Source of the DNA: Thermodesulfobacteriota bacterium
Lineage (GTDB): Bacteria; Desulfobacterota; QYQD01
Assembly: GCA_040754095.1 (NCBI GenBank)
Contig: JBFMFO010000004.1
Span: 3,475 to 67,474 of the forward strand
Length of the DNA stretch: 64,000 nt
Direction of reading: 5' to 3'
Shown: piece after piece, positions 1 through 64,000 of the stretch
Layout of the letters: every line of letters starts with the position of its first letter
How positions within the stretch are numbered: the stretch's first letter is position 1
Notes under the pieces: generated by a model
Seen by the model: the letters and a program-made list of their open reading frames with translations, nothing else
Databases searched by the model: none
Told to the model about the DNA's origin: nothing
Translations under genes and position numbers: made by a program

Positions 1-2
1 AG

Positions 3-65
3 CCTTACCAGGTTAAACAAGTCAGGGATGTGATCTTCAAATATCACATTCGTATTGGAGAATGA
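3..65 (+). CDS. partial ORF (3' end; gene begins left of window), positionally a candidate HicA-like toxin
   Basis: Open frame from window edge ending ...PYQVKQVRDVIFKYHIRIGE*. Its TGA (63-65) overlaps the ATG of the next gene (ATGA coupling). Family assignment is by position only. Confidence 0.3.
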   Translation, partial: PYQVKQVRDVIFKYHIRIGE

Positions 66-280
66 CGATGGATAAGAGATACGAAATCATCATTTTTTGG
101 AGTCCTGAGGACAATGCTTACGTGGCCGAGGTTCCAGAACTTGCCGGATGTATGGCCGACGGCAAGACCTACCAGGAGGCTCTCGGCAAGGCCGAACAAA
201 TTATTGAGGAATGGATCGAAACTGCCACGAAACTCGGCAGACCCATCCCTCAGCCGAAGGGCCGTCTTGCATATGCCTGA
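62..280 (+). CDS. hicB: HicB-family antitoxin
   Basis: 72-aa ORF. EIIIFWSPEDNAYVAEVPELAGCMADGKTYQEALGKAEQIIEEWIE resembles the HicB/UPF0150 N-domain. Confidence 0.65.
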   Translation: MTMDKRYEIIIFWSPEDNAYVAEVPELAGCMADGKTYQEALGKAEQIIEEWIETATKLGRPIPQPKGRLAYA

Positions 281-461
281 TCTGCAACGCTGATTGCACA
301 ACAACGGAATTCACCGGATCCCAAAAGCCCAAAGGCTTTTGGTCCAGGTGATTCCGGGCGTTATCTGTGAATGATTCGGAACATAGTTGCATTACTTTCC
401 AAAACTTGCATAATATACACCAAGTGAGACGATTCGCATTTACTATGTGAGGGGGAATACG

Positions 462-668
462 ATGTTTGAAATACACGAAGAGTATGTCATTGATGGAAAG
501 GGCAATAAAAAGGCTGTTGTAGTGCCATTTGGCGAATGGCGACAGATCTTGGAGGCACTGGAAGATCTCGATGACATCAGAGCGTATGATGAGGCCAAAT
601 CCAAGCCTTCAGATCCAATTCCTTTCGAAGAGGCGATTGATGAAATTGGAAAGGAATCATCCAATTGA
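462..668 (+). CDS. Phd/YefM-family antitoxin
   Basis: MFEIHEEYVIDGKGNKKAVVVPFGEWRQILEALEDLDDIRAYDEAK. GAGGGGGA RBS sits before ATG 462; the track ORF starts at the upstream in-frame ATG 447. Confidence 0.7.
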   Translation: MFEIHEEYVIDGKGNKKAVVVPFGEWRQILEALEDLDDIRAYDEAKSKPSDPIPFEEAIDEIGKESSN

Positions 669-922
669 AATACCAGCTTCTTATTGAACGGTCCGCACAA
701 AAAGAGCTTTCCAAAGTTCCTCATTAAGACCGGGCTCGCATTATTGCAGCCATCCAAGGGCTTTCCGAGGACCCCAGACCGTCTGGAGTCAAGAAACTAA
801 CCGGCAGGAATGCTTGGCGTATTAGAGTTGGCAACTATCGGGTAATTTACGAAATACAAGATAATAGCTTAGTGGTGCTGGTTGTCAGCGTTGGACATCG
901 CAAAGAAATATATCGTCGATAG
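665..922 (+). pseudogene. RelE/ParE-family toxin interrupted by an in-frame TAA at 725-727
   Basis: One frame reads [84 protein letters not shown]. Both halves look RelE/ParE-like. The start would be TTG 665, overlapping the antitoxin stop. Confidence 0.65.
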
Positions 923-1124
923 CCCATTAGAGATAACAACAGGTTCAACCAGACCGCGAGAAGCGGCGGGTTTGTGCGTTTGACGTGTCGGTATGCGTAG
1001 GAGAGCCCGGCGCGGCTGGTTAACCTTGCCGTTAGCAGTCAAAACTTTCATTCCGCCATTAAGTATTGACAACGGTATAAACTGATTGCATAATACAATT
1101 ACAAAACGATGCATGAGGTGAAAT

Positions 1125-1382
1125 ATGTCTGGAGTCAAAACCGCTATATCGTTGGATGAAGAATTATTTGACAAGGTCAACAAGCTAGCGCATAAACTAC
1201 ATGTTTCACGTAGCCGGCTGTTTACCATCGCGGTGAGAGATTATTTGAAAAAAGAAGAAAACCGAATACTGCTTGCCCAACTGAATGATGCATACAGTAA
1301 CCACACAGATGATGAAGAAAGAAAAATTTCTACATCTATGAAAGCCAAACACCGCAAAATCATAGGGCAAGAGACATGGTAA
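1125..1382 (+). CDS. ribbon-helix-helix (CopG/ParD-like) antitoxin of a MazF/PemK pair
   Basis: 85 aa: MSGVKTAISLDEELFDKVNKLAHKLHVSRSRLFTIAVRDYL. Its stop overlaps the downstream toxin start; a TTGACA...TATAA-like promoter lies at ~1066-1100. Confidence 0.65.
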   Translation: MSGVKTAISLDEELFDKVNKLAHKLHVSRSRLFTIAVRDYLKKEENRILLAQLNDAYSNHTDDEERKISTSMKAKHRKIIGQETW

Positions 1383-1729
1383 TCGAACAAGGTGAAATCT
1401 ATTGGGTTGACCTTGGTCAGCCATCAGGGTCTGAGCCGGGCTATCGGCATCCTCACGTAGTTATTCAAAACAATTTATTTAACGCGAGCAAAATTAATAC
1501 GGTAGTAATTTGTGCTCTTACCTCAAACATCAAAAGAGCTCAGGCGCCGGGCAACGTTTTACTGAATAAAGGTGAAGCCAACCTTCCTAAAAAAAGTGTT
1601 GTAAATATTTCGCAAATTTACACGGTTAATAAAAACGACTTGGTTGAAAAAATTGGTAAGGTTTCAGAAAAAAGATTTAACGAAATTCTTAAAGGCATAA
1701 AACTGCTCACCGAGCCGAGAGAAGTTTAA
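1376..1729 (+). CDS. MazF/PemK-family endoribonuclease toxin
   Basis: 117 aa: EQGEIYWVDLGQPSGSEPGYRHPHVVIQNNLFNASKINTVVICALTSN is a typical PemK/MazF core. Confidence 0.75.
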   Translation: MVIEQGEIYWVDLGQPSGSEPGYRHPHVVIQNNLFNASKINTVVICALTSNIKRAQAPGNVLLNKGEANLPKKSVVNISQIYTVNKNDLVEKIGKVSEKRFNEILKGIKLLTEPREV

Positions 1730-1838
1730 CCATCAAAATGCCCTTGTCAAAAAACTGCTGACCAAGCTATTAAACCGACGGCAAGGCCTGCGGCCTTGTT
1801 TCCTCGCTTCGCTCGGCTGCACCTTATACCTTTCGTTA

Positions 1839-3770
1839 TTATGACGCCCAGATAAGCTCACCGGTTTGGCTCGTATCATAGCCGCCCAACTGTTCAACGA
1901 TTTCCTTAAACTCAGGTGACATGATAACTGCCATGAGTGCACGGATTCTTTCATCATCCCAAAACATAGCCGGTATGACCAGATCGTAACGTTCCTTAAC
2001 TACCGAAATAAAATCTAACCCTAGCGCCCTGGCTGCCGCATATATGCCCAGGCCTACATCAGCGCTGCCGCTTAAGACATCCACGGCTACCGACATGTGG
2101 GTGTATTCTTCCCTTTCATAGCCGGTTATTTCAGCAGGAGAGATACCCAACTTTTTTAGCTGGAAATCAAGCAGGATGCGGGTGCCGGAGCCTGCCTGCC
2201 GGTTGATAAAGCCTACATCTTTACGCCTGAGATCGTGAATGGACCGGATTTCTTTCGGATTCCCTTTTGCGACCATTAACCCCTGCTCCCGATAGACCAG
2301 ATTTACCAATTTTACCGGGACATTGAGGATTATTTTTTTGATATATGGAATGTTATATTCTCCTGTTTCCGGATCAAAGAGGTGCGAGCCGGCCAGATGG
2401 GCCATGCCTTTGCCGATGGCCAGCAGCCCGCCGGTACTGCCGACATGGCTGGAGGACAGGCTTAACCGGGGAGTCCTTTTTTTGATCTCGTTGGCTAACA
2501 CGTCTATGGTGAGGTCATGGCTTCCGATGATGACCATGGTATCTGTGATTTCACGGGCTTCTTTTAAAAGTTCTATCTCCACTTCTTCATCGGCGTTTAT
2601 TCCCTCGGAAAGATGCGGTATGCGCAGTATGCCGTCGGCCTTGGTCAGGGTAGTAATCGCGCCGGCCCCGCGGGGCAGGGGAGTAGCGATGGTCGTATCG
2701 CCTACGCGGCCTACGTTGACCCTGAGGAATTCCTCCGTGCCCAGCTTGGAAGGGATCTTGCGCGCCGGTCTGGCCGTGATACGGGGACGTTCCGGTGGAG
2801 AGATGCCCAGCATTTTATAAAGAATGGGACGGACAAACCGGTCGAAGGAGATGACGGCCGATACCGGGTAGCCCGGATTTCCTATGACCGGCTTGCCGGA
2901 GATGGTGCCGAGTATCGTAGGCTTCCCCGGCATAATAGTCACTCCGTGCACCAGAACCTGGCCTAATTCTTTTATGACCTTAAAGGTATAGTCTTCCGAG
3001 CCGGCCGAGGAGCCGGCATTAATTATTACGCAGTCATAATCGGCGGCGCAGGCCTTTTGTACGGCGTCTTTGATACGGGCATAATCATCGGATATTATCT
3101 CGTGCCGGGTGGCGATGGCCCCGCATTTTTCCACCAGACCGGCCAGGATATGCGAGTTATATTCGACGATCTTTCCCCGGGGAGGTACATCACCGGTAAT
3201 GTCTTCGGCGGCTATGAGTTCGCTGCCGGTAGGTATGACGGCCACACGCGGTTTTTTCTTTACCGGAAGCATAAATATCCCGCCGGCCAGGAGCGCGCCG
3301 ATGTCAAACGGTGTTACGCGATGGTTCTGAGGCAATACCAGTTCGGTGGCCACGATGTCCTCGCCTACCTTGCGCACGTATTTCCAGGGATGGGCCGGGG
3401 CCTGTATTTCCACAGTGTTTTCGTCCAACTGGTGGACTTCCTCGATCATAATAACGGCATTGGTTCCGGGCGGCAGGATATGGCCGGTGTTCACAAAGAG
3501 TGCCTTTTTGCCGACGGTCAGTTGTCTGGGATTTCCTTCAGAGGCGCCGTAGGTATCTTCAGCCATAACGGCTATGCCGTCCATGGCCGCGGAGTGAAAG
3601 GACGGGGAAGAAAAACGGGCATATACAGCCTCGTCTGTGATTCGGCCCAGGGCCTCAGTCGCAGGAATCTTTTCGCTCTTGAGTATATGTGCATAATCAA
3701 GGGCATTGAAGAATATCTCCTGGGCCTCGGCCAAGGTCTTCATTTCCAGATAGATTTTCCGCAAAGCCAT
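1839..3770 (-). CDS. moeA: MoeA molybdopterin molybdo/tungsto-transferase fused to a C-terminal periplasmic-binding-protein-like (molybdate/tungstate-binding-like) domain
   Basis: 643 aa. The N-terminal ~400 aa carry the MoeA core (SPSFHSAAMDG..., GGVSVG-like region); the C-terminal ~240 aa form a PBP-like extension. ATG has a GGAGG RBS. Confidence 0.8.
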   Translation of the reverse strand: MALRKIYLEMKTLAEAQEIFFNALDYAHILKSEKIPATEALGRITDEAVYARFSSPSFHSAAMDGIAVMAEDTYGASEGNPRQLTVGKKALFVNTGHILPPGTNAVIMIEEVHQLDENTVEIQAPAHPWKYVRKVGEDIVATELVLPQNHRVTPFDIGALLAGGIFMLPVKKKPRVAVIPTGSELIAAEDITGDVPPRGKIVEYNSHILAGLVEKCGAIATRHEIISDDYARIKDAVQKACAADYDCVIINAGSSAGSEDYTFKVIKELGQVLVHGVTIMPGKPTILGTISGKPVIGNPGYPVSAVISFDRFVRPILYKMLGISPPERPRITARPARKIPSKLGTEEFLRVNVGRVGDTTIATPLPRGAGAITTLTKADGILRIPHLSEGINADEEVEIELLKEAREITDTMVIIGSHDLTIDVLANEIKKRTPRLSLSSSHVGSTGGLLAIGKGMAHLAGSHLFDPETGEYNIPYIKKIILNVPVKLVNLVYREQGLMVAKGNPKEIRSIHDLRRKDVGFINRQAGSGTRILLDFQLKKLGISPAEITGYEREEYTHMSVAVDVLSGSADVGLGIYAAARALGLDFISVVKERYDLVIPAMFWDDERIRALMAVIMSPEFKEIVEQLGGYDTSQTGELIWAS

Positions 3771-3805
3771 GACCTCCTGATTCTTCAGAATTAGCTGTTC
3801 AATTT

Positions 3806-3953
3806 CTCACGCAAAGGCGCAAAGTGCGCAGAGCAAAAATGTATTAAGCCCAAATGCCGCAATACTTTTAACATTTGAACTTTGGGCTTGACTTGACATT
3901 TGAGCTTTATCATTTGTCATTTGACTTTGTAGTCTTTGCGTCTTTGCGGTGAG
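3806..3953. repeat. ~150-bp intergenic element bounded by inverted repeats CTCACGCAAAG...CTTTGCGGTGAG, carrying a GCGCAGAG motif and TTTGA-rich repeats (family with 5399-5480 and 54261-54420)
   Basis: Direct reading: terminal IRs, tandem CGCAAAG repeats and a GCGCAGAGCAAAAATGTATTAAG block shared with 54268-54300. Confidence 0.5.
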
Positions 3954-3959
3954 TGGTTT

Positions 3960-5294
3960 TCAAAATAAATAGACATCGACTATGGAATCCTTATCCAGTC
4001 CTTCTGTATTCATATCGACCCTGATTAATCCGTGGGCCTTGGTCATAGTGGAGATAAGCCCTGATTTGCCGAAGACAGGTTCGGCTACATAACCCGTTTC
4101 ATCTGAAAATCCCCCTGTGTCTCCCTTTCCCAAAGGGGGAATATGATGTGCTCCCCCCTTTTTAAAGGGGGGATGGGGGGATTTGAACGGCGCGTGTTTT
4201 TCATCAGGGAGGATGCGCACCCGGACATAGTCTTCCCGGCCCTGCGCAGACGGCACATTACGAGACAGCCGGGCCTTTATGAGTTGTGAGTGAGCTATTG
4301 TTTGTGGCTCAAGTCCTCCGATCCGTTGCAGCAAAGGACGGACAAAAAGCCAAAAAATAATCATGGAAGATGCCGGATGGCCGGGCAATCCCCAGAGGGC
4401 CTTCTTTCCGATCCGGGCCAGGATGGTAGGCTTTCCCGGACTTACGGATACGCCGTGCAACAGTATCCGGCTTTCAGGAAAGGACTCGAACACCGCGACC
4501 GTAAAATCCCGGCTGCCTACAGAACTCCCGCCGGATACAAGGATAATATCCGCCTGTTCTATCCCTTCGATGCACTTTGCGCGAAGGGCGTCAAATTTGT
4601 CCGGCACGATGCCCAGGTAACCAGGTATCCCGCCGTTTTCAAACACTGCGGCCCAAAGCGTATAGGCGTTGATGTCTCTTATTTTACCGGGGGGCGGCAT
4701 CTCTTGAATCGGGACTATCTCGTCTCCTGTGGAGATAATAGCCACCCGTGGTTTTTGATGAACAATGATTTTTTGCCGGCCAATTGCGGCCAATGCCCCA
4801 ATATCCTGAGGGCGTAACCTGTGTCCTCTGGACAGGATTTCTTCGCCTTTTTTCAAGTCTTCTCCACGCAGAATAACGTGTTCGCCGGGGGCGACCGTTT
4901 TCATGACCTCAATAGTCGTCTCGTCCGCTTGTTGTGTATATTCCTGCATGACTACGGCATCACCCCCTGGAGGGAGCATGCCGCCGGTCAGGATCCTGTA
5001 TGCCTGCCCACCCGAAAGCGCCCGGGAAGGAGATGCGCCCATATCTACGCTGCCGGCTATGGTCAGCAAGGCGGGCATACTTTCAGAGGAACCGAAGGTA
5101 TCTCTGGCCCGAACCGCATATCCATCCATAGTGGAACGGCTAAAGGGCGGCATATCTTCCGGTGAGATAACGGGTTCAGCCAAAATGCGCCCGGCACCTT
5201 CCGGCAGAGAGATTTCTTCCGTAGGTCCAACCGGGAACTCGTTGATAATAGCGAATACCTCGTCGGATGTCTTGACCTTAAAGAATTCTTTCAT
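3960..5294 (-). CDS. moeA: MoeA molybdopterin molybdenumtransferase paralog carrying an in-frame 37-codon repeat-element insertion
   Basis: 444 aa with MoeA N- and C-domains (SRSTMDGYAVRARD..., AEPVFGKSGLISTMTKAHGLIRV). The extra segment KHAPFKSPHPPFKKGGAHHIPPLGKGDTGGFSDETGYV is encoded by the palindromic element at 4104-4200. Confidence 0.8.
   Translation of the reverse strand: MKEFFKVKTSDEVFAIINEFPVGPTEEISLPEGAGRILAEPVISPEDMPPFSRSTMDGYAVRARDTFGSSESMPALLTIAGSVDMGASPSRALSGGQAYRILTGGMLPPGGDAVVMQEYTQQADETTIEVMKTVAPGEHVILRGEDLKKGEEILSRGHRLRPQDIGALAAIGRQKIIVHQKPRVAIISTGDEIVPIQEMPPPGKIRDINAYTLWAAVFENGGIPGYLGIVPDKFDALRAKCIEGIEQADIILVSGGSSVGSRDFTVAVFESFPESRILLHGVSVSPGKPTILARIGKKALWGLPGHPASSMIIFWLFVRPLLQRIGGLEPQTIAHSQLIKARLSRNVPSAQGREDYVRVRILPDEKHAPFKSPHPPFKKGGAHHIPPLGKGDTGGFSDETGYVAEPVFGKSGLISTMTKAHGLIRVDMNTEGLDKDSIVDVYLF
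4104..4200. repeat. MITE-like nested palindromic element, copy A (inside the moeA CDS)
   Basis: TGAAAATCCCCC...TCCCTTTCCCAAAGGGGGA...CTCCCCCCTTTTTAAAGGGGGGA...GGGGGATTTGAA. Terminal IRs AAAATCCCCC/GGGGGATTT enclose two internal hairpins. Related copies lie at 39304-39400 and 52769-52880. Confidence 0.75.
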
Positions 5295-5398
5295 TTTTGT
5301 TTCATAATAGAGTATCTTATAATATCTGCCTTACAAGGGACACAGAGATAAAAATTTCGAAGTGCGAATTTTGATGAACTCGTAAAAAGTAAAATTTT

Positions 5399-5480
5399 AC
5401 CGCAGAGATCGCGGAGAACGCCGAGATAACATATTGAATGGTTTAAGATTTTCCTCTGCGCCCTCTGCGTGCTCTGCGGT
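5399..5480. repeat. IR-bounded element (ACCGCAGAG...CTCTGCGGT) with three tandem CTCTGCG 9-mers, upstream of fdhD
   Basis: Perfect 9-bp IR arms at 5399-5407 and 5472-5480. The 9-bp-periodic repeats run CTCTGCGCC, CTCTGCGTG, CTCTGCGGT. Confidence 0.5.
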
Positions 5481-5527
5481 GAAACATCTTTTTTGCGAAT
5501 TGATCAATTTTAAAGGAGTTATCCATC

Positions 5528-6256
5528 ATGTCTTCCGGGCTCATTAAATCATTCCCGGTCATTCAAGTCAATAAAAATGGCCGCCAGATGGTCTCAGACG
5601 AGGTGGCATGTGAGACGCCCTGCCATCTTTTTATAGACCGGAACCTGGTTGCTACGGTTAGCGTCTCACCCATGGACCTGGAGGATTATGCCGTTGGCCG
5701 TGTGGTGACGGATGGGTTTTTGGCCTTTGAGGAGATCGCCGAAGTCAATATCGACGAAGCTGGAATCCATGTACGCAGCAAGACGGGTGTAGCTGTCGGC
5801 GAAAGACCGTCAGGGGATATTTCACCCATAGATTCGGCGCTGCAAATCTCGGAAAGGCAGGTACTGTCCTGCGCCGGTTCTTTATCCTCCTTTGCAGGCC
5901 ATTGGCAGAGGACGGGGGGATTGCACATTGCGGTCTTGTTTGACCGCCGTAGCGAGCTGATCCGGGCAGCGGAAGATGTCGGGCGTCATAACGCGGTGGA
6001 CAAGGTGGTGGGCCATGCCTTTAAAAACGGCCATAATCTTTCGGAATGTTTTCTGGTGTGCAGCGGCCGGCAACCGGAGGATATGGTGGCCAAGGTCGCC
6101 AGGGCAGGTATCCCCGTTGTTATTTCACGCGCGGCAACTACCGATCGGGGCATTGCCCTGGCGGATAAAGTCGGCCTGACGTTGATCGGCTTTGCCCGGG
6201 AGGATCGTTTTACCGTTTACACTCATCCCGATAGAATTATCAAATCTTCCTTATAA
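5528..6256 (+). CDS. fdhD: formate dehydrogenase accessory sulfurtransferase FdhD
   Basis: 242 aa: CETPCHLFIDRNLVATVSVSPMDLEDYAVGRVVTDGF and VGRHNAVDKVVG are FdhD motifs. Confidence 0.8.
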   Translation: MSSGLIKSFPVIQVNKNGRQMVSDEVACETPCHLFIDRNLVATVSVSPMDLEDYAVGRVVTDGFLAFEEIAEVNIDEAGIHVRSKTGVAVGERPSGDISPIDSALQISERQVLSCAGSLSSFAGHWQRTGGLHIAVLFDRRSELIRAAEDVGRHNAVDKVVGHAFKNGHNLSECFLVCSGRQPEDMVAKVARAGIPVVISRAATTDRGIALADKVGLTLIGFAREDRFTVYTHPDRIIKSSL

Positions 6257-6371
6257 AGTGTGTATAGGCACAACATATAGTGTGCCAATCTCATCCGACA
6301 ACAATATGATATTATTAATATTTGCTCATGTGTATATTTTAACAAAAAGTGAGTGTTCATTCATTTAATAC

Positions 6372-6400
6372 TTGACAGTGTCGGGATCTTACAGTATATA
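6372..6400 (+). promoter_or_regulatory. sigma70-type promoter for sat (TTGACA-17-TATATA)
   Basis: TTGACA at 6372-6377, 17-nt spacer, TATATA at 6395-6400. This gives a ~180-nt leader before sat. Confidence 0.5.
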
Positions 6401-6580
6401 AAAACCCTAAGTCTAAAAATAGATTTTTTGTGCTTTAAGCCTTTGGCTTGTAGATAGTATTTAATGGAGGGGGGTGTTTTGGGAGGACCGAGGTAAAAAT
6501 ATCATTTCATGTCTATTAAATGGTGAGGCGTAACGACGCATTGCCACATTATTATTGATGAATCATAAGGAGGAAATAGA

Positions 6581-7825
6581 ATGGCTTTAATTGAACCACA
6601 TGGCGGAAGAGGTTTGGTATGTAGTTTACTGGAGGGGAAAGATCGTGAAGCGGAATTGACCAAGGCAAAAACCCTGAAGCAGGTCCGGATCCATTCGCGG
6701 GCTACTTCTGACCTGATAATGATGGGTATCGGGGCCTTCAGCCCGTTGCACGGATTCATGACCAAGAAGGATTGGAAGGGTGTGTGCGAGAACTTCACGA
6801 TGGCCGACGGCACCTTCTGGCCGATTCCTATTACGGTTGACTGCAGCAAGGCAGATGCCGACGCGATCAAACCGGACTCAGAGATCGCTCTGGTGGATGA
6901 CGCTACCGGCACGATTATGGCGACGATGAAGGTGGTAGAGAAGTATGATATGACCGAGGCCGACAAGAGCTGGGAATGTATGCAGGTCTTCACGACGGAT
7001 GATATTGCAGGCCATCCCGGTGTCGAGAAAGTACATAAACAAAAAGAAGTCAACCTGGCCGGCCCGGTGAAGGTATTGAGCGAACTGGACTTCCCTACAA
7101 AGTTTGCAGGCATCTATAAGAGACCGGCGGAAGTGAGACAGATATTCCAGGATAAGGGGTGGAGCCGTATCGCCGCGTTACAACTTCGTAATCCGATGCA
7201 TCGTTCACATGAATACCTGGCCAAAATCGCTATCGAGGTCTGTGACGGTGTCATCATCCATTCGCTGATCGGTGCATTGAAATCCGGTGATATACCTGCT
7301 GACGTTCGTGTCAAGTGTATAGATGTCCTGGTTGAGAACTACTTCAATAAGGACATGGTGGTGCAGGCCGGCTATCCTATGGAAATGCGTTATGGCGGGC
7401 CGAGAGAGGCCTTGCTCCACGCCACGTTCCGTCAGAACTACGGTGTCACCCACATGCTTATCGGCCGCGATCATGCCGGTGTGGGCGATTACTACGGCAT
7501 TTTTGATGCCCAGACGATCTTCGACAAGATCCCGAAGGGCGAAGGCGGAAAGTATCTCAAATGCAAGCCGCTGAAGATCGACTGGACGTTCTACTGCCAT
7601 AAGTGCGACGGCATGGCCTCAATGCGCACCTGCCCGCACACCAAGGCGGATCGCGTCATCCTGAGCGGCACCAAGCTGCGCAAGATGCTGTCCGAGGGCG
7701 AGGAGGTTCCGGATCATTTTGGCCGTAACGAAGTCCTCGATATCCTGAGAAAATACTACTCGGGACTGACCGAGAAGGTAGAGATCAAGCTGCAGAAGTT
7801 TGCCACGGGTGAGGAGATGAAGTAA
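6581..7825 (+). CDS. sat: sulfate adenylyltransferase (ATP sulfurylase)
   Basis: 414 aa: [13 protein letters not shown] and GRDHAGVG motifs; typical Sat of sulfate reducers. Confidence 0.9.
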
Positions 7826-7865
7826 GTACCCGGCAATAGTCTTCTTAATTACAGTTGCGTTGATC

Positions 7866-7918
7866 ATGCCGGTATGGTGGCCGTTCATAATGGATGTCGC
7901 CATACCGGCATTTTTTTG
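7866..7918 (+). terminator. rho-independent terminator after sat
   Basis: ATGCCGGTATGG...CCATACCGGCAT stem followed by TTTTTTT. Confidence 0.6.
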
Positions 7919-7988
7919 GCTTTGATGCACAGGTGGGCAGACTTTAATTTACCCCGGAGTCTTGTTCGAACACCTGGAATAACCGGCT

Positions 7989-8957
7989 ATGGAAATTAAT
8001 GACAAAGAGGCTGTAGAGGCCATGGCCAGGCAATATCTTGGTGAGGATTCTTCGCCAAAGGCATTCCGCTTCGTTAGCGCCGACATGGATTTTTTTGCTG
8101 TGGACTATAATGATATCCTGGCGCTGGGTGACAGGTATTACCTGATTCGCGGGGTAGAGACGGAGAAGCGTTTCGGGATCGAGGATGAACCCAAATACTG
8201 GGTGAAGAGGGTAGTGGATCTGCGGGACAATTATGCTAAAAAAATTATCAAATTCTGTTTTTTTGAAGAGTTCTCCAGCCATATTGGGGGGATAAGGTTT
8301 AAACTTGCGCGAAGTCCTGTCAAGGAAGCCCGCATTCTGAAAAAGGTGGAGGGTCACCCGAACTTCATGCAAGGGCGTACGGTGGAACAGATACGGGGAA
8401 ATCCTATCAGAGTCCTGGATTTCATTAATGGGCCGTCTCTCTATGAACACCTCATGGGCCTGCATATGGAATATGATGAATACTTCCATCAGGCCCTGCC
8501 TTCTCTGTTGGACAGGCTCATCGTTTGCTTCCGCGCCATGGGTTGGCTGCACGATCAGGGTGAAATACACGGAGACATCAGGCAGGATCATATCCTTATC
8601 GACAAGACGGACGGCTTGTTCAGATGGATTGATTTTGACTACAACTACTCGACCAAAGGGTCTCGTTTCGGTTACGACATGTTCGGCCTGGGAAACATCC
8701 TGGCGGCTGTTGTGGGATGCGGGAGTTGCACCCTGCAGCAACTGAAGGCTGAGCGACCTGAAGTCCTGGCCAGGCTCTACTACGAAGATACAAATATTGT
8801 ATGGTCGAACAGGGTAGTGAATCTAAAAAAAGTATATCCGCAGATACCGGAGGGCTTGAACCGGGTTTTGATGCATTTTTCGGCAGGCGCCACGGTCTTC
8901 TACGAAACGGTCCGGGAACTTCTTGAAGACTTGGAGGAGGCGCGGGTGGAAATGTAG
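7989..8957 (+). CDS. protein-kinase-like fold protein (APH/Ser-Thr kinase superfamily), function unknown
   Basis: 322 aa: HGDIRQDHILID catalytic-loop-like motif and a DFDY Mg-binding-like motif. Embedded between sat and aprBA. Confidence 0.5.
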   Translation: MEINDKEAVEAMARQYLGEDSSPKAFRFVSADMDFFAVDYNDILALGDRYYLIRGVETEKRFGIEDEPKYWVKRVVDLRDNYAKKIIKFCFFEEFSSHIGGIRFKLARSPVKEARILKKVEGHPNFMQGRTVEQIRGNPIRVLDFINGPSLYEHLMGLHMEYDEYFHQALPSLLDRLIVCFRAMGWLHDQGEIHGDIRQDHILIDKTDGLFRWIDFDYNYSTKGSRFGYDMFGLGNILAAVVGCGSCTLQQLKAERPEVLARLYYEDTNIVWSNRVVNLKKVYPQIPEGLNRVLMHFSAGATVFYETVRELLEDLEEARVEM

Positions 8958-9034
8958 TTTGGTAGTCTCCTATCCGGGGAGCCTTGCCGATCTGACAGAG
9001 GAACTCAGATAAAACAAAAGAGGGGGGAGATACG

Positions 9035-9499
9035 ATGGGAGAACCGGACCCGGGGAAGAATATTCTCCTTAGTATAGATAATTCCGAGAATTCAAGGCGC
9101 GCCATCCGCTATGTGGCTAACATTGTGGGCTCATCAGGGGATTACCGCATAACCATACTGAATATTATTGAAGACATGGGTGAGGATTTCTTTCCTTCTG
9201 CCGCGGAAAGACAGAACTACATTGAGAAGCAAAAACAGACCTCCGCTGCCTTGTTGGCAGAGGCACGAAATATCATGAGAGAACATGCCGTGCCGGAAGA
9301 ATGTATAAGGACAGAACAGGTAACTGCGCCCAGCGGATATATAGCCGAGTCCATAATCAGACACGCGCAACACGAAAACAAGGGTACGGTGGTTGTCGGT
9401 CGGCGGGGCATCTCAAAAAAAGAGGAGTTCCTGTTCGGCAGCGTCAGCAGCAAGATCGTTAACTACGCCAAGGACTGTACCGTGTGGGTTGTGGAGTAA
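9035..9499 (+). CDS. universal stress protein (UspA family)
   Basis: 154 aa: ILLSIDNSENSRRAIRYVANI...GTVVVGRRGISKKEEFLFGSVSSKIVNYAKDCTVWVV. Confidence 0.75.
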   Translation: MGEPDPGKNILLSIDNSENSRRAIRYVANIVGSSGDYRITILNIIEDMGEDFFPSAAERQNYIEKQKQTSAALLAEARNIMREHAVPEECIRTEQVTAPSGYIAESIIRHAQHENKGTVVVGRRGISKKEEFLFGSVSSKIVNYAKDCTVWVVE

Positions 9500-9516
9500 C
9501 GCATCGTCTTGCCATT

Positions 9517-10170
9517 ATGACATTATCTGTAAATACAGCCGGCTTCCCCGAACTCCGCTACCGGGACAGATACAGGTCTTTTCCGAAGCTGGAAGGCATC
9601 CCATGCGGTGTCGGTTGTGCATACAACTGCTGCGATCCCATTATTACTTCAATGGTTATCCCGAGAACCGTGGCTGAGAAAGACCTGCCCAACACCGTAG
9701 TAGCGGCCGGAGAGAACCTTCGGAAAGACATAGAAGGCAATCTTAACGTACTGACGTTTTACGGTTTTTTTGTAACTCCTTTTTTCTTTTCGGACTGTCT
9801 GGTCAAGGGGCCTGATTTCGGAATAACTAAAGATTTCAATAGGTACATCCAGATTTATGTCCTGTTCAATTGCCCAAGGCTTACTCCGGAAGGACTTTGC
9901 TCAATATACGATCAGGAGAGGTTTAATCTTTGCGGGGGATTTAAGGGGTGTCCCGAATATTGTGTTAAGGACAGTACCCCGGAGAGTTCTTTTTTGGTCC
10001 TTTCTTTCAACTACTGGCTGATGCGGAAGCTGATCGTCGTTTCCGTTGCCAGGGACGCTGAAGAGGCTATAGACGAATGGAAACGCAATGAAGCCGGTGG
10101 GATCAGGGCCTTCCTGCGCTCCAGGGGTGTATGCACCGATGCTTACCTTTCGGAGAGGTCAGATGAGTGA
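9517..10170 (+). CDS. YkgJ/UPF0153-family Cys-cluster protein (CxxCxxCC type)
   Basis: CGVGCAYNCC plus CPRLTPEGLCSIYDQERFNLC resemble the YkgJ signature. It is a paralog of the gene at 19042-19905. Start chosen at the ATG after the USP stop. Confidence 0.5.
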   Translation: MTLSVNTAGFPELRYRDRYRSFPKLEGIPCGVGCAYNCCDPIITSMVIPRTVAEKDLPNTVVAAGENLRKDIEGNLNVLTFYGFFVTPFFFSDCLVKGPDFGITKDFNRYIQIYVLFNCPRLTPEGLCSIYDQERFNLCGGFKGCPEYCVKDSTPESSFLVLSFNYWLMRKLIVVSVARDAEEAIDEWKRNEAGGIRAFLRSRGVCTDAYLSERSDE

Positions 10171-10307
10171 TGAGTCAATATGTTGTGCTGTATGTGTTCT
10201 TAAGTACAAGATATAGATAAGGAGTGCATCGCATTACCTGTTGATATTCCGCTATTTTTCGTTTGGGAGACTCTTCTCTAAAAGTGAGCAATTATTCATT
10301 TTTTCTC

Positions 10308-10336
10308 TTGACATATTGGCGGATGCCATATATAAA
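10308..10336 (+). promoter_or_regulatory. sigma70-type promoter for aprBA (TTGACA-17-TATAAA)
   Basis: TTGACA 10308-10313, 17-nt spacer, TATAAA 10331-10336. This gives a ~245-nt leader before aprB. Confidence 0.5.
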
Positions 10337-10582
10337 ATGAGATACCATTCACTTCACTAGGTCTTATTTTGGAAGAATCAGGAGAAAGTGCTCGGTTGTG
10401 AGCTTTCGTAGGTGCCCGTCCGGCACTGTGGGCAGAGGTTATGTCTGCGGACGGGAGAGTCTTTAGAGCGATAATTTATACTGAGAGGGGGGATGATAGA
10501 GAAAAATAAGAATGTATAGGGAGTGAGGTTTGTAGACGGAAACAAGCCTGTCAGTAGCACAACATAAATAGGAGGAAAAATT

Positions 10583-11011
10583 ATGCCAAGTTTTGTAAAT
10601 CCAGAAAAATGCGACGGTTGCAAAGGCGGTGAAAAGACCGCATGTATGTATATATGCCCCAATGACCTGATGGTGTTAAACACTGCGGAGATGAAGGCAT
10701 ACAATCAAGAGCCGGATGCGTGCTGGGAATGTTTTTCTTGCGTAAAGATATGCCCCCAGGGCGCCATTGAGGTTAGGTCCTATTCGGACATCGTTCCCCT
10801 CGGCGGTCTGGTTGCCCCGATGCGAGGTTCCGATTCCATTATGTGGACGATTAAATTCAGAAACGGGAATCTGAAAAGGTTCAAATTCCCCATTCGGACG
10901 ACACCCGAAGGTTCCATTAAACCCTTTGAAGGCAAGCCCGATCCGGCGGCAGCCGATCTTGACAGTGAACTGCTCTTTACTGAATTAGGCAAGACGCTGA
11001 CTACCCCGTAA
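10583..11011 (+). CDS. aprB: adenylylsulfate reductase beta subunit
   Basis: 142 aa ferredoxin-like: CDGCKGGEKTACMYICPNDLM and CWECFSCVKICPQGAI. Confidence 0.9.
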   Translation: MPSFVNPEKCDGCKGGEKTACMYICPNDLMVLNTAEMKAYNQEPDACWECFSCVKICPQGAIEVRSYSDIVPLGGLVAPMRGSDSIMWTIKFRNGNLKRFKFPIRTTPEGSIKPFEGKPDPAAADLDSELLFTELGKTLTTP

Positions 11012-11060
11012 TTAGGCGTACAATTCAGAACTTTATACTTTTTTAAGGAGGATATTAGCT

Positions 11061-12983
11061 ATGGCATTACCAAATAAACCTTTAGGTGAACTCCCCGCAG
11101 TAGACAATCCGGAAATTGCGGAACATGAGTGTGATATTCTTATCGTGGGCGGCGGTATGGCTGCCTGCGGAACGGCTTTTGAAATTAAAAAATGGGCTCC
11201 GAATGCCAAGACCATTCTTGTGGACAAGGCTGCTTTGGAGAGAAGCGGCGCAGTAGCCCAGGGTCTTTCGGCCATCAACACCTACCTGGGGGAAAACAAG
11301 CCGGATGATTATGTAAGGATGGTTAGAAACGACCTTATGGGTATCGTTCGCGAGGACCTTATCTATGATCTGGGCCGTCACGTGGATGACTCTGTTGACC
11401 TCTTTGAGGAATGGGGCCTGCCGGTCTGGAAGCAGAAAGGCGACGAAGGCAAGACCCTGAAAGAAGGCGGCAAACCGGTCCGCTCCGGTAGATGGCAGAT
11501 CATGATCAACGGTGAGTCCTACAAGTGCATCGTGGCTGAGGCCGCCAAGATGGCCTTGGGTGACCAGAACATCATGGAGAGGGTATTCATTGTAAAGCTG
11601 CTTCTGGATGCCAATAAGCCCAACACCATCGCCGGTGCGGTAGGCTTCAGCACCAGGGAAAACAAAGTCCACGTCTTTAAGTGCAAGACTATGATGGTCG
11701 CCTGTGGGGGCGCCGTCAACGTATTCAGACCGCGGTCTACGGGTGAAGGTATGGGCAGGGCCTGGTACCCGGTATGGAATGCCGGTTCCACCTATACCAT
11801 GTGTGCCGAGGTCGGCGCTGAGTTGACCATGATGGAAAACCGCTTCGTACCGGCACGCTTCAAAGACGGTTACGGTCCGGTGGGCGCCTGGTTCCTTCTC
11901 TTTAAGGCCAAGGCCATGAATGCCCTGGGTGAAAACTACATGGCCAAGAATAAGCACATGCTGGAAGAGTATCCACCCTACGGACTGGCCAAGGTCCCGG
12001 CCACCTGTCTGAGAAACCATCTTATGCTGAAGGAAATGTTGGATGGTCACGGTCCGATTATTATTGATACGGCTACGGCCCTGCAGGAACTCGGCAAGAC
12101 TATGGATGCCAAGCAGTTCAAACATCTCGAGGCCGAGGCCTGGGAAGACTTTCTGGATATGAGCGTGGGCCAGGCCGGTCTCTGGGCCGGTATGAATATC
12201 GAACCGGAAAAAGTCCCCTCTGAGATTATGCCTACTGAGCCTTATCTCCTCGGTTCGCACTCCGGTTGTTGCGGTATTTGGGTAAGCGGCCCGAATGAGG
12301 ACTGGGTCCCGGCGGATTACAAATGGGGTTACAACCGTATGACTACGGTAAACGGCCTCTTTACAGCAGGTGATGGCGTCGGCGCATCCGGTCATAAATT
12401 CTCCTCCGGCTCCCATGCCGAGGGCCGTATGGCTGCCAAGTCCATGGCCAGGTATATTCGGGATAATGCCGGCTTTGCTCCGGCCCTGAAAAAGAGTGCA
12501 AAGGAACTGGCTGATGAGATCTATAAGCCGGTAAAGACCTACAACCAGTTCAAGGGCGCCAGCACCATGGCTGACGTCAACCCGAACTACATTAAGCCCA
12601 AGCATTTCATGCTCCGCCTGATCAAGGCCAGTGACGAGTATGGGGCAGGCGCAAATGCCAATTATATGACCAGCGGGCCCTTGCTGAAGAGATGTATGCA
12701 GCTTCTCCAGTGGCTGCGTGAGGACTCTGAGAAACTGGCGGCGGGCGATCTCCATGAACTCATGAGGGCATGGGAACAATATCACCGTCTGGGTACGGTA
12801 GAGTCCCATCTCCGCCACATACTCTTCAGGGAAGAGACCAGATATCCGGGCTTCTTTTACCGGTCAGACTTCCCGAAGGTTGACGAAGTGAACTGGAAGT
12901 GCTTTGTCAACTCCAAGTATGACCCTGATAAGAAGGAATGGTCGGTATTTAAGAAGGAGTGGAAGCAGATCATTCCGGAATAA
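11061..12983 (+). CDS. aprA: adenylylsulfate reductase alpha subunit
   Basis: 640-aa flavoprotein: ECDILIVGGGMAACGTAFE FAD motif; matches AprA along its full length. Confidence 0.92.
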   Translation: MALPNKPLGELPAVDNPEIAEHECDILIVGGGMAACGTAFEIKKWAPNAKTILVDKAALERSGAVAQGLSAINTYLGENKPDDYVRMVRNDLMGIVREDLIYDLGRHVDDSVDLFEEWGLPVWKQKGDEGKTLKEGGKPVRSGRWQIMINGESYKCIVAEAAKMALGDQNIMERVFIVKLLLDANKPNTIAGAVGFSTRENKVHVFKCKTMMVACGGAVNVFRPRSTGEGMGRAWYPVWNAGSTYTMCAEVGAELTMMENRFVPARFKDGYGPVGAWFLLFKAKAMNALGENYMAKNKHMLEEYPPYGLAKVPATCLRNHLMLKEMLDGHGPIIIDTATALQELGKTMDAKQFKHLEAEAWEDFLDMSVGQAGLWAGMNIEPEKVPSEIMPTEPYLLGSHSGCCGIWVSGPNEDWVPADYKWGYNRMTTVNGLFTAGDGVGASGHKFSSGSHAEGRMAAKSMARYIRDNAGFAPALKKSAKELADEIYKPVKTYNQFKGASTMADVNPNYIKPKHFMLRLIKASDEYGAGANANYMTSGPLLKRCMQLLQWLREDSEKLAAGDLHELMRAWEQYHRLGTVESHLRHILFREETRYPGFFYRSDFPKVDEVNWKCFVNSKYDPDKKEWSVFKKEWKQIIPE

Positions 12984-13030
12984 TCGAGGTCAGAGGGAAG
13001 TGTTGAGTGCGTAACAAATGACAGACCAAT

Positions 13031-13068
13031 GCCTCCAGGCGTCGTAAAAGACGCCTGGAGGTTTTTTG
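13031..13068 (+). terminator. strong rho-independent terminator between aprA and qmoA
   Basis: CCTCCAGGCGTC-GTAAAA-GACGCCTGGAGG followed by TTTTTT. Confidence 0.65.
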
Positions 13069-13108
13069 GTGTCCTTAGAGCGAGAAAAAACGACCATGGA
13101 GGAATAGC

Positions 13109-14377
13109 ATGACATCTGGAACAGGTCCTGTAAGCGGAACCATACTAGTCGTTGGTGGGGGGATTAGCGGATTGACGGCTGCCCTGGAGGCGGCAGAGGT
13201 GGGATATGATGTTATATTGGTGGAGAAAAATCCATACCTTGGCGGCCGGGTAGCTCAGCTAAATAAGTATTTTCCAAAGCTATGTCCTCCAACATGTGGC
13301 TTGGAGATTAACTTCAAAAGAATAAAAACCAACCCCCATATCAAGTTTTATACTCTGGCCGAGGTGGATAAGGTTTCCGGGAGTCCCGGCAACTACGATG
13401 TGTCTGTGAAAATAACCCCTCGATACGTAAATGAGAACTGTGTGGCCTGTAACGCCTGCGCTGAGGTGTGCCCGGTTACACGCGAAAATGACTTTAACTT
13501 TGGTATGAATACCAGTAAGGCGGCATATAAGCCGCATGACATGGCTTTTCCGATGCAATATGTTATTGACGGAAAGGTATGCCAGAAGGCAAGTTGCGCC
13601 AGATGCGTTGAGGTTTGTAAATACGATGCCATCGATCTGAAGATGGAGCCGAAGACCCTGGATCTGAAGGTAGGCAGCATAGTCTGGGCTACGGGTTGGA
13701 AGCCCTATGATGCTACTAAAATGGATAACCTCGGATTTGGAAAACATAAAAATGTCATTACCAATATGATGATGGAGAGATTAGCCGCGCCTAATGGACC
13801 GACTGCGGGTAAGATTTTACGGCCTTCCGATGGGAAGGAGATACAAAAGATCGCTTTTGTCCAGTGTGCCGGCTCCAGAGATGAAAACCATCTGCCATAT
13901 TGTTCATATATTTGCTGTTTGGCCTCATTGAAACAGGCAACTTATGTGGCTGAACAGTATCCGAAGGCGAAGATCTCTATATACTATATCGATATTCGAA
14001 CCCCCGGCCGATATGAGAATTTCTATCGTAAAGTCGCTGCCAATCCCAATATCTCGTTAATTAAAGGTAAGGTGGCGCAAATCGAGGAAGATCCCGCCAC
14101 AAAGGATGTGACGGTGGTTGCTGAGAATACGGCAACCGGAGCAAAAGTCCATGAAAGGGTGGATATGGCTGTCCTGGCCACGGGGATGCAGCCCGCCATG
14201 GCAGGGACGAATATCTCTCTTAACGTTCCATTGAACGAGAGCAGCTTTGTTCTGGCCGATCCACAGAGGGGAATTTCTGCCTGTGGTTGTGCCAAGGAAC
14301 CCCTGGATGTTGTTTCCTGCGCTGAGACTGCTACCGGAGCAGCGATGAAGGCTATTCAAACTTTGGTGAGGAGGTAG
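13109..14377 (+). CDS. qmoA: QmoA (HdrA-like flavoprotein)
   Basis: 422 aa: ILVVGGGISGLTAALEAAEVGYDVILVEKNPYLGGR plus ferredoxin-type Cys clusters. Confidence 0.85.
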   Translation: MTSGTGPVSGTILVVGGGISGLTAALEAAEVGYDVILVEKNPYLGGRVAQLNKYFPKLCPPTCGLEINFKRIKTNPHIKFYTLAEVDKVSGSPGNYDVSVKITPRYVNENCVACNACAEVCPVTRENDFNFGMNTSKAAYKPHDMAFPMQYVIDGKVCQKASCARCVEVCKYDAIDLKMEPKTLDLKVGSIVWATGWKPYDATKMDNLGFGKHKNVITNMMMERLAAPNGPTAGKILRPSDGKEIQKIAFVQCAGSRDENHLPYCSYICCLASLKQATYVAEQYPKAKISIYYIDIRTPGRYENFYRKVAANPNISLIKGKVAQIEEDPATKDVTVVAENTATGAKVHERVDMAVLATGMQPAMAGTNISLNVPLNESSFVLADPQRGISACGCAKEPLDVVSCAETATGAAMKAIQTLVRR

Positions 14378-14381
14378 GTAG

Positions 14382-16685
14382 ATGGAAAAGAAATACGGAG
14401 TATACATCTGTACCGGCTGTGATATCGGTAAATCACTTGATATAGAAAAGCTGTCCGCGGTAGCTGCCAGTTCCAAGGTTCCACTCTGTAAAAACCATCC
14501 TTTTCTGTGCAGTTCGGCCGGTGTTGACCTGATAAAACAGGATATCGCAGGGGAGGGGGTCAATACCGTGATTATCGCTGCCTGTTCGCCAAGGGTCATG
14601 TATGACGTTTTTGACTTCGGCCCTGTACTGGTGGAGAGGGTAAATCTGCGGGAAGGCGTGGTCTGGAGCCATGAGGCAAGAAAAGCCGGAGGCGAAGGAG
14701 AAGAGGCGGTTATTGATCCGGAGTTTCAGATGCTGGCCGAGGATTACCTGCGTATGGGGATTGTAAAGACCCAAAAAGGTGAGCTTCCTGAGCCTTATAA
14801 ACCGGAAGAGGAGATTAATAAGAAAATCCTGGTTATTGGCGGCGGTGTGACGGGTATGAGTGCGGCACTTGATGCGGCCAGCGTCGGCTATGAGGTCACT
14901 CTCGTGGAAAAAGAGAAGGAACTGGGCGGGTTTGCGGCCAGGCTCTATAAACAAGCGGCCAAGACCTACCCATATACTGATATAGAGACACCGGATATTA
15001 AGTCCAAGATCAGCGCGGTTAAAAGCCATGCGAAGATCGATGTCCGTACAGAGACGGAGGTAGCCCGTATAGCCGGTGCGCCGGGGCTATACCATGTCTC
15101 GTTTAAGCCGGCAGGGACTGAGACTGAGTGGGATGTGCCGCCTAAGGCAGCCGCTCCGGCAACTGAGGAAGCCAAACCGGCCGAGGGCGGAGAAGCCGCT
15201 GAGGTGGCGGCTGGCCGGGCATACAAGGATATCCTGCTTCAGGACGAGAATGCAGAACACTACGGCGCGGTAATATTGGCCACCGGATGGAGGCCTTACG
15301 ATGCCAATAAACTGGATGCCCTGGGCTTTGGCAAGTATCCGAATGTGATTACCAACGTGATGATGGAGGATATGGCGGCGAAAGGCTCCCTGGTCCGGCC
15401 CTCGGATGGAAAGCCGGCAAAGAGTGTGGCCTTTATTCAGTGCGCCGGCCAGCGGGATGAGAAACATCTTCCGTACTGTTCCGCGACATGCTGTATCACC
15501 TCCCTCAAGCAGGCTAAATATGTGCGGGAACAGGGTGAAGACGCCAAGGCGTTTATTTTCTACAAGGATATGCGGACCCCGGGCCAGTATGAGAATTTCT
15601 ATAAGAGCATGCAGCAGGATCCGGGGGTTTTCCTGACCAAGGGGGATGTGGTATCCATTACCGAGGATGCCAGGAAAGGATTAACCGTAGAGGTTGATAA
15701 TACCCTTATTGGAGAAAAAATTGAGGTGAACGTGGACATGGTGGTCTTGGCCACCGGCATGGTCCCCACGACCCAGGATGAGGCCATTATTAATCTGGCC
15801 TACCGCCAAGGTCCCGGCTTGATAGACCTGGAGTTATTTAATGGCTTTGCGGATTCCAACTTTATCTGTTTTCCTTACGAGACCAGGCGAACCGGTGTCT
15901 ATGCGGCGGGCACGGTCCGGCAGCCGATGACCATACCTATGTGTGAAGACGATGCGGCCGGCGCGGCCCTTAAGGCTATTCAGTGTATAGAATCGGCCTA
16001 TAGGGGCGTGTCGGTTCATCCGCGTTCCGGGGATATGAGCTATCCGGAATTCTTCTTTGCCAGATGCACACAGTGTAAAAGGTGCACCGAAGAATGTCCG
16101 TTTGGGGCATTGGATGACGATGAGAGAGGAACGCCCAAGCCCAATCCCACGCGGTGCCGGCGCTGCGGTACCTGTATGGGGGCCTGCCCGGAGAGAATTA
16201 TCGGATTCAAAAATTATAACATTGACATGATCGGCTCCATGGTGAAGTCCTTTGAAGTGCCGGAAGACGAAGGTATATACAGGGTTGTCGCCTTTGTCTG
16301 CGAGAATGATGCCTATCCGGCTATGGACATGGCGGCTATGAAGGGGCTTAAGTTACCGGCGGGTATAAGGGTTATCCCGGTGCGTTGCCTGGGCTCGATG
16401 AATATGGTCTGGATTAAAGATGCCATGTCCAGAGGCATCGATGGCGTTATCCTTTTGGGTTGCAAGTATGGCGATGATTATCAATGCCACTTTGCCAAGG
16501 GCAGTGAACTGGCCAACAGGCGTATGGATAACGTGGGCGAGACATTAAAATCTCTGGCCCTTGAATCAGAACGTGTTAAACTGGTACAGGTGGCCATTGA
16601 CGAATATGATAAGATACCACAGATTTTCAATGAATTTATGGAGCAGATGGAGGCCATGGGCCCCAGCCCCATGAAAGGCTTTTAG
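14382..16685 (+). CDS. qmoB: QmoB (HdrA-like with MvhD-like C-terminus)
   Basis: 767 aa with a second FAD site (ILVIGGGVTGMSAALDAASVGYEVTLVEKEKELGG), CxxCxxCxxxCP clusters and a C-terminal MvhD-like domain. Contains an A/E/P-rich low-complexity insert. Confidence 0.85.
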   Translation: MEKKYGVYICTGCDIGKSLDIEKLSAVAASSKVPLCKNHPFLCSSAGVDLIKQDIAGEGVNTVIIAACSPRVMYDVFDFGPVLVERVNLREGVVWSHEARKAGGEGEEAVIDPEFQMLAEDYLRMGIVKTQKGELPEPYKPEEEINKKILVIGGGVTGMSAALDAASVGYEVTLVEKEKELGGFAARLYKQAAKTYPYTDIETPDIKSKISAVKSHAKIDVRTETEVARIAGAPGLYHVSFKPAGTETEWDVPPKAAAPATEEAKPAEGGEAAEVAAGRAYKDILLQDENAEHYGAVILATGWRPYDANKLDALGFGKYPNVITNVMMEDMAAKGSLVRPSDGKPAKSVAFIQCAGQRDEKHLPYCSATCCITSLKQAKYVREQGEDAKAFIFYKDMRTPGQYENFYKSMQQDPGVFLTKGDVVSITEDARKGLTVEVDNTLIGEKIEVNVDMVVLATGMVPTTQDEAIINLAYRQGPGLIDLELFNGFADSNFICFPYETRRTGVYAAGTVRQPMTIPMCEDDAAGAALKAIQCIESAYRGVSVHPRSGDMSYPEFFFARCTQCKRCTEECPFGALDDDERGTPKPNPTRCRRCGTCMGACPERIIGFKNYNIDMIGSMVKSFEVPEDEGIYRVVAFVCENDAYPAMDMAAMKGLKLPAGIRVIPVRCLGSMNMVWIKDAMSRGIDGVILLGCKYGDDYQCHFAKGSELANRRMDNVGETLKSLALESERVKLVQVAIDEYDKIPQIFNEFMEQMEAMGPSPMKGF

Positions 16686-16697
16686 GAGGTATGTGAA

Positions 16698-17816
16698 ATG
16701 GCAGGTTATTCAGTTGATCCCGATGTTAAGTTTGTTAAGGAGATTCAGAAATTAGGCGGAGAGTCTCTGAAGAAGTGCTTCCAGTGCGCGACATGCTCGG
16801 TCATTTGTCCCCTGTCTTCAGACCAAAAGCCTTTCCCGCGAAAAGAGATGATCTGGGCGCAGTGGGGGTTGAAGGACAAGCTGGTCAAAAATGGCGACAT
16901 TTGGGCATGCCACCAGTGCGGTGATTGTTCGACTTATTGCCCGCGCGGGGCTAGGCCGGGCGATGTCATAGCGGCGGCGCGCGCTTACGCTATCAGGGAA
17001 TACGCCTTCCCAAGATTCATGGGCAACCTGGTCGGCGAGGGTAAGTATCTGCCGGTGATTATGGCTATCCCCCTGGTGATAATCCTGCTGGTGCTTGCCG
17101 CCCTTGGGAATTTAAAGATCCCGGAGGGCGAGATTGTTTATTCGAAGTTTTTGCCGATCAAGTTTGTGGATTCCATATTTTTGCCCTTTGCCGGTCTGGC
17201 TATAATTTCCCTGGGTCTGGGGTTAAGGAACTTTTGGAATGACATGAGTCCCAGCCGTTACAGGCATCTGGTCGGGCGAAACTTTTTAAAGTCATTGGTG
17301 GAGACCATTGCCGAGGTGCTGGGGCACGTGCGTTTTAGAAAGTGCGGGACAAACGTGGGGCGCTTTACCGCCCATCTGGCCGTGTTTTACGGGTTTGTCG
17401 GTCTCTTTACAACTACTAATATCGTGGTGTTTTACGAATATATCCTCCATCGGGAGACACCCCTGCCGTTATATGATCCGGCCAAGATCATCGGGAATAT
17501 CAGCGCGATTATTCTCTTTATCGGTATTTCCCTGGTTATAAGGAACAGGCTGGCGAACCCGGATCAAAGCAGTTCTTATTTTGACTGGGCGCTTATCCTC
17601 ATGATATTAGGCGTAACGGTATCCGGGATACTTACGGAACTTTTACGGCTGGCGGATATTGCCACCCTCGCCTATCCGATGTACGTTCTTCACCTGATGT
17701 TTGTCTTCTATATCATAGGATACTTACCCTATTCCAAGCTGGCGCATATGGTGTACCGTACGGTAGCCTTGGCTTACAAAAGACATATAGAGACAAAGTC
17801 GGAGCGTGTCAGGTAA
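16698..17816 (+). CDS. qmoC: QmoC (HdrC/HdrE-like membrane subunit)
   Basis: 372 aa: CFQCATCSVICP and CHQCGDCSTYCP motifs followed by transmembrane helices. Confidence 0.8.
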   Translation: MAGYSVDPDVKFVKEIQKLGGESLKKCFQCATCSVICPLSSDQKPFPRKEMIWAQWGLKDKLVKNGDIWACHQCGDCSTYCPRGARPGDVIAAARAYAIREYAFPRFMGNLVGEGKYLPVIMAIPLVIILLVLAALGNLKIPEGEIVYSKFLPIKFVDSIFLPFAGLAIISLGLGLRNFWNDMSPSRYRHLVGRNFLKSLVETIAEVLGHVRFRKCGTNVGRFTAHLAVFYGFVGLFTTTNIVVFYEYILHRETPLPLYDPAKIIGNISAIILFIGISLVIRNRLANPDQSSSYFDWALILMILGVTVSGILTELLRLADIATLAYPMYVLHLMFVFYIIGYLPYSKLAHMVYRTVALAYKRHIETKSERVR

Positions 17817-17840
17817 CGATTGCCGACTGAATCAAATAAA

Positions 17841-17877
17841 AAAGCCCCGTGGGATATGTCCCACGGGGCTTTTTTAG
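17841..17877 (+). terminator. rho-independent terminator after qmoC
   Basis: AAAAGCCCCGTGGGATATGTCCCACGGGGCTTTTTT. Confidence 0.7.
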
Positions 17878-17984
17878 GTTTTAAGACATTCCTGTGGAGA
17901 CTTTTTTATCTTGCTGCCTTTTGCAATAATATTTGCATTTAGTAGCACTAGATGCAACTGCAAAGACTTAATAAAGACTTTAAG

Positions 17985-18030
17985 TGAACCGATTTGACTT
18001 CTAATGCCCCGTGCGGAAGCACGGGGTTCT
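17985..18030. repeat. CCGATTT-N-ATGCCCCGTGCGGAAGCACGGGG hairpin motif, related to the 5' ends of the 155-bp repeats at 38791 and 42468
   Basis: GAACCGATTTGACTTCTAATGCCCCGTGCGGAAGCACGGGG compared with TAACTCCGATTTATATGCCCCGTGCGGGAGCACGGGG. Confidence 0.5.
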
Positions 18031-18379
18031 TTACTTCAAAAAAAATGAATTGGGGCATTTCCAATTCGGTTTGGTTCAGGGACAAATCGACTATAGGATA
18101 GAAAAAGTTGGCGAAATCGAAAGGCTCGAATTCACATGGCAAGGTCAAGATGAAGATGATGAAGCACTAGGGCGAGGATGGGCTGTCATCAAGAACGATT
18201 ATATAGAGGGTAGGTTCTATTTTCATTTAGGGGATAATTCCTCGTTTAAAGCAAAAAAAATAATTTGTTATAATCTCCGCGTCCACGGGATGACGAGGAC
18301 CATGCCGCCTGTGACGCAGGCGTTGAGCCTCTGTACGCGCGCTTGACGTTAATCACGAGATGCGTTACTATATTATAAC

Positions 18380-18658
18380 ATGATTAAATCATTCAAGTGT
18401 GAATACACCGAAGCTCTCTCAAAAGGCCAGCGTGTCAGGCAGTTTGTGAACATCGCTAAGGTGGCACGGCGTAAACTTAGACAGCTTGAGATCGCCGGTC
18501 GACTTGAAGATTTGAGGGTGCCACCCAGCAATCACCTTGAGGCACTCAAGGGTGATCGTTCCGGTCAATACAGCATTCGTATCAACGATCAGTGGCGTGT
18601 CTGCTTTCGTTGGACGGATGCAGGTGCAGAAAATGTGGAAATCGTCGATTACCACTAA
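18380..18658 (+). CDS. higB: HigB-type (RelE/ParE superfamily) toxin
   Basis: 92 aa: MIKSFKCEYTEALSKG...LEALKGDRSGQYSIRINDQWRVCFRW. A TTGACG-17-TACTAT promoter lies at 18343-18371. Confidence 0.8.
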   Translation: MIKSFKCEYTEALSKGQRVRQFVNIAKVARRKLRQLEIAGRLEDLRVPPSNHLEALKGDRSGQYSIRINDQWRVCFRWTDAGAENVEIVDYH

Positions 18659-18670
18659 GGAGAGTCCATT

Positions 18671-19009
18671 ATGAGCAAGCTCGATCCTATTACTCCCGGC
18701 GAGATTCTCTTGGAAGAGTTTCTAAAACCTATGAGTCTTAGCCAGTACCGCTTGGCCAAGGAAATTGGCGTTCCTGCTCAGCGTATCAGTGAGATTGTCG
18801 CAGGCAAGCGTTCGATCACAGCCGATACTGATTTACGGTTGTGCCGGTTTTTTGGTTTGTCCAACGGCTATTGGTTGCGCGCTCAGGCTGCCCACGACAC
18901 GGAGGTTGCAGAACGCACCCTTGGCCCATCGCTAAAGAAAATCAAACCCTGGGCTGCGTCTGCGGCCCAACAAGGCGCTCCAGCAGATGCTCGCACCTCG
19001 CACGGCTGA
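18671..19009 (+). CDS. higA: HigA-type HTH (XRE) antitoxin
   Basis: 112 aa: ITPGEILLEEFLKPMSLSQYRLAKEIGVPAQRISEIVAGKRSITADTDLRLCRFFG. Confidence 0.8.
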   Translation: MSKLDPITPGEILLEEFLKPMSLSQYRLAKEIGVPAQRISEIVAGKRSITADTDLRLCRFFGLSNGYWLRAQAAHDTEVAERTLGPSLKKIKPWAASAAQQGAPADARTSHG

Positions 19010-19041
19010 GCTTTTCGTGCGGATCGAATACGGATTTTGAC

Positions 19042-19905
19042 CTAAGGCGTAGCCTTCGCAGCCGCTTGTCCGGCTTTTTCCCTCAGTTCCCTCACCTTGG
19101 CCTGCAATACCTCGTCCTTGAGCTTGACCGCCTCTGCCCCGAAAAGGGCGGACTTCAGCCAGTCAAACCCAAATTTCATCAGCTCTAAGTCATCCTTTTT
19201 TATTTTTGCTATAGTTTCATCGCTTATATTATATTTTTCCAGAAATGAGCTTTCAAAAACAAACCGCCTGAATTTATCAATATCCGAATAGACCATAAAG
19301 AACATCTGTAGGGCCTGTTGGCTAAGCTCAGCAGTAGGACCATAGGATTTTTTCCTGAGGATAATCTCCATCCAGCCTCTATTCATTTCATCATATATAT
19401 CCACACCCTGGTCTTTTCTCCATTCTTCTATGGTCCATTCCTTATCTTCCTGAAACCCGAGGCAGTGATTCTCTTTAACCATGAAATAGAAATCCTCTTC
19501 CCTGACACTCGCCTCATTCTTCTCTTTAAACGTAGTCCTGCCCACGGGATAGTACCTGCAGGTTGAAGGGCGATCGGAATATATCGTACAACCCTCCGGG
19601 GTTACAAACGGACAGCGTTCGTCTTTCCCCTCAAGCATCTTTAAGGTAATTACCGGAAGCTGGGTATGGCCGAGGAATTCAAGCTTGGTGTATTTTGAAA
19701 GAAACTCTTCTGAGGACATACCAAGGCGATTTTTGATGCGAATTATGTCATAGGGCGGCAAGATTATATTGATGCCACGGCAGCAAAGGGTAAAACATTT
19801 TACGCCCTTATGGCATCGGAACCTAAACCGGCTGTCAGGGGTATATTTAGTCGGTTCTATCATGGATTTTTCTACAGGCCTTTGTCTTGTTTTTTGCTCT
19901 TCCAT
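19042..19905 (-). CDS. YkgJ/UPF0153-family Cys-cluster protein
   Basis: 287 aa: CHKGVKCFTLCCRG and CPFVTPEGCTIYSDRPSTCRYYP signature. Confidence 0.6.
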   Translation of the reverse strand: MEEQKTRQRPVEKSMIEPTKYTPDSRFRFRCHKGVKCFTLCCRGINIILPPYDIIRIKNRLGMSSEEFLSKYTKLEFLGHTQLPVITLKMLEGKDERCPFVTPEGCTIYSDRPSTCRYYPVGRTTFKEKNEASVREEDFYFMVKENHCLGFQEDKEWTIEEWRKDQGVDIYDEMNRGWMEIILRKKSYGPTAELSQQALQMFFMVYSDIDKFRRFVFESSFLEKYNISDETIAKIKKDDLELMKFGFDWLKSALFGAEAVKLKDEVLQAKVRELREKAGQAAAKATP

Positions 19906-20067
19906 ATATCCTACCTTTAAAAGACTATTGATCCGTAAAAACTACCTTAATAACGGCTTAGTGTAAAGGATATTTTTCCCGGCATAGCTTTCTAAGCCCG
20001 GGTCCGGTAATAGCATACGTTTCGGATGGCTATATGCTTCTTATGCCTATTATGTGGGCATTTTTTC

Positions 20068-20096
20068 TTGACAAATTAAAGCCCTGGCCATATAGT
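20068..20096 (+). promoter_or_regulatory. dcw cluster promoter (TTGACA-17-TATAGT)
   Basis: TTGACA 20068-20073, 17-nt spacer, TATAGT 20091-20096, directly upstream of mraZ. Confidence 0.5.
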
Positions 20097-20128
20097 GGCG
20101 AAAAGGGGAGTAAAGTGGATTAAAGTGG
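20094..20128 (+). promoter_or_regulatory. three direct AGTGG(G) repeats, candidate MraZ boxes
   Basis: AGTGG at 20094, 20114 and 20124 (TAAAGTGG twice, 10 bp apart), between the promoter and mraZ. MraZ is known to bind GTGGG-type direct repeats in its own promoter. Confidence 0.4.
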
Positions 20129-20158
20129 GGCAAAATCTATTTCGGAGGCAGAAATAGG

Positions 20159-20599
20159 GTGTTTCGTGGCAGGTCAACACATACCCTGGATAGTAAGGGC
20201 CGCTTAATTATCCCGGCGCGGTTTCGCGAGGTTCTCAGGGCCGGGTACGATGACCGCCTTATTATAACCAATCTCCACCGTTGCTTAGTAGCCTACCCTT
20301 TTGAAGAGTGGCGGCTGATTGAGAATAAAACGGCTTCTCTATCTGCCATAGACGAGAATGTCAAGGCCTTTTTAAGGTTGTTTATCTCCGGCGCTGTGGA
20401 ATGCCCGCTGGACCGGCAGGGGAGGGTCCTCATTCCTCCCAGCCTTCGTGAATATGCAGACCTGAATAAAGAGATTGTATTAGCCGGGATGCTTAAAAAC
20501 TTTGAGATATGGGATAAGGCCCTATGGGATGAGGAGATCAGTAAATCCCGGGAGAATTATCCGCAACTGAGTGCAACATTAGCCCAGATTGGGATTTAA
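20159..20599 (+). CDS. mraZ: transcriptional regulator MraZ
   Basis: 146 aa: FRGRSTHTLDSKGRLIIPARFRE; second repeat with LIPPSLREYADL. Confidence 0.9.
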   Translation: MFRGRSTHTLDSKGRLIIPARFREVLRAGYDDRLIITNLHRCLVAYPFEEWRLIENKTASLSAIDENVKAFLRLFISGAVECPLDRQGRVLIPPSLREYADLNKEIVLAGMLKNFEIWDKALWDEEISKSRENYPQLSATLAQIGI

Positions 20600-20618
20600 T
20601 TTTGACCCTGGAAAACCC

Positions 20619-21533
20619 GTGACCAGATGGCATGTACCCGTTATGCGTGAGGAAGTCCTTCATCATCTGGACTGTCATCCTGGCGGCATATATGTTGACG
20701 GAACCGTAGGCATGGGAGGCCACGCCGCGGCTATATTGGAAAGAATCAAACCTGATGGGATATTGCTTGGTATTGACTGGGATGAGGACTCTCTGCATAT
20801 AGCGCGTGAGCATTTAGCCCCTTTCGGCAACCGTGTTATCCTGGTAAAAGGGAATTTTGCCGACCTGCCGCTTATAGCGCAAGAGCTGAAGATTGAAAAG
20901 GTTGACGGGGTACTGCTGGATCTGGGTATTTCTTCTTATCATCTGGAGCAGAGCGGCCGGGGGTTCAGCTTTAAACAGGATGAAATACTTGATATGCGCA
21001 TAGACAAACAAAATCCATTGACCGCCCGGCATATTGTTAACCGGTTTCCTGAGAGAGAACTGGAGAAGATTATAAGGGAATTCGGAGAAGAAAGGTGGGC
21101 GCGAAGGATTGCCAAGGTAATCAGCCGGCAGCGGGAAAGAGAGCCGCTTAATACCGCCGTACAACTGGCTTCGCTGGTTGCTTCGGCCATACCGCGCAAG
21201 TTCCATCCTGTCAATATTCATCCGGCCACACGCACCTTCCAGGCCTTGCGGATTGCAGTCAACCGGGAATTAGAAAATCTGGATCGCGCAATAAAAGGTG
21301 TTGTCAGCTTCCTCAAGCCAGGGGGAAGACTTTGTATTATTTCCTTTCACTCCCTCGAAGATAGAATTGTCAAAAGAAAATTTCAGGAGATGGAACAGAC
21401 CGGACTCATGGGTGAACGGCCTGTGCTGCGTCGGATTACACGTAAACCCGTTATTCCGTCACCTGAGGAATGTGCCGCTAACCCACGGGCCCGCAGCGCT
21501 AAATTAAGAGTGGCGGAGCGACTCGCGGCTTAA
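20619..21533 (+). CDS. rsmH: 16S rRNA (cytosine1402-N4)-methyltransferase RsmH
   Basis: HVPVMREEVLHHLDCHPGGIYVDGTVGMGGHAAAIL aligns to the RsmH N-terminus. Likely GTG start at 20619; the track ORF starts at TTG 20589. Confidence 0.85.
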   Translation: MTRWHVPVMREEVLHHLDCHPGGIYVDGTVGMGGHAAAILERIKPDGILLGIDWDEDSLHIAREHLAPFGNRVILVKGNFADLPLIAQELKIEKVDGVLLDLGISSYHLEQSGRGFSFKQDEILDMRIDKQNPLTARHIVNRFPERELEKIIREFGEERWARRIAKVISRQREREPLNTAVQLASLVASAIPRKFHPVNIHPATRTFQALRIAVNRELENLDRAIKGVVSFLKPGGRLCIISFHSLEDRIVKRKFQEMEQTGLMGERPVLRRITRKPVIPSPEECAANPRARSAKLRVAERLAA

Positions 21534-21546
21534 AGGAGGAGTAAGC

Positions 21547-21900
21547 ATGTCTAATGTTTCTACCATTCGCTTGCCTAAAAGGGCGTTTATCGGAAACCTG
21601 ACCGTCGGAAAGAAAGCCAAACACAAGACTGCCAAGTTATCATTGTCCGGCGGGAAAATTGCCCTGGCGTGCAGCCTGGCGATATGTCTCCTGTCACTTG
21701 CGGCATTAGGACGCACGATCACAGAAAGCGAGTCACAGGGAGTCGTTGCCGAGAAACAAAACAAGAAACTTTTAAGCGAAAATCACAGGTTACAGCAGGA
21801 ATGGAAAAGTCTAAAATCTCCGGTACGGATAGAACAATTGGCAAAATGTGAACTGGGATTGCAACGTCCATCCAAAGAACAGCTTGTGATTATTAGATGA
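21547..21900 (+). CDS. ftsL: cell division protein FtsL-like
   Basis: 117 aa, single TM helix plus coiled coil; in the canonical position between rsmH and ftsI. Confidence 0.6.
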   Translation: MSNVSTIRLPKRAFIGNLTVGKKAKHKTAKLSLSGGKIALACSLAICLLSLAALGRTITESESQGVVAEKQNKKLLSENHRLQQEWKSLKSPVRIEQLAKCELGLQRPSKEQLVIIR

Positions 21901-23828
21901 AAAGGGAAACCGGTAAGCGTAAGAATTATGCCACCTATATTATTATCCTGGCGATCCTTATATCAGGGTCGGGCATTCTATTAGCCCGTGCCTTCCATGC
22001 AGGCGAACAGGATAAGAAAATTCCGGGGCATGGCCGCACCCTGGAACCTGCCTTATCCCTTGCTCCTTATCGAGGCGGCATTTTCGACCGGAGCTACAGA
22101 GAGCTGGCTGTAACCGCCACTGCCTATTCCGTTTATGCCCATCCTCTGGATGTTGACGATCCGGCGCAGACGGCGGCCGCCCTTTCCAACACACTCCGAA
22201 TCAACGAAAAAGACCTGCTCAAGATGCTCGAGTGTGAGAAGGCCTTTGTATGGATAGCCCGTCGTGTGGCCTCCCATCAGGCAGAGATGATAAAGAATCT
22301 CAAGCTCAAGGGCATCCATTTTATTAATGAAAACTGCCGCCTCTATCCCCGGAACAGCCTGGCCGCTCAGATTATAGGCTTTGCCGATACGGATGGTCAC
22401 GGCATAGAGGGATTGGAGTCAGCCTATGATGATCTCCTGTGCAGCACCCCTTTGTCGCTTCAGAAGAAGTGCGACGAATCAACCCGCCTGACATTCAATG
22501 GCGGGGTAACAGAGGTTAATGCCGGCAAGGGCAATAATATTATTCTGACTCTGGACAGCAACATTCAGGCCGTGGCGGAGAGGGGGTTTTGTCCGGTTCC
22601 GGCCAAAGATAATATAGTTAAAGCAGGGGCCATTATTGTCATGGATATTAAGAGCGGGGCCGTATTGGCCATGGCCAATTATCCGTCTTACAATCTTAAT
22701 ACCTTCTGGGAGGCCGATGCCTCGCTGCGCAGGAATCGGGCCGTCACTGATGTATATGAGCTGGGTGAACTGGCCGGGTTTTTTGGAACGGCGGCGGCCA
22801 TTGAAGAGCAGATTTTAAGAGAAAAATCCGGTATCCCGGTCATGCAAGGACGTGATAATGCAACACACGTGTCGCATGGAGATACAAAGGACAACGGAAA
22901 AGCTCTCTCTGAATCCCCCCAGGCCTCTTCGCCGGAGTTTCTATATAATTTTCTTCTCAAGCTCGGATTCGGCAATAAGACAGGTATCTGTCTGCCCGGC
23001 GAAAATAGCGGCACTTTGCCGCCTTATAGCCGATATAAGGACGATATATCTGCGTGTTACCGGGGTGAAGGGATAACGGCAACTCCCCTTCAGCTCATTA
23101 CTGCCTTTGGGGCTATCTTAAACCGCGGCGTCTTTATGCCGCCTCACGTGGTCTCAAAGGTAACCGACAGCGAAGGTAAGTTAATAAAAGAATATCAGTG
23201 CGCGCCGGCAAGGCAGACATGCACGCCGGAGACATCTGAGAAAATAAGCGCCATCCTTAGAAATCAGCAAGACAAAGAGGATAAAAACTTTATCTTGCTT
23301 ACAGCTTGCAATTATGTTCGGCCCCCCGCCGGTATTTCAACCGCGGATGATCCCTCTCTCGACAATTCGTCCGGGGTTGATTATATTAAATACTTATTGG
23401 GAGGCGTCCCGGCTCATAATCCTAAGGTAGCTATACTGATGGTAATCGAAGGAACCCCGGGGGAAGAGGAAGTAAGGACAAAACTAGAACACCGGATAAA
23501 AGATATAGCCTATGCCTCTCTTAGAGCATTAAGCCGTTCCCGGGCAAAAGCGCCTGGTTCATATAGAGAAAAAAAAGACTGGGGGTACACCGGAAGAGAG
23601 AATAAAGCGCAAAATAGCCGCGGGCAGGCTGCGGCCACGGCTGCAAAGGCCATGATTATGCCGAACGTACGGGGCAAATCCATGCGGGAAGCCCTGTATA
23701 TGCTCCAGGGATATGACGTCTCTCTGGTAGTCACCGGTTCCGGAGTTGCGGTTTGCCAATCACCGGCGCCGGGAACAAGGCTAAGAAAGAATTCGCGTTG
23801 TGTAATAGAATTCAAGCCGTCTTCATAG
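21897..23828 (+). CDS. ftsI: peptidoglycan D,D-transpeptidase FtsI (PBP3) with C-terminal PASTA domain
   Basis: 643 aa with a transpeptidase core. The C-terminus MIMPNVRGKSMREALYMLQGYDVSLVVTGSGVAVCQSPAPGTRL is a PASTA-like fold. Confidence 0.85.
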   Translation: MKRETGKRKNYATYIIILAILISGSGILLARAFHAGEQDKKIPGHGRTLEPALSLAPYRGGIFDRSYRELAVTATAYSVYAHPLDVDDPAQTAAALSNTLRINEKDLLKMLECEKAFVWIARRVASHQAEMIKNLKLKGIHFINENCRLYPRNSLAAQIIGFADTDGHGIEGLESAYDDLLCSTPLSLQKKCDESTRLTFNGGVTEVNAGKGNNIILTLDSNIQAVAERGFCPVPAKDNIVKAGAIIVMDIKSGAVLAMANYPSYNLNTFWEADASLRRNRAVTDVYELGELAGFFGTAAAIEEQILREKSGIPVMQGRDNATHVSHGDTKDNGKALSESPQASSPEFLYNFLLKLGFGNKTGICLPGENSGTLPPYSRYKDDISACYRGEGITATPLQLITAFGAILNRGVFMPPHVVSKVTDSEGKLIKEYQCAPARQTCTPETSEKISAILRNQQDKEDKNFILLTACNYVRPPAGISTADDPSLDNSSGVDYIKYLLGGVPAHNPKVAILMVIEGTPGEEEVRTKLEHRIKDIAYASLRALSRSRAKAPGSYREKKDWGYTGRENKAQNSRGQAAATAAKAMIMPNVRGKSMREALYMLQGYDVSLVVTGSGVAVCQSPAPGTRLRKNSRCVIEFKPSS

Positions 23829-23840
23829 AAGACAGGATTT

Positions 23841-25379
23841 TTGGATATGCTACTGACCCAATTAATAGGATCGATCGACAAAAAACTCACGGAAGGCCTG
23901 CCGGATATTGAGATTGCCGATGTCGCCTATGACTCCCGGAAGGTAAGCCAGGGGAGCCTTTTTGTGGCTATTTCCGGAGCAAAGACCGATGGGCACGCCT
24001 ATATCCATGACGCTATCAGTCGTGGGGCTAAAGCAGTGGTAGTGCAAAACGGTTTTAAACTGAATTTCACCCCTGCCGGCTTAAGCATAATCAGGGTTCC
24101 CAATACCCGCCAGGCCCTGGCCTGCATCGCCGGTGCCTACTATGGAGACATAACAAGGAGATTGTGCCTTGTGGGTATTACCGGCACTAATGGAAAGACG
24201 ACCACATCTTACCTGGTGGAATCTCTTTTAAGGGCCGCTGGTCTTTCTACCGGGGTTATCGGAACGGTCAATTATCGCTTTGGATGTGAGGTGCTGAAGG
24301 CGCCGTTCACCACGCCTGAGTCCCTGGAACTGCAAAAGCTCCTCCGCCGGATGGCTGATCAGAAGATAACGCACGTGGTCATGGAGGTGTCATCTCATGC
24401 CCTGGATCAGGAGAGGGTTGCGTCCTGCCGGTTTGATGTGGCGGTCTATACCAATTTATCTCGGGACCACCTGGATTATCATCAAGACCTGGAAGATTAT
24501 TTCCACTGTAAGGAAAGGCTGTTTACCACAGTTTTGGAGGAGAGCGGAAGGGCAAAACGACCTTACTCGGTTATCAATATCGACGACCCCTGGGGCAGGG
24601 AATTGCTCAAGACCCAGCAGGGACTTCCTTTGACCTATGGACTGAGAGGCCATGGGGCGGATATAACGGCACTGAACACGTCCTTTACCCTGGATGGGAT
24701 CGAGGCCGAGATAGTTACCCCTAAAGGGGCTTTTAACCTGCATTCAAAAATGCTCGGTGAGTACAACCTCTACAATATGCTGGCGGCTACAGGGGTAGGA
24801 ATGGCCCTGGGTCTTTCGTGCGAGGTTATAAAAAAAGGGATAGAGGCATTGAGCGCTGTGCCGGGGCGCATGGATCGCATCGACAATGATTGTAAGGCCA
24901 CGGTCCTGGTGGACTATGCCCATACCCCGGATGCCCTGGAAAAGGTCTTAAGCGCCGTACAGGCCCTTAATCCTAAAAGGCTTATCAGTGTATTTGGCTG
25001 CGGCGGTAATCGCGATCAGGGCAAGAGGCCCATTATGGGGCGGATAGCCGCCCGGTTCAGCCGGATAGTAATAATAACCTCAGACAACCCCAGGGATGAG
25101 GATCCGCTGGAGATTATCAGGCATATTGAAGAAGGAATAAAGGAATCTCCTTTGCGGCGGGTTGAGCCGGATAGCGTCCTGACAGGCCCGTCAGAGGGGG
25201 GCTATGTCATTATGCCTGACCGACGTGAGGCTATCCGACTGGCCTCGCGCCTGGCCCGGCCGGGAGATGCCGTCGTCATTGCCGGCAAAGGCCATGAAGA
25301 CTATCAGATCGTAAAAGGGAATACTTTATCCTTTGATGATCGTCTGGAGGTGAGGCATGCCTTTGGCAGTCTGTCTTGA
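23841..25379 (+). CDS. murE: UDP-N-acetylmuramoyl-L-alanyl-D-glutamate--2,6-diaminopimelate ligase
   Basis: 512 aa: GITGTNGKTTTSYL P-loop and a DNPR motif. Confidence 0.9.
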   Translation: MDMLLTQLIGSIDKKLTEGLPDIEIADVAYDSRKVSQGSLFVAISGAKTDGHAYIHDAISRGAKAVVVQNGFKLNFTPAGLSIIRVPNTRQALACIAGAYYGDITRRLCLVGITGTNGKTTTSYLVESLLRAAGLSTGVIGTVNYRFGCEVLKAPFTTPESLELQKLLRRMADQKITHVVMEVSSHALDQERVASCRFDVAVYTNLSRDHLDYHQDLEDYFHCKERLFTTVLEESGRAKRPYSVINIDDPWGRELLKTQQGLPLTYGLRGHGADITALNTSFTLDGIEAEIVTPKGAFNLHSKMLGEYNLYNMLAATGVGMALGLSCEVIKKGIEALSAVPGRMDRIDNDCKATVLVDYAHTPDALEKVLSAVQALNPKRLISVFGCGGNRDQGKRPIMGRIAARFSRIVIITSDNPRDEDPLEIIRHIEEGIKESPLRRVEPDSVLTGPSEGGYVIMPDRREAIRLASRLARPGDAVVIAGKGHEDYQIVKGNTLSFDDRLEVRHAFGSLS

Positions 25380-25392
25380 TACCGGGCGGGAT

Positions 25393-26799
25393 ATGAGAAG
25401 GCTGACGGCTTTAGATGTATTGTATGCTACAAAGGGAATGCTGCTCCAGGGCGGCACGGCCGTTTCTTTTAACCGTACAGCCATAGATTCCCGCACGGCA
25501 AAAGAAGGAGACCTTTTTCTGTGCCTGAAAGGGGAACGTTTTGACGGCCATGACTTTGTGCCGGAAGCATTAGCCAAAGGGGTAAGCGGTATTTTAGTCC
25601 GTAAAGGCTGGTGGTCTGAGCAGGCTGGCCGGAATCTTTTTACTCCGGCCGTGGTCATTGAGGCAGATGATACCTTAACCGCCCTAGGCGACATCGCCTC
25701 TTTCTGGCGCCGCGCCAATCCTGTGCAGGTGGTAGCCATTACCGGATCCAGCGGCAAGACCACCACCAAGGAGATGACCGCCGGTATCCTGGCTAAATGT
25801 TTTAATGTGGCCAAGACCATGGGCAACTTTAACAACCTCGTCGGGCTGCCTCTGTCTCTCCTGGCGGTTAAGCCCACGGATAAAGTGGCCGTCCTGGAGA
25901 TGGGCATGAACAGACTCGGAGAAATAGAACGGATGGCTCAGATTGCGAGGCCGGATATAGGGGTGATTACCAATGTGCAGATGGCTCACCTGGAGGGTCT
26001 TAAAACTATAGAAGGGGTAGCCAGGGCCAAGGGCGAACTTTATGCCGCTCTGGATGAGGAGGATACGGCCGTATTTAATGTGGATGATCCCCATGTTTCG
26101 AACCTGGCCCGAAAATGCAGGGCGCGTAAACTTGGCTTTGGGCTTGGTCCCGAGGCGGAAGTCACTGCACGGGAGATTATATGCCAGCCGGAAGGGACAC
26201 TAAGTTTCTCTTTGGTGTCACACGAAGGGGCTGCACAGGTAACCTTACAGACGCCGGCGAGACACAACATTACAAATGCCCTTGCCGCAAGCGCTGTGGC
26301 ATTGGCTATAGGAGTGGATATCAAGACTATCAAAGAAGCCCTGGAAGAATTCCATCCGGCGGCAAACCGGTTAGAGCTTATCAAACTTTCCCAGGGAATG
26401 ACCGTAATAAATGACACGTATAATGCCAATCCGGGCTCTATGCGGGCCGCCCTGGAAACCCTTAAAGAGATCAAAGGAAGCAGGCCCGGGATAGCGGTTT
26501 TGGGAGACATGTTGGAATTGGGTGAGCAGACGGCAGAGGCCCATCGCTCCATCGGAAGATATATCGCCGGGCTGGGAATAGAATATCTCATCGTTATGGG
26601 AGAGTTTGCTCCGGCTCTTATTACGGAAGGCGCTATCGAAGGCGGCATGGATAAAGGCCGTATCCTTGCCGCGTCCAGCCATGAAGAAGCAGTCAGAATA
26701 CTCAGGCAAAAGACCTCCGGCCAAGATTTTGTGCTGGTAAAAGGATCGCGTCGCATGCGGATGGAAGAGATTGTAAAAGGGCTCCGGGGAGAGGCATAA
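25393..26799 (+). CDS. murF: UDP-N-acetylmuramoyl-tripeptide--D-alanyl-D-alanine ligase
   Basis: MRRLTALDVL...LFLCLKGERFDGHDFV aligns to the MurF N-terminus; AITGSSGKTTTKEM P-loop. Confidence 0.9.
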   Translation: MRRLTALDVLYATKGMLLQGGTAVSFNRTAIDSRTAKEGDLFLCLKGERFDGHDFVPEALAKGVSGILVRKGWWSEQAGRNLFTPAVVIEADDTLTALGDIASFWRRANPVQVVAITGSSGKTTTKEMTAGILAKCFNVAKTMGNFNNLVGLPLSLLAVKPTDKVAVLEMGMNRLGEIERMAQIARPDIGVITNVQMAHLEGLKTIEGVARAKGELYAALDEEDTAVFNVDDPHVSNLARKCRARKLGFGLGPEAEVTAREIICQPEGTLSFSLVSHEGAAQVTLQTPARHNITNALAASAVALAIGVDIKTIKEALEEFHPAANRLELIKLSQGMTVINDTYNANPGSMRAALETLKEIKGSRPGIAVLGDMLELGEQTAEAHRSIGRYIAGLGIEYLIVMGEFAPALITEGAIEGGMDKGRILAASSHEEAVRILRQKTSGQDFVLVKGSRRMRMEEIVKGLRGEA

Positions 26800-27879
26800 A
26801 TGTTATATTACTTACTGTATCCCCTGCATGTATATCATACTGTTTTCAATGTCTTCCGGTATATTACCTTTCGCACTATCTACGCCACGTTGACGGCCCT
26901 TTTATTGTCTTTCCTGGTCGGGCCTTATCTGATCCGGCGGCTCAGCGAACTCCAGGTAGGGCAGTATATTCGTGAACAAGGCCCACAGTCCCACTTCTCG
27001 AAGCAGGGGACGCCCACTATGGGCGGCCTCATGATCATCTTTGTCGTGGCTGCGTCCACGCTCCTGTGGGCGGATTTAAGCAGTCATTATATCTGGTTGG
27101 TCCTGCTGGTTACCGTCGGCTTTGGCGGCATCGGGTTTATAGACGACTACCGCAAGGTAATCAAGAAGAACAACAAGGGCCTGGGCGGTCGTTACAAGCT
27201 GGCCGGACAATTGGCCATTACCCTGTTTATCGGTGTCTATCTCTATACGCATCATAATTTTGATACCCGCCTCAGCATCCCTTTTTTCAAGACCATCCGG
27301 CCTGATATCGGCTGGGCCTATATCCCCCTGGCCATAATAGTTATTGTTGGGGCATCCAATGCCGTCAATCTGACCGATGGTCTGGATGGGTTGGCCATCG
27401 GGCCGACCATCATCGCCGCTGCCACCTACCTCATTTTTGCCTACTTAACCGGGCATATTAAGATAGCCAATTATCTACAGATCGCATACGTACCGGGCGT
27501 CGGAGAGATAGCTGTATTTTGCGGGGCATTAGTAGGCGCCGGTCTGGGGTTCTTATGGTTTAACAGCTATCCGGCTCAGGTCTTTATGGGTGATGTCGGT
27601 TCGCTGGCCCTGGGGGGGGCCTTGGGGACGGTGGCCGTGATAACCAAGCACGAAATTTTGCTGGCCATTGTGGGCGGTATATTCGTGGTCGAGGCCCTGT
27701 CCGTCATCTTTCAGGTGGGATATTTTAAGGCCACCAACGGCAGGCGTATTTTCCGCATGGCCCCGCTCCACCACCACTTTGAGCTTAAAGGATGGCCGGA
27801 ACCAAAGGTCATCGTGCGCTTCTGGATTATTGCTATTCTTCTGGGATTAGTAGCCATAAGCACCCTGAAGCTGAGGTAA
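26800..27879 (+). CDS. mraY: phospho-N-acetylmuramoyl-pentapeptide transferase
   Basis: 359-aa polytopic membrane protein with [13 protein letters not shown] and HHHFE motifs. Confidence 0.9.
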
Positions 27880-27897
27880 TTAAAGGATACATCAGGT

Positions 27898-29268
27898 ATG
27901 GACTTGAAAGATAAAAAGGTTTTGGTAGTAGGGCTGGGCGCAAGCGGTAAGGAATCTGCTGCGTTTTTGCTGGAGCGCGGCGCTAAGGTCTCCATATCCG
28001 AATCGGCAGCCATTAAGGATATCCCGGAAGATAAGCTGGCCTGGATTGAAGAAAACAGGATTCCTTTGGAGTCCGGTGGACATAACATAAAGACCTTCCT
28101 TGCGGCCGGGTTGATATTGGTCAGCCCGGGTGTGCCTCTTGAGATCGGGCCTCTTAGGGCGGCCAGGCACGCCGGTATTCCGCTTATCGGGGAGATAGAA
28201 CTGGCTGCCCGTTTCATAGATACGCCTGTCATCGCGATAACCGGCACTAACGGCAAGAGCACGACTACGGAATTGATCGGGCACATTCTGGCGCATGCGG
28301 GTAAAAAGATATTCGTGGGCGGCAACATCGGCCGCCCCTTGATCGGCTATGCGGGACAGAAACAGGACAGGGATTTTGTGGTTGCGGAGATAAGCAGTTT
28401 TCAGTTGGACACTACCGAATCCTTTCGCCCCTGGCTGGGGCTCCTTTTGAACATAACCGAGGATCACCTGGATCGTTATCCATCTTTTAATGAATATGCC
28501 CTCTCCAAGTTCAGGGTTTTTGCCAACCAGACTGCCGGTGACTTTGCCGTTATTAACGCCGATGATCCTGTGGTGATGCAGTACGTAAATAAAATACCCT
28601 CCCGCATATTTGCCTTCAGCCACAAGCCACGCGGCAAAGGGGCCTACCCGGAGGGGAACAGGCTGCTCTGCCGCCTGGATCAGGAAGCTGGCGAGACATA
28701 TTCATTGGAAAAGGTGAGGCTGACGGGCGAGCATAACCTGGAAAACATCATGGCCGCCGTGCTGGCGGCCCGGATATGCGGCTGTGCGCCGTCCGCCGTA
28801 CAGGAGGCCCTGGAGACGTTTGAGGGCCTGCATCACCGCACGGAATTTGTCTGTGAGATCGGCGGCGTAAGCTTTTATGATGATTCCAAGGGGACCAATG
28901 TGGGTTCGGTGGTCAAGTCCCTGGCCGGGTTCGACCGACCGGTCATACTGATTGCCGGCGGCCGGGACAAGGGCGGCAGTTATGCGGTATTGGAAGATAT
29001 GGTGCGCAATAAGGTAAAGGCGCTTATCCTTATCGGCGAGGCTGGAGAAAAGATACGTCGGGCTTTGGGACATCTGACCCGGACTATGGAGGCCGGGACG
29101 CTGCCGGAGGCCGTGCACCTGGCCTATGCGGAGTCTGCGCCGGGGGATGTGGTTCTCCTTTCCCCGGCCTGTGCGAGTTTTGATATGTTTCGTAGTTATG
29201 CGGAGAGGGGAGATATTTTTCAGGAAGCAGCCCGGAGCTTGTTAAAAAAGAAGGCCGCCGCGATATGA
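27898..29268 (+). CDS. murD: UDP-N-acetylmuramoylalanine--D-glutamate ligase
   Basis: 456 aa: VLVVGLGASGKESAAFL and AITGTNGKSTTTEL. Confidence 0.9.
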   Translation: MDLKDKKVLVVGLGASGKESAAFLLERGAKVSISESAAIKDIPEDKLAWIEENRIPLESGGHNIKTFLAAGLILVSPGVPLEIGPLRAARHAGIPLIGEIELAARFIDTPVIAITGTNGKSTTTELIGHILAHAGKKIFVGGNIGRPLIGYAGQKQDRDFVVAEISSFQLDTTESFRPWLGLLLNITEDHLDRYPSFNEYALSKFRVFANQTAGDFAVINADDPVVMQYVNKIPSRIFAFSHKPRGKGAYPEGNRLLCRLDQEAGETYSLEKVRLTGEHNLENIMAAVLAARICGCAPSAVQEALETFEGLHHRTEFVCEIGGVSFYDDSKGTNVGSVVKSLAGFDRPVILIAGGRDKGGSYAVLEDMVRNKVKALILIGEAGEKIRRALGHLTRTMEAGTLPEAVHLAYAESAPGDVVLLSPACASFDMFRSYAERGDIFQEAARSLLKKKAAAI

Positions 29269-29290
29269 TAGACCCGTTCGAACGCTTGAC

Positions 29291-30385
29291 ATGTATGAAG
29301 CAAAGAGAATACGCATCATTGTAGCCGGGGGTGGAACCGGCGGGCATCTTTTCCCCGGGATTGCTGTGGCCAGGGAACTGATGAGCAAAGGAGATGCAAA
29401 CATCCTGTTTGTAGGCACGGGCAGGAAAATAAACGTAGAGGCCCTGCGCAGGTACGGATTTTCGTTCAAGACGATACGGGCCGAGGGTATCAAGGGGCGT
29501 GGCATGATTGGTACGGTTCGGGCCCTGGCCATGGTCCCTTTAGCGATATTACAGACACTGGCCATTTTGAGAGACTTCCGGCCTCATTTAATCCTGGGCG
29601 TCGGCGGTTATGTCTCAGGGCCGGTAACCCTTGGAGGTTGGCTTATGGGAATAAAGACCGCGATACAGGAACAGAACTCCATCCCGGGTCTGACTAACCG
29701 TATTTTAGGTCGTATTGCAGACCGGGTATTTATCTCTTATCCGGAAAGCGGAGACTATTTCCCCGGACGAAAGGCCATGCTTACCGGGAATCCGGTACGG
29801 AAAGATTTGCTGGACTCAGTCGGCAAAAATAAGGGGGTGAACGACCGTTTCACCGTCCTTATCCTGGGCGGCAGTCAGGGCGCACACCGCATAAATGAGA
29901 TTATAACTGCTGCCCTGGCCGGTCTGAATGACCTGAAGGAACGACTTTACTTTATTCACCAGACCGGCGAGAAAGACGAGGGCTGGGTAAGGGACGCCTA
30001 TCAGCAGGCCGGGTTTGAGGCCACGGTCTCCACATTTATTAATGACATGGGATGGGCCTATGGCCGGGCAAACGTTGTGGTATGCAGGGCCGGGGCCGGT
30101 ACTTTGGCTGAATTGACCGCTATCGGGAAACCTGCCCTGTTAATCCCTTATCCTTATGCGGCCAATAACCATCAGGAGGTAAATGCCCGCTGCCTGGAAA
30201 AGGCCGGCGCCGCCAGGGTATATTTGCAGGCCGACCTCAGGCCGGATATTCTGGCCGGGGAGATTAAATCGCTGTATAAAGATCAGAGCGCTCTTAAGAA
30301 TATGGCCGTCCGGTCATTGGCTCTGGGCAAGGCAGACGCCGCGGCGCTTATTGCGAAAGAGTGTCTTAAGATGATAGGCGGTTGA
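29291..30385 (+). CDS. murG: undecaprenyldiphospho-muramoylpentapeptide beta-N-acetylglucosaminyltransferase
   Basis: 364 aa: IIVAGGGTGGHLFPGIAVAREL. Confidence 0.9.
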   Translation: MYEAKRIRIIVAGGGTGGHLFPGIAVARELMSKGDANILFVGTGRKINVEALRRYGFSFKTIRAEGIKGRGMIGTVRALAMVPLAILQTLAILRDFRPHLILGVGGYVSGPVTLGGWLMGIKTAIQEQNSIPGLTNRILGRIADRVFISYPESGDYFPGRKAMLTGNPVRKDLLDSVGKNKGVNDRFTVLILGGSQGAHRINEIITAALAGLNDLKERLYFIHQTGEKDEGWVRDAYQQAGFEATVSTFINDMGWAYGRANVVVCRAGAGTLAELTAIGKPALLIPYPYAANNHQEVNARCLEKAGAARVYLQADLRPDILAGEIKSLYKDQSALKNMAVRSLALGKADAAALIAKECLKMIGG

Positions 30386-30388
30386 TAA

Positions 30389-31762
30389 ATGTATAAAACC
30401 GGTCAACATATACACTTTGTAGGCATAGGCGGCATCGGCATGAGCGGCATAGCCGAGGTTCTAATCAACCTGGGCTATAAGGTCAGCGGCTCCGATCTGG
30501 CCGAGACGGACATTACCCGCCGCCTGAGCAGACTGGGTTGCACCGTGCATAAAGGACATGATCCCCAAAATGTACATGGGGCCGCTGTCCTGGTTACTTC
30601 TTCAGCCGTAACCAGGGATAACCCCGAGGTGCAGTATGCCCGGGAGGCCATGATCCCGGTCATCCCGCGGGCGGAGATGCTGGCGGAGTTGATGCGTCTG
30701 AAGTACGGCATTGCCGTGGCCGGCGCGCACGGCAAGACCACTACCACTTCCATGGTAGCTACGGTACTGGCTCAGGGCGGTCTTGATCCCACGGTGGTTA
30801 TCGGCGGCAAGCTCAACAGCCTGGGAAGCAACGCCAAGCTGGGACAGGGCAAATTTCTGGTGGCCGAGGCCGATGAGAGCGACGGTTCCTTCATGCATCT
30901 TTCTCCGAGCATCGTGGTGGTAACCAATGTCGATGTCGAACACCTCGACTACTACGGCAACCTGGAGTGCATTAAGACTACCTTCCTCGAATTTATAAAT
31001 AAAGTGCCCTTTTATGGGATAGCCATCGTCTGCCTGGACGATAACCATATTCCATCTTTTATCCCCTATATTAAAAAACGCTATGCTACCTACGGCCTCA
31101 GCGCTCAGGCCGATTTTCAGGCGCGGGATGTCCGCTGGGCAGGGTTGGGAGGACGCTACATTGCTTATCATCTGGGGCAGGAACTTGGAGAGATCAACCT
31201 GAGCGTCCCCGGCATACATAATGTCTATAATTCCCTGGCGGCGGTGGTCTGCGGTCTTGAACTCGATATACCGTTCGCCGACATACAGACTGCCCTGCAA
31301 CAGTTCAGCGGCGTCCAGCGCCGTTTTCAGATCAAAGGGGAAATCAACGGCATTATTGTCGTAGATGATTACGGTCATCACCCCACGGAAATTAAGGCCA
31401 CCCTTACCGCGATGCGGCAATGCTGGGAAGAGAAGCGGCTCATCGTCATTTTCCAACCCCACCGTTACACGCGGACGCAGGCCCTTTTTGAGGATTTTGT
31501 GAAGGCCTTTTACCAGACAGACGTGCTCATACTGACCGAGATTTATGCGGCCGGCGAGAAGCCGATTCCGGGTGTAGAGGCAAAAGATCTGTGTGAGAGT
31601 ATCCGCCGGCAGGGGCATAAGGATGTGCAATTTATACCGGACAGAGCGGCTATAGCCTCTCATCTCGAGTCGATAGTCCGTCCCGGGGATGTGGTCTTGA
31701 CCCTGGGAGCCGGCAATATCTGGCAGGTAGGAGAAGAGCTGCTGACGCGGCTTGGAAAATGA
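30389..31762 (+). CDS. murC: UDP-N-acetylmuramate--L-alanine ligase
   Basis: 457 aa: [18 protein letters not shown] and [13 protein letters not shown]. Confidence 0.9.
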
Positions 31763-32679
31763 ACAAAAGGGTAAAAAGGCAATTAGAGAAGTTATGTGAC
31801 GGCGCGGTGCTGTTTGATGAGCCGCTGGCGCGCTGGACAACCCTTAAGGTGGGCGGCCCGGCCGGCGCCCTGGTTATGCCCCGCAGTCTCAACGCCCTGG
31901 GGCAAATCCTGACCTTTGCGCGTCAGGAAGGCGTACCTTATTTTGTTATCGGCCGGGGGACAAACCTGGTAGTTAAAGACCGTGGATTTAACGGTGTAGT
32001 TATTTCCCTGAAGATGGGATTCAAGAAGATGACGGTCACGGACTTAAAAGACAGGCCTACCGTTTTAGTTACCGTGGAGGGAGGGGTCTATCTCCCGCAA
32101 CTGGTTCGATTTACGGCTAAGGCCGGATTTTCCGGCCTGGAGTTTGCCGCCGGTATCCCCGGCTCAACAGGTGGAGCCATATCCATGAACGCCGGCTCCT
32201 GGGGCGGTGAGATAAAAGACCGTTTGCAGGAGATCAGCGTCCTGGATGAGGAAGGAAAAGTCGGGCGATGGGAGAGGAGCCGTCTCTCCTTCGGCTATCG
32301 CACTCTTTTAGTCCCTAAAGAGGGCGCCATCCTTTCCGGCACCTTTTGCCTGGAGAGGAGCAATCCCGGGCAGGTTCAGGATATGGTCACCTCTAACCTG
32401 GCGCGTAAACGCGCTACCCAGCCCCTTCGTCAGCCCAGCGCCGGCTCTATTTTTAAAAACCCGGCCGGCCTGTCTGCCGGTAAATTGATCGAGATGGCCG
32501 GATTAAAGGGGATGCGTTGTGGAGGGGCCCTGGTATCACGGAAGCACGCCAATTTCATAGTCAATACCGGCGGGGCCACGGCCTCGGACATCCTCGGCCT
32601 GCTGGGCCTGGTTCGCGATCAGGTCCAGGCCCGCTTTGGAGTAAAATTGGAGCCAGAGGTAGAGATCATTGGTGCGTAG
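31759..32679 (+). CDS. murB: UDP-N-acetylenolpyruvoylglucosamine reductase
   Basis: 306 aa: FAD-binding [11 protein letters not shown] and a GSIFKNP motif. Confidence 0.9.
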
Positions 32680-33478
32680 TTATAAAAGGATGCCGCAAAG
32701 GCCGGACAGCCGCCGTAAAAAGCGCATAATCTTATTGTTTGGGCTGGCGCTGCTGCTGTCTTTGTCCGTGGGCGGCATCTTTTTGACAAGAACTTGCTGC
32801 CGCTGGATGTATCAATCCAGCCTCTTTCGTATTAATTCAGTGCATATCACCGGGTGCCAGCGCATTTCCAAGGAAGAGATACGTAATCTGGCCAATGTGG
32901 ATATACACAGCAATATACTGGCGATTGATGCGGATAAAATCGGCCGGACACTGGAGACGCACCCCTGGGTCAAACAGGCCATCGTGCGCAAGGAACTGCC
33001 CGACCGCCTTTATATCCGCATTGTGGAAAAACAGCCGGTAGCTCTGCTGCAGGATAACGGGCTTTATTACGTTGATAAAGAGGGCGTAATAATCGCACGG
33101 ACCAATCTGGCTGAGAATATGGATTATCCGATTATAACCGGCTTAAAGAAGGGAGAGTTGCTCTCTGATTCGGAAAAGGTCGGGCATCTGCGGGAGCTTT
33201 TGCCGCTTCTCTATGCCAAAAAGAACGTGGAAGATGTGCTGCCGGCCAGAAATATCTCTGAAATCCACATAGACCCCAAGATGGGCCTGGTTCTACATAC
33301 AGTAGATGGACGTTTCCCCATAAGACTGGGGATGGGGGATATGGCAAAAAAATTCAGGAGACTGGAAATGGTCCTTTATGACCTTTATTTGAAGGAGGCC
33401 TATAATTCGGTCAGCTATGTTGATTGCGAGTATTATAATGGAAAAATTATGATCCGAAAGACCATCAACCTGTCCTAG
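32669..33478 (+). CDS. ftsQ: cell division protein FtsQ (POTRA domain)
   Basis: 269 aa: N-terminal TM helix followed by a POTRA-like region; canonical position before ftsA. Confidence 0.7.
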   Translation: MVRSYKRMPQRPDSRRKKRIILLFGLALLLSLSVGGIFLTRTCCRWMYQSSLFRINSVHITGCQRISKEEIRNLANVDIHSNILAIDADKIGRTLETHPWVKQAIVRKELPDRLYIRIVEKQPVALLQDNGLYYVDKEGVIIARTNLAENMDYPIITGLKKGELLSDSEKVGHLRELLPLLYAKKNVEDVLPARNISEIHIDPKMGLVLHTVDGRFPIRLGMGDMAKKFRRLEMVLYDLYLKEAYNSVSYVDCEYYNGKIMIRKTINLS

Positions 33479-33783
33479 GGGAATTGTGACAGTTTAGGTT
33501 TTTGAAACGCTATGGGCTATGAAATACGTTGGATCTCCGGATACAGCGTGGCTTCAAATCCGAAATCCGAAGCACGAATCTCGAAACAATATCGAATGAG
33601 TAAAATCCGAATGATCAAAACGAATTGACCACGCTGTGGTTTTGAACATTGAGACATTAGGGATTTGAATTTGTTTCGAATTTCGATATTCGAATTTCGG
33701 ATTTAGCTCCGATCCCGAAGCAATCGGAACTTTCGGATTTAATAACCGTTTCAAAGGGCTAAAGTGATACGAGGAATTTAATT
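33479..33783. repeat. ~300-bp AT-rich spacer built from TCGAA/CCGAAAT-type repeats arranged as a long imperfect palindrome (ftsQ-ftsA spacer)
   Basis: Left arm ...CAAATCCGAAATCCGAAGCACGAATCTCGAAACAATATCGAATG; right arm ...GTTTCGAATTTCGATATTCGAATTTCGGATTT. Inner IR ACAGCGTGG/CCACGCTGT. Confidence 0.5.
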
Positions 33784-35016
33784 ATGGATAAAGATCAAGG
33801 GGATATTATTGTCGGCCTGGATATCGGCACGACCAAGATCTGTGCGGTAGTAGGAGAAGTAACTGAAAATACGATAAAGATTGTGGGAGTCGGCTCCCAT
33901 CCGTCTATCGGCCTGCGCAAGGGTGTGGTGGTTAATATTGAAAGCACCGTCAACTCCATCCAGAAGGCCATAGAAGAGGCGGAATTGATGGCGGGCTGTG
34001 AGATAAAGTCCGTCTATGCCGGTATCGCCGGCAGCCACATCAAGGGTTTTAACAGCCACGGCGTGATTGCCATCAAAGGGCGCGAGGTAGGGCAGAATGA
34101 TATAGACCGGGTGATCGACGCGGCCCGGGCCGTAGCCATACCGATGGACCGTGAGGTTATCCACATCCTGCCGCAGGAATATATCGTAGATGATCAGGAC
34201 GGCATACTTGACCCTTTAGGCATGACCGGTGTCCGCCTGGAGGCCAAGGTGCACATTATAACCGGGGCCGTTACCTCGGCGCACAACATAATAAAGTGTT
34301 GCAACCGGGCCGGACTGGATGTCTGCGACATAGTGCTGGAGTCCCTGGCCTCGGCGGAAGCGGTTTTGAGCGATGAAGAGAAAGACCTGGGGGTGGCGCT
34401 GATCGATTTCGGCGGCGGCACCACCGATTTGGCTGTTTTCACCGGCGGCAGCATAAGGCACACCTCGGTGTTGGGTCTGGGCGGCAATAACCTGACCAAT
34501 GATATTGCCGTGGGTCTGCGCACGCCCATGGCCGAGGCGGAAAAAATCAAGGTTAGGCACGGTTGTTGTCTGAATACCATGATCCAGAAAGATCAGACCA
34601 TCGAAGTCCCCAGCGTAGGCGGCAGGAAACCGCGCATCGTCTCGCGGTATATATTGAGTGAGATACTGGAGCCGCGGGTGGAAGAAGTGTTTAGCCTGAT
34701 TGATCAGGAGATAGTTCGTTCCGGTTTTAAGGAACTTGTTGCCGCGGGCCTGATAGTTACCGGCGGCTCAGCCTTGCTGGAAGGCATACCGGAGATGGCC
34801 GAACAGATATTCAACTTACCGACACGCGTCGGTTATCCCAAGGGCGTTACCGGGCTGGTGGATGTAATAAACAGTCCCATGTATGCAACGGCTGTGGGCC
34901 TTCTCATATACGGACTCAATAATGAACCGGAAAGAAAATTCCGCATCCGGGATGAACATATCTTTAACCGGGTCACAGGCCGGATGAAAAGATGGTTCAA
35001 AGATAAGATATTATAG
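33784..35016 (+). CDS. ftsA: cell division protein FtsA
   Basis: 410 aa, actin-like ATPase: VGLDIGTTKICAVVGEV. Confidence 0.9.
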   Translation: MDKDQGDIIVGLDIGTTKICAVVGEVTENTIKIVGVGSHPSIGLRKGVVVNIESTVNSIQKAIEEAELMAGCEIKSVYAGIAGSHIKGFNSHGVIAIKGREVGQNDIDRVIDAARAVAIPMDREVIHILPQEYIVDDQDGILDPLGMTGVRLEAKVHIITGAVTSAHNIIKCCNRAGLDVCDIVLESLASAEAVLSDEEKDLGVALIDFGGGTTDLAVFTGGSIRHTSVLGLGGNNLTNDIAVGLRTPMAEAEKIKVRHGCCLNTMIQKDQTIEVPSVGGRKPRIVSRYILSEILEPRVEEVFSLIDQEIVRSGFKELVAAGLIVTGGSALLEGIPEMAEQIFNLPTRVGYPKGVTGLVDVINSPMYATAVGLLIYGLNNEPERKFRIRDEHIFNRVTGRMKRWFKDKIL

Positions 35017-35044
35017 TATTCATATATAAAGGGGGTAGGGGGTT

Positions 35045-36262
35045 ATGCTCTTTACGTTTGCAGAAGATAACTATGCGGCGAAAATCAAGGTCTTCGGCAT
35101 TGGCGGCGGCGGCACAAATGCGGTCAGAAATATGATCAGGTCCGACTTAAAGGGCGTTTGTTTTGTAGCCGCCAACACAGACGCCCAGGCCCTAGAGGTG
35201 GCCAGCGCAGACATCAAGATCCCGCTTGGCGCAGAAGTAACCCGGGGGCTGGGGGCCGGGGCTGATCCGGACAAGGGCCGACAGGCCGCCCTGGAGAGCA
35301 TAGACAAGATACGCGAAGCCCTGGCCGGCAGTGACATGGTCTTCGTTACCGCCGGTATGGGCGGCGGGACCGGCACCGGCGGTGCGCCGATTGTGGCCCA
35401 GATCGGTAAGGAGCTGGGCGCCCTCACCGTAGCTGTAGTTACCAAGCCATTTCATTTTGAAGGAAAAAAGCGCATGCGGCAGGCCGAAGACGGCATCCGC
35501 GAATTAAAAAAACATGTCGATACCCTCATCACTATCCCCAATGACCGCCTCCTGAGCCTTGCAGAAAAGAATGCTACTTTCCTCGACATGCTGAAAAAGG
35601 CCGACGATGTGCTTCTTTATGCCGTAAGGGGAATCTCAGATGTAATTACCGTGCCCGGTCTCATCAATGTGGATTTTGCTGATGTCAGAACCATTATGTC
35701 GGAAATGGGCCTGGCCCTCATGGGCACCGGCATTGCCTCCGGCGAAAACCGGGCGGTGGAGGCCGCGCAAAAGGCCATCTCCAGCCCCCTCCTGGAAGAT
35801 ATATCCATAAGCGGAGCGCGTGGGGTCTTGATCAACATCTCCTGTAACCATAGCCTGACCATGGATGAGGTATATGCCGCCTCTTCCCTTATCCAGAAAG
35901 AGGCGCATGAAGATGCCAATATCATCTTCGGTTCGGTTCTGGATGATGCCCTTGGGGATGAGCTCCGCGTCACGGTCATCGCCACCGGCATCAACACAGA
36001 GGAAGAAAGCGAGAAGGATGCATCTCCGCCTCAGACCGTTCTGCCGCGGCTTCAGCCCAGAAAACAGGATGCTCCGGCCCGGCCTTGGCTCGGGAGCAGA
36101 GGGCCGTCTTCGTCTCCGGAAGGCCAGAGCGTGGAGCGTTTGCCCAGGACTATACTGCCCGGAAATACTAACCTACAGCGAAAACGCAGTTTCTCCGATA
36201 CCGCGGCCATGGATGAAGAAGAACTGGATGTGCCGACATTTTTACGCCGGCAGGCAGACTGA
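35045..36262 (+). CDS. ftsZ: cell division GTPase FtsZ
   Basis: 405 aa: GGGTGTGAAPIVA tubulin signature and a C-terminal conserved peptide. Confidence 0.95.
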
Positions 36263-36299
36263 TTTTGATGATTGCCACAGAGAACACAGCGCGGCATAG

Positions 36300-36385
36300 C
36301 CGCAACCAAAAAAGTTCACGGTTCCGAGTTCCACGTTCACGGTTTTTTAACCCTGAACTGTGAACGTTGAACTTTGAACTTCTTG
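36300..36385. promoter_or_regulatory. symmetric array of GTTCAC(G)/TGAAC repeats upstream of the radical SAM gene
   Basis: AGTTCACGGTTCCGAGTTCCACGTTCACGG...CTGAACTGTGAACGTTGAACTTTGAACTT: three GTTCA half-sites face four TGAAC half-sites. Confidence 0.4.
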
Positions 36386-36395
36386 AAGGAGATTA

Positions 36396-38099
36396 TTGTA
36401 CAAAAAGCAGGTTTTAAGCAAGGAACTTCTCGCCGCCGAAAAGGGAGTAATCAGGAAGAAATGGCACGGTAAATTACCCGTAGCCCTCATTTATCCCAAC
36501 CATTACCATGTGGGCATGTCCAGCCTGGGCTATCAGGTCGTTTATGCCCTTTTTAATCGGAATCCGTGCGTGGTCTGTGAACGCATCTTCCTGCCGGAGG
36601 AGGGCGAATCTCCTTTTTCCATAGAGTCCCACCGGCCCCTGACCGATTTTAAGGTCCTGGCATTTTCCATCTCTTTTGAGAACGATTATCTGAATGTCCT
36701 GAAGATCCTCCAGGCCTCAGGCATCCCCATACGGACAGAAGATCGCAGCGATAAACATCCTCTGGTCATGGCCGGGGGGGTAGCAACCTTCCTCAATCCG
36801 GAGCCATTGGCCGGATATATAGACTGCTTTTTACTGGGCGAGGGGGAAGAAACCATTCCGCCTTTTCTCGATCTGTTGATAGAAAAGCAGTTTTTCGGAC
36901 AGGATCGCCGGAAGGCGCTCCGGGAACTGGCCTCCCGCCTTGACGGCCTCTATGTCCCGCAATTCTATCAGCCGGGCTACGATAAAAAGGGACGGTTAAA
37001 ATCCTTTGAGCCGGTTGAAGGGTTGCCGCAGAGCGTAAAAAGAATGAGCGTGCCTATAGTAAGGGCCGCCGAGAGACACACTATTGTCCTTACCCCCAAC
37101 ACCGAATTTGGAGACAAATTTCTTATTGAGATAGGGAGCGGATGTTCGCGAGGATGTCGTTTCTGTGCGGCGGGTTTTATCTATCGTCCGCCCCGGCCCT
37201 GGCCGGAAGAAGTCATAAATAGGGTAATTGCCGGGGCCGGGGATATTGATAAGGTGGGTCTGGTAGGGGTAGAGATTGCCGATGCCGAGGCCATAGAGCG
37301 TATCTGCAAGCATCTCATCGCACACGGTAAGGAGGTTTCGTTTTCGTCCCTGCGGGCGGACTGCCTGACCCCGGAACTCCTGGCCGCCCTGAAAACCGCC
37401 GGGTTAAAGACGGTCACCATAGCTCCAGACGCCGGATCGGAGCGCCTGCGGCGGGTAATTAATAAGGGACTGGATGAAAAAACCATAGTGGAGGCAACCG
37501 AGAGATTGGCTCAGTGGGATATCCTGAATCTCAAGCTCTATTTTATGATCGGCCTGCCTACGGAAGAAAGAGAAGATGTAGAGGCCATTGTCCACCTGAC
37601 CAAAAAGATAAAACATCATATCCTTAAAATATGCCGGGATAAAAGGCGCATGGGTACCATAACGCTCAGTGTTAACTGCTTCGTGCCCAAACCCTGGACG
37701 CCTTTCCAGTGGGTGGCCATGGATGAGTTGGAGTCGCTGCAGGACAAGATAAAGATTATCAGTCACGGCCTGCGCCACGAGGGAAACGTCCGAACCACGT
37801 TCGATGTGCCCAAGTGGGCTTACGTGCAGGCCCTCCTGGCCCGAGGAGATCGCCGGATCGGGTCTTTCCTGGAGGCGGCGTTAAAGACAGGTAGCTGGAA
37901 GAAGGCTTATAAAGAAGTGGACTTAAATCCTGATTTCTTTGTCTCCCGCGAGCGGGATCGGGATGAACTTTTCCCCTGGGATTTTATCGGCCATGGCATA
38001 AATAAAGACTACCTGTGGGAAGAATACCAGAAGGCCCTGAAGGCCGAAAAGACCATCCCCTGCCAGGTGGGAATATGCAAGCGGTGCGGGGTGTGCTGA
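36396..38099 (+). CDS. B12-binding-domain radical SAM protein
   Basis: 567 aa: CSRGCRFCAAGF CxxxCxxC radical-SAM motif preceded by a B12-binding-like N-domain. TTG start with a GGAG RBS; C-terminus ...CQVGICKRCGVC. Confidence 0.8.
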   Translation: MYKKQVLSKELLAAEKGVIRKKWHGKLPVALIYPNHYHVGMSSLGYQVVYALFNRNPCVVCERIFLPEEGESPFSIESHRPLTDFKVLAFSISFENDYLNVLKILQASGIPIRTEDRSDKHPLVMAGGVATFLNPEPLAGYIDCFLLGEGEETIPPFLDLLIEKQFFGQDRRKALRELASRLDGLYVPQFYQPGYDKKGRLKSFEPVEGLPQSVKRMSVPIVRAAERHTIVLTPNTEFGDKFLIEIGSGCSRGCRFCAAGFIYRPPRPWPEEVINRVIAGAGDIDKVGLVGVEIADAEAIERICKHLIAHGKEVSFSSLRADCLTPELLAALKTAGLKTVTIAPDAGSERLRRVINKGLDEKTIVEATERLAQWDILNLKLYFMIGLPTEEREDVEAIVHLTKKIKHHILKICRDKRRMGTITLSVNCFVPKPWTPFQWVAMDELESLQDKIKIISHGLRHEGNVRTTFDVPKWAYVQALLARGDRRIGSFLEAALKTGSWKKAYKEVDLNPDFFVSRERDRDELFPWDFIGHGINKDYLWEEYQKALKAEKTIPCQVGICKRCGVC

Positions 38100-38139
38100 T
38101 ACATAAAATGGCAAAGCGCATTAACCGTGAGGTTAAGAC
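38010..38139 (+). repeat. R1: native 3' end of the radical SAM gene plus ~40 bp downstream (reference copy of a triplicated ~130-bp direct repeat)
   Basis: CTACCTGTGGGAAGAATACCAGAAGGCCCT...GGCAAAGCGCATTAACCGTGAGGTTAAGAC. Degenerate copies lie at 39029-39156 and 40298-40425. Confidence 0.8.
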
Positions 38140-38169
38140 GTTAAAGATTTTCTTGACATGGTTATTTAT

Positions 38170-38197
38170 GTGGATTACCATAGCTATGGTAATCCAC
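38170..38197. promoter_or_regulatory. perfect 28-bp palindrome, putative operator of the RHH antitoxin promoter
   Basis: GTGGATTACCATAGCTATGGTAATCCAC lies immediately downstream of TTGACA at 38153-38158. Confidence 0.5.
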
Positions 38198-38221
38198 ATA
38201 TAGGGAGGGCCGATAGTTACT

Positions 38222-38455
38222 ATGAGAACTGTGCAGATGACACTCGATGACGATCTGGTAGAGGCAGTAGACCGTGCTGCGAAACGGCTTCACACATCAC
38301 GATCGGCTTTTACCAGGGATGCGTTGCGTGATGCGCTCACGCGCTACAGTGTAGCAAGGCTCGAGCAGAAGCACCGCCGGGGATACAAGGCGCAACCCGT
38401 CAAGAAGGGCGAGTTCAGTGTGTGGGAAGATGAGCAGGCGTGGGGGGATGAATGA
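38222..38455 (+). CDS. ribbon-helix-helix (CopG-like) antitoxin
   Basis: 77 aa: MRTVQMTLDDDLVEAVDRAAKRLHTSRSAFTRDALRDAL. Stop overlaps the toxin start (ATGA). Confidence 0.7.
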   Translation: MRTVQMTLDDDLVEAVDRAAKRLHTSRSAFTRDALRDALTRYSVARLEQKHRRGYKAQPVKKGEFSVWEDEQAWGDE

Positions 38456-38763
38456 AACGGGGAGAAGTTCGCTGGTACAAGTTCCTCCATCCTGATAAAA
38501 AGCGTCCCGTGCTCATACTGACGCGAGATTCCATTCTTGACTATCTCGGTGAAGTCACCATAGCGCCTATTACTACCACCATCAGGGACATCCCAAGCGA
38601 GGTCTTTCTTTCTCGGCAAGACGGGCTGCCTCATGATTGCGCTGTGAACTGTGATCATATCCAAACTGTATCGAAAGGCAAGATAGGCTCACTCATCACA
38701 ACTCTCCCGGCAAACAAGATGATTGAAGCTGGACGTGCCATCGCATTCGCCCTGAATCTCTGA
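38452..38763 (+). CDS. MazF/PemK-family toxin
   Basis: 103 aa: RGEVRWYKFLHPDKKRPVLILTRDSILDYLGEVTIAPITTT. Confidence 0.7.
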   Translation: MKRGEVRWYKFLHPDKKRPVLILTRDSILDYLGEVTIAPITTTIRDIPSEVFLSRQDGLPHDCAVNCDHIQTVSKGKIGSLITTLPANKMIEAGRAIAFALNL

Positions 38764-38790
38764 ATAGGAGAAGGGCTGTCCATCGCTTTA

Positions 38791-38945
38791 TAACTCCGAT
38801 TTATATGCCCCGTGCGGGAGCACGGGGAACCATATGCTGGGGGTCGAGGGGGGCGCTAAGCATCCCCTTGTCAAGGGCGGGGTTAATGCCCCGCCCGCGA
38901 AGACGAGTTGAGCGAGCGCATTGTGCGAGCTCGACGAGTTTACTT
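38791..38945. repeat. Q1: 155-bp structured repeat, identical to 42468-42622
   Basis: Contains hairpins CCCCGTGCGGGAGCACGGGG and GGGCGGGGTTAATGCCCCGCCC. Letter-for-letter identical to the second copy. Confidence 0.8.
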
Positions 38946-39028
38946 TAAGGCATTTTCTCTCATTTACTCTTCAGTTCCTCGATCCACTCCGGCGGGACTC
39001 CGGCGCGGTAGGCATCCCGGTAGCCCCT

Positions 39029-39156
39029 ACCTGTGGGAAGGATACCAGAAGGCCCTCAAGGCCGAAAAGACATCCCCTGCCAGGTAGGGAAGTGCAAGCG
39101 GTACGGGGTATGCTGATACACAAAATGGCAAAGCGCATTAACCGTGAGGTTAAGAC
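39029..39156 (+). repeat. R2: degenerate copy of the radical SAM 3' end (~88% identical, 1-nt deletion)
   Basis: ACCTGTGGGAAGGATACCAGAAGGCCCTCAAGGCCGAAAAGACATCCCCTGCCAGG...GCGCATTAACCGTGAGGTTAAGAC. Confidence 0.75.
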
Positions 39157-39303
39157 CTCCCAGCAGAATAAACGGATTACAGCCGACGTAATAAGTATCC
39201 GCCCGACTAATAGAAGACACGTAGTTTACTTAATTAAGGATGTTCCATTTTCTTCCCCCAAAAACTACTTTCTGAGTATCAGTTTAGCTGGTTGAAAAAG
39301 TAT

Positions 39304-39400
39304 TTTAAAATCCCTCCCAACCTCCCTTTTCCAAAGGGAGGAGAAACACCTCCCCCCTTGAAAAAGGGGGATTAAGGGGGATTTTTGAGGCGCCGTTTTT
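39304..39400. repeat. MITE-like nested palindromic element, copy B
   Basis: TTTTAAAATCCCTCCC...CCTCCCTTTTCCAAAGGGAGGAG...CCTCCCCCCTTGAAAAAGGGGGATTAAGGGGGATTTTTGA. Confidence 0.7.
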
Positions 39401-39477
39401 TGGACGACCAGCTCTTTTCAAACAGCTAAAGTGTTACCTTTCTGAAAATATAAAAAATATCCGTTGAAATAGCATGA

Positions 39478-39792
39478 ATGCCGTGCTATTATGTATATGT
39501 GATTCAGGCATTCAAGAATAAAGGGACAGAGGATATTTTTAATGGTAAAAATACAAAAGAAGCCAGAAAAGTATGTCCTCGATCACTATGGCAAGTCGCC
39601 TCAAGAAAACTGGATCAACTCGATTCTGTTCAATTCTTGGATGAGTTACGTATTCCACCTGGAAACAAGCTTGAGGCTTTATCAGGAAACAGAGAAGGGG
39701 AATATAGTATTCGCATAAATGACCAGTATCGGATTTGTTTCAAGTGGACAGAGGCTGGTCCCGATGTAGTTGGAATTACTGATTACCACTAA
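39478..39792 (+). CDS. higB: HigB-type toxin (RelE/ParE superfamily)
   Basis: ...IQAFKNKGTEDIFNG...LEALSGNREGEYSIRINDQYRICFKW. The real start may be in-frame GTG 39499. A TTGAAA-17-TATTAT promoter with an ATAGCA/TGCTAT IR sits upstream. Confidence 0.75.
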   Translation: MPCYYVYVIQAFKNKGTEDIFNGKNTKEARKVCPRSLWQVASRKLDQLDSVQFLDELRIPPGNKLEALSGNREGEYSIRINDQYRICFKWTEAGPDVVGITDYH

Positions 39793-39814
39793 TTTTTTAA
39801 AAAAGGGGATAGAA

Positions 39815-40144
39815 ATGGTTCGTGTACGTGTACCTACACACAGGGAGCCAACGCATCCTGGTGAAATGTTACTTGAAGAGTTCTTGATTCCCATGGGTAT
39901 TACTCAAAGGGAATTAGCAAATGCTATTCATGTTCCCTACCAGCGTGTCAATGAAATAATTAATAAGCGGCGGGGAATAACACCAAGTACAGCATTACGC
40001 CTTGCTAGATTTTTTGGCATGTCAGAAGATTTCTGGATAAGTCTCCAATTGCGCTGGGATTTATTCAAAGCAAAACAAACAGAGATTAATGAATTGAAGG
40101 CTATCAAACCGTTCCCCTTAAGTCACCATGCTGCTCATTCATAA
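39815..40144 (+). CDS. higA: HigA-type HTH (XRE) antitoxin
   Basis: MVRVRVPTHREPTHPGEMLLEEFLIPMGITQRELANAIHVPYQRVNEIINKRRGITPSTALRLARFFG. ATG 39815 has an AAGGGGA RBS; the track ORF begins at 39770. Confidence 0.75.
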   Translation: MVRVRVPTHREPTHPGEMLLEEFLIPMGITQRELANAIHVPYQRVNEIINKRRGITPSTALRLARFFGMSEDFWISLQLRWDLFKAKQTEINELKAIKPFPLSHHAAHS

Positions 40145-40297
40145 ATTAATTGGGGATGAAAGGTACTGCTGTTGACAAATTACTGGGCATGGTTCAGTCT
40201 TCTGTCAGTCGGGCAGTAGCGCGCGGAGAAAGATTAACTCTCGACAGTCAATTAAATCTGGTCAAATGATAAATTGCATAAAAGCATGACCGTATTC

Positions 40298-40425
40298 CCT
40301 GTGGGAAGAATACCAGAAGGCCCTCAAGGCCGAAAAAACCATTCCCTGCCAGGCAGGAAAGTGTAGGCGGTGTGGGGCCTGCTAATACGCAAAACGGCAA
40401 AGCGCATTAACCGTGAGGTTAAGAC
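40298..40425 (+). repeat. R3: degenerate copy of the radical SAM 3' end
   Basis: CCTGTGGGAAGAATACCAGAAGGCCCTCAAGGCCGAAAAAACCATTCCCTGCCAGG...GGCAAAGCGCATTAACCGTGAGGTTAAGAC. Confidence 0.75.
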
Positions 40426-40611
40426 CCTATCAGGCGGGCGATAGATTGGCTGGAGAAACAAGTAAGCAGAAAAAACATAGTGAGAAACAACGTTAAATAC
40501 GACGGATTATAAAGTGCGTTTTGTGCACCGCTCACCGCTAACAGGTGGCGTCTTGGCGCGTGTGATGCACTACGTTTTGGGCTTTCCGCACTATTAGAGG
40601 AGGATTAAGGC

Positions 40612-41688
40612 ATGGTAACCAAGCTGAATATTAGTGGATTTAAGGGGTTTGAAAAGCTCGAATTGCCCCGATTGTCCAGGTTTACACTTCTGGGTGGACG
40701 AAATAACGTTGGAAAGACCTCTGTCCTCGAAGCTGTGTTTATGTTCTTCGACAGGCTTAACCCTCAAATGATTCTCCGCCAGTTTGATTGGCGCGGCGTG
40801 AACGCTGTATCACTAGAGCCTGACACTCTGTGGGCGCCGGTGTTTTTCAATTATGACCTCGGGAAGCCAATGGCTATTTGTGCAGTTATTGATGGTAGCG
40901 AAGAAAAAATGACCGTGAAATTCAATCCAAACTACGTTGAACCTGGGATACAGGCGAAGGCATCCGATTCGGGAATGAAACCTCTTCACGTGCGAACAGA
41001 CCAGAAGCCCATCCCTTCCTACGCTCTGGACATTGAATATAGAAGAAAACAAGAAAGGGTACAGGTATCGCACATGTTGATAGGACCGAGCGGAATCGGC
41101 TTACGAATCGACCATGCAAAGGTAAAACAGCGGGCTGCGGTTTTCCTTGTATCCAGAATGCATGTCAACCCATCGGAAGACGCCGAGCGGTTTGGCCAGC
41201 TTGACATTGTGGGACAACAGGACAGAATCCTTGAGTTTCTGCGACTGGTGGAACCCAAGCTGAAGAGCCTATCATCCATTGCTATGGGTGATACTTCGCT
41301 GATCCATGGGGATATTGGTCTATCAAGAAAAATCCCCGTATCCTACATGGGGGAAGGTGTCTCTCGGCTGCTTTCGATTATTCTGGCCATAGCCACCTCA
41401 AAAAATGGCGTCGTACTTATCGATGAGTGCGAGAATGGCATCCATTATTCGATTATGTCCAAAGTTTGGGAAGCCATAGGGAAAGCGGCCCGGGAATTCG
41501 ATTGTCAGGTAATTGGAACAACACACAGTTACGAATGTCTTAGATCCGCCTACGAAGGGTTTGGCGGAGAGTTGAAACAGGATTTCAGCTACGTGCGTCT
41601 TGACAGAATAGACGATAACGTGGTGGCCAAAACGTTTGAGTATGAGCTGCTAAAAACTGCAATTGAGTCCGGGATGGAGGTACGCTGA
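40612..41688 (+). CDS. ABC-type (SMC/RecF/OLD-like, AAA_21/AAA_15-type) ATPase, candidate defence ATPase
   Basis: 358 aa: ISGFKGFEKLELP...LLGGRNNVGKTSVLEA (Walker A), VVLIDECENGIHYSIM (Walker B/D-loop), IGTTHS (H-loop). GGAGG RBS; 1-nt gap to the next gene. Confidence 0.7.
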   Translation: MVTKLNISGFKGFEKLELPRLSRFTLLGGRNNVGKTSVLEAVFMFFDRLNPQMILRQFDWRGVNAVSLEPDTLWAPVFFNYDLGKPMAICAVIDGSEEKMTVKFNPNYVEPGIQAKASDSGMKPLHVRTDQKPIPSYALDIEYRRKQERVQVSHMLIGPSGIGLRIDHAKVKQRAAVFLVSRMHVNPSEDAERFGQLDIVGQQDRILEFLRLVEPKLKSLSSIAMGDTSLIHGDIGLSRKIPVSYMGEGVSRLLSIILAIATSKNGVVLIDECENGIHYSIMSKVWEAIGKAAREFDCQVIGTTHSYECLRSAYEGFGGELKQDFSYVRLDRIDDNVVAKTFEYELLKTAIESGMEVR

Positions 41689-41690
41689 CT

Positions 41691-42329
41691 ATGGTACGAC
41701 CTCCTGTTCAGATAAAGGAAAAGAAACTATTACTGGTGGAAGGAACCGACGCCTTATACTTTGCTGTATGGGCATACCAGGCATTTGGTGCAACGGGAAT
41801 GCAGGTGTTGAACTTCGGCGGCAACACGGAACTTGGCTTGTATTTGAGATCGCTAACCCAGTTATCGGGTTACGAGGGTATAGAAGCAATAGCCATTGCG
41901 CGTGATGCCGAAAACGATCCGAAAGGGGCAATTGACAGTATTAGGAAAGCATTAAAGGCTTCCGGCCTTTCTGTCCCAAAAGTGCCCTTTCAATTCGAAG
42001 GCTCTTCTCCCAAAATAGCCTTTATGGTCTTCCCAGGGTTTTCCGTTGATCCGGACGGCAATGAGTATGTTGCACCGGGGACACTGGAAGACCTTTGTCT
42101 GGAAACACTCGAGGATACCAAAGTTCTGAGTTGTGTTGACCAGTATATCTCTTGCCTGGAAACCGCGGGAGAACCGGTTAGATGTCTTCACAAATCGAGA
42201 CTTCACGCCTATCTCGCCGGTAAAAGCAATTTCGTGGGCCTGAAGATCGGCGAAGCGGCTAAGGCTGGCGCCTGGAATTGGCAACACCCCGGGCTGGAAC
42301 CGTTCAAACGCATTATTTTGGGCATGTAG
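41691..42329 (+). CDS. small Toprim-like partner protein, possibly DUF4276/DUF4435-like; putative nuclease effector
   Basis: 212 aa: KKLLLVEGTDALYF (conserved Glu in strand 1) and IAIARDAENDPKG (acidic D..E.D motif) suggest a Toprim-like fold. Translationally coupled to the ATPase gene. Confidence 0.5.
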   Translation: MVRPPVQIKEKKLLLVEGTDALYFAVWAYQAFGATGMQVLNFGGNTELGLYLRSLTQLSGYEGIEAIAIARDAENDPKGAIDSIRKALKASGLSVPKVPFQFEGSSPKIAFMVFPGFSVDPDGNEYVAPGTLEDLCLETLEDTKVLSCVDQYISCLETAGEPVRCLHKSRLHAYLAGKSNFVGLKIGEAAKAGAWNWQHPGLEPFKRIILGM

Positions 42330-42467
42330 TATATGGAGAGTGGGCCGCCCTTAAGATTCTAAGTTGACAATGTATTAGGAGGAAAGACAAGGGGGCAGGG
42401 CTACACGGGCTGTTGCCCAAAGCAATTTTATGGTACTCCGCTACCATATCGCATCATAGTGGAAACT

Positions 42468-42622
42468 TAACTCCGATTTATATGCCCCGTGCGGGAGCAC
42501 GGGGAACCATATGCTGGGGGTCGAGGGGGGCGCTAAGCATCCCCTTGTCAAGGGCGGGGTTAATGCCCCGCCCGCGAAGACGAGTTGAGCGAGCGCATTG
42601 TGCGAGCTCGACGAGTTTACTT
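42468..42622. repeat. Q2: 155-bp structured repeat identical to Q1, nested between 17-bp perfect inverted repeats (42405-42421 and 42679-42695)
   Basis: Flanking IR ACGGGCTGTTGCCCAAA / TTTGGGCAACAGCCCGT seen directly in the sequence. Confidence 0.8.
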
Positions 42623-42927
42623 CTTGATTTTGTTGAATGCAGGTCTTGACTGGATTGTTAATTTTCACCAAATTTGGATTTGGGCAACAGCCCGTACACA
42701 TTAAAACTGCACGCGTGATTCAGGATTTCCCGGCATGTAAAACTGCTAGGCATGTTCAGCACGGACGGCCCCTTCTTTCTCACCCCCAAAAAGACTCCCT
42801 GGAATAGATCAAGACAGGAGAAAATTAATTTATCCCCTTTATGTTGAGGTGTGGGGCATTGTTGCGTCTTTCGCTTTTCCGTATTAGGTTGAACAGAATG
42901 ATATAAGGAAAAGGTGGTAATATTTGT

Positions 42928-43752
42928 ATGCCCACGAAACACAAGCGATTTAAACTCATTCTGGAGTACGATGGCGGCCGTTACAGTGGCTGGCAGAAGC
43001 AGAAGGATACAAAAACCATCCAAGGGAGTCTCTTGCGGTGCGCAGGCGAACTTTTCGGGGAGCAGGTGGATATTCAGGGCAACGGGCGCACCGATGCCGG
43101 CGTCCATGCCTTGGAGTACGTTGCCCACCTGGAGGCAGCGACCGATCTCGGCCCGCAGGAGATCGTCCGGCGGCTCAATGACATTCTACCCCAGGATATA
43201 AATGTCCTGAAAGTGGAAAGGGCGGGATCCCAGTTCCATGCCCGTCATGATTGCGTGGGACGCAGTTACCTGTATCAGATTGCCAAGCGTAAAACCGTCT
43301 TCCGCAGGCATTACGCCTGGTGGGTGAAAGACCCCCTCAAGGTGCCGGTCATGCGGGAGGCGTCAGCCTTACTGACCGGGATGAATGACTTTTCCTCCTT
43401 TACAGACCGCCAGGCCATCAAGAAAAAATCTCCTTTGGTTATGGTCAACAATACGTTGCTGCACGAAACTGACGACATCATCCTTTTCCGTATTGTCGGC
43501 TCCCATTTCCTCTGGAAGATGATCCGCCGGATCGTCGGCGTGCTGGTTGCCGTGGGGAATGGCAGCCTCAGTGTTGATGAGGTACGGCGTTTTCTTGTGG
43601 AGCCGGTGAACTTGAACCGTTTTACTGCCCCAGCCCACGGCCTCTTCTTTGAACGTGCCTTTTACAACGATGAAGAGCTAAAAGGATTTATCAGTTCGGA
43701 AGAAATCCCGCCCGCTCCTACGCACCAGGTGCAGGCCCAACCCCTGACGTAG
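42928..43752 (+). CDS. truA: tRNA pseudouridine(38-40) synthase TruA
   Basis: 274 aa: LILEYDGGRYSGWQKQ and GRTDAGVHA catalytic Asp motif. Confidence 0.9.
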   Translation: MPTKHKRFKLILEYDGGRYSGWQKQKDTKTIQGSLLRCAGELFGEQVDIQGNGRTDAGVHALEYVAHLEAATDLGPQEIVRRLNDILPQDINVLKVERAGSQFHARHDCVGRSYLYQIAKRKTVFRRHYAWWVKDPLKVPVMREASALLTGMNDFSSFTDRQAIKKKSPLVMVNNTLLHETDDIILFRIVGSHFLWKMIRRIVGVLVAVGNGSLSVDEVRRFLVEPVNLNRFTAPAHGLFFERAFYNDEELKGFISSEEIPPAPTHQVQAQPLT

Positions 43753-44045
43753 GCGGTGTGATAATGGCAGTTAAGACAAGACCCTGTGCCGCCATAATGG
43801 GAATTGTGGTTATGGCAGGCGGGGCAAAGGTCTCTGGAATGTGGGGCGCTCCAACTCGCTACAGTGATCCCGTTGACTGATTTTCGGAGAAGATAAGGTC
43901 TGGGCGACCCATGCGGTTCATGACAGTCGGTACAACAGAGGATGAAATTAATGTAATTGGCCGCATGGTAAGGGTCTTTCAGGCTGCCCCAGTTGGAACA
44001 GTTTGGCTCTGCACATCCGCATCCCTGGCCGGTGTTTCCGTCCAC
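43662..44045 (-). pseudogene. truncated multiheme cytochrome c fragment, paralog of the C-terminus of 49346-50599
   Basis: GSLKDPYHAANYINFILCCTDCHEPHG...CPACHNHNSHYGGTGSCLNCHYH versus GSIKDPYHAANYINFILSCTDCHEPHG...CKSCHVHIGHCGGPGSCLTCHFHN. No signal peptide or N-terminal hemes; overlaps the truA 3' end by 90 nt. Confidence 0.5.
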
Positions 44046-44184
44046 ACCAAAACAGCGGGTGATGGAGCCGTGATAATACTTGTGATCAGATGGGAAATAA
44101 TCGCGCCGGGGTCAAGTTCTTGTGGGCTTGCGCCGTAAAGTATAGGTGAATATACATCCTTAGTTGAAAGGAGTGTCGGGCACT

Positions 44185-45123
44185 ATGGGAAGTTTTATGA
44201 GGTATGGCATTTTATCTTTCTTTTTTCTTTTGGTTCTATGTTGTTACAGCGCCCCGTGTCTCGCTTTTGATCAAAATGCAGGTGGTAAAGAGTGCCACCT
44301 GACCATACTGTACTCGGGCAATACATGGGGGCATGTAAAGCCCTGTCCGGGTTGAGGCGACAGGATGCTGGGCGGTCTGGCCCGGCGGTCAGGGGCTATA
44401 GGGCAGATAAGGGGGCGCAGCAATTGTGTCTTATTGCTCGATGCCGGCGACAGCCTCTTTGGAAGGTGTAAGTATTCCCCATGTGAGTTGCCGTTGGCCC
44501 GGGAAAGGGCGGAGTTCATCTTAAAAAGCTACCTGGACATGGGTTATCATGCGATAAATATTGGTCTTGAAGACTGGGAGGATGGCGATTTTCTCATGAC
44601 CAGAATAAAGGGGGAAAAGTACCCTTTTGTAGCCGCAAATTTAAAAGGCGCTGATCCGGCTCTAACTTTGCCTCCATCCTTCGCTGTCATAGATGTTTGT
44701 GGGTGTAAGGTAGGTATCCTTGGCCTTATGAACGATCGAAGAGGACACGTTGAGGGACATCCGGATATTATAGTAAGTGATGCCAAGATCGTGATTAGGG
44801 ACATTGTTCCCGGGTTGAAAAAGGAGTGTTCCCTTGTGGTGATGCTGTCTAATCTGGGGACCAGGACAGATACGAAGCTTGCTGAAGAGGTTGACGGCCT
44901 GGACATCATCATTGAAAGCGGAAGCGGCGCTTTATGCAAGCCCTGGAAGATAAACAATACCTACATATGTTCTCCTAAGCCGGAAGGCCACTGGCTGGGC
45001 CGCCTTGACGTAATCGTGACCCCGGGCGGTGAGATCAAACAGATCAGCCATCAAATATTGATACTCGATGAGAGCATTCCGGAAGATGAAAGGATGCGCA
45101 AAGAAATAGAAAATAGGTTTTAG
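44185..45123 (+). CDS. secreted 5'-nucleotidase/metallophosphoesterase-like protein with in-frame TGA (44353-44355); either a selenoprotein (CPG-U) or a pseudogene
   Basis: Signal peptide MGSFMRYGILSFFFLLVLCCYSAPCLA. HLTILYSGNTWGHVKPCPG-TGA-GDRMLGGLARRSG...LLLDAGDSLFG aligns to the 5'-NT N-domain. Both track ORFs (44164-44355 and 44365-45123) are in the same frame. Confidence 0.5.
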
Positions 45124-45217
45124 CTGTGGAGCAATCGGAATGTGTTTTATCAGAATAAGAGCTGGTTATTACCGGGGTAAGGTCCCAATAACATGTAAAG
45201 GATTCGTGAGCGTTGGT

Positions 45218-48200
45218 CTAGAGTCCATAAAGAGTCCTCTGATGTAAAGAAGTCTTGATGGAGCTCCCGCCGTATTTTCTTATTGTATCCATCAGTCGGA
45301 GTAAGGTATTCCTGGCGGACCCCAGATGCGGATCTATCTCTAGCGCCGTTTTATAAGAGTCCAAAGCCTTAGCCAATTGTCCCGTGGCTTCGTAACACAT
45401 GCCCAGATTAAGATGGATGACTGCTGCATTCGGATCAAGAGCCAGAATCTTCAGCAGGGCCTCTTCGGCCTCTTCGAAATCTCCGCCCTGCCAGTATAGA
45501 TTTGCCAATACACTCAGGATCTGACAGTATTTCTGGTTCGCGTCCGGGCCTTTCTGAATTTTTTTTAGCTCTTTCAGAAGATTAAGTTCCATTAGCTCTC
45601 TTTTTAATGCGCGGTCTTCGGGATTGCTTTTGGCCATGGTCTGAAGTCCCTCTATAGCATGATCATACATCCCTTGAATCTTATACAAACTGACCAAGTC
45701 CGGGAGATGGTCTTCACAGTATCCCACTGCCTTCTCAAGTTCCCGCGTGGCTTCTATAAACCGCCTTTGCTTCCAAAAATCCAGAGCGCTGCTATAATTA
45801 TGGATGCTCCGGTAGGGCGGAGGCCTCAGATTCCTTGGCTCCCTCAACCGGGCGGTAGCATAGGCTATGATGTCTTCAGCACTCGTACGCCCGCTTAACC
45901 GGTCCAGACATTTTGGGGCTACTCGGTTTGCCCGGTCTAATTCCAACACTTTTAGAAAGCCCTTTTTTGCCCTAGCGAATTGTAAGGCATTTTCATAACA
46001 GGTAGCCATGTTGAGATGATTCATTATGGAATTGGGCTGAAGCCTTACCGCTCCTTCCAATTCGGCCAGGGCTGAATCAAAGCTTCCCCTTTCCAAGTAG
46101 GCGAGCCCCAGCCTTTGTCTGGCTTCCGGACTATTGGGCAGATAGTTTACCATCCTTTTGGCATAGATCAGGTTGAGCCCCTTTCTAATCTTTTCAGAAA
46201 GCCAGGGTACAGGTCCAAGTTTGGTTGCAATATCCAACTGCTCTACCGCTTCGTCAAACTTATTCAAACCGAAATAGGCCTTTGCCAGTCCGAAATGGGC
46301 ATCAATGGATTTGGGTTCTGTTTCGAGGACCTTCTTAAACCAGCCTGTTGCTGCGGAAAAATCTTCAGCGTTCAAGCTGGAGAAGCCCAGATTCTGGCAG
46401 ATGGTATAGTCTTTGGGATTTTCCGTTAAGGCCCTGAGCAGGATGGCCTTTGAATTATGCGAACAGCCGAGCATATCACGGGCTACTTCAGACACCGGAT
46501 TCAGTTCCAGCGCTCGCCGATACATCATATTTGCCAGGTGAAACTGACTGTCGAGTTCGAGGAGTCGTCCAGCCAGTATATAATCCCTCTCCATAATATA
46601 GCGTTTCAAGGCGAGATCACCGGGACCGGTCTTTAGATATCGAACTATATCGCTCCGCCTGACCAGAAGCTCTTGCAAGATTCTTTTCACTCCCCGATGT
46701 CGTTCCACAGGGCCAAAGTATCTCTTGGCTGCTGCGTATTCCAGATAGGAATTATCATCCGTGTTGCATAGTCCCTTCTGCCCGATGAGCTGCAAGATAC
46801 CTTCATTGTCTAACAAAAAGAAACTTAGCAACTGCCGACAATCGAGGACTGAGATGGCAGCCAGGTCCTCCCGAATCGCTTTCCGGTTGAAATGCTGTTC
46901 CAGTTTGCGCAAGTCTATGGAGAGAGGCTGAATCATTCCCATAAGGATGCACCATTCGTTGCGGCCAGCCGGTGTATGCCAGAGATACACGTGGGGGAAA
47001 ACCGTTTTCATAGATCGGAGAATCACCTTGAAATCCTCCGGAGTAAGCTCGTAGAGAGGTGCCCAGGTAGAAAATATTCCCCCGGTTCTGAGTTTATCTT
47101 TGCAAAGGCGAAAGTATTCTACGGTATAAAGCGACCCGTTGCCGGCGATAGTTGGATGAATGGAATCAGAGAGTATAACATCATATCTTCGGGTTCCTCT
47201 CACCAAAAAACTTCGCACATCATCTATGGCCAAGTTCAGTTTGGACTTATCGAGGACCTTCTGATTCACATCCGCAAAAAAACCAACGGTGTCTATCACT
47301 TCCGGGGAAATTTCCACACTATCTACGTGGTCTATATTGTGCCGGGTTACGGAAGAGGCTGTCTCACCGCTTCCAAACCCGATTTGCAGGATTTCCCGGG
47401 CCTGGCTATGTATCAGGAGCGGAATATGAGCCTGCAGCTTTTGAGATGTCCTGAACTTGAAGTCCGTACCAGAGACATTTACTCCATTTATGGCCAGTTG
47501 CAGAGAGTAGTCAGGCAACCGGTGCACGGTAACGGTTCCGCCGACCCCCTCCCTTGCGAAGACAGTCCTGATTTCTTCATTCCCTTTAGAAAATATAGAG
47601 ATAAAAGCGTCTTGATCCATCCAGAAGTAGCCGCCCAGAAACAAGAAGGCTGCGGTGACTTGTGCAAAAATTACCCTTACTCTGCGATCCAGGCACCGCA
47701 TTAGAATCAAAGCCGCTACGATGATGTTGAGCAAAGCTATGAAAATCAGACTCCGCCTTGTACCTAGAACAGGCAAGAAAATCAGACCGGCCATGATGGC
47801 ACCAAGGATGGCCCCGATCGTATTTGCCGAGTAAATTGTCCCGATTTTGTGCCCTATTTCCTTTAGATTGTCGGTATAGATACGGCTTGCCATGGGGAAG
47901 GTGGCACCGAGAAAAACGGAGGGTACGAAAACCAATGCCAGACAGGCGAGGGCAAAATAGGTCATACTGCGCCAGTATGGATCAGGAATAAGTTCAACAT
48001 AATCTCTGGCGAATTCCTGGAGAGAATTCAATCTCACGACTAAAGGAATCGAAAGGACAGAGATGAAGGCGAGCGTAATTTGCAGTCCGGCGAGAGTTTG
48101 CCTGAGGGGTCTGATTTTGTCGGCCAGGAAACTCCCGATATAACTCCCCACGGCAAACCCCAGCAAAAAAAGCGTGAGCATGGTTGAAAAGGTATATACC

Positions 48201-49024
48201 AGTACCCCTGGCGAGAAAAAGACCAGTACCCTTGTCCAGACTATTTCGTAAGCCAGGCCGGTAAAACCCGAAAGCCCTATAGCCCAGACTATCATGTTGT
48301 CCGGTCCGAATTTGCTTTTCTGGTTACCATAGTTCGTGCGCCCTGTTCTATTTAAAGAAGCGGTCGCCGGCGGAATTTCTGCGTTATTGTATCTATGCAG
48401 ACCAAACGAGAGTAGCCCGGCTATTGCGGCTACTCCAAAATTCATGCCGACTGTGAGATGCGTCGTGCCTTGGATACCAAAGACCTCTATGAGAAAGAAA
48501 CCACCTATGAAGCAACCAACAACTGCGCCCAGGGTATTTGCCGCATAGAGTTCACCCGTGATTCGGCCAATCTTATCATTACTGGTTGCAGCGAACCGGC
48601 ACAGGATGGGAAGTGTCCCTCCCATTAAAGTAGTAGGAGCAAGGATCAAAATGAAACAGAAAACAATTTGAGCCAGCCGGAACGAAAAGGGAGTGTTTCC
48701 CATGAAGCGGCAGATCCATATATAGAGTGGGGTAAGGGCTGAGAAGAGAAAAGGCAGGCTAAGGGCCAGGAAGGCGATAGCTGCTTCGATAATGGCATAG
48801 GTCAGAAGCGGTCTGTTTTTCCGGTCGATAAGCTTGCCAAATTTATAGCTGCCTATAGCCAGCCCTGCCATGAATGCGGCCAGGATAATACTGGCGGCAA
48901 AAGTAGTATTTCCCAGGATCCGCGCCAGTATCTTCACCCACAATACTTCATAGATGAGGGCGCAGGTCCCGGAAAGAAAAAACAATACGTATACCGCCCG
49001 TCTAATCCATTCTCTGCCGGACAT
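45218..49024 (-). CDS. fused MFS-type membrane domain / spermidine-synthase-like domain / TPR-repeat protein
   Basis: 1268 aa: ~14 TM helices in two MFS-like halves, then VLQIGFGSGETAS...DVILSDSIHP (aminopropyltransferase/class I MTase fold), then a ~600-aa TPR array. Confidence 0.75.
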   Translation of the reverse strand: MSGREWIRRAVYVLFFLSGTCALIYEVLWVKILARILGNTTFAASIILAAFMAGLAIGSYKFGKLIDRKNRPLLTYAIIEAAIAFLALSLPFLFSALTPLYIWICRFMGNTPFSFRLAQIVFCFILILAPTTLMGGTLPILCRFAATSNDKIGRITGELYAANTLGAVVGCFIGGFFLIEVFGIQGTTHLTVGMNFGVAAIAGLLSFGLHRYNNAEIPPATASLNRTGRTNYGNQKSKFGPDNMIVWAIGLSGFTGLAYEIVWTRVLVFFSPGVLVYTFSTMLTLFLLGFAVGSYIGSFLADKIRPLRQTLAGLQITLAFISVLSIPLVVRLNSLQEFARDYVELIPDPYWRSMTYFALACLALVFVPSVFLGATFPMASRIYTDNLKEIGHKIGTIYSANTIGAILGAIMAGLIFLPVLGTRRSLIFIALLNIIVAALILMRCLDRRVRVIFAQVTAAFLFLGGYFWMDQDAFISIFSKGNEEIRTVFAREGVGGTVTVHRLPDYSLQLAINGVNVSGTDFKFRTSQKLQAHIPLLIHSQAREILQIGFGSGETASSVTRHNIDHVDSVEISPEVIDTVGFFADVNQKVLDKSKLNLAIDDVRSFLVRGTRRYDVILSDSIHPTIAGNGSLYTVEYFRLCKDKLRTGGIFSTWAPLYELTPEDFKVILRSMKTVFPHVYLWHTPAGRNEWCILMGMIQPLSIDLRKLEQHFNRKAIREDLAAISVLDCRQLLSFFLLDNEGILQLIGQKGLCNTDDNSYLEYAAAKRYFGPVERHRGVKRILQELLVRRSDIVRYLKTGPGDLALKRYIMERDYILAGRLLELDSQFHLANMMYRRALELNPVSEVARDMLGCSHNSKAILLRALTENPKDYTICQNLGFSSLNAEDFSAATGWFKKVLETEPKSIDAHFGLAKAYFGLNKFDEAVEQLDIATKLGPVPWLSEKIRKGLNLIYAKRMVNYLPNSPEARQRLGLAYLERGSFDSALAELEGAVRLQPNSIMNHLNMATCYENALQFARAKKGFLKVLELDRANRVAPKCLDRLSGRTSAEDIIAYATARLREPRNLRPPPYRSIHNYSSALDFWKQRRFIEATRELEKAVGYCEDHLPDLVSLYKIQGMYDHAIEGLQTMAKSNPEDRALKRELMELNLLKELKKIQKGPDANQKYCQILSVLANLYWQGGDFEEAEEALLKILALDPNAAVIHLNLGMCYEATGQLAKALDSYKTALEIDPHLGSARNTLLRLMDTIRKYGGSSIKTSLHQRTLYGL

Positions 49025-49345
49025 AAGGTATCAGCAATAAGTAACGTTCATCGACATCTTAAAGCCTATCATATCTGTTTTTCGGCTTTTGTAAACTAAT
49101 GGATAAAAGTTTACTAAGCCCGTTTGTCCGGGCTTATGAGTCCAGGCGCAGGGGGAGCCGGTGGTGAGAGCAAGAAAGGAATCTTAATGAGCCTGACAGT
49201 TGAAGCTCCCCGCAGCAAGCTGCGGGGAATCTCCGTATGCAAGGTAAAAGCATCGTATTCGCTCGCTAACCCCGCTGCAAGCACCGGGGAATGCGCTCGC
49301 TATGCATGTTCAATGGCTCTTCAGCTTAGCGGCTCAGTGAAACTT

Positions 49346-50599
49346 TCAGAAAGAATTGCCGGCTGCGCCGAAGGGGCCTCCGCATTGCCAACTGCCCCAG
49401 CATTTGGAAGCGGCGTTGTGGAAGTGACAGGTCAGGCAACTGCCAGGCCCCCCACAATGTCCGATATGTACGTGGCAAGACTTGCAGAATTCGGCCTCCC
49501 AGGTCCAGGGACCCGGCCCGGGCGGATACCGGTTATAATGGCCGTTTACTGTTTTGCGCAGGAGATAAGGAGTTGTTGTATTATGGCCGTGAACCGCCCC
49601 GTGAGGTTCATGGCAGTCCGTGCAGGAAAGGATGAAATTGATATAATTGGCCGCGTGATAAGGGTCTTTTATGGACCCCCACGCCATTCCGTCCACGGTA
49701 TTGCAGCGGGTTACGCTGCCGTGATAGTCGCCGGGGAAGGTCCGTTTATTGGGCTGCGCCCAGTCGATTTTTTTCAGATTTCTGCCGAGGGTTGTGCTGT
49801 AAATATCGTTTGTGGCATTGTGACAGTCTGAACAGAAGGTAACGTAATCGGGTAGATTCGAGCCGTCAGTGATCCCGGACCCGTCCGGTTCGTAAGTAGT
49901 AGTTGAGCTATATTGATAAGGGGCCTGATATTGACCTCCATGGGCAACCGCGTAGTCACTCATCTTTTCCCCGGCCCCATCACCCCAGATATTATTGCGA
50001 TCTGTTGGTCTTACGATCGGATAGCTGCGCTGAGAGATATGCGGGTTATGACAGGCGTTACAAGGGTTTGATTCATTGCCAAATGTTTCCGGCCACTTTG
50101 TTTTCACAAAATCGAGTATGTCTTGAAGGTTGTGGGCAGAGCCGGAGACAGGGTTAAAGGTATCATAAATATTATTGGGTGTGGTGTGATTGACAATATC
50201 CCCACCAAACCAGTAACTATAGTTATAATTTGTCCGGTCGAAGGATATCTGTAGCGAACCCGCTCCTTCATGGCAATAGTAGCAAAAGCCCTCTGTCTGA
50301 CTGGTAAAGTTATCTGCAAAGATGGCGTACCTGGAAGCGTTTCCACCTGCCGGTGCGGCCTCCTGGCCATCAATACGGGCATGCTGCTCATGGCAGTGGC
50401 CACAGTGGCCTTTGGTATAACCAATGGTAGCGGTAGCGCTCCGGTTAACCCCATAACTCGTATTTCCATGGGCCGAGTTAAAGTAGGTACCGGCAAAAAG
50501 TGGAAGAGACTTGCACAGGAATATACTGAGACAAAGAGAAAGGGCACAGACCGGGAGGCCCAACCATAGTTTCTTACGACGCGGCACTATAACCCTCAC
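49346..50599 (-). CDS. multiheme cytochrome c (7 CxxCH), secreted
   Basis: 417 aa with signal peptide. CGHCH, CYYCH, CNACH, CSDCH, CTDCH, CKSCH, CLTCH. Confidence 0.8.
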   Translation of the reverse strand: MRVIVPRRKKLWLGLPVCALSLCLSIFLCKSLPLFAGTYFNSAHGNTSYGVNRSATATIGYTKGHCGHCHEQHARIDGQEAAPAGGNASRYAIFADNFTSQTEGFCYYCHEGAGSLQISFDRTNYNYSYWFGGDIVNHTTPNNIYDTFNPVSGSAHNLQDILDFVKTKWPETFGNESNPCNACHNPHISQRSYPIVRPTDRNNIWGDGAGEKMSDYAVAHGGQYQAPYQYSSTTTYEPDGSGITDGSNLPDYVTFCSDCHNATNDIYSTTLGRNLKKIDWAQPNKRTFPGDYHGSVTRCNTVDGMAWGSIKDPYHAANYINFILSCTDCHEPHGAVHGHNTTTPYLLRKTVNGHYNRYPPGPGPWTWEAEFCKSCHVHIGHCGGPGSCLTCHFHNAASKCWGSWQCGGPFGAAGNSF

Positions 50600-50675
50600 T
50601 GAACACAGGAACTTATGGGGGAAGCTCTAACTACTTATCGGCAATCTTGCAGGCAAAGATTAAACCTTGCCCGTG

Positions 50676-51836
50676 CTAGAGATGATCGTCCTTTGAGGTA
50701 TGACAGACGTAGCACCCGGTTTCCTTCGCCATATTTTCGTAATTCCACCTTAGCATGTCAGGATAAGGGCTGCCATGGACCCGGTGACAGGAGAGGCACA
50801 TGACCCGGTCCACTCCCGGGGTTACGGTACTGGAAACGATACTTACAACAGGACGCGAGACGGGCGCCTGGGGATTATAGGCGGTGTAAGCGGCATATTC
50901 GCCCCCGCTGGGTATCTCGGTATCTCCGGCCGGATGTCTCAGCCAGCTTCCGGTTGCATCCCGGTTGCGATTCTGCAGGTCCCAACTGTGATAGTCCCGG
51001 TGACACCCAGCGCAGAAGTCGCTGATACCCATAGGATTTGCAGAGCCCGGAGAGTATGGAGCAGCGGGTTTATCAGCGTCCCGGTACTCATTGTGATCTG
51101 CCTGGCCCACCGTCAGTTCCCAGTCGGGGTCTTCAATCCCCTCCACTCCCGGCCGGCTGGAATGCGGCGGAATATCCCATACCCAGGCCGGCCTGCCCAG
51201 GAAACGATAACACCCGTTTTCTTCTTTTACCACGCCGCCTGGAGCCGGGTCCGGGGCGTGGTGTCTGGGGACATGGCAACCTATGCACCCATTGCCCTTG
51301 ATAGGATAATGGAACCAGTCGTATCCGGGGCCAAGCCGGATGCTGGCGAGCGATGCGTGGCATCCGCCGAATCCGCAGCCGACGCCTGTTTCCGAGGAAC
51401 CCGGCGCCGAAGATAGGGTTTGATCCACGCTTATCACATTGTGCCCGTAATTATCCCCGTTATGTTGAACGTAGTAGAAGTTTCCCCCAGCCGTCATCTG
51501 TGCGGGTTCAACCGTATTGTAAACAATAGGGATCGTGCTCTCCCCAAGCGGCTTTGTCGGGGAGCCGTCGGTTGAGGAGTGGCAGCCAATGCACGTTGTG
51601 TTCAGCAAGTTGTAGCCCGGCCCCCCCCGCTTTGCGCTTTCCGTGTATATTTCCACACCATTTTGCGAGTTGTGCATGGTATGGCAATTCACACAGGCGC
51701 CTTTTACAGACGCCCAACTTGCTGCAGGAATGAACAGCAAAAGGGCCGACAAGAGAAGCAGGATCATACAAACATGGTTTCTTGAGGGGGTCAGACGCAT
51801 GCCGAAAGCTTTACGCAATATATATGCCAAATGCAT
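50676..51836 (-). CDS. multiheme cytochrome c (6 CxxCH plus one CX4CH), secreted
   Basis: 386 aa with signal peptide. CVNCH, CIGCH, CGFGGCH, CIGCH, CAGCH, CLSCH, CYVCH. Confidence 0.8.
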   Translation of the reverse strand: MHLAYILRKAFGMRLTPSRNHVCMILLLLSALLLFIPAASWASVKGACVNCHTMHNSQNGVEIYTESAKRGGPGYNLLNTTCIGCHSSTDGSPTKPLGESTIPIVYNTVEPAQMTAGGNFYYVQHNGDNYGHNVISVDQTLSSAPGSSETGVGCGFGGCHASLASIRLGPGYDWFHYPIKGNGCIGCHVPRHHAPDPAPGGVVKEENGCYRFLGRPAWVWDIPPHSSRPGVEGIEDPDWELTVGQADHNEYRDADKPAAPYSPGSANPMGISDFCAGCHRDYHSWDLQNRNRDATGSWLRHPAGDTEIPSGGEYAAYTAYNPQAPVSRPVVSIVSSTVTPGVDRVMCLSCHRVHGSPYPDMLRWNYENMAKETGCYVCHTSKDDHL

Positions 51837-52144
51837 TGCTGCGAGGGAAATTGTTTATACGCGCAATCTTACACACATCTTGATTCAATATTCTAAAACG
51901 GTATGAATTACAAGTGAAAAAAACACGGTCTTGTGGAAGAGTATTTCCCTCGGTTGAGAAAAACTTTTCACACTATTGGGAATAGACTTCCATTTGCACT
52001 TTTTCCTAAAACTAAACCGCAAGAGGTGAGTAGGCCTGTATTTGTTTCTATGGGTGAGCAAAGGGCAACAACTACGTCAGTGACAGATATTGTTGCTGTT
52101 ATGGGTTGGTTGAACGCGAGGCCGCGATGTGCCTCGTTTCTTGA

Positions 52145-52768
52145 TTACTTACTCTTCAGTTCCTTAATCCATTCCGGCGGGGCTCCGGCGCGGTAGGCAT
52201 CCTGGATAAGACCCTGGTCAAGCATGTATTGGGCCTTTTTGGCTTTTTCTTCCAGTTCCGGCGTGATCTCCTGCAACCGTTTCAATTCCCGGTAGTCATC
52301 AATAAGTGGCCCCTGGTTAAGGATGATGCCCTCTTCAGTGCGTGTTCCCTGCCTTACCCTTCCCCGGCGTAACGTCGCTATATCCTCATTATTTTTTTTA
52401 ACTTGTTCGGTTAACCGTTTGACCTCATCCTGCCACTTTTTCTTTTGCCCCAGCCACCATTCTTTATTTTGTCCCCTCACATCGGTGCGGGTATCCGGCT
52501 TTTCCTCTGCTGATAGGGGCGGCGGTACAGGTGATACGGTCGGCGCTATGGATTTCTCCGGTGCGGGTGGCGGGGGTGGCCGCCTATCTATGCTTTTTTG
52601 CTCTGCGCGTCCCTTAAATCTGGAAGGTACATTTTCCGGATTATCTGTGTAATGTGTTACGCCCTTCTCGTCTGTCCATTTATATATCGTACCCTGGGCG
52701 AAGGAAACAGATACAGAAATTACACAGACGGTAGCGATAACCAGTTTATACCATAAGGATATTTTCAT
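52145..52768 (-). CDS. DUF4124-domain secreted protein with Pro-rich linker and coiled coil
   Basis: 207 aa: signal peptide, IYKWTDEKGVTHYTDNPENVP (DUF4124-like), then a PPPPPAPEK linker. Its ATGAAA start abuts the MITE copy C. Confidence 0.6.
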   Translation of the reverse strand: MKISLWYKLVIATVCVISVSVSFAQGTIYKWTDEKGVTHYTDNPENVPSRFKGRAEQKSIDRRPPPPPAPEKSIAPTVSPVPPPLSAEEKPDTRTDVRGQNKEWWLGQKKKWQDEVKRLTEQVKKNNEDIATLRRGRVRQGTRTEEGIILNQGPLIDDYRELKRLQEITPELEEKAKKAQYMLDQGLIQDAYRAGAPPEWIKELKSK

Positions 52769-52880
52769 CTGAAAATCCCCCTGTATCCCCCTTTTCCAAA
52801 GGGGGAATTGATGGGACTTCGTCTTTCCCCAAAAGGGGGGCTTAACGGATGCCCCCGTTTTAGTAAAGGGGGGTAAGGTC
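52769..52880. repeat. MITE-like nested palindromic element, copy C
   Basis: CTGAAAATCCCCCTGTATCCCCCTTTTCCAAAGGGGGAATTGATGGGACTTCGTCTTTCCCCAAAAGGGGGGCTTAACGGATGCCCCCGTTTTAG. Confidence 0.7.
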
Positions 52881-54222
52881 AGAGTATTAATTCAACAATT
52901 ACAGTAGTGCCTTTGCCCACCTCACTCAATATCTTTATAGTGCCGTTATGCCTTTTTAATATCTCCCGGGAAACGGTAAGTCCCAGGCCGCTGCTTATGG
53001 TCTTGGTAGTAAAGAACGGTTCAAATATTTTGTCCAGGACCTCGGCGGGTATGCCCACTCCTGAATCGGCTATCTCAATGCGCACGCGGGATGGCGGAGG
53101 ATCCGCTACGTGGCTGGTTATGACGCGGAGGTGTCCTCCCTTGGGCATAGCGCTTACGGCATTAGAAAACAGGTGGATAAAAACCTCCTCCAACTTTTTC
53201 TTATCGCCTGATACCAGAGGCATATCTTCTTCAAGGTATTGATGCACGGCGATACCGCTCTTGGTCAATGTATCTTCAAAGAGGAGCAACACATCTATAA
53301 TCAACTTGTTGATGTTTAACTGACGCCGTTCTATAGGAAATTCCGTAGAGTAAGTCAGTACATCATTTAAAAAGCGTTCCAGACGACCGACCTCGCTTAT
53401 GATAATCTCCACATATTTTTTTTCCGGCATTTTTAGCCTGGTCCGGCGCTGGATCAGGTTGGCAAAACCGCCGACAACAGTCAGCGGATTGCGTATCTCA
53501 TGGGCGATTTTGGCGGAGATCTGTCCGATGGCGACTAATTTTTCCGCCCTGAGGAGATATTCATGGGTCTCTTTAAGTGCCCTGGTTTTTTCATCAACGA
53601 TCTGTTCCAGGAGGTCTATACGTCCTCTGATATCAATGGAACGGAGAAAATCGGACATTTCCTTGCCTGTCCTTCCCCATTCCGCAGCCGGCTTTACCTG
53701 CCAGGAACAGGCGGGGTCGCCTTTGCCGCGGCAGGCTGTTTCTAAACAGAGGGCGGTATGACCGATAACGGCGCTGACATAGCCCGATACCAAACCTTCC
53801 AGGGTCCAGCATACGCTATGTTTTTCCAGCCCGAAATGTTTGAGGTGTTGCTCGACCTCAAAGGAATTCAGCCACTTTCCTTCCATGTAGAGATGTTTTT
53901 TGTCAGGGGCAATCTCTATTTTGATGTCAACCGGCTGGGCCAGGCCCTTTATAGTGTGTAAATCGCAAACTGCCTGCAGACGTTCCCGGTCGTTTCCCCA
54001 GAAAAAATCCTTGGCCAGATTGATAGCCTCTACATAACCGGCCTGGTACCCTAACCGGAAGAGGACCCCCTTGGTTATCTCGTCGCCCAGGGTGTTAATA
54101 AGGTCCTTTCTTAAAAAACCCAGCCCATCCGTGGAAAAAAGCAGAAAACGATTTTTACCCAGATGGATATGTCCGGCTTGAAAGTCGATCTTCATTGATG
54201 CAGCCAGATCTTCAGGCTTCAT
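52879..54222 (-). CDS. sensor histidine kinase with N-terminal XylR-N/V4R-type sensing domains
   Basis: 447 aa: V4R-like region (CWTLEGLVSGYVSAV...C...C), HisKA H-box AHEIRNPLTVV and a HATPase_c domain. Confidence 0.8.
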   Translation of the reverse strand: MKPEDLAASMKIDFQAGHIHLGKNRFLLFSTDGLGFLRKDLINTLGDEITKGVLFRLGYQAGYVEAINLAKDFFWGNDRERLQAVCDLHTIKGLAQPVDIKIEIAPDKKHLYMEGKWLNSFEVEQHLKHFGLEKHSVCWTLEGLVSGYVSAVIGHTALCLETACRGKGDPACSWQVKPAAEWGRTGKEMSDFLRSIDIRGRIDLLEQIVDEKTRALKETHEYLLRAEKLVAIGQISAKIAHEIRNPLTVVGGFANLIQRRTRLKMPEKKYVEIIISEVGRLERFLNDVLTYSTEFPIERRQLNINKLIIDVLLLFEDTLTKSGIAVHQYLEEDMPLVSGDKKKLEEVFIHLFSNAVSAMPKGGHLRVITSHVADPPPSRVRIEIADSGVGIPAEVLDKIFEPFFTTKTISSGLGLTVSREILKRHNGTIKILSEVGKGTTVIVELIL

Positions 54223-54260
54223 AATTATCTCCCGGGAGCGCTGTTTGTGTTGTCAGATTA

Positions 54261-54420
54261 ACCACAGAGCGCACAGAGAAACAATAAAGTATTAATAAGT
54301 TCAAATTTCAAAGCTCAAAATTCAAATCAATGACAAACCCCAAAGCTCAACAATCAACTGACCCTACCGTTTTCTTTTGGTTACTTGAAAAATCTTTGGG
54401 TTTCTCCGTGAACCCTGTGG
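54261..54420. repeat. ~160-bp intergenic element related to 3806-3953 (GCGCACAGAG motif, CAAAGCTCAAA repeats, terminal CCACAGAG/CCCTGTGG IR)
   Basis: ACCACAGAGCGCACAGAGAAACAATAAAGTATTAATAAG...CAAAGCTCAAAATTCAAATC...; the TTTGA-rich block is partly inverted relative to 3880-3935. Confidence 0.45.
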
Positions 54421-54594
54421 CTATTTTGCCGTCATAGACGGACAGAGTAAAACAATTGTATCAGTTTTGGGGACAGGAATACAACCAAAAAGGTATAAGT
54501 TCATAAAGGAATTTAAAATCTTAGCCCAAGATGCCGATAAAAACAGATGAGTACATTCCACCGGAGTGGACTGTCTTTAAACAGGATGTCTTAA

Positions 54595-57246
54595 ATGGCT
54601 ATTGCAGACCCCAAAATACCGCCGCTTACCCGAAAGATAACGGTTGTTTTTACGGATATAGTCGCCTCCAGCCTCTTTTTCAAGACATACGGTAACCTAG
54701 CCGGACGCCGGATGCTCGAAGAGCATAATAAGATGCTCATCCCAATCATTAAGGAACACAGCGGTCTTGTAGTCAAGACGGTCGGCGACTCTATCATGGC
54801 CTACTTTTTAAATCCCGCTGAGGCCATAAAATCAGCGGTAAAGATGCAGAAGAGACTGACTCAATTTAACTTAAACCAACCGCCAGATCACGAAATCCGT
54901 ATCCGGATAGCTGTCCATTACGGTGACGGCCTTATCGAAAAGGAGGATATTTTTGGGGATGTAGTCAATGTCGCCGCCAAAATATTACCTCTGGCGGAAT
55001 CAGATACTATCTACGTGACTGAGGAGGTAAGATTAATTATTGGCAACGGGCTGCCGCTTCATTATGAAGAGGTGTCTCCGGGTGACGACTCCGATTTGCC
55101 GGGCCAGAGGGTCTATCGGGTATTATGGGAAGACGATTTGGATCTATTGCCCGTAACCAACATTATCATTCTGGTCAATCCGGTCCCATTTCTTGGTGAG
55201 AAGGCTTTCGGCAAAAAGTGGCCGTTTTTTCTCCAGGCTGTATATAGCTACCTGAATGAAGGGGCCACTGAAACCAGGGTCCTGGAAAATAAGATGATCT
55301 TTTCTTGCTATGACAATCTGCCCGAGACTTTATCGCGCCTTCTTGATCTGTTGGTTGCCCTACGGGGCAAATATTTGATGGAAACACCCCTGGAGAGCCT
55401 CCCCCTTCAGATTATTCTGCATAAAGATACAACGAACTGTAATGATGACTCCTTTGTCGGAGCGTTGTCCATAGGATGGGAAAACTTAAAACCGGATGTT
55501 GTTTACCTGACAAAGCCGGCCTATGATTCCTGGCTGGAAAACAGGCCGGGAGACTGCGATTTTAAGCTGGTTCCGCACGGCAAGGACATTTACCGTGTGG
55601 AGACAGACGTTGCAGGCCTTATAGAAGATAGAGTACTTTTTCCACATCGTGAGATCATGGCCCTGGGCAATAGAAGGGAGTGTTTTTACTGTGGCTCGCG
55701 TCGCCACCACTTAAACGCCTGCCCCTCAAAAAATCTACAACTTCCAGCCAGGGCCCTCACGCAAATAGGCCACTTATCCCTTGATAGAGTGAGCCGGTGT
55801 TTTTCCCGGGCATTCAATAACCCGGAACAATACAACGAAGGCCTGGCTAACCTTAAAGAGAGTGACCTGCAGTTTATTTCCGAACAGAATGAGGCGCAGG
55901 TAGCTTATCATGCCTTTTTTGATCTTATGGAGATCTATCAACTGAGATTTGTACGGCGGGTCTGGCGTGCAGAGGTCACCGGCTGGAACAGGTTTCTGGG
56001 CGCCGAGAGCGGGCAGAAAGAAGAAGGCGGGACGTTGTGGCTGGCCATGGATTGCCTCCGCGTAGGCCAACTGGAAAAAACTGAGTATTTTTTAAAAGCA
56101 AGTGAGGATAAAAGCGGCAGAGACTACAGACTTTACATGCTCAAGGGATTTCTCCATCTGGAAAAGGAAAACCATTATGAGGCCCTCTACCAATTTGAAA
56201 GGGCGCGGGAACTTTCAAATAATCCCTTACAACGCATTTATACACTTTTTTTGGTTGCCCGTATCCATGAGATACTTGAAGATTATGGCAAGGCAGAGGA
56301 GATGATAAACAGTATTATATTTCTTGAACCCCAGTGCATAGAGGCCCATTATCGCAAGGTGGCGCTGCTCACTAAGATGGGCCTTTACGACTCGGCCATG
56401 AGCAGGCTAAAAAACATCATATTGCAACAAAAAGACTTTTTCCTGTCCGCCCTCATTGACCCTCAATTGCTTTCGATGCAGAGAATCCTGGAGCCGCTCC
56501 TGGCCGGGATGCTCGAAGAGTCCCGACTCAGTGCCGCCGAGGCCGTTCAGCAGGCCGAGACCGCGATTAATGTCCTTGATGACTGGCTGGAAAAAGAAGA
56601 AGAGGCCTACAAGGAAAACAGGGCGCTGGCAGATAAGATGAGACAATTCATGGCACAAGACAGCTATTTGGGCTATACAGAGGCTGAAGATATCGCCCGT
56701 ACGCTTGCCAGCCGTTGTCGTCAGGTTCTTATCAATATGAGGGCAGGCCTTCACAAGATAATCTTATTATATGGTCATCAGATAAAAGGATATGAACTCT
56801 ACTGGAAGGCATACCCGCTTAAGGGGCTTTTCAAAGGCGTAGAGCCCCGGTTGCAGCAAATCCGGGAGAAGTTAAATTATGCGGAGGCACTGGCCAGAAG
56901 AGATGAAGCCGGTCTGTTTAAGCGGGCCCGAACCCTTGTGGATGAGATGACATCGGAACTAAAGGAAATGCTTTCTATTGTGCATAAAATGGAACTAATG
57001 GAGAATCTTTTCCGGAACCTGCGGCAATTCGGAAAACGAGTATTGATATTAGAAGCCGTAGTGCTCATCCTGGGGATAGCCGTGTACCCCGTTATTCTTT
57101 TTTATGTAAACCGTCTCTATCCGGTATTTGAATGGAATACCTTCAATGACCTCTGGCAGCATCAAAAAGGTGTTCTGTTCATAGGCGGCATAGCCGGATT
57201 TCTCACGGCAGTGGCGCTGACCTTTAAAGACATCTGGCGAGACTGA
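54595..57246 (+). CDS. class III adenylate/guanylate cyclase-domain protein with TPR repeats, a CCHC zinc knuckle and a C-terminal TM segment
   Basis: 883 aa: VVFTDIVASSLFFKTYGN...VVKTVGDSIMAYF is a cyclase homology domain. CFYCGSRRHHLNAC at 55681-55722. TPR-like middle region; C-terminal hydrophobic helices. Confidence 0.75.
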   Translation: MAIADPKIPPLTRKITVVFTDIVASSLFFKTYGNLAGRRMLEEHNKMLIPIIKEHSGLVVKTVGDSIMAYFLNPAEAIKSAVKMQKRLTQFNLNQPPDHEIRIRIAVHYGDGLIEKEDIFGDVVNVAAKILPLAESDTIYVTEEVRLIIGNGLPLHYEEVSPGDDSDLPGQRVYRVLWEDDLDLLPVTNIIILVNPVPFLGEKAFGKKWPFFLQAVYSYLNEGATETRVLENKMIFSCYDNLPETLSRLLDLLVALRGKYLMETPLESLPLQIILHKDTTNCNDDSFVGALSIGWENLKPDVVYLTKPAYDSWLENRPGDCDFKLVPHGKDIYRVETDVAGLIEDRVLFPHREIMALGNRRECFYCGSRRHHLNACPSKNLQLPARALTQIGHLSLDRVSRCFSRAFNNPEQYNEGLANLKESDLQFISEQNEAQVAYHAFFDLMEIYQLRFVRRVWRAEVTGWNRFLGAESGQKEEGGTLWLAMDCLRVGQLEKTEYFLKASEDKSGRDYRLYMLKGFLHLEKENHYEALYQFERARELSNNPLQRIYTLFLVARIHEILEDYGKAEEMINSIIFLEPQCIEAHYRKVALLTKMGLYDSAMSRLKNIILQQKDFFLSALIDPQLLSMQRILEPLLAGMLEESRLSAAEAVQQAETAINVLDDWLEKEEEAYKENRALADKMRQFMAQDSYLGYTEAEDIARTLASRCRQVLINMRAGLHKIILLYGHQIKGYELYWKAYPLKGLFKGVEPRLQQIREKLNYAEALARRDEAGLFKRARTLVDEMTSELKEMLSIVHKMELMENLFRNLRQFGKRVLILEAVVLILGIAVYPVILFYVNRLYPVFEWNTFNDLWQHQKGVLFIGGIAGFLTAVALTFKDIWRD

Positions 57247-57288
57247 TGTAAAGTTGACAGAACACCGCTTTTTGTTTAATTTCCTCCC

Positions 57289-59169
57289 ATGTCAACTATG
57301 TATCCAAGGGTTTATGATGTCATCGTCGTCGGCGCCGGACACGCCGGCTGCGAGGCGGCCCTGGCCGCGGCCCGCTTAGGGCATCCCACCCTGCTCATTA
57401 CTATAAATATCGATACGATTGGGGCCATGTCCTGCAATCCGGCTATCGGCGGCCTGGCCAAGGGCCACCTGGTTAAGGAAATTGACGCCCTGGGCGGGGA
57501 GATGGCCATAAATACCGATGAGACCGCCATCCAGTTCCGGCGTCTGAATACCAAGAAAGGCCCGGCCGTCTGGTCCTCACGGGCCCAGGTGGACCGGCTC
57601 CTTTACCGGCTGCGCATGAAATCTGTCCTGGAAAATCAGGTCAACCTGGACATTAAGCAGGCCATGGCCGATAGCCTCATGGTAGAGGACGGTGCAGTCA
57701 GGGGGCTTGAGACCTCTGTGGGCGAAAAGATCAGGGGGAAGACGGTTATCCTGACTACGGGTACCTTTTTGAACGGCCTCATTCATATCGGCCTCAAACA
57801 GTTTGCGGCCGGGCGGATGGGCGATCCTCCCTCCCAGAGGCTTTCCCGGTGTCTTAAAGACCTGGGGTTTACTATCGGCAGGTTGAAGACCGGCACCACC
57901 CCGCGTCTGGACGGAAGAACCATCGATTTCGACAAGCTGGAAGCCCAGCATGGAGACGACCCGCCGCATCTCTTTTCTTTTCGAAGCAAGAGGGCCATAC
58001 AGAAACAGGCGCCATGCTATATAACCTATACCAATGAGCGCACCCATGAGGTTATCCGGCAGGGACTGGACCGTTCCCCCCTCTTTACCGGCATTATAGA
58101 AGGGGTGGGCGCGCGCTATTGTCCGTCTATCGAGGATAAGGTGGTGCGTTTTTCGGATAAGGAGCGCCATCAGATATTTCTTGAACCTGAGGGACTTGAT
58201 ACTACAGAGATTTACCCGAACGGCACCGCCACCAGTCTGCCGGTGGATATACAACTGGCCATGCTCCGGACTATCCCGGGACTGGAGAAGGTGGAGGTTA
58301 TACGGCCCGGCTATGCCATAGAGTATGACTACGTTGATCCTCAACAGCTGAAGCCGTCCCTGGAAACCAAGCCGGTACAAGGCCTGTTCCATGCCGGCCA
58401 GATAAACGGGACCAGCGGTTATGAAGAGGCGGCCGCTCAGGGCCTGATGGCGGGCATAAATGCGGTTTGTTATGTAGAAGGCAAGGATCCGGTTATCCTG
58501 GATCGTTCGCAGGCCTATATCGGCGTTCTTATCGATGACCTGGTTACCAAAGGCACCAATGAGCCTTACCGCATGTTCACCTCCCGGGCCGAATATCGTC
58601 TCCTCTTGCGTGAAGACAACGCCGATCTACGGCTTGCGGAGCTTGGCCGTGCGGTCGGCCTGGTTACAGACGATGCCTATGCCGTCTGCCAGGCAAAAAA
58701 GAAGAATATAGAAGAGGCATTAGCCGGATTACACGGGATCAAACTCCCGCCTAATACCGCCAACAACGATTGGCTGAAGAGCCGTAACAGCGCCCCACTT
58801 AAAAATATCACTTCGCTGGCCGATCTTCTGCGTCGTCCCGAGTTGTCCCTGAAGGATATTGTTCCATTGTATCCTGTTTTAGCCGATCTGCCGCCTCAAG
58901 TGGCCGGCGAGCTGGAGATCACGATTAAGTACGAAGGTTATGTGCGGAGACAGGCTGAGCAGGTGGAGCGTTTCAAAAAGCTGGAAGGTTGTCTGGTCCC
59001 GGAAGATATAGATTTCAGGACTCTTCCGGGTATATCGCGGGAGGTGCAGGAGAAGCTGGATCGTATCCGCCCCCGCTCTCTTGGGCAGGCCGCACGCATT
59101 TCAGGGATCACGCCGGCGGCCGTTTCTATCCTTCACATTCATCTTAAAAAGAGAGGTTATGCGCTATGA
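57289..59169 (+). CDS. mnmG: tRNA uridine 5-carboxymethylaminomethyl modification enzyme MnmG (GidA)
   Basis: 626 aa: [23 protein letters not shown], matching MnmG along its full length. Confidence 0.95.
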
Positions 59170-59900
59170 GTCAGAATCAGGCCCCGGCCGTTTTTAACTG
59201 GATAAGGGAGCAAGTCGGAAGGTCAGGGGCAAGGGGCACTGTTTTTGGATTGAGCGGCGGGGTTGACTCGGCGGTCGTGGCCGCCCTCTGCAAGGAGGCG
59301 ACGGGTAAGGATGCCCTCGGCCTCATTATGCCCTGCCACAGTCTGGATGAGGACATCGCCCATGCCCGGCTGGTGGCAGACGCTTTTCAGATTAAAACGC
59401 TGACGATTGATCTCAGCCCCGTTTTTGATAGCCTTAAGGCCATATTGCCTGAAGGGACTCAACTGGCTTACGCCAATCTTAAACCACGCCTGCGCATGAT
59501 GACGCTTTATTATTTTGCCAACCTTAATCATTATCTGGTGGTCGGCACCGGCAATAAGAGCGAGATCAGCGTCGGGTACTTTACGAAGTACGGTGACGGC
59601 GGGGTAGATATATTACCCCTGGGGGATTTTTTGAAACGTGAAGTAAGGGAGCTGGCCCGCAGTCTGAAGGTGCCCCAAGTTATTATCGACAAGCCGCCCT
59701 CAGCCGGACTCTGGGCCGGACAGACAGATGAGTCGGAGATGGGCGTGACCTATGAGGAGATCGATAATTATCTGAAAGGACTTGATGAGAAAACCACATC
59801 TGACCTTACGTTGCAGGTGAAAAACAAAATTAACACCATGATGACGGCCTCGGAGCACAAGCGCGCGCCTATCCCGATTTATTATCGGAAAAAGGCTTAG
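59166..59900 (+). CDS. nadE: NH3-dependent NAD+ synthetase
   Basis: 244 aa: [19 protein letters not shown]-loop. Confidence 0.8.
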
Positions 59901-60056
59901 ATACTGTTCATCCGGAAACTCAAGATTTCCGGATGGAGCAGTCAGCTTTCAGCTATCAGCATTCAGCTTAATGTATGGGTTGTTCTAGTTCTTGCTGACA
60001 GCTAATCGCTGATCGCTGAAAGCGTGAAGTCGGAAACGATAGTTTCCAGATGAACA

Positions 60057-60299
60057 CTAGATGCATCTTCTCTTGGCATCGTCCGTATCCAGCCGCATCC
60101 ATCGCCCGTTTTTTTGGAACCACCATGCCTGTCCGTCAAATTTGGCGGCCAGGGTACCGTGATATCGCATCATCTTTTTGACTTGAGCCGAAGAGTAAAC
60201 CTTATAGTAATATCCCTGTGATTCGCCATCTGTGTATGATAGGGTAGCCCCTACAGAGAATAGGGCCAGTAATATAACGAAAAGGTAACTTTTACGCAT
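60057..60299 (-). CDS. small secreted hypothetical protein
   Basis: 80 aa with a signal peptide (MRKSYLFVILLALFSVGATLS); no recognisable domain. Confidence 0.4.
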   Translation of the reverse strand: MRKSYLFVILLALFSVGATLSYTDGESQGYYYKVYSSAQVKKMMRYHGTLAAKFDGQAWWFQKNGRWMRLDTDDAKRRCI

Positions 60300-60564
60300 A
60301 ATCCTTACTTCCTTATCAGATAGATGACTGTAGTGAACGCAAGTTCAATGCCAGATAATCAGCCCTAATTAATAACTAATGTAAATACAATATGTTATCA
60401 TATATAATTGGTGATCGATATTACGCCCTAAGAAACATTTTTCCCTTAATAAGGGTACTTTTTTTCTATTTTTGTGGAATTATTTTTCTCTTTGACAAGA
60501 TACTGTGCCCTTCTTTTTCAAAAAGGGAGGGGGGCATTTATAGATGGCAGAGAGGCAATAGATT

Positions 60565-61041
60565 ATGGCCACGAAGCTAAGCTTCTTTTTTGTGGGCAAG
60601 ACAAAAGAGCGATTTATCCAGATGGGAATAGATGAGTACCTGCATCGCCTGAAACGCTACGTTTCTACTGAGGTCAGGGTTGTGAAAGCCGGGAAGATTG
60701 GACCTAAAGCGGACACAAATAGGGTTATTGAGGCTGAAAGTAGAGATATCCTGACCAGAATAAACCCCGCCGCTTATCGCATAGCCCTCGACAGCACAGG
60801 GAAACAGCTTTCGTCCGTCGATCTGGCCAGGTTTTTGACCGACCTCGAAAGGCAGGGCCGGGAAGAGATTATTTTCATAACCGGTGGCCCTTTGGGCCTT
60901 TCACCCACCCTGCTCAAGGAGTGCCACTTTATCCTTTCACTCTCAAAACTTACCCTTACCCATGAGATGTGCCGCCTTATACTCTTCGAGCAAGTTTATC
61001 GGGCTTACACGATAAAGGCCGGTGAGAAGTACCATAAATAA
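60565..61041 (+). CDS. rlmH: 23S rRNA (pseudouridine1915-N3)-methyltransferase RlmH
   Basis: 158 aa SPOUT fold: FITGGPLGLSPTLLKECHFILSLSKLTLTHEM. Confidence 0.85.
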   Translation: MATKLSFFFVGKTKERFIQMGIDEYLHRLKRYVSTEVRVVKAGKIGPKADTNRVIEAESRDILTRINPAAYRIALDSTGKQLSSVDLARFLTDLERQGREEIIFITGGPLGLSPTLLKECHFILSLSKLTLTHEMCRLILFEQVYRAYTIKAGEKYHK

Positions 61042-61045
61042 CCGG

Positions 61046-61264
61046 CTAGACAGACTCGACGCTGACTACTTCCGGTATCTCTTTCTTGAGGTATTTTTCA
61101 ATACCGTTTTTAAGGGTCATCTGAGACATGGGACAGCCCTTACAGGCGCCGGTGAGGCGGACTGAAACTACTCCATCTTTGACATCCACCAATTCGACAT
61201 CGCCGCCGTCTCTCTGTAAAACCGGCCTGATTTTGTCCAATACGCTCTGCACTTGTTCCTTCAT
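61046..61264 (-). CDS. NifU-like (Nfu) Fe-S cluster carrier domain protein
   Basis: 72 aa: [27 protein letters not shown]. Confidence 0.75.
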
Positions 61265-61602
61265 TTAATTAGCCTCCGAATAGAAATAAGAGGGTTAAAA
61301 CCTAACATACCCCCAAAAAATTGCCAATAAAAAACATCGTGAAGTTTTCTGAGCTTTTAGTTTAGGGAACCTTTGGTTTCTTCGCTTCACGGCTTGCGCA
61401 GCGACCCTTTCGGGGCTTGCAGGCGGGGAAGGCTTGCCCCTTCCAGCCACTAAAGGGCTGGTCCTGCTCACCCTCGAAGGGTACCCCGCTGCTCCAGCAA
61501 GTTTCGCTCAGAAACACAGGGGTTCCCTGAGAACTCAGGAAACTCCAGAAAAACATCTCAGGAACTTCTCTATCTTTGACTTTTAGCATAGTCTGGTCTA
61601 TC

Positions 61603-63021
61603 ATGGCCGATATGAAACGCAAGGCAAAGATCATCTGCACCATCGGGCCGGCCTCGCAATCCGAGGAGGTCATCTCTCAACTGGCTCAGGCCGGTATGAA
61701 CGTGGCCCGTCTTAATTTTTCGCACGGCACCCATGATGACCATTTAAGAAACATTATGCTTATTCGGCGGGTCTCGGCCGGATTAAGGAGGCCCATCGCC
61801 ATATTGCAGGACCTCCAGGGGCCCAAGATACGCATCGGAACTTTTGCCCATGGTCCGGCAAACCTCGTACCGGGCGGACGTTTCATCATATCCACAAGGC
61901 CCAGACCGGGGGACGAGACCGGTGTTTCCACTCCTTATGGCAAGCTGGCCCGGGATGTTCATCCTGGCGACCTTATCCTCATTGACGACGGCTTAATCAA
62001 ACTCCGTGTCCTGGAAACAGATACTGAAGACGTAACCTGCGAGGTAGTAAACGGCGGCGTGCTTTACGATCGCAAGGGGATCAACCTCCCCGGAGTACGT
62101 ATCTCGGAACCGTCGCTTACGCCTAAAGATAGAGAAGACCTGCGCTTTGGGCTGGAAAACGGGGTGGATTATATAGCCCTTTCCTTTGTCCGTGATCCAC
62201 GGGATATAATTGAAATAAAAGAAGTTATAGGCGGCAAACGGGTCCCGGTCATAGCCAAGCTGGAAAAGCCGGAGGCCATGGAGAAGCTCGATGCCATAAT
62301 AGCCCTGGCGGACGGTATTATGGTAGCCCGTGGCGATCTGGGGGTGGAAATCTCGCCGGCCAAGGTCCCTGCCCTTCAGAAGCGTATTATCGAAAAGTGT
62401 CACCGGCAGGGCGTGCCGGCCATAACCGCTACCCAGATGCTTGATTCCATGATGGTGCACCCCACACCGACCCGCGCCGAGGCATCGGATGTGGCCAATG
62501 CTGTTTTTGACGGAAGCGACGCCGTCATGCTCTCCGGGGAAACCGCCTTCGGGAAGTATCCGGTCCAGGCCGTGGAGATGATGGCCCGCATCATTGAGGA
62601 GGCTGAAAAAACGCCGTACTTTCGTTTAGGACACCGCGATGTCCCGGCAGATACGGTCATTTCCTTTGCCCAAGCTATATGCCACGCCGCTTATCACAGC
62701 TCCAGGGAAATCGGCGCTAAATTTATCATCGCCTTCACCGAGACGGGCTTTACAGCCCGCCTTATCTCCAAATACAGGCCCGAATGTCCGATCATAGCCC
62801 TCACACCGCACGAGGAGACGTGCCGGCGGGTCGCTCTTTACTGGGGAACCATCCCCGTCCAAATGGATTTTGCCCGCGATACCCAGGAGGCCATTCGAGA
62901 GATGGAAAGCAAACTCCTGGTCGAAGGGTTGATAAACAAAGGCGACCACTTAGTGGTTATGGCCGGCTCGTCTATGGAAGTCGGAGGGACGAATCTCCTT
63001 CGCCTCCACCGGGTGGGATAA
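61603..63021 (+). CDS. pyk: pyruvate kinase
   Basis: MADMKRKAKIICTIGPAS...NFSHGTHDDHLRNI...MVARGDLGVEI. Start chosen at ATG 61603; the track ORF begins at 61576. Confidence 0.9.
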   Translation: MADMKRKAKIICTIGPASQSEEVISQLAQAGMNVARLNFSHGTHDDHLRNIMLIRRVSAGLRRPIAILQDLQGPKIRIGTFAHGPANLVPGGRFIISTRPRPGDETGVSTPYGKLARDVHPGDLILIDDGLIKLRVLETDTEDVTCEVVNGGVLYDRKGINLPGVRISEPSLTPKDREDLRFGLENGVDYIALSFVRDPRDIIEIKEVIGGKRVPVIAKLEKPEAMEKLDAIIALADGIMVARGDLGVEISPAKVPALQKRIIEKCHRQGVPAITATQMLDSMMVHPTPTRAEASDVANAVFDGSDAVMLSGETAFGKYPVQAVEMMARIIEEAEKTPYFRLGHRDVPADTVISFAQAICHAAYHSSREIGAKFIIAFTETGFTARLISKYRPECPIIALTPHEETCRRVALYWGTIPVQMDFARDTQEAIREMESKLLVEGLINKGDHLVVMAGSSMEVGGTNLLRLHRVG

Positions 63022-63762
63022 CTCTTCTGCCCTGTCCTGGAGCGATAGAGGTCTCTCCAGGTTATTTGCCGCCAGGAGTGCGTCATCCCGCAAGATATCC
63101 GGCGTGGGCCCGTCTGCCGCTATACGACCGGCATGCAGGACGATGGTACGCCCACAGGTATCCAGTATGAGATCGAGATCGTGAGAGGCGATAACCCTGG
63201 TGTGCGTAAAGGTGCGCAGCAGGTTTATGAGTTGCCGCCTGGCCCTGGGATCAAGGTTGGAAGAGGGCTCGTCCATGACCAGGATATCCGGTTCCATGGA
63301 TAGTACGGCAGCGATAGAGACCGCCCGCTTTTGGCCTATAGACAGCCTGTGCGGCGGCCGGTGTTTCAAATCCAGGCAGCCTACTGTTTGCAATGCCTCC
63401 AGCGTCTTTTCCTCTACCTTCTGGCTGTCCCACCCCAGGTTAAAGGGGCCAAAGGCCACATCATCATAAACCCTGGGCATAAAGAGCTGGTCATCCGGAT
63501 TTTGAAAGACCACGCCTACCCTGCGCCGGACATCGTTTACGGTATCCCTGGAGACAATGACATTACCGATATTAACCGTCCCCTTGGTCGGAAAAAGATA
63601 ACCGTTTATCTGGAGGAGCAGGGTCGATTTGCCCGCGCCATTGGCCCCCACCAGACCTACGGATTCACCATGCAGGACGGTGAATGAGATACCGGAGAGC
63701 GCCTGTGTACCATCGGGATAGACGTACCCGACATCTGTAAACTCAATAAAATGGTGACTCAT
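62950..63762 (-). CDS. ABC transporter ATP-binding protein (ECF/cobalt CbiO-type)
   Basis: 270 aa: GLVGANGAGKSTLL Walker A, LSIGQKRAVSIA signature, ILVMDEP Walker B. The 3' end overlaps the pyk 3' end convergently by 72 nt. Confidence 0.8.
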   Translation of the reverse strand: MSHHFIEFTDVGYVYPDGTQALSGISFTVLHGESVGLVGANGAGKSTLLLQINGYLFPTKGTVNIGNVIVSRDTVNDVRRRVGVVFQNPDDQLFMPRVYDDVAFGPFNLGWDSQKVEEKTLEALQTVGCLDLKHRPPHRLSIGQKRAVSIAAVLSMEPDILVMDEPSSNLDPRARRQLINLLRTFTHTRVIASHDLDLILDTCGRTIVLHAGRIAADGPTPDILRDDALLAANNLERPLSLQDRAEELSHPVEAKEIRPSDFHRRAGHNH

Positions 63763-63796
63763 AATTGTGGTAACCGTTCAGTGTTGACCGTTTACC

Positions 63797-64000
63797 GAAA
63801 AAAAGTCGGACAACGATTAACGGTTAACGAACATGCTGATTCCCGAAAGCGCAAGGTTCGCATCGGCGAATCTGTTCGCCTTGCTAAATCATGTGCGTGA
63901 TCCTTAATGCCGCCCGGCCGATGATCTCGCTTATATTGTGCCATCGGCACAGGACAAAAAAGGCCGCCCAGGCCAGGAAAAAGATGCCATCTTGACAGGT
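63797..64000 (-). CDS. partial ORF (C-terminus) upstream of the ABC ATPase, possibly ECF transporter T component; runs off window
   Basis: Open minus-strand frame from the window edge to a stop at ~63797, 33 nt before the cbiO-like start. No diagnostic motif. Confidence 0.25.

Follow-up and report, generated by a model that had tools for sequence, protein, structure and literature searches.

The moeA gene in a 64-kb stretch of DNA (64,000 nucleotides, called the window below) from a Thermodesulfobacteriota MAG is interrupted, with its reading frame preserved, by 102 nucleotides of repeat DNA. We consider it likely that this segment is an inverted doublet of intrastrand triplex motif units of the BoxC/PIT type, inserted long ago at the sequence GATGAAA, in codons of a hairpin tip, and tolerated there as a loop. 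What is new here is the in-frame read-through of BoxC-class repeats, seen in MoeA and RecJ, together with the association of these repeats with DUF559 genes.

The product of the window moeA contains MoeA_N, MoCF_biosynth and MoeA_C, the MoeA_C match being split so that only profile positions 25-72 are found, at residues 398-444. Alignment with 12 orthologs placed the bounds of the insert at residues 366-399. The closest orthologs (P0003-P0005, ~90% identical) lack exactly these 102 nt, and in the homolog 1uz5 from the PDB a single residue takes the place of ~39 in the window MoeA. The initial annotation had proposed a palindromic repeat lying in frame within moeA and read through without stops, and had suggested an ortholog alignment as a check; the alignment bears this out, with the peptide as originally quoted, and reduces the proposed length of ~37 codons to 34, since TGYV belongs to MoeA itself. 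Because the direct repeat TTTCATC is present at both ends, placement of the insert can be shifted by up to 7 nt; the empty site has a single copy of the 7-mer (CGT GAT GAA|ACG). An assembly artefact is excluded, because two sources, an NCBI MAG and Logan, contain the identical MoeA protein and a JGI metagenome has a diverged copy. The coordinates of all features are collected in Table 1.

Table 1. Features of the moeA insertion and related repeat copies in the window.
Feature	Position	Strand	Details
moeA (molybdopterin molybdotransferase) ORF, host of the insertion	3960..5294	-	444 aa
In-frame insertion, 102 nt, codons 366-399 (KHAPFKSPHPPFKKGGAHHIPPLGKGDTGGFSDE)	4098..4199	-	Codon alignment with empty-site orthologs L002-L006; protein alignment
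Direct repeat TTTCATC, left copy (coding strand GATGAAA)	4097..4103	+	
Direct repeat TTTCATC, right copy	4199..4205	+	
Putative triplex-motif unit A	4106..4139	Purine-rich strand on -	Plus-strand reading AAAATCCCCC-TGTGT-CTCCCTTT-CCC-AAAGGGGG
Spacer separating the two inverted units	4140..4152		
Putative triplex-motif unit B	4153..4184	+	CCCCCCTTT-TT-AAAGGGGGG-AT-GGGGGGATTT
Right-hand extension GAACGGCGCGTGTT	4185..4198	+	Homologous to copy 3 flank (GAGGCGCCGTTTTT)
Intergenic copy 2	52763..52880	+	Gap between DUF4124 ORF and histidine-kinase ORF; TTTCATCTGAAAATCCCCCTGT in common with moeA copy
Intergenic copy 3, inverted doublet	39305..39386	+	Inside ~165-nt composite element 39282-39445

The terminal inverted repeat of the insert (AAATCCCCC/GGGGGATTT) pairs at 9/9 positions and the inner hairpins at 10/10 and 8/9, with a predicted folding energy of -45/-40 kcal/mol and a z-score of about -3 relative to shuffles. 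Terminal inverted repeats and internal hairpins had been noted at the outset; the pairing stands, but, judging from the sequence, what looks like an inverted repeat is more plausibly a pair of third strands, one from each of two intrastrand-triplex units and each mirroring the purine arm of its hairpin. Each unit of the doublet consists of a pyrimidine stem (Y-stem), a loop, a purine stem (R-stem), a second, short loop and a mirror R-stem of purines and T (CCCCCTTT / AAAGGGGG / GGGGGATTT). The triplex criterion used pairing rules alone, with stems of 6-15 nt, loops of 1-6 nt and the R-stem mirrored in the second stem. By this measure all eight scored triads of unit B follow the G.G-C / A.A-T / T.A-T rules, while unit A is decayed, with one triad mismatch (7/8). 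Complete sets (9/9) were found in the units of a homologous insert from another lineage (P0002), in those of copy 2 and in one unit of copy 3, the other copy-3 unit, which could not be parsed, being left out of the scoring. A generic triplex-motif finder, run as a control, recovered both moeA units. Related copies had also been predicted in intergenic DNA, and two were found in the window, the closer of which, copy 2, is 93% identical to the moeA element over 46 nt (E 3e-14). The hairpin pattern has 16 matches in the 64 kb, all at the three copies, against 0.26 expected from shuffled sequence.

Motifs of the BoxC/PIT/triplex class were reportedly described by Bachellier in the 1990s and by Hoyne and Maher in 2000. 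With BoxC, PIT and the E. coli motif TMECO, the repeats described here share the plan of three consecutive blocks, in which a pyrimidine stem is followed by its purine complement and then by a mirrored purine stem; they also share short loops, the second often being TTA, units of ~35 nt, frequent inverted pairs, many dispersed copies, a wide phylogenetic spread and an association with local rearrangement. The stems themselves differ, being CCCCCTTT/AAAGGGGG/GGGGGATT here and CCCTCNCCC/GGGNGAGGG/GGGNGAGGG in TMECO; the published consensus CCCTCNCCC-N3-6-GGGNGAGGG-N3-GGGNGAGGG occurs in the E. coli control only and in none of the window copies. By sequence, the window repeats therefore form a subfamily of their own within the class. 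The class has been known since the 1990s, is conserved in hundreds of genomes and has been tied to genomic instability. In E. coli K-12 all 23 BoxC copies are reported to be intergenic and no mobility gene was seen near them; the 2015 survey states that a mobility factor for these motifs had not been seen (Holder et al. 2015, PMC4666352). Unlike the BoxC repeats reported from E. coli, the class adjoins DUF559 genes, its copies in moeA and recJ are translated, and the host is a Thermodesulfobacteriota MAG. An Rfam scan of the whole window gave no family at the gathering threshold and only chance-level matches around the insert, and a literature search with the literal element sequence returned NF-kB-type sites only. 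CRISPR-like arrays, integron attC sites, intrinsic terminators and GTAG-tagged REP elements were also considered and rejected on spacing, sequence or architecture.

The family turned up in over 120 genome stretches belonging to many phyla, against a random expectation of <1, and its neighbouring units form 57 inverted pairs and 4 direct ones. A second in-frame case was verified in RecJ, in which the DHH motif is followed by 27 additional residues, and the peptide type of the MoeA insert recurs in unrelated proteins; the family is probably read through in frame in further genes of other phyla. A segment in an ABC-F ATPase is a further candidate, for which the solved homolog ends ahead of the segment. 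Other candidates whose repeat would fall within an ORF are a TIR-STAND NTPase, a multihaem cytochrome, an RlpA-like protein and a DNA methyltransferase. Such behaviour recalls the Rickettsia palindromic elements (RPEs): these enter the ORFs of unrelated housekeeping proteins without shifting the frame, and the additional peptide they encode is accommodated by the protein fold (PMC10969869). Like RPEs, the family comprises palindromic repeats of ~100-150 bp that can enter ORFs in frame and be read through, as in MoeA and RecJ. RPEs, however, are Rickettsia-specific families with their own conserved peptides, have no triplex-mirror architecture and no known DUF559 link, and nearly half of the elements in some RPE families lie in ORFs, compared with ~3% of those seen here. 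The initial comparison with RPEs and Correia elements is apt for the in-frame insertion of RPEs; as an assignment it fails for Correia elements and probably also for RPEs, which host and architecture set apart, and the element belongs with the BoxC class.

Correia/NEMIS elements and other MITEs likewise are ~100-150 bp long, have terminal inverted repeats and dispersed copies, and occasionally insert into coding sequence. The inverted repeats of Correia elements are 26 bp long and differ in sequence, and these elements also have a TA duplication, promoters and an IHF site; the moeA element shows none of these features, its ends being AAAATCCCCC and GGGGGATTT and its flanking repeat TTTCATC. 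A classical MITE derived from an insertion sequence, non-autonomous and mobilised by a transposase that acts on its terminal inverted repeats and leaves a 7-bp target-site duplication, would explain the 9/9 terminal pairing, the dispersed copies and the 7-nt direct repeat that exactly borders the insert and is single in empty sites. This origin is nevertheless distinctly unlikely. Around 26 other doublets there is no general target-site duplication, the longest shared word averaging 4.35 nt as against 4.22 in controls, and no transposase family is common to 120 repeat loci, just as Holder et al. saw none near the E. coli copies (PMC4666352). TTTCATC also precedes the element in copy 2 and in L013, at the same end in both, and may therefore be part of the element, while the inverted repeats are accounted for by the triplex mirror rule. 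The triplex-motif doublet may instead have entered moeA when the 7-nt microhomology primed break repair or template switching.

The insertion is old. In P0002 a 90%-identical copy occupies the identical moeA site, and the two inserts differ at 10 of 102 positions, about as much as the genes that carry them (0.105). They share site, orientation and a chimeric make-up, the left end resembling copy 2 and the right extension copy 3. Along its backbone the P0002 gene is only 0.046 from the empty alleles and sides with them at 73 of 82 informative sites; of the other nine, four are scattered and five follow one another immediately upstream of the insert. The much greater proximity of this backbone to empty alleles than to the window gene could mean that the element targeted GATGAAA twice, once in each lineage, and so could the closer match of the P0002 copy to the family consensus and the presence of the same 7-mer beside other copies. 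Against two independent events, which we regard as unlikely, stand the 90% identity of copies that agree in site, orientation and chimeric structure, and the five consecutive upstream sites common to insert-bearing alleles only, which are the signature of a transferred patch. A single old insertion would then remain polymorphic, present in some alleles and absent from others, with short-patch recombination transferring it and/or slippage between the 7-nt direct repeats removing it.

An AlphaFold2 (AF2) model of the window MoeA has a pLDDT of 87.4, falling to 31-44 in the insert, and its top Foldseek matches are MoeA and gephyrin structures (TM to target 0.85-0.89). In the model the insert forms a disordered loop that joins strands 354-363 and 402-406 at the tip of a β-hairpin of domain IV, in keeping with the surface loop suggested by the initial annotation, and the fold is predicted to be intact despite it. 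In MoeA dimers domain IV contributes to the active-site cleft, as known from the E. coli structure, and a MoeA-PBP fusion paralog with all MoeA domains lies directly downstream of moeA (1839-3770), so that the insertion might have inactivated a gene that is now decaying while the paralog supplies the function. This is very unlikely: the ORF is intact and, between the window and P0002, omega outside the insert is 0.21 over a dS of 0.3 accumulated since the insertion, as under purifying selection; 56 columns of an alignment of 75 homologs, the window protein among them, are invariant; and the insert sits at a hairpin tip in a model that is still confident. The empty-site relatives have the same two-gene arrangement, and the paralog is therefore not an insertion-specific replacement.

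Least probable of all, in our judgement, is that MoeA recruited the insert, for example as a loop for regulation or interaction, and has kept it through selection on the protein. In gephyrin/MoeA-type proteins, loops of domain IV are able to mediate interactions, and neither of two lineages about 0.3 apart in dS has lost the open frame of the segment. However, the closest relatives of P0002 lack it; omega inside it is 0.67 (from three synonymous and seven non-synonymous changes) as against 0.21 outside; the modelled confidence of 31-44 and the recurrence of the same peptide type in unrelated proteins also argue against recruitment. Most of the insert differences examined between the window and P0002 fall in repeat stems, and where the window moeA copy has decayed, the P0002 stems equal those of window copy 2; the pattern is therefore that of a DNA repeat rather than of a protein motif. 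We read the insert as selfish or structure-prone repeat DNA and not as an adaptation of MoeA. Because the frame used happens to have no stop codons, it would be translated as a disordered loop of 34 residues, rich in Pro, Gly and Lys, which the enzyme appears to tolerate.

Repeats of this class are physically associated with DUF559 nuclease genes in many bacterial phyla. When the proteins around the 120 repeat loci were clustered, DUF559 was the only shared non-housekeeping family; the two largest clusters, ABC ATPases and histidine kinases, were dismissed as ubiquitous families. The search from the repeat side gave four DUF559 loci in three phyla, with the flanked gene matching PF04480 (E 1e-31). 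Approached from the protein side and counted in fixed windows, metagenomic DUF559 loci have a unit in 53 of 71 upstream and 56 of 75 downstream flanks, and 65 of 69 have one on at least one flank (background, 3 of 1238 windows); this set was seeded with repeat-adjacent proteins, and the counts therefore test a subfamily. The sole semi-independent set consists of plasmid DUF559 loci at 30-47% protein identity, of which nine out of ten have lineage-specific triplex motifs, compared with 0 of 184 control windows taken from four of the ten replicons. The DUF559 genes are intact in 76/77 cases and retain E-x-D-G-x-x-H in 74/77. E. coli K-12 has a DUF559 member of its own, the uncharacterised ycjD. 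In E. coli an exact TMECO motif lies 168 nt downstream of the ycjD stop codon, and chromosomes with ycjD have 15-30 BoxC-like places (median 21) against 1-18 (median 4) in those without it, a real difference but one confounded by phylogroup; ycjD-negative genomes belong to phylogroups B2, D, E and F (PMC12817139). A tblastn search for DUF559 in the window and in L013 and L020, two contig pieces of a probably related MAG, found none. The two units flanking one gene are hardly more alike than units of different genes (similarity 0.890 versus 0.882, p about 0.07), because the subfamily is too uniform, and co-variation of repeat and gene was seen only between distant lineages.

This arrangement resembles that of REP/REPIN elements and their RAYT genes in its short palindromic units, present as singlets and inverted doublets, in the co-variation of repeat sequence with gene lineage, and in the one or few protein genes per genome that are bracketed by repeats. 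The units here, in contrast, start with AAATCCCCC, have no GTAG/CGTC tag and carry a third mirror strand that REP units do not have; and whereas RAYT is an HUH/Y1 transposase, the flanked gene encodes a PD-(D/E)XK Vsr-like nuclease, not Y1_Tnp. DUF559 falls in the same PD-(D/E)XK clade as the EDxHD/Vsr-like nucleases (PMC3424549), in which the homing endonuclease I-Bth0305I documents a selfish-gene lifestyle (PMC3239194). The DUF559 proteins share with these enzymes a small size and the conserved E-x-D...H motif; known members are encoded within inteins or group I introns, or serve in the repair of T/G mismatches, whereas the genes found here are free-standing, and no description of free-standing Vsr-like genes bracketed by triplex-type repeats was found in the literature searched. 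By analogy with the presumed action of RAYT on REP/REPIN, a YcjD-like, Vsr-fold nuclease may generate or maintain the repeats in trans. We tentatively suggest, at somewhat less than an even chance, that DUF559/YcjD-type nucleases are the missing partner of BoxC/PIT/triplex repeats across bacteria, in a second REPIN-RAYT-like system, based on a PD-(D/E)XK nuclease and a unit able to form a triplex or hairpin, of which the MoeA and RecJ loops would be by-products; such a partner would either produce, disperse or preserve the repeats or else use them as homing sites. The association is compatible with either direction, and the repeats could be targets of the nuclease rather than mobilised by it, either as landing sites of a homing nuclease gene or as substrates of a repair nuclease.

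The in-frame insertion into ORFs known from RPEs extends to another repeat class and to environmental phyla, and repeats described as strictly intergenic can become apparently tolerated protein loops. This bears on annotation and on the routes by which proteins gain new surface segments. The strong, cross-phylum, structure-specific tie to one small nuclease family makes the BoxC question testable in E. coli K-12.

The minus-strand moeA ORF encodes a 444-aa protein with MoeA_N, MoCF_biosynth and MoeA_C domains, the MoeA_C match being confined to the last 48 profile positions (aa 398-444) because the insert interrupts the domain. The best solved homologue, Pyrococcus horikoshii MoeA (1uz5), aligned to residues 4-361 and 401-444, with about 39 residues against one in between. 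A search of 5.8 billion proteins returned the identical protein in an NCBI Thermodesulfobacteriota MAG and a Logan assembly, a single 444-aa relative (P0002, 87% identical) and three 410-aa relatives (P0003-P0005, ~90% identical outside the gap), and the protein alignment has a clean gap of 34 residues. The empty alleles read CGT GAT GAA/ACG GGC (the slash marks the insertion site), and the window allele reads CCT GATGAAA-[95 nt]-GATGAAA CGGGT, the 102-nt insert being flanked by a 7-nt direct repeat. The initial annotation, which had seen here a palindromic repeat inserted in frame, is right in its observation and its main reading; the length is indeed a multiple of three, but 34 codons rather than the proposed 37 or so, and the repeat is now assigned to the BoxC/PIT/triplex motifs. 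The palindromic segment has a 9/9 terminal inverted repeat (AAATCCCCC / GGGGGATTT) and two inner hairpins (10/10 and 8/9), with predicted folding energies of -45 kcal/mol for the plus strand and -40 kcal/mol in mRNA sense (z ~ -3 vs shuffles). All 16 matches of the hairpin pattern in the window (0.26 expected) fall at three copy sites, and the claimed relation to intergenic copies is borne out by copies 2 and 3.

Coordinates of the repeat copies and associated features
Feature	Sequence	Positions	Remark
moeA ORF	window	3960-5294	minus strand
Palindromic segment	window	4097-4205	
MoeA-PBP fusion paralogue	window	1839-3770	
fdhD	window	5528-6256	
Copy 2	window	52763-52880	intergenic
End of copy 2	window	52745-52790	minus strand
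DUF4124 ORF	window	52145-52768	
Copy 3	window	39305-39386	intergenic
~165-nt composite	window	39282-39445	
~165-nt composite	L001	~3962-4125	
~165-nt composite	L013	~3200-3370	
HigB-like toxin gene	window	39478-39792	directly adjoins copy 3
RecJ, repeat in frame	L036	6770-6813	checked against solved RecJ structures
TIR-STAND NTPase, just ahead of P-loop	L041	4594-4696	candidate, spanning ORF
Multihaem cytochrome	L084	6959-7039	candidate, spanning ORF
ABC-F ATPase linker	L012	531-596	candidate, spanning ORF
RlpA-like tail	L040	675-708	candidate, spanning ORF
DNA methyltransferase	L097	3395-3455	candidate, spanning ORF
Annotated 179-aa DUF559 CDS	L210	197-733	Sphingomonas plasmid
Tandem array	L070	5150-6350	
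YcjD C-terminus in degenerate unit	L207	2908-2925	…RRSPSP, then stop
Duplicated ycjD 3'-end fragment	L207	2800-2870	ggagacggtgctggagaatattc…
Perfect 17-bp inverted repeat	L207	3258-3302	overlaps ycjD start

A degenerate pattern common to five copies, AAATCCCYC-N5-9-CCCTTTNNCAAAGGG, is expected at random less than once in 596 Gb, and among the matches listed it was found in >120 genome stretches from Desulfobacterota, Nitrospirota, Alpha-, Beta- and Gammaproteobacteria, Omnitrophota, Chloroflexota, Parcubacteria, Ignavibacteria, Methylomirabilota and others; Rfam has no family for the element. The unit (~31-36 nt) is made up of AAAT-C5-6 and C5-6TTT around a linker of 2-5 nt, followed after a loop of 2-3 nt by AAAG5-6. 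The opposite strand reads, in order, as a pyrimidine stem and a purine stem separated by a loop, then a short loop (often TTA) and GGGGGATT, a block that mirrors the purine stem. G.G-C, A.A-T and T.A-T triads are possible at 8/8 or 9/9 positions per parsed unit, with one mismatch in the decayed unit A of moeA, and neighbouring units form 57 inverted vs 4 direct pairs. Judged by sequence, this architecture is that of E. coli BoxC, rediscovered as PIT elements and later as 'intrastrand triplex motifs' (Holder et al. 2015, PMC4666352), and the window's repeats are a different sequence subfamily within that class. Its members form triplex in vitro, occur as inverted pairs and are linked with rearrangements; one type, TMECO, has 3610 copies across 262 proteobacterial genomes, and explicitly no transposase or integrase lies near the published copies (PMC4666352). 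The K-12 copies are strictly intergenic (PMC4666352), whereas the moeA copy lies in frame within a gene. The copy 3 doublet lies within a palindromic element of ~165 nt whose outer inverted repeats are GTTTAGCTGNTTGAAAAAG ... CTTTTCAAACAGCTAAA; the larger element recurs at three places with ~93% identity and is therefore a second-order composite repeat.

An AlphaFold2 model of MoeA built on 75 homologues is confident (mean pLDDT 87.4, pTM 0.81) except at residues 369-397 (block means 38, 31 and 44), which loop out between domain IV strands 354-363 and 402-406; Foldseek matched it to structures of MoeA and gephyrin E (TM-score to target 0.81-0.89). The low pLDDT and this position predict that the insert protrudes, disordered, from the tip of a beta-hairpin, and the model thus agrees with the surface loop suggested earlier. 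Further copies, in other phyla, also appear to be read as protein: the 286 elements over all loci gave 34 frame-and-strand combinations with a spanning ORF and long flanks on both sides, and several of these are clearly real proteins. In RecJ of a Nitrospirota MAG, 27 residues (...NPPSPPFVKGGMG...) that are extra relative to the solved structures follow straight after the DHH motif. The encoded peptides carry the signature [IS]P[PL]xPPFxKGGxGG[FI] or KSPLxPLFQRGE, according to strand and frame. Such insertion parallels that of the Rickettsia palindromic elements into ORFs (PMC10969869), though it is rare here, at a few per cent, and is a variant, itself new, of a known phenomenon. The DUF559 CDS annotated on a Sphingomonas plasmid reaches upstream through two triplex units, which is either a mis-called start or another repeat read as protein.

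The P0002 insert occupies the same site with 10/102 differences, about equal to the divergence of the gene between the window and P0002 (0.105). Outside the insert P0002 is far closer to the empty alleles (0.046) and sides with them at 73/82 informative sites, the nine exceptions being four scattered sites and five consecutive ones directly upstream of the insert. On these alignments the simplest reading would be one old insertion whose presence or absence was shuffled by short-patch recombination; it may also have been lost by slippage across the 7-nt repeats. Omega is 0.21 for the gene, which is under purifying selection, and 0.67, from small numbers, for the less constrained insert. moeA lies between fdhD and a MoeA paralogue with a fused PBP-like domain, and the pairing of the two MoeA genes recurs in the insert-less relatives; in a syntenic empty-site relative (L002), nearby sat and aprAB-type genes suggest a sulfate reducer. 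In L001 (JGI 3300045008 contig), which carries P0002, moeA lies outside the usual fdhD-moeA-moeA/PBP context, between toxin-antitoxin-type genes (DUF433/DUF5615) and T6SS VipA/VipB, so the locus has been rearranged there; a further repeat copy follows the moeA stop codon.

As for entry into moeA, no general target-site duplication was found around the elements, and the junction 7-mer also adjoins two other copies. We therefore favour entry through break repair or microhomology-primed template switching over classical transposition.

When all ORFs from 120 repeat-bearing loci were clustered, they shared, apart from ABC ATPases and histidine kinases, a single family: a DUF559 protein of 100-122 aa (PF04480, E ~1e-31), present in four loci from three phyla. 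The bracketing is identical in all four: the start follows a few bases after a hairpin-GGGGGATTT unit, and a AAATCCCCC-hairpin unit begins at or just past the stop. The Nitrospirales chromosome OY820905 (L070) has the same layout around an intact gene with a variant repeat (…GGTGGGGTAGAGTC / GACTCTACCTCCCC…); 2.5 kb away lies a tandem array of ~275-nt units, each with a truncated DUF559 fragment (~46 aa) between two repeat units. In the reverse test, 80 metagenomic loci (77 distinct genes) picked solely by DUF559 similarity had a unit in 53/71 evaluable upstream flanks (Fisher P ~1e-74) and 56/75 downstream flanks (P ~1e-77), compared with 3/1238 background windows of those loci; 65/69 had one in at least one flank. 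In an independent test, a tblastn search of plasmids and chromids yielded 37 records (30-47% identity), and a purely structural triplex finder detected 28 motifs in 9 of 10 taxonomically diverse loci (Photobacterium, Deinococcus, Sphingomonas, Azospirillum, Pseudanabaena, Synechocystis, N. gonorrhoeae, PCC 7002 and Methylobacterium), the stem sequence being peculiar to each lineage; control sequence totalling 200 kb from four of those replicons had no triplex motif in 184 windows (P = 1e-14). Since 76/77 genes are intact and 74/77 keep E-x-D-G-x-x-H, they look functional. Several DUF559 ORFs (L149, L153, L147, L141, L181) run into the downstream repeat and have repeat-encoded ends (…KSPLTPLFQRGE, then stop). 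At the end of copy 2, GGGGGATTTTCAG ATG places a Shine-Dalgarno-like GGGGGA 7 nt ahead of the start codon of the DUF4124 ORF, and a GGGGGATTT block lies a few bases ahead of the ATG in most DUF559 genes; the repeat may therefore supply ribosome-binding sites.

E. coli K-12 has a single DUF559 gene, ycjD (L207), whose end lies within a degenerate unit (...TCA CCC TCT CCC TGA). Next come a duplicated piece of the ycjD 3' end and, 168 nt past the stop, an exact TMECO; a perfect inverted repeat (TCACCTCATTCTGACAA / TTGTCAGAATGAGGTGA) overlaps the ycjD start. The gene is present in 3377/5426 complete E. coli genomes; in phylogroups A, B1 and C it sits in the fabI-sapF gap, which eefRABCD fills in B2, D, E and F (PMC12817139). 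Among chromosomes sampled at even intervals along the ranking, 37 with ycjD had 15-30 BoxC-like places (median 21) and 21 without it had 1-18 (median 4), a significant difference (Mann-Whitney p = 1e-9). The published copy numbers (29 in 55989, 23 in K-12, 1 in IHE3034) agree with ours. The counts are compatible with repeats depending on ycjD, though shared ancestry confounds them.

Within the PD-(D/E)XK nucleases, DUF559 is placed in the Vsr clade, as is the EDxHD homing endonuclease I-Bth0305I (PMC3424549, PMC3239194). The physical association is demonstrated here, as are the insertion, its frame, age and class and its recurrence in other genes. To account for the association we favour a DUF559 nuclease that would generate or maintain the population of repeats by acting on their structure. 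Alternatively, the nuclease gene might home into pairs of repeats, the enzyme might repair structure-prone DNA, or genes and repeats might both simply accumulate in unstable regions. The literature searched held no paper tying DUF559 or YcjD to BoxC or triplex repeats; this cross-phylum link appears undescribed so far, and it is directly open to testing.

Follow-up and report, generated by a model that had tools for sequence, protein, structure and literature searches.

We consider it probable that three short repeats in a 64-kb stretch of DNA from a Thermodesulfobacteriota MAG (the whole stretch analysed, called the window below) are non-autonomous members of a repeat family that is very widespread, most likely doublets mobilised by a DUF559 protein. 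The doublets insert as units, the module from which they are built has three covarying parts, and a DUF559 gene is bracketed by such modules. The first-pass annotation of the window had described three copies of a nested palindromic, MITE/REP-type small-repeat family; this was a correct and fairly ordinary MITE call with one over-reading of a start codon, and the three copies are present, with somewhat different limits.

The repeating unit is a module of ~35 nt that consists, in order, of a segment S1 (AAAT and then a pyrimidine run), a linker of 3-4 nt, the 5' hairpin arm S2, a loop and the purine 3' hairpin arm S3; two modules of different classes (below) joined tail to tail form a doublet of ~78 nt. 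The doublets measure 72-155 nt and are mostly intergenic. The core motif CCCTTTYCCAAAGGGRGGA (three or fewer mismatches) is matched five times in the window, compared with 0.08 matches expected from shuffled sequence (~60-fold enrichment), and a half-unit profile finds five strong half-units in the 64 kb (E = 1e-9 to 2e-6) and no further convincing ones in the same profile search. The 10-mer AAAATCCCCC alone is not enriched in the window (nine matches versus 10.2 expected), so the signal lies in the combined architecture.

Copy A is a 95-nt doublet (TGAAAATCCCCC...GGGGGGATTTGAACGGCGCGTGTT) at 4104..4198 of the plus strand, inside moeA; its left module (4107..4141, plus strand, nhmmer E = 2e-7) has S1 AAATCCCCC, S2 TCTCCCTTT and S3 AAAGGGGGA, and its right module lies inverted at 4152..4184 (minus strand, E = 1.7e-6). 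Copy B is a 162-nt composite element at 39276..39437 (plus strand) in which outer 23-nt inverted arms (39276-39298 and 39415-39437, 87% complementary) enclose a core doublet at 39307..39385 (plus strand, nhmmer E = 1.6e-9 and 3.2e-9), itself made of a left module of class GGGAGG (39308-39342) and a right module of class GGGGG (39351-39384). Copy C extends from about 52770 to 52878 (plus strand), with an intact left half (module at 52773-52807, nhmmer E = 1.2e-9) and a degenerate right half. The identity of ~80% first given for these copies is too high: over the left 46 nt, A is 93% identical to C and 65% identical to B, and the three-way alignment has a mean column identity of 66%. The window copies fold better than shuffled sequence (z = -2.4 to -4.7). 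Rfam has no match in the window at its gathering thresholds, and a relaxed Rfam search returned only far sub-threshold matches to eukaryotic miRNA hairpins, which are meaningless.

Copy A was inserted as a unit, in frame, adding 102 bp to its host gene. The window moeA (3960..5294, minus strand; Pfam MoeA_N, MoCF_biosynth and MoeA_C) is a 444-aa open reading frame, within which the annotation had correctly placed a translated element; it includes a 34-aa insert, KHAPFKSPHPPFKKGGAHHIPPLGKGDTGGFSDE, and alignment of its product to the solved P. horikoshii MoeA (PDB 1uz5) breaks at query residues 362-400. Orthologues at 83% identity are 410 aa long and lack these 34 residues, and one orthologue at 87% identity retains them. 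At the DNA level the element is absent from loci L120 and L121 and present in L122, and the filled and empty alleles differ by exactly 102 nt, that is, the element plus one TTTCATC. Empty alleles read ...GTGATGAA|ACGGGC..., and filled alleles have GATGAAA at both ends of the insert. On the plus strand this heptamer is TTTCATC (GATGAAA on the moeA coding strand); the empty site has a single copy of it and the filled site one at each end (4097..4103 and 4199..4205 in the window), so it is either a target or a duplicated sequence, and in consequence an element end falls on ATG-AAA gene starts. The search for target-site duplications that had been suggested thus gives this 7-bp repeat at one filled/empty pair, and flanking direct repeats at the ends of 66 doublets show no excess over shuffled controls. 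The insert is open in two of its six frames, including the one used, with no stop in 34 codons, and the flanking MoeA blocks are intact; the element adds 34 residues between two conserved MoeA blocks and is retained in two lineages. In-frame palindromic insertions are already known, for example the Rickettsia palindromic elements (RPEs; PMC10969869). Copy A resembles these as a palindromic in-frame insert between conserved blocks of a housekeeping enzyme, and differs in that its host belongs to an unrelated phylum and that, of the three window copies, it alone lies within a gene; the likeness drawn here is one of behaviour.

A longer composite MITE, situated in a variable island, has copy B as its core. 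A 177-nt stretch is 94% identical to locus L003, and there are matches in loci L101 and L106 of MAG151 (GCA_040755415.1), a related genome with ~91% DNA identity to the window in places. Two proteins of the window, MoeA and DUF4124, are 100% identical to NCBI proteins of a Thermodesulfobacteriota MAG. An element of the same type lies directly after moeA in L122 (3962-4074; 90% identical to window 39276-39388), and synteny between the window and L122 stops exactly there, so these repeats coincide with rearrangement breakpoints. The search for a higBA promoter supplied by copy B found a single promoter-like site, at 39464-39492, which is outside the element. The 14-kb island itself (38100-52145) lies between two convergent genes, a radical-SAM gene (36396-38099) and the DUF4124 gene (52145-52768), whose ends are 4 nt apart in the distant orthologous locus L126. 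It carries two toxin-antitoxin cassettes (RHH plus PemK at 38222-38763 and higBA at 39478-40144), an AAA-ATPase gene and re-duplicated 3' ends of both flanking genes: a 128-nt repeat present three times (38012, 39029 and 40298), a 57-nt sequence at 38964 that matches 52149, and a 155-nt repeat with 100% identity at 38791 and 42468.

Copy C fills the 110-nt spacer between a histidine-kinase stop codon and the start codon of the DUF4124 gene (ORF 52145-52768, minus strand, Pfam DUF4124), and thus adjoins that start codon as had been noted. The further proposal was that the element end supplies both a Shine-Dalgarno-like tract and the ATG. The first part holds, in that the sequence GGGGGA (52776..52781, minus strand), 7 nt upstream of the ATG (52766..52768, minus strand), is element-derived; the second does not. 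The spacers of the window, L123 and L125 are 107-110 nt long, contain the element and read GGGGGATTTT(C/T)AG-ATG-AAA, whereas L124 (85% identical protein) has an unrelated, element-free spacer of 126 nt that reads GAGGTGTGTA-ATG-AAA and L126 (66% identical protein) an element-free spacer of 33 nt that reads GAGGTGTAGAACA-ATG. Because the element-free L124 has ATG-AAA at the same codon, the DUF4124 ATG-AAA is older than the element. The GAGGTG Shine-Dalgarno sequence of the element-free orthologues is missing from the window leader; judged from this comparison of leaders, the element has evidently replaced the native Shine-Dalgarno region of the DUF4124 gene, and its G-run (GGGGGA) would then act as the ribosome-binding site. 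The element end GGGGGATTTTCAGATGAAA is found in five copies in four genomes, and in L097 it again coincides with a gene start, that of a gene with a CBM48 isoamylase-type (TreZ-like) N-terminus. These ends at gene starts, together with the empty moeA site, point to insertion at (G)ATGAAA, a sequence with which bacterial genes very often begin. 

Locus L101 of MAG151 was considered as an empty site for copy C and is unusable, since its DUF4124 gene is truncated: at L101 5400-6400 an antitoxin/PemK-like toxin cassette has cut the orthologue to its last ~110 codons, and a doublet adjoins. The element-free spacer of L124 (1375-1500) has tandem CCGTTCA heptamers, and 1.3 kb away (3488-3624) is a gene with weak matches to Y1_Tnp and DnaA_C; these may belong to a different repeat system.

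How widespread is the family? An exact-pattern scan of species-representative genomes found at least 119 loci in many phyla, and AAAT plus a C-run stands 10-11 nt upstream in 116 of the 137 matches listed; the repeats are thus not a few local copies that lack conserved ends. Hosts include Thermodesulfobacteriota, Nitrospirota, Desulfuromonadota, Beta- and Gammaproteobacteria, Patescibacteria, Elusimicrobiota, Planctomycetota and others (mis-binning of MAGs may inflate this breadth somewhat), and the repeat is also present in cultured bacteria, among them Lysobacter, Nitrosomonas, Geomonas and Acinetobacter. Related genomes have copies that are nearly identical and share the same flanks. Phages were rejected as carriers: only about 6 of 44 matches in viral contigs are true family members, and the rest are one unrelated Bacillus prophage hairpin. 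This conserved hairpin, GGAGGGAGCTACTAACGGCTCCCTTTTCCAAAGGGAGAA, lies upstream of a gene start in L020 and 36 viral loci (within L210-L253) and has no S1. One contig, the Gallionellaceae MAG locus L070 (253-284), ends in the Illumina adapter GATCGGAAGAGCACACGTCTGAACTCCAGTCA directly after the hairpin and is an assembly artefact.

The modules are alike in architecture, but in what way are their three segments related? S2 is the mirror image of S1, so the purine arm S3 is the parallel complement of S1, and modules fall into classes according to this sequence. Written as S3 with its S1 in parentheses, the classes are AGGGGGA (TCCCCCT), AGGGGGG (TCCCCCC), AGGGAGG (TCCCTCC), AGAGGGG (TCTCCCC), AGGGAGA (TCCCTCT), AGGAGGG (TCCTCCC) and AGAGGGA (TCTCCCT). 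At the loci found by DNA motif, 142 of 202 units have S1 and S3 as exact parallel complements at all seven positions, compared with 40 ± 5 (maximum 60) after permutation; in an independent set of loci retrieved from the protein side (below), 98 of 144 units do so, compared with 23 ± 4 (maximum 37). Exact agreement is thus found in ~70% of units versus 16-20% after permutation, across 6-7 classes and in both sets. Shifting the register lowers the per-position S1-S3 agreement from the observed 83-85% to 54-57%, and the length of the S1-S2 linker is tightly distributed. Two simpler relationships were tried and rejected, and the shift controls agree in both cases: S1 is not a direct repeat of S2 (of 52 CTCCCT hairpins, 37 have the mirror sequence upstream and one has the direct copy), nor is it a Watson-Crick partner of S3.

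The doublets separate these relationships further, as 64 of 70 tail-to-tail doublets are heterotypic (the two halves differ in class). In 52 of these 64 each S1 follows the arm of its own hairpin, and no doublet among the 64 has two identical S1s. The inverted terminal arms (AAATCCCCC/GGGGGATTT) that the first-pass annotation called terminal inverted repeats are therefore present in the doublets, but they are not evolutionary partners of one another, and the idea that the outer arms covary as terminal repeats is rejected, as each covaries with its own hairpin.

A pyrimidine-motif triplex requires a parallel correspondence of T for A and C for G. We read the S1/S3 covariation as the likely signature of an intramolecular triplex, for which it is strong circumstantial evidence tempered by the fact that the classes are few and partly inherited by descent. 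S1 would sit in the groove of the S2/S3 hairpin, giving a pyrimidine-motif triplex within one strand, and the complementary strand, which obeys the purine-motif rule (G.G-C and A.A-T, antiparallel), would form a Mg-dependent G.G-C purine-motif triplex. Mirror repeats are not favoured by any protein-DNA symmetry known to us. The module has in common with H-DNA that S1, linker and S2 form a pyrimidine mirror repeat with a 3-4-nt spacer and that the purine strand, S3, is present in cis, which together make up the arrangement of a fold-back triplex; it differs from H-DNA and from designed triplexes in that its triplex is a prediction from covariation and its arms are short, at 7-8 triples.

Clustering of all open reading frames within 2.5 kb of modules gave one specific family of ~120 aa, present in seven loci from different phyla, to which tblastn added L056 and L100. 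The family is Pfam DUF559 (PF04480; E = 1e-32 to 1e-37), and it is the sole specific gene family that recurs next to modules among the loci listed; other recurrent families are generic (ABC ATPases and sensor-kinase paralogues). No transposase family recurs beside modules among the 119 loci listed. The statement that no transposase accompanies the repeats is accordingly right for the window, which contains neither a transposase nor a DUF559 gene, and incomplete for the family, which has a recurrent gene outside it. The DUF559 profile matches PDB 3hrl, an endonuclease-like protein of N. gonorrhoeae (E = 4e-31), and weakly the homing endonuclease I-Bth0305I (PDB 3r3p, E = 1e-3); the conserved acidic residues D52 and D65 do not vary, and five of six sequences have an H after them. 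DUF559 has been placed in the Vsr clade of PD-(D/E)XK nucleases (PMC3424549, PMC3239194).

On the coding strand the DUF559 gene is preceded by a hairpin, a G-run followed by ATTT, 10-20 nt and then the ATG, and its stop codon is followed by AAAT, a C-run and a hairpin. Among 80 metagenome loci retrieved from the protein side and scored for modules by a strict pattern, an upstream module is present at 54 of 79 (ending a median of 12.5 nt before the gene), a downstream module at 49 of 74 (starting a median of 10 nt after it) and both at 38 of 73, against a background of 0.13 modules per kb; most of the remaining loci have, by eye, degenerate modules. About two-thirds of this DUF559 subfamily is bracketed by modules. 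The module-DUF559 units, which occur in many phyla, are 413-478 bp long (median 440) and their outer flanks are unrelated, so they behave as discrete insertions; a TA at their ends is possible, and is not separable from the boundary definition used. Compared with the doublets, their modules are inside-out, with the hairpins outward and S1 next to the gene, and there are 34 head-to-head module pairs that have no gene. Two examples come from cultured isolates: in Desulfuromonas versatilis (AP024355.1, L254) a module-flanked DUF559 gene lies between Cas_GSU0054 and cas4/cas1, and in Nitrosomonas ureae (CP013341.1, L255) one lies between the type I restriction genes hsdM and hsdS. Plasmid pAQ6 of Picosynechococcus PCC 7002 (L207) and a Deinococcus plasmid (L208) have a shorter DUF559-flanking module (C-run, C-run, loop, G-run) that lacks the TTT/AAA stem extension; this suggests that the architecture is older than the sequence family. 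The plasmid search found few close DUF559 relatives.

Two arrays were also seen. At L012 5100-6300 (Nitrospirales, OY820905.2) there are tandem units of ~274 bp, each with a module pair and a 46-aa DUF559 fragment, near an intact module-flanked DUF559 gene. At L051 1-1600 (a Flavobacteriaceae MAG) an array with a period of ~293 bp surrounds a DUF559 gene, and its variant module has an extra small hairpin, GTCAGCGAAGCTGAC, in the S1-S2 linker.

From this arrangement, the ~120-aa DUF559 protein, a Vsr-like PD-(D/E)XK protein, appears to be the best candidate for the mobilising enzyme. Its cutting at or near modules would promote the copying of the ~440-bp unit with its gene and of gene-less doublets, and the feature it recognises would be the folded module, the hairpin clamped by S1. 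A doublet resembles the junction of a circularised or tandem gene unit, and we may speculate that it arose as one. In its full form this proposal, that the module is a fold-back triplex recognised or cut by the DUF559 nuclease and that a nuclease-only autonomous unit of ~440 bp and its doublet derivatives make up an undescribed class of mobile element present in many bacterial phyla, is put forward tentatively and on sequence comparison; we think it less likely to be right than wrong. Several facts weigh against DUF559 as the mobiliser: a nuclease does not by itself suffice to integrate DNA, a flanking repeat is present at a single filled/empty pair, the modules around the gene are inside-out relative to the doublets, and there is no DUF559 gene within the 64-kb window. 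DUF559 genes could instead be parasites or passengers of the repeats.

The strongest alternative, though in our estimation an unlikely one, develops this last point: the modules would persist by other means (as host-selected structural sites, or through recombination or replication slippage) and DUF559 would be a homing-type parasite of module junctions. The position of the gene between the S1 ends of two facing modules, where it interrupts an GGGGGATTT...AAATCCCCC palindrome as homing endonuclease genes interrupt their targets, is what such a parasite would produce, and the gene-free head-to-head pairs would be its uninterrupted sites. A relative with the Vsr fold, I-Bth0305I of the EDxHD family, is moreover a proven homing endonuclease (PMC3239194), and DUF559 shares with it the profile match and a small nuclease gene in a selfish context. 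I-Bth0305I, however, resides in a group I intron, with NUMOD DNA-binding regions at its N-terminus, whereas the DUF559 proteins have a single domain of ~120 aa and are free-standing between structured repeat modules. Homing also leaves the de novo insertion of a doublet into moeA unexplained, and in most DUF559 units the two proximal modules are the only ones, the DNA beyond them being unrelated.

An improbable alternative is that the doublets are classic IS-derived MITEs moved in trans by the DDE transposase of an IS with matching ends. The family does fit a loose definition of a MITE: like bacterial MITEs such as Correia, ERIC and Nezha (PMC10969869), the doublets are small (~80-180 bp is the size in common), end in inverted arms (AAAATCCCCC/GGGGGATTTT), contain no ORF, are inserted within genes or close to them and can change expression signals, and the moeA copy has its 7-bp flanking repeat. 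Unlike those elements, they have outer inverted arms that do not covary with each other, matching in none of the 64 heterotypic doublets, which is unexpected of terminal repeats bound by a transposase; a possible target duplication is seen in one case only; no parent IS with a DDE transposase, nor any recurrent transposase family, was found near modules among the 119 loci listed; and the sole gene found bracketed by modules is DUF559.

Less probable again is that the doublets are REPs or REPINs moved through single-stranded intermediates by a Y1 transposase (RAYT, IS200-like). Palindromic units of 30-35 nt in inverted, mostly intergenic doublets are typical of such a system, the constant 7-mer beside one end of the A/C subfamily resembles a fixed IS200/IS605 target, and the weak Y1_Tnp gene mentioned above lies 1.3 kb from one orthologous locus, L124. 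That gene, however, adjoins an element-free allele, no module-flanked Y1 gene was found among the loci listed, and the GTAG or CGTC tetranucleotide by which the two REP superfamilies are tagged (PMC3733652) is missing from the modules. The possibility that the similarity is a chance resemblance of low-complexity G/C runs is negligible, for although the 10-mer AAAATCCCCC is not enriched by itself, the full motif is, profile E-values reach 1e-9, near-identical copies with the same flanks exist in related genomes, and there are filled and empty alleles.

With mobilisation by DUF559 as the preferred reading, the system by analogy appears to work most like REPIN doublets and their flanked RAYT gene in Pseudomonas and E. 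coli. Both have short palindromes, inverted doublets (70 tail-to-tail doublets here) that are dispersed mainly between genes, and a gene for a small enzyme bracketed by inverted copies of the unit. The present modules differ in that they begin with AAAT and a C-run in place of a GTAG/CGTC tag, in that the bracketed gene is a DUF559 PD-(D/E)XK nuclease and not a Y1 HUH transposase, in that there is a third covarying segment, S1, and in that the module sequence is nearly constant over many phyla, whereas REPs are lineage-specific. We found no prior description of the repeat family or of its association with DUF559 in the literature searched, the coverage of which was incomplete.

For annotation, start-site and ribosome-binding-site predictions beside these elements need care, and the 34-aa MoeA insert is an example of the stray 'PPFxKGG...GGF' peptides that the elements add to predicted proteins. 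A repeat that crosses phyla, with triplex-type covariation and a candidate new enzyme partner, merits experiments. If the proposal is true, the modules would be a repeated natural test case for triplex or H-DNA in bacteria, with three-way covariation; DUF559, a large domain-of-unknown-function family with at least 7,727 close relatives, would gain its first function; and there would be a second, REPIN-like partnership between a repeat and an enzyme, with a different catalytic fold.

Follow-up and report, generated by a model that had tools for sequence, protein, structure and literature searches.

Here, we describe a two-gene unit in a stretch of Thermodesulfobacteriota DNA of 64,000 nucleotides (hereafter the window), which probably constitutes a conflict module that is complete in itself and spreads horizontally, within the 'ABC ATPase + Toprim/OLD nuclease' group. 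The first gene (gene A) encodes an ABC ATPase and the second (gene B) a small protein of the DUF3226 family, and we read the pair as an ATPase-sensor and Toprim-nuclease-effector module belonging to the AbiL/PDC-M38/PARIS group. It is likely an anti-phage (abortive-infection) module, a phenotype that we infer from genomic context and evolution. Modules of this kind are already known, and the pair represents a sound candidate rather than a surprise.

Gene organisation and genomic context

The module consists of two intact open reading frames on the forward (+) strand, as are their motifs and the two bounding repeats given below, with the positions and lengths that a first-pass annotation of the window had reported. 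Gene A (40612-41688, 358 aa) encodes an SMC/Rad50/OLD-type ABC ATPase, a putative sensor and regulator, and gene B (41691-42329, 212 aa) encodes a DUF3226 protein with an OLD-like Toprim fold, a putative Mg2+-dependent nuclease effector. The ATPase stop codon TGA (41686-41688) and the ATG of gene B at 41691 are separated by two nucleotides (ct), and not by one as first annotated. A GAGGAGG motif (40597-40603) precedes the start codon of gene A by 8 nt and a GGAGG motif lies within the 3' end of that gene (41676-41680), and each gene thus has a Shine-Dalgarno sequence of its own. Identical proteins are recorded from a Thermodesulfobacteriota metagenome-assembled genome (MAG; P0001 and P0121) and homologues number in the hundreds, with E-values down to 1e-171 for the ATPase and 1e-83 for the small protein, which shows that these are real genes and not chance reading frames.

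The pair lies in an island flanked by a radical-SAM gene (36396-38099) on one side and truA (42928-43752) on the other, where it is the third in a row of repeat-bounded cassettes after RHH/MazF (38222-38763) and HigB/HigA (a HigB/HTH pair at 39478-40144). Both toxin-antitoxin neighbours, which had been proposed from the letters alone, were confirmed by Pfam. The open reading frames of the island and their Pfam matches include no methyltransferase, in agreement with the first-pass annotation, and likewise no integrase and no helicase. Two repeats outside the module form the bounds of the cassette. On the left, D1c (40298-40425) duplicates the 3' end of the radical-SAM gene and is the third such copy; the three D1 copies are mutually 87-92% identical (blastn), and the repeat was not found beside homologous pairs elsewhere. 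On the right, D2b (42468-42622) is a structured element of 155 nt with an RNA fold z of -6.9, which is 100% identical to positions 38791-38945 and is missing at the matching site in locus L061. The site of the pair is a strain-variable hotspot, and in a close relative it is occupied by a type IIG methylase. GC content is mildly lower in the pair (47-50%) and in higBA (40-44%) than in the flanks (50-57%), a difference that does not decide whether the DNA is foreign. Scans of the island for Rfam families and tRNAs returned nothing real, and a scan for promoters and terminators gave sites no more numerous than in shuffled sequence. We also considered that the tandem cassettes could be an artefact of MAG assembly. 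This is unlikely, judging from sequence and unitigs, because the D2a-to-D1b junction consists of unique sequence and the breaks in independent Logan unitigs fall exactly at the repeats.

The ATPase

The ATPase matches Pfam AAA_15/AAA_21, as the first-pass annotation had anticipated, and all the motifs which that annotation had listed for the two proteins are found in the sequence. The Walker A motif or P-loop GGRNNVGKTS (G28-S37; 40693-40722) has G28, G29, N31, G34, K35 and S37 invariant among 34 homologues. The stretch at 41347-41445 holds a signature-like motif (M246-G-E-G249), Walker B (D271-E272) and the D-loop (E274-N-G276) followed by H278, the latter part reading V-V-L-I-D271-E272-C-E-N-G276; in the same 34 homologues G247, G249, D271, E272, E274, N275, G276 and H278 do not vary. 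The H-loop T303-T-H305-S306 (41518-41529) is equally strict at T303, H305 and S306. The predicted ATP-binding and hydrolysis motifs of the gene A product are intact.

Between these motifs lies a hypervariable, beta-rich insert of residues ~81-180 (40852-41151), which we propose as a trigger-sensing surface. Across 41 loci, mean column identity is 0.18-0.24 in the insert versus 0.5-0.66 in the nucleotide-binding motifs. In the structural model of the ATPase the insert is formed by beta strands and a low-confidence loop (residues 110-135), and no coiled coil is present, so that the insert stands where SMC/Rad50 proteins have coiled-coil arms. SMC/Rad50 heads are the top structural matches of this model.

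The best-matching models of the ATPase are those of the defence systems PDC-M38A, AbiLi and AriA, and the pair thus does not correspond to a known housekeeping ABC system, against which the first-pass annotation had weighed its proposal. The PADLOC model PDC-M38A PDLC04611 matches over the full length (2.6e-50), and four more PDC-M38A models match with 5.6e-35 to 7.3e-22. Among the NCBIfam models the ATPase receives sub-threshold N-terminal matches only, and the small protein none. The MAD3 equivalog reaches 45.8 bits against a cut-off of 420, at the N-terminus only, and identity with MADS was rejected on this score and the lack of a methyltransferase in the island.

The DUF3226 protein

The small protein belongs to Pfam DUF3226 (PF11536), which it matches with 62.3 bits (cut-off 27), with residues 11-208 aligned to profile positions 1-202 of 208. 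Each of the 38 close homologues also falls into this family. A DUF4276 identity, which the first-pass annotation had raised with regard to length, was considered and rejected, since that Pfam family gave no match. DUF3226 comprises ~3,700 clusters at 50% identity, and the lengths of its best 150 representatives range from 136 to 264 aa, except for one 443-aa protein with two DUF3226 stretches. No mention of DUF3226 was found in the literature searched.

The predicted fold of the gene B product is of the Toprim type, as the first-pass annotation had suggested and had proposed to examine by structure prediction, and of the OLD-like subtype. Such a fold was defined by a four-stranded parallel sheet with flanking helices, a glutamate after beta1, a glycine after beta2 and DxD after beta3, and the OLD-like subtype additionally by an extra acidic residue and a lysine from the C-terminal helical part. 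The Toprim glutamate motif E17-G-T-D20 (41739-41750), in the segment KKLLLVE17-G-T-D20, sits at the end of beta1 and the start of alpha1; among 134 representatives, 99% have E17 and 96% have D20. The DxD equivalent D72-A-E74 (41904-41912), within IAIAR-D72-A-E74-NDPKG, ends beta3; D72 is without exception in the representatives (100%), and position 74 is E or D in 99% of them. T131-L-E133 (42081-42089), a putative metal-B ligand motif, opens the first helix past the Toprim sheet (helix 132-138 in the model), and E133 is kept in 99%. K168 (42192-42194) lies in the C-terminal helical part (helix 166-177) and is present in 100% of 135 sequences. Thus E17, D20, D72, E/D74, E133 and K168 are retained at 96-100% among 134 representatives that are 29-46% identical to the window protein.

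These positions resemble the active sites of characterised Toprim nucleases. The metal site of BpOLD comprises E400/E404, D455/D457 and T506/E508 together with the lysine K562 (PMC6755086), and the acidic residues of AriB are E26/D30/D88/E90/E122 (PMC11464382). The E17/D20 pattern parallels BpOLD E400/E404 and AriB E26/D30, D72/E74 parallels BpOLD D455/D457 and AriB D88/E90, and the T-x-E spacing of T131/E133 equals that of BpOLD T506/E508, while K168 is a candidate counterpart of the catalytic K562. These putative equivalences are drawn from motif spacing and position in the secondary structure rather than from three-dimensional superposition. Gene B would accordingly encode a small Toprim nuclease with a putatively complete OLD-type two-metal site (E17, D20, D72, E74 and T131/E133) plus K168.

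The top structural match of the DUF3226 model is PH0156 of Pyrococcus horikoshii (PDB 2P62), which is 12% identical, and the next-best solved structures are OLD proteins of classes 1 and 2. PH0156 is a structural-genomics protein without a published function or partner. Searches at the sequence level and further comparisons returned little. The Pfam OLD-like Toprim family (OLD-like_TOPRIM, PF20469), which the first-pass annotation had singled out for comparison, stays below threshold for the small protein (13.8 versus 23.2 bits, E = 0.087, residues 11-58 only) and weakly matches seven of the 38 homologues (best 0.0029). Searches of PDB chains with the sequence alone or with a profile of 38 sequences found nothing, PH0156 included, Foldseek against the PDB gave nothing significant, and the PHROGs hold no family for the protein. 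Alignment of the family profile with P2 Old by hhalign paired only KKLLLVEGT with EEVLLVEGK at a probability of 0.2, too weak to use.

Distribution and evolution of the pair

A scan of 185,579 species genomes yielded 47 loci, which is a lower bound because a single peptide pattern was used. The loci span Thermodesulfobacteriota, Nitrospirota, Armatimonadota, Planctomycetota, Lentisphaerota, Bacillota, Synergistota and Dehalococcoidia, and the two-gene organisation is conserved in at least eight phyla. Linkage is strict: in 44 of the 47 genomic loci the ATPase gene immediately precedes its partner on the same strand, the two genes are separate reading frames in all 40 complete related loci, and their spacing ranges from a 4 nt overlap to 5 nt apart in 36 of those 40. 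The two proteins are also inherited together, their identity matrices being correlated with r = 0.90 (Mantel p = 0.001). Across taxa, the related loci show no conserved third gene.

A closer comparison comes from nine Dehalococcoidia genomes, in which the genes flanking the pair are 75-99% identical (mostly 85-99%), while identity is 44-68% for the ATPase and 57-76% for the DUF3226 protein. The divergence is concentrated in ATPase residues 81-180, with an identity among the alleles of 0.24-0.33 in the insert versus 0.95-0.99 at the ATPase N-terminus. That the pair diverges much faster than its flanks, and mainly in the insert, is evidence for a role in conflict, and this fast evolution reads as the signature of an arms race.

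The neighbourhoods of related pairs vary widely and are often of the defence type, with restriction-modification, AbiE or prophage genes. In locus L051 a cluster of type IIG restriction-modification, SNF2-PLD and DUF1016 genes lies beside the pair, and four loci have the type IIG enzyme. Elsewhere the neighbour is Dcm-Vsr at the end of a P2-like prophage, which is also an IMG/VR viral contig, and in loci L025 and L026 there are AbiE-like genes nearby, recognised by sequence motif only. Some loci have non-defence settings, for instance L054, where the pair sits in a polysaccharide cluster. A tblastn search of sequenced plasmids and phage genomes with the small protein found no relatives, and a scan of IMG/VR viral contigs seeded with alignment A1 gave only two loci, the diverse alignment A4 being too variable for this use.

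Relation to named systems

The closest relatives of the pair are PDC-M38 and AbiL, and PARIS, Gabija and OLD are more distant. The first-pass annotation had assigned the pair to no named system; the pair can now be placed near the PADLOC candidate PDC-M38 and near AbiL. With PDC-M38 it shares the full-length ATPase match and the organisation as a two-gene operon. PDC-M38B is matched by 64 of 82 diverse DUF3226 members (best 1.4e-19) and by 20 of the 38 close relatives of the small protein (best 1.3e-8). The window protein itself lies at the edge of these models (E = 0.013, 13.2 bits), so that PADLOC, run automatically, might miss the system. Relatives of the pair adjoin type IIG restriction-modification and DISARM-like genes, which is the setting from which PDC systems were derived. 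No published experimental support for PDC-M38 was found in the literature searched.

AbiL is an abortive-infection system of Lactococcus that has been demonstrated experimentally, and it combines the ATPase AbiLi with the RloB-like Toprim protein AbiLii. The gene A product qualifies as AbiLi by its match to PDLC02336 (1.8e-49), which aligns residues 1-358 with profile positions 1-340 of 340; a second AbiLi model reaches 2.6e-11 only. The small protein, in contrast, matches no AbiLii or Pfam RloB model, and AbiLii is matched by a minority of DUF3226 members (4 of the 38 and 11 of the 82, best 1.2e-6). AbiLii is itself predicted to be an OLD-type Toprim protein (PMC13064643). Of the other models, mad4 matches 11 of the 82 members. 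PDC systems are candidates predicted by 'guilt by embedding', and in the same study HEC-01, an ATPase and Toprim pair, gave no defence in the assays used (bioRxiv 10.1101/2024.01.29.577857).

Proposed mechanism and alternative explanations

In the mechanism that we propose, the two proteins would be co-produced through translational coupling and assemble into a complex in which the ATPase restrains the nuclease. A phage product would be recognised via the variable insert of the ATPase, and an ATP-dependent rearrangement would then release or activate the nuclease. This would cut nucleic acid, either tRNA, the target in PARIS, or DNA, the target in OLD and Gabija, and the cleavage would stop phage replication at the cost of growth arrest. 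The evidence is compatible with DNA as well as with RNA as the substrate, and with sequestration and release as well as with an ATP-driven nuclease complex.

One version of this mechanism follows OLD and Gabija, with a stable ATPase-Toprim complex that nicks or degrades phage or cellular DNA under the control of nucleotide state. We regard this version as plausible, albeit at less than even chances. T131-x-E133 and K168 reproduce the metal-B and lysine pattern of class 2 OLD, the pattern of E, E or D, DxD, TxE and K is common to gene B and to OLD classes 1 and 2 (P2 Old, TsOLD, BpOLD, GajA), and several DUF3226 members match GajA models. However, OLD nucleases of classes 1-3, GajA included, fuse ATPase and Toprim in a single polypeptide, whereas here a stop codon separates two reading frames. 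Class 2 OLD moreover needs a UvrD-like helicase partner, and the combination of GajA with the UvrD-like helicase GajB that defines Gabija is found neither in the island nor in the related loci, none of which conserves a helicase. According to a reference cited in PMC10802264, P2 Old interference is itself linked to tRNA inactivation, which speaks against equating structural closeness to OLD with DNA cleavage.

The version that follows PARIS, a class 4 OLD-like system with an AriA6:AriB3 complex, is possible but more tentative. Here an ATPase oligomer would sequester a monomeric DUF3226 nuclease until a phage anti-restriction protein binds the ATPase, and the freed nuclease would dimerise and cleave the anticodon loops of host tRNAs, halting translation. 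The first-pass annotation had called the pair PARIS-like, and with regard to architecture this stands, as the split genes and their order are the same as in ariA-ariB. HHpred of a lactococcal AriB listed 2P62 (PH0156) as a match (PMC11381338), six of the 82 DUF3226 members match an AriB model weakly, and the E-x-x-D, D-x-E and E pattern of gene B parallels the five acidic residues of AriB. The placement of the cassette among toxin-antitoxin modules, and of relatives beside restriction-modification genes, also fits. The likeness does not extend to the proteins themselves. AriB belongs to DUF4435, measures ~35 kDa and has a region for dimerisation, whereas gene B encodes a DUF3226 protein of 212 aa which matches no AriB model and, in the DUF4435 comparison suggested at first pass, has no match to PF14491 at E <= 1. 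AriA is ~55 kDa and builds a hexamer through a helical insert (PMC11464382), whereas the ATPase described here is smaller (358 aa), has a beta-rich variable insert and lacks coiled-coil legs. K168 is further reminiscent of the lysine on which BpOLD depends to cleave DNA processively. For PARIS, the trigger (Ocr) and the target (tRNA-Lys) are known.

An addiction module, which would stabilise the mobile cassette array or a carrier element by post-segregational killing instead of acting against phages, is improbable. The position of the pair behind two toxin-antitoxin cassettes in a repeat-bounded row would suit it, but many relatives are stably chromosomal with no mobile-element genes nearby, as in the nine Dehalococcoidia genomes, and fast evolution focused on the insert better fits recognition of a changing outside partner; addiction and defence are in any case not mutually exclusive. 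A housekeeping role in DNA repair or recombination, like that of SbcCD or of RecF (ABC ATPase) with RecR, which contains a Toprim domain (PMC6755086), is very unlikely: although SMC/Rad50 heads are the nearest structures and the N-terminal 45 residues weakly match recF and Rad50 models, the recF equivalog scores 25.9 bits against a cut-off of 172 over residues 3-45 only, the distribution is sporadic (at least 47 loci in the genomes scanned), and a pair that evolves much faster than its flanks, in widely varying neighbourhoods and here in a strain-variable hotspot, does not suit such a role.

Returning to the preferred reading of a conflict module, a more far-reaching form of it is possible, though less likely than not. 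The minimal pair of ABC ATPase and DUF3226 protein might be a distinct OLD-like class of immunity, with several thousand clusters mostly in uncultured anaerobes, in which the beta-rich insert would be the phage-recognition surface, alleles would be swapped at fixed chromosomal sites, and the trigger, the oligomeric state and the nuclease target may each differ from those of PARIS, AbiL and Gabija. In this genome, the pair would also travel as a cassette that lacks an integrase, within a hotspot that is bounded by repeats and adjoins the 3' end of a radical-SAM gene.

Significance

The finding leaves the understanding of the ATPase and Toprim class as it was. DUF3226, whose closest solved structure is a protein without assigned function, is now tied to OLD-type Toprim nucleases. 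Among the bacterial clades that were recovered, its gene almost always comes second in an operon of two, behind that of a compact ABC ATPase. As the ATPase has only 358 aa and no coiled coil, the pair, if shown to act in defence, would lend itself to structural studies of infection sensing by ABC ATPases. The Dehalococcoidia alleles, with their near-identical flanks and hypervariable insert, additionally provide a ready natural set for mapping trigger specificity. A positive phage assay, if obtained, would turn the DUF3226 family and the candidate PDC-M38 into a validated defence system.

Gene pair and its linkage

The two open reading frames proposed in the first-pass annotation are present in the window on the same strand, the first encoding a 358-aa ABC ATPase (40612-41688) and the second a 212-aa small protein (41691-42329), and all of the motifs quoted for them were found in the sequence. 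The ATPase stop codon (TGA, 41686-41688) and the ATG of the second gene at 41691 are 2 nt apart, not 1 nt as originally read, and a purine-rich ribosome-binding site serves each gene, GAGGAGG (40597-40603) the first and GGAGG (41676-41680) the second. As both proteins are 100% identical to database entries from a Thermodesulfobacteriota MAG and database searches returned hundreds of homologues for each, we regard both as real genes. The small protein belongs over its full length to the Pfam family DUF3226, scoring 62.3 bits (cut-off 27), and is not a DUF4276 protein.

In a scan of one genome per species, 47 loci encode a DUF3226 relative, and in 44 of these an ATPase homologue lies directly upstream on the same strand. 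Among the three exceptions, one locus begins at a contig end, another is a 36-residue fragment whose ATPase match is itself fragmentary, and in the third, L015, the approximately 840 nt available upstream contain nothing that matches the ATPase. The hosts include Thermodesulfobacteriota, Nitrospirota, Armatimonadota, Planctomycetota, Lentisphaerota, Bacillota, Synergistota and Dehalococcoidia. In 36 of 40 complete pairs, the stop-to-start spacing falls between a 4 nt overlap and a 5 nt gap, and the pairwise identity matrix of the ATPase correlates with that of the small protein (Mantel test, r = 0.90, p = 0.001). When the flanking ORFs of all related loci were clustered, no third gene proved common across taxa, and the module is strictly two genes.

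DUF3226 protein

No mention of DUF3226 was found in the searchable library of literature, and searches of the PDB with the small protein by sequence and profile returned nothing. Its match to the Pfam OLD-like_TOPRIM family was below threshold (E = 0.087). AlphaFold predicts its structure with very high confidence (pLDDT 95.7, pTM 0.90), and Foldseek gave no significant match for the model in the PDB. Searching 1.84 billion cluster representatives with a profile yielded 3,663 relatives at E <= 0.001, and the best 150 of these are nearly all stand-alone proteins of 190-240 aa. The sole long protein among these 150, P0274 (443 aa), has two matched stretches and may represent a tandem duplication or fusion of two DUF3226 domains.

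In an alignment of 134 relatives, 29-46% identical to the window protein, the most telling residues are E17 (99% conserved; after beta1 on the model), D20 (96%; start of alpha1), D72 (100%) and E or D at position 74 (99%), both following beta3, E133 (99%; start of the first post-sheet helix) and K168 (100%; in a later helix). Judged by motif spacing and by secondary-structure position on the predicted model, this pattern reproduces the two-metal site of BpOLD (E400, E404, D455, D457 and T506-x-E508) together with its catalytic lysine K562 (PMC6755086), and likewise the acidic set of AriB (E26, D30, D88, E90 and E122; PMC11464382).

ATPase and its divergence

The ATPase matches Pfam AAA_15 (1.7e-21) and AAA_21 (1.5e-17), and its best PADLOC model is PDC-M38A (2.6e-50, full length), with one AbiLi model also matching over the full length (1.8e-49). 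The AriA, NsnB, HEC-01A, GajA, PtuA and Old models follow with far weaker scores, and among NCBIfam models MAD3, PtuA, RecF and Rad50 matched only below threshold and only at the N-terminus. Homologues show no variation in the Walker A, signature-like, Walker B, D-loop and H-loop residues, so the protein is expected to be an active ATPase. From the P-loop to the signature motif, the structural model consists mostly of beta strands with a poorly predicted loop at residues 110-135, and no long coiled coil was seen there.

Nine Dehalococcoidia genomes (L030, L034, L036-L039, L041, L044 and L046) carry the pair at the same chromosomal position (~4830-6660), and five compared flanking genes are 75-99% identical among them, mostly 85-99%, while the ATPase is 44-68% and the DUF3226 protein 57-76% identical. 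Among these alleles the first 40 residues of the ATPase are 95-99% conserved and residues 81-180 only 24-33%, the latter also being the least conserved region across all 41 loci. Such fast and localised divergence at a fixed locus is expected of an arms-race sensor or of recombinational allele replacement, and argues against a housekeeping role. When L034 and L037 are compared with L030, the ATPase (68%) proves better conserved than the DUF3226 protein (57%), opposite to what the remaining genomes show, which suggests that the Dehalococcoidia alleles are mosaics from recombination inside the operon.

Genomic context

In the window, the pair is the third cassette of an island, after an RHH/MazF pair and a HigB/HTH pair. 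A radical-SAM gene and truA flank the island, the cell-division gene cluster lies just upstream, and no integrase or transposase was found in or beside the island. Metagenome contig L063 (Ga0209614_1004713) is 93% identical to the window across ftsZ and the radical-SAM gene, and there an Eco57I/N6_Mtase type IIG-like methylase/restriction gene (L063 3353-6467) replaces the toxin-antitoxin and ATPase cassettes. Another metagenome contig holds MazEF, an HTH antitoxin and a ParE-like pair at this site, which is thus a hotspot whose defence and toxin-antitoxin cargo differs between strains. The type IIG-like gene of L063 reads as two overlapping ORFs and may be frameshifted.

Two repeats bound the cassettes. 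The D1 repeat, in three direct copies (38012-38139, 39029-39156 and 40298-40425; 87-92% identical by blastn) that precede MazEF, HigBA and the ATPase/DUF3226 pair in that order, is a 128-nt unit that joins the final ~88 nt of the radical-SAM coding sequence to the ~40 nt downstream. As its halves lie 325 nt apart in metagenome contig L061, with the second half (GGCAAAGCGCATTAACCGTGAGGTTAAGAC) at the 3' end of a HigA-like HTH ORF, D1 looks like a fusion of the radical-SAM 3' end with what remains of the 3' end of a higA gene. The 155-nt D2 element occurs in two 100% identical copies (38791-38945 and 42468-42622), folds into four hairpins (-85 kcal/mol, z = -6.9 against shuffles) and has no match in Rfam. 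It is missing at the corresponding position of L061, where sequence equivalent to 38299-38795 runs directly into 38942-39116, and so behaves like a small insertion, either MITE-like or a structured RNA. Two Logan unitigs of 2.1 and 2.0 kb (L048 and L049), assembled independently from short reads of at least two sequencing runs, carry the identical gene pair and end exactly inside D1 and D2, as expected if these repeats are real in those samples too.

The first hairpin of D2 (CCCCGTGCGGRAGCACGGGG) is also present at 18007-18026, its third occurrence. Upstream of higB, a long hairpin at 39303-39389 may act for the HigBA cassette as a terminator or an operator-like palindrome; the miRNA-family matches that Rfam gave for it were all below threshold and spurious. 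Two stretches, 52149-52205 (57 nt, 91%) and 52772-52806 (35 nt, 89%), resemble island intergenic sequence at about 38964-39020 and 39351-39385, respectively, which hints at further small-repeat copies elsewhere in the genome.

Elsewhere, the pair follows genes for an SNF2-PLD protein, a DUF1016 nuclease, a type IIG Eco57I-like enzyme and a DUF4238 protein on a Desulfuromonadales contig, and this type IIG enzyme is found upstream of the pair in four loci. In Methylomusa anaerophila it adjoins Dcm-Vsr at the end of a P2-like prophage, a region also represented as an IMG/VR viral contig. AbiE-like genes, recognised by sequence motif only, are found downstream in two loci, and other neighbourhoods include a LonC-like protease and a polysaccharide gene cluster.

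Relation to known systems and proposed mechanism

The nearest catalogued entity is the PADLOC phage defence candidate PDC-M38, with a strong match for the ATPase but a marginal one for the small protein (PDC-M38B, E = 0.013). Of 82 diverse DUF3226 proteins, PDC-M38B models recognise 64, and AbiLii, mad4, AriB and GajA models recognise fewer. PDC-M38 belongs to a set of 145 untested candidates that were discovered inside BREX, DISARM and type I restriction-modification loci (bioRxiv 10.1101/2024.01.29.577857). Among experimentally shown systems the closest relative is AbiL, and this holds only for the ATPase. The fold of the small protein is closer to the DNA-cutting OLD enzymes, whereas the split two-gene architecture is closer to PARIS and AbiL. 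Membership tests placed the pair outside RecF/RecR, MADS and fused OLD, and also outside Gabija and PARIS, as it lacks the helicase of the former and the DUF4435 of the latter.

Evidence from fold, motifs, linkage, context and evolutionary rate supports the proposal of a candidate split OLD/PARIS-like defence pair, and the pair is best read as a sensor-effector module within the ABC ATPase plus Toprim group. We consider it probable that the pair is a conflict module with a nuclease effector; for any specific trigger or substrate our confidence is low. The ATPase would bind and control the nuclease, its variable insert would read a phage-derived cue, and an ATP-dependent change would free or activate the Toprim nuclease, which would cut nucleic acid (tRNA or DNA) and abort the infection. 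The components and their conservation come directly from the present analysis; the interaction, trigger, substrate and phenotype we infer by analogy with PARIS, with OLD and Gabija, and with the inserts of defence ABC ATPases. PARIS acts by sequestration, Ocr-driven release and tRNA-Lys cleavage (PMC11464382, PMC10802264), OLD and Gabija degrade DNA (PMC10568477, PMC6755086), and inserts are generally viewed as setting the trigger specificity of defence ABC ATPases (bioRxiv 10.1101/2024.01.29.577857).

[quoted passage not shown] The value of the finding lies in a likely function for DUF3226, in the compactness of the two-gene system and in the natural allele series in Dehalococcoidia.

Follow-up and report, generated by a model that had tools for sequence, protein, structure and literature searches.

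Comparative sequence evidence leaves little doubt that the in-frame TGA at positions 44353-44355 of the window (the whole 64-kb stretch of DNA analysed here) truly encodes selenocysteine, in a secreted 5'-nucleotidase-like protein from a sulfate-reducing bacterium. With high confidence, we read positions 44185-45123 as one gene, encoding a secreted UshA-like selenoprotein with a SECIS-like hairpin and a putative Cys/Sec redox site.

One reading frame split by a UGA

The TGA lies in frame within a 312-codon open reading frame (ORF) on the forward strand, 44185-45123. The ORF at 44164/44185..44355 is in the same frame as the one that ends at 45123, and read-through gives ...WGHVKPCPG-U-GDRMLGGLARRSG...; an earlier note on this DNA had described this same-frame split, and all of its coordinates hold. 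The codons immediately before the TGA are CCC TGT CCG GGT (P53 C54 P55 G56), so that the C-x-x-U motif proposed in that note can be read from the sequence as C54-P-G-U57, and those immediately after are GGC GAC AGG ATG CTG GGC GGT CTG GCC CGG CGG. The elements of the gene that bear on its expression and export are as follows:

44185..45123, forward strand: predicted full coding sequence of the selenoprotein, 312 codons with U57 counted
44167..44173, forward strand: Shine-Dalgarno-like AAAGGAG, 11 nt before ATG 44185, read directly from the sequence
44185..44265, forward strand: Sec-type signal peptide predicted from the sequence, MGSFMRYGILSFFFLLVLCCYSAPCLA / FDQ
44344..44355, forward strand: C54-P55-G56-U57 motif, TGT CCG GGT TGA, from the orthologue alignment
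44353..44355, forward strand: UGA read as selenocysteine, U57, on comparative evidence

A second ATG, at 44197, is an alternative start and the sole ATG conserved in the orthologue L001. A hydrophobic N-terminus is common to all orthologues, and P53, C54 and U57, together with the upstream H50, are invariant in the clade. The GenBank entry covers only 44365-45123, as a 252-aa hypothetical protein, and the deposited proteins P0001-P0007 and P0015 likewise start just after the TGA. The window gene and at least the seven recovered orthologues are filed as truncated hypothetical proteins that begin just past the UGA.

Conservation of the UGA column

The same TGA column is found in the orthologues L001, L003/L004, L005/L006, L007, L008 and L009 (48-89% identity) and in the more distant L010 (28%), within conserved flanks of the form PC[PT][GDT]-U-[GD][DG][RK].LGGLARR. 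Coding sequence is conserved on both sides of the UGA, with L-T-I-L-Y-S-G-N-T-x-G-H-x-x-P-C upstream and GG-L-A-R-R downstream. A genome scan with a DNA pattern in which TGA was required matched at least 119 species genomes, belonging to Desulfovibrionaceae, Syntrophales and other Thermodesulfobacteriota; each of the 119 proved to be a genuine member of the family, its coding sequence conserved on either side of the TGA. In the alignment of homologues that the earlier note had proposed as a check, Sec or Cys occupies the position. Cys at the Sec column is rare among homologues; it is found in the CxxC homologues L130-L133 and L135, in tandem paralogues in L061 and L119 (50-54% identity), and in the CGC homologues P0008 and P0010. 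The earlier proposal of a selenoprotein in place of a pseudogene is borne out by this conserved UGA column, by the Sec/Cys pairs and by matches to UshA-like (seleno)protein models described below.

It is very improbable that the TGA is a true stop, leaving either a pseudogene or two genes, a 56-aa secreted peptide and a 252-aa protein from ATG 44365. Gene callers in every source treat it as a stop, an ATG lies 9 nt past it, and a search of the 64-kb window found none of selA, selB, selD and tRNA-Sec; a tRNA search of the window returned none, and no second selenoprotein candidate or other credible split ORF was found in it. However, a nonsense mutation is not expected to sit at one column in more than 120 species under purifying selection on both sides, and paralogues and homologues have Cys at this codon. 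A protein made from the downstream part by itself would also be missing the signal peptide, the initial beta-strand and the sole invariant Cys/His cluster, and no Shine-Dalgarno-like motif is seen before ATG 44365. A reassigned TGA was rejected as well, because 12 of the window's 29 long ORFs end at TGA as an ordinary stop.

Because single-base errors occur in metagenome-assembled genomes (MAGs), of which the window is part, the TGA could in principle reflect an error of sequencing or assembly, or a mutation confined to one strain, at what is really a Cys (TGT/TGC) or Trp (TGG) codon. This alternative is effectively refuted and has a negligible probability. The same TGA is present in L045, a different MAG of the same species with 98.5% nucleotide identity, and in L001/L002, and its presence in these independent near-identical assemblies counts against an error; orthologue assemblies from NCBI, JGI, ENA and Logan carry it, as do isolate genomes from the wider family, e.g., Pseudodesulfovibrio karagichevae, P. 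pelocollis and Desulfovibrio caledoniensis.

A hairpin downstream of the UGA

The selenocysteine reading is accompanied by a SECIS-like hairpin, supported by folding, pairing conservation and synonymous constraint, which lies within the codons for M-L-G-G-L-A-R-R:

44366..44387, forward strand: SECIS-like hairpin
44366-44373, forward strand: 5' arm of the fold, UGCUGGGC
44374-44379, forward strand: apical loop of the fold, GGUCUG
44380-44387, forward strand: 3' arm of the fold, GCCCGGCG

The 7-bp core stem noticed earlier, GCUGGGC (44367-44373) paired with GCCCGGC (44380-44386) around the loop GGUCUG, is present, and one added U-G pair extends it to 8 bp. The apical loop of E. coli fdhF contains G-G-U-C, of which the G and the U contact SelB. 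Like the fdhF SECIS and the bSECIS consensus, the window hairpin sits inside the coding region right after the UGA; unlike them, it has a hexaloop and an 8-bp stem with two U-G pairs, with no bulged U evident, and SelB binding is putative. The window loop begins 18 nt after the UGA and has a G in the loop, falling in the range of 16-37 nt from the UGA published for bacterial SECIS apical loops (PMC10778597). This position, together with constraint on the hairpin codons at the RNA level, upholds the bacterial SECIS arrangement that the earlier note had recognized.

The 30-nt minimal hairpin folds at -16.7 kcal/mol, compared with -10.85+/-2.37 in shuffles (z=-2.47, 4/200 shuffles), whereas folding of the 66-nt context is not better than that of shuffles (z=-0.83). 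The main support comes from comparison, beginning with the TGA kept in every orthologue. Across 23 sequences the arms pair at 97.3%, versus 28-49% in slid registers, and RNAalifold independently recovered the same 8 pairs; 5 of 500 shuffles attain the score observed, a figure that is not a probability. The conserved LGGLARR peptide in part imposes most of the stem pairs. Pair 18-31 changes from G-C to U-A in three sequences, and the change is doubly synonymous (Leu CUG>CUU, Arg CGG>AGG); the covariation is sparse, consisting of double changes at this one pair, which may be inherited from a single event. Synonymous codon identity reaches 0.76 in the hairpin codons, compared with 0.48 in a set of 70 invariant columns elsewhere (p=0.0008). 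GGU serves as the loop Gly codon in 20 of the 23 sequences, although it makes up only 13% of Gly codons, and Arg codon 10 is CGG in all seven cases (7/7), CGG making up only 15% of Arg codons. Where Cys stands in place of Sec but the LGG.xRR peptide is shared, only 3-4 of the 8 pairs are kept and the GGU loop is absent. Collectively, these observations show, at a moderate strength given that the sequences are related, that the hairpin is under selection as RNA.

Even if the UGA encodes Sec, the hairpin at 44366-44387 might be a by-product of the peptide M-L-G-G-L-A-R-R in moderately GC-rich DNA, the SelB element lying elsewhere or having another shape. Five of the eight pairs use first and second codon positions fixed by Gly, Ala, Arg or Leu, there is no conserved lower stem, and the longer context is not unusually stable; same-peptide relatives (Desulfovibrionaceae, cluster 26) drop the register and seem to use another hairpin. 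We nevertheless consider a by-product improbable, as synonymous sites in these codons are significantly more conserved and rare GGU and CGG codons are favoured for loop and stem; moreover, a doubly synonymous compensatory change exists, pairing is lost in Cys forms with the same peptide, and the geometry agrees with the bacterial SECIS rule.

Other forms of the element were also considered. A conserved lower SECIS stem beside the UGA, hinted at by individual minimum-free-energy folds, was unsupported by RNAalifold. One SECIS shape for the whole CxxU superfamily was rejected, with pairs 15-34, 16-33 and 18-31 paired in 33-55% of 122 sequences: Desulfovibrionaceae relatives do not keep the register and form another hairpin instead, UGGCCC-GGC-GGGCCA, and the window-type hairpin is missing from the nearest outgroup cluster. 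An Rfam search at gathering and permissive thresholds returned no SECIS-type match and one noise miRNA hit, and no Rfam model fits the element.

A 5'-nucleotidase fold with a degenerate metal site

The remainder of the protein corresponds to a single domain, which starts ahead of the UGA with its first strand and motif I (from about 44300):

44356..45120, forward strand: degenerate metallophosphoesterase (5'-nucleotidase N-terminal) domain, by profile match, with the metal motifs replaced

A profile search against PDB sequences matched 2z1a (E=1.3e-26), CD73 (~1e-24), UshA (6e-12) and SoxB (2e-10), in line with the earlier description of the ORF as 5'-nucleotidase/metallophosphoesterase-like. 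Pfam gave no hit for the metallophosphoesterase domain PF00149 or the C-terminal substrate-binding domain PF02872 in the 312-aa protein; canonical homologues (517-541 aa) carry PF02872. Alignment to 5'-nucleotidase structures shows that the metal-ligand motifs are replaced (NDxH->GNTW, GNHE->GLED, LSH->LSN, GGHSH->ESGSG), with the ligand changes D->N, H->W, N->L, H->E, H->N and H->G. The metallophosphatase motifs had been called partly degenerate before, and the degeneracy is wider than GNHE alone: the GD Asp is the sole dimetal ligand kept in the window protein, and some orthologues have N or E in its place.

In its N-terminal metallophosphoesterase fold, the window protein is homologous to UshA, Thermus thermophilus 2Z1A, CD73 and SoxB, and an extracytoplasmic location, predicted for the window protein, is common to them. 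Yet, compared with these proteins, the window protein has most dimetal ligands replaced and lacks PF02872, and a Cys/Sec motif is inserted in the strand 1-helix 1 loop. The loss of most dimetal ligands and of the whole C-terminal substrate-binding domain argues that it is not a nucleotidase.

Relationship to known UshA-like selenoproteins

A COG0737 UshA-like selenoprotein with a CxU motif has been described (Zhang & Gladyshev 2008, PMC2398784), and NF049981 family 2, with CxxU, is listed as GenBank-annotated (PMC13188914). The best NCBIfam matches of the window protein are NF041198 and NF049981, both UshA-like (seleno)protein models, and both fall below cut-off: 163.3 bits against 275 for NF041198, over profile positions 9-275 of 519 only, and 85.1 bits against 140 for NF049981, essentially over profile positions 1-84 only.

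The window protein resembles NF049981 in its P-C-x-x-U-G-G...GG-L-A-R-R pattern with Sec at the same column, and in being a short secreted protein (~290 aa) that has just one degenerate 5'-nucleotidase N-domain and lacks a cytochrome domain; each is found in Desulfobacterota-type sulfate reducers. However, the true members of NF049981, from Pseudodesulfovibrio, Solidesulfovibrio, Desulfocurvus and Desulfohalobiaceae, share ~25% identity with the window protein and have another hairpin after the UGA, and they score 250-311 bits with the model, the orthologues of the window protein scoring 78-117 bits. NF041198, named 'UshA_like_PCGU', shares the degenerate N-domain and likewise places Sec (or Cys) in the loop ahead of GGLxRR, whereas its C-G-U motif is one residue shorter than the P-C-P-G-U of the window protein. 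Its true members P0008 and P0010 end in a multihaem domain of the cytochrome c554-like type (profile ~276-519) that is absent from the window protein, which has no CxxCH motif and ends at NF041198 profile position 275; in the window subclade, cytochromes are encoded by neighbouring genes, in contrast to the fused arrangement of NF041198. On these profile comparisons, the window protein is placed in an unmodelled third group, with CxxU, an N-domain nearest NF041198 and no fused cytochrome. The selenoprotein type itself is already catalogued; the window branch is missed by both curated models.

Genomic context and proposed function

The large ORFs of the window encode MoeA, AprA, QmoABC, a radical SAM protein and pyruvate kinase; aprA and qmoABC, at 11-18 kb, give a sulfate-reducer context and agree with the suggestion that the DNA comes from a sulfate reducer. 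Around the selenoprotein gene lie cytochrome genes:

43662..44045, reverse strand: multihaem cytochrome remnant, 127 aa with 3 CxxCH, ~960 nt missing relative to the gene in L001/L003
49346-50599 and 50676-51836, reverse strand: two multihaem c-type cytochrome genes, context of the selenoprotein gene

In L001 and L003 the counterpart of the truncated cytochrome gene is divergently transcribed from the orthologous selenoprotein gene, and in L003 a counterpart of the second downstream gene (50676-51836) lies directly downstream of the selenoprotein gene. The cytochromes at 49346..51836 are possible electron partners. Neighbours in relatives include VKOR-thioredoxin, SurA_N-thioredoxin or Fe-S/CCG proteins, varying by clade, and a universal operon partner was rejected. 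Because there is no universal neighbour and the adjacent cytochrome is truncated, the redox-partner idea is weakly grounded at the window locus.

In the mechanism that we propose, the hairpin at 44366-44387 in the mRNA would recruit SelB with Sec-tRNA(Sec), assuming SelB dependence, and the UGA at 44353-44355 would be decoded as U57 rather than as a stop. The product would be ~285 residues once the signal peptide is cleaved, presumably after export to the periplasm, and would keep the UshA/CD73/SoxB-type N-terminal metallophosphoesterase fold with its nucleotidase function gone. Its working site would be H50...P53-C54-x-x-U57, in the strand 1-helix 1 loop of the former catalytic pocket, where a redox-active Cys/Sec (selenenylsulfide) couple may exchange electrons with multihaem cytochromes or thiol-disulfide proteins. 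With the phosphoesterase ligands and the C-terminal nucleotidase domain lost, the former active site is likely to have taken on such a Cys/Sec redox function. More tentatively, and as a conjecture that we hold to be rather unlikely as a whole, clusters 22-26 might constitute a third UshA-like selenoprotein family, in which the dimetal pocket has been rebuilt as a His/Cys/Sec site for periplasmic redox chemistry. Its substrate would be a sulfur, selenium or metal(loid) compound, and the site would be coupled to multihaem cytochromes or to VKOR/thioredoxin-type thiol-disulfide relays.

Knowledge of Sec decoding is unchanged by these findings. An annotation model based on clusters 22-26 would set such entries right in many Thermodesulfobacteriota and Syntrophales genomes and raise the counted selenoproteomes. 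The family is widespread in sulfate reducers, and offers a clean case of a hydrolase fold in which the metal site is lost and a Cys/Sec motif gained in the same pocket; concrete hypotheses on its function follow from its association with multihaem cytochromes and with thiol-disulfide proteins. If the rebuilt His/Cys/Sec site is real, an old hydrolase scaffold would have acquired a novel enzyme chemistry in sulfate reducers and syntrophs.

The in-frame TGA and its reading frame

The window sequence bears out every coordinate that the earlier note gave for the split ORF, its TGA, and the stem and loop beyond, and likewise the common frame of the two ORF halves and the C-x-x-U motif.

44185-45123 (+), gene under study, read through as 312 codons
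44341-44355 (+), CCC TGT CCG GGT TGA, encoding P53-C54-P55-G56 and then the TGA
44353-44355 (+), in-frame TGA, residue U57
44367-44373 and 44380-44386 (+), stem arms GCUGGGC and GCCCGGC
44374-44379 (+), loop GGUCUG
44366-44387 (+), 8-bp stem formed with one added U-G pair

The ORF that spans 44164/44185-44355 shares its frame with the one that ends at 45123, giving the product MGSFMRYGIL...WGHVKPCPG-U-GDRMLGGLARRSG.... TGA terminates 12 of the 29 long ORFs in the window, indicating that the genetic code is standard.

Conservation of the TGA and cysteine at the same column

The read-through product was searched against 5.8 billion proteins. This recovered the window's own downstream part (P0001, 252 aa, named 'hypothetical protein AB1711_02885 [Thermodesulfobacteriota bacterium]' at NCBI) together with relatives of 88% down to 49% identity, all called from just past the same position. 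Translating the relatives' contigs in frame upstream of the called starts revealed a TGA at the same column in every orthologue contig translated, each orthologue also having a signal-peptide-like N-terminus and a conserved strand, LTILYSGNTWGH, upstream of it. In the orthologue alignment, G49, H50, P53, C54, U57 and G63-R68 are invariant. The same TGA is present in L045, a second MAG of the window's species (98.5% nucleotide identity), which rules out an assembly error at this codon.

Residues at the TGA column in orthologous loci and in Cys forms
Window and closest relatives L001, L003: PCPG-U-GDRMLGGLARR
L005: PCTD-U-DGKTLGGLARR
L007, L008, L009: PCPT-U-GGKMLGGLARR
L010 (28% identity): PCPT-U-GDRMLGGLARR
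Cys forms from the TGY pattern: PCPV-C-GGRIIGGLSRR, PCQV-C-GG.., PCQS-C-GE..

A genome scan with the DNA pattern P-C-x-x-TGA-[GD][DG]-x-x-x-G-G-x-x-R-R, which requires the TGA, matched at least 119 species-representative genomes, and all 119 matches listed are family members with conserved flanks. Carriers among these matches are mainly Desulfovibrionaceae, with Syntrophales, Desulfohalobiaceae and other Thermodesulfobacteriota, and include the isolates Pseudodesulfovibrio karagichevae, P. pelocollis, Desulfovibrio caledoniensis and Solidesulfovibrio magneticus. Replacing TGA by TGY in the pattern yielded just five genuine genes across the metagenome collection. Two Solidesulfovibrio genomes carry a Cys paralogue, DPCPTCGPQKLGGLARR, directly upstream of the Sec gene and 50-54% identical to it; L061 and L119 thus each hold a tandem Sec/Cys pair within one genome. 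These paralogues (L061 3835-4702, L119 1421-2288; DPCPTCGP[QE]KLGGLARR, 288 aa) lie on the same strand as the Sec gene. More distant homologues, P0008 and P0010, read C-G-C. Cysteine at the Sec column is a classical signature of a selenoprotein family, and the homologue alignment suggested as a check places Sec (TGA) in the orthologues and Cys in rare homologues and tandem paralogues.

A hairpin downstream of the UGA

Folding of the 66-nt region is no better than that of shuffles (z=-0.83), and the 30-nt minimal hairpin reaches -16.7 kcal/mol versus -10.85+/-2.37 in shuffles (z=-2.47; 4/200 shuffles). Thermodynamics alone is only suggestive, and the case was therefore built on comparison with other sequences. 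The same hairpin lies 3' of the UGA in all window-clade members; since it overlaps the conserved peptide M-L-G-G-L-A-R-R, this conservation by itself proves little. We therefore compared hairpins across protein clusters of relatives defined without reference to RNA. The window-type hairpin is carried by cluster 24 (the window clade) and by clusters 22 and 23 (Syntrophales type) and is absent from cluster 26, the nearest outgroup; the Desulfovibrionaceae clusters have a different one, UGGCCC-GGC-GGGCCA, and across all 122 distinct sequences three pairs are just 33-55% paired. Given these cluster-by-cluster differences, the SECIS shape is clade-specific.

Clusters 22, 23 and 24 together supply 23 sequences, in which pairing fills 97.3% of cells; sliding the 3' arm by 1-3 nt lowers this to 28-49%. 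The observed pairing score was reached by 5/500 column shuffles. In three sequences, pair 18-31 is U-A instead of G-C, the result of two synonymous changes, Leu CUG>CUU and Arg CGG>AGG. RNAalifold returns exactly the same 8 pairs and no conserved lower stem for this set. Between pairs of window-clade sequences, codon identity at invariant-residue columns is 0.76 within the hairpin and 0.48 at 70 other columns (Mann-Whitney p=0.0008); for the 23 sequences it is 0.73 versus 0.48 (p=0.015). GGU, at 13% the least used Gly codon of these genes, encodes the loop Gly in 20/23 sequences, and 7/7 window-clade members use CGG, which makes up 15% of Arg codons, for Arg codon 10. In Cys forms encoding LGG[LV]xRR, just 3-4 of the 8 pairs survive, and the loop position reads GGC, GGG or GGA, not GGU. 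In fdhF, SelB binds the apical loop (GGUC) through a G and a U, with which the GGU preference agrees. With its start 18 nt past the UGA, the window loop falls within the 16-37 nt reported for bacterial SECIS elements (PMC10778597). Rfam holds nothing comparable to the hairpin. Pairing, synonymous constraint and loop distance together uphold the proposal of a SECIS-like hairpin here, and the conserved TGA, the Sec/Cys pairs and the hairpin tests support reading the TGA as a selenocysteine codon instead of as the mark of a pseudogene.

Wider content of the window

Within the 64 kb of the window, neither a tRNA nor any recognisable selA, selB or selD was found, and the search for another selenoprotein candidate was likewise negative. 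At 1839-5294 and 11061-17816 lie a pair of neighbouring MoeA-type molybdopterin genes, of which one carries a fused periplasmic-binding-protein-like domain, and an aprA-qmoA-qmoB-qmoC block; this dissimilatory sulfate-reduction block confirms the sulfate-reducing organism that had been assumed. A 128-nt segment occurs three times (38012-38139, 39029-39156, 40298-40425; 73-88% identity). A perfect 155-nt direct repeat (38791-38945 and 42468-42622, 3.7 kb apart) brackets a region with a defence-like AAA ATPase ORF (40612-41688; weak MADS3/PtuA N-terminal matches) and adjoins an RHH/PemK toxin-antitoxin pair. The orthologous loci of L001 and L003 share the repeats and lack the inserted block, which has the look of a mobile element or defence island that was inserted here.

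Family assignment and loss of the hydrolase site

Pfam gives no match for the read-through protein. Its best NCBIfam matches are NF041198 ('UshA_like_PCGU, UshA-like (seleno)protein'; 163.3 bits, cut-off 275, profile positions 9-275 of 519) and NF049981 ('UshA-like (seleno)protein family 2'; 85.1 bits, cut-off 140, mainly positions 1-84 of 262), followed by SoxB and 5'-nucleotidases. Both UshA-like selenoprotein families are already in the literature, and an ocean-metagenome selenoproteome of 2008 lists 'COG0737, UshA-like, CxU' (PMC2398784). P0008 and P0010 (406 and 280 bits) clear the NF041198 cut-off as true members and have a C-terminal cytochrome c554-like multihaem domain, and the clusters from Desulfovibrionaceae and Desulfohalobiaceae (250-311 bits) do so for NF049981, whereas clusters 22-26, including the window clade, fall below both cut-offs (150-185 and 48-117 bits, respectively). 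The window branch shares the CxxU motif with family 2, yet its N-domain is closer to family 1, without the fused cytochrome; this mixed character accounts for the Sec codon being overlooked by the annotation pipeline. The protein thus belongs to a known kind, the UshA-like selenoproteins.

The clade profile matches solved 5'-nucleotidases (T. thermophilus 2z1a, E=1.3e-26; CD73, ~1e-24; UshA, 6e-12) and SoxB (2e-10). The metallophosphatase motifs, described earlier as partly degenerate, are replaced in the profile alignment: HTNDTH by YSGNTW (Asp to Asn, His to Trp), GNHEF by GLEDW, LSHLG by LSNLG and GGHSH by ESGSG. The sole metal ligand kept is the Asp of the GD motif, itself Asn or Glu in some orthologues, and the window protein has no C-terminal substrate-binding domain. 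Conventional nucleotidase activity would thus be impossible. The C-x-x-U motif sits between the first strand, which ends with Asp/His ligands in the enzymes, and the GGxAR helix, and is therefore located at the old active-site pocket, adjoining invariant H50. Within profile positions 50-62, the counterpart of the Sec column in CD73 (6xuq/7qgm) is the first Cys of the loop ...SSKCVDasRCMGGVARL..., where the human enzyme presumably has a structural disulfide.

Gene neighbourhood and possible role

In L001 and L003, multihaem cytochrome genes flank the selenoprotein gene, and the window has two further cytochrome genes 4-6 kb downstream. The divergent upstream cytochrome of the window (43662-44083) is reduced to a 127-aa C-terminal remnant with 3 CxxCH that overlaps the truA end; its counterparts are L003 4362-5672 and L001 4351-5607, and compared with L003 it lacks ~960 nt. 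It shares 94% identity with the 3' end of the other L001 cytochrome paralogue and only 69% with the syntenic one, a pattern suggestive of recombination between paralogues. The junction also occurs in L045 and hence is probably real. A 1268-aa protein (45218-49024, -) with a multi-span membrane region (weak MFS matches), a spermidine-synthase-like domain and many TPR repeats adjoins the selenoprotein gene in the window and L001 and is absent in L003.

In L007 and L009 of the window clade and in cluster 26, the gene has an HD-domain gene on one side and a 4Fe-4S/CCG (HdrD-like) gene on the other. This order, HD_3/YfbR-like, CxxU selenoprotein, HdrD/GlcF-like (L007 1351-3633; L009 107-1885; cluster 26 loci L012, L027, L044, L058), is common to two clusters with just ~32% identity and is lost in the window's subclade; because the genes overlap or abut, the trio is probably an operon. 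In Syntrophales relatives, the gene lies between a cation-efflux gene and one for a VKOR-thioredoxin fusion or SurA_N-thioredoxin protein. This arrangement, a CDF gene before and a VKOR-thioredoxin or membrane-anchored SurA_N-thioredoxin gene after (L021, L037, L038, L076, L079, L121, L125 in Syntrophales; also L013, L088, L103), points tentatively to a thiol-disulfide relay in the periplasm or to a link with metals. Desulfovibrionaceae have a ParA/MinD-like ATPase neighbour and others resembling dapA or dapF, as judged from N-terminal sequences only. No universal partner gene was found across the clades compared; cytochromes, fused or adjacent, and thiol-disulfide proteins recur. Given these, the Cys/Sec pair at the rebuilt pocket and the signal peptide, a periplasmic redox role is our best guess, albeit a tentative one.

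Collectively, the gene is a real, mis-annotated selenoprotein gene of a branch missed by current curated models. If the CD73 loop does hold a disulfide, the same strand1-helix1 loop would have independently gained a Cys pair in eukaryotic ecto-5'-nucleotidases. Rather than a new kind of system, the finding offers a useful annotation fix and a modestly interesting case of enzyme evolution.
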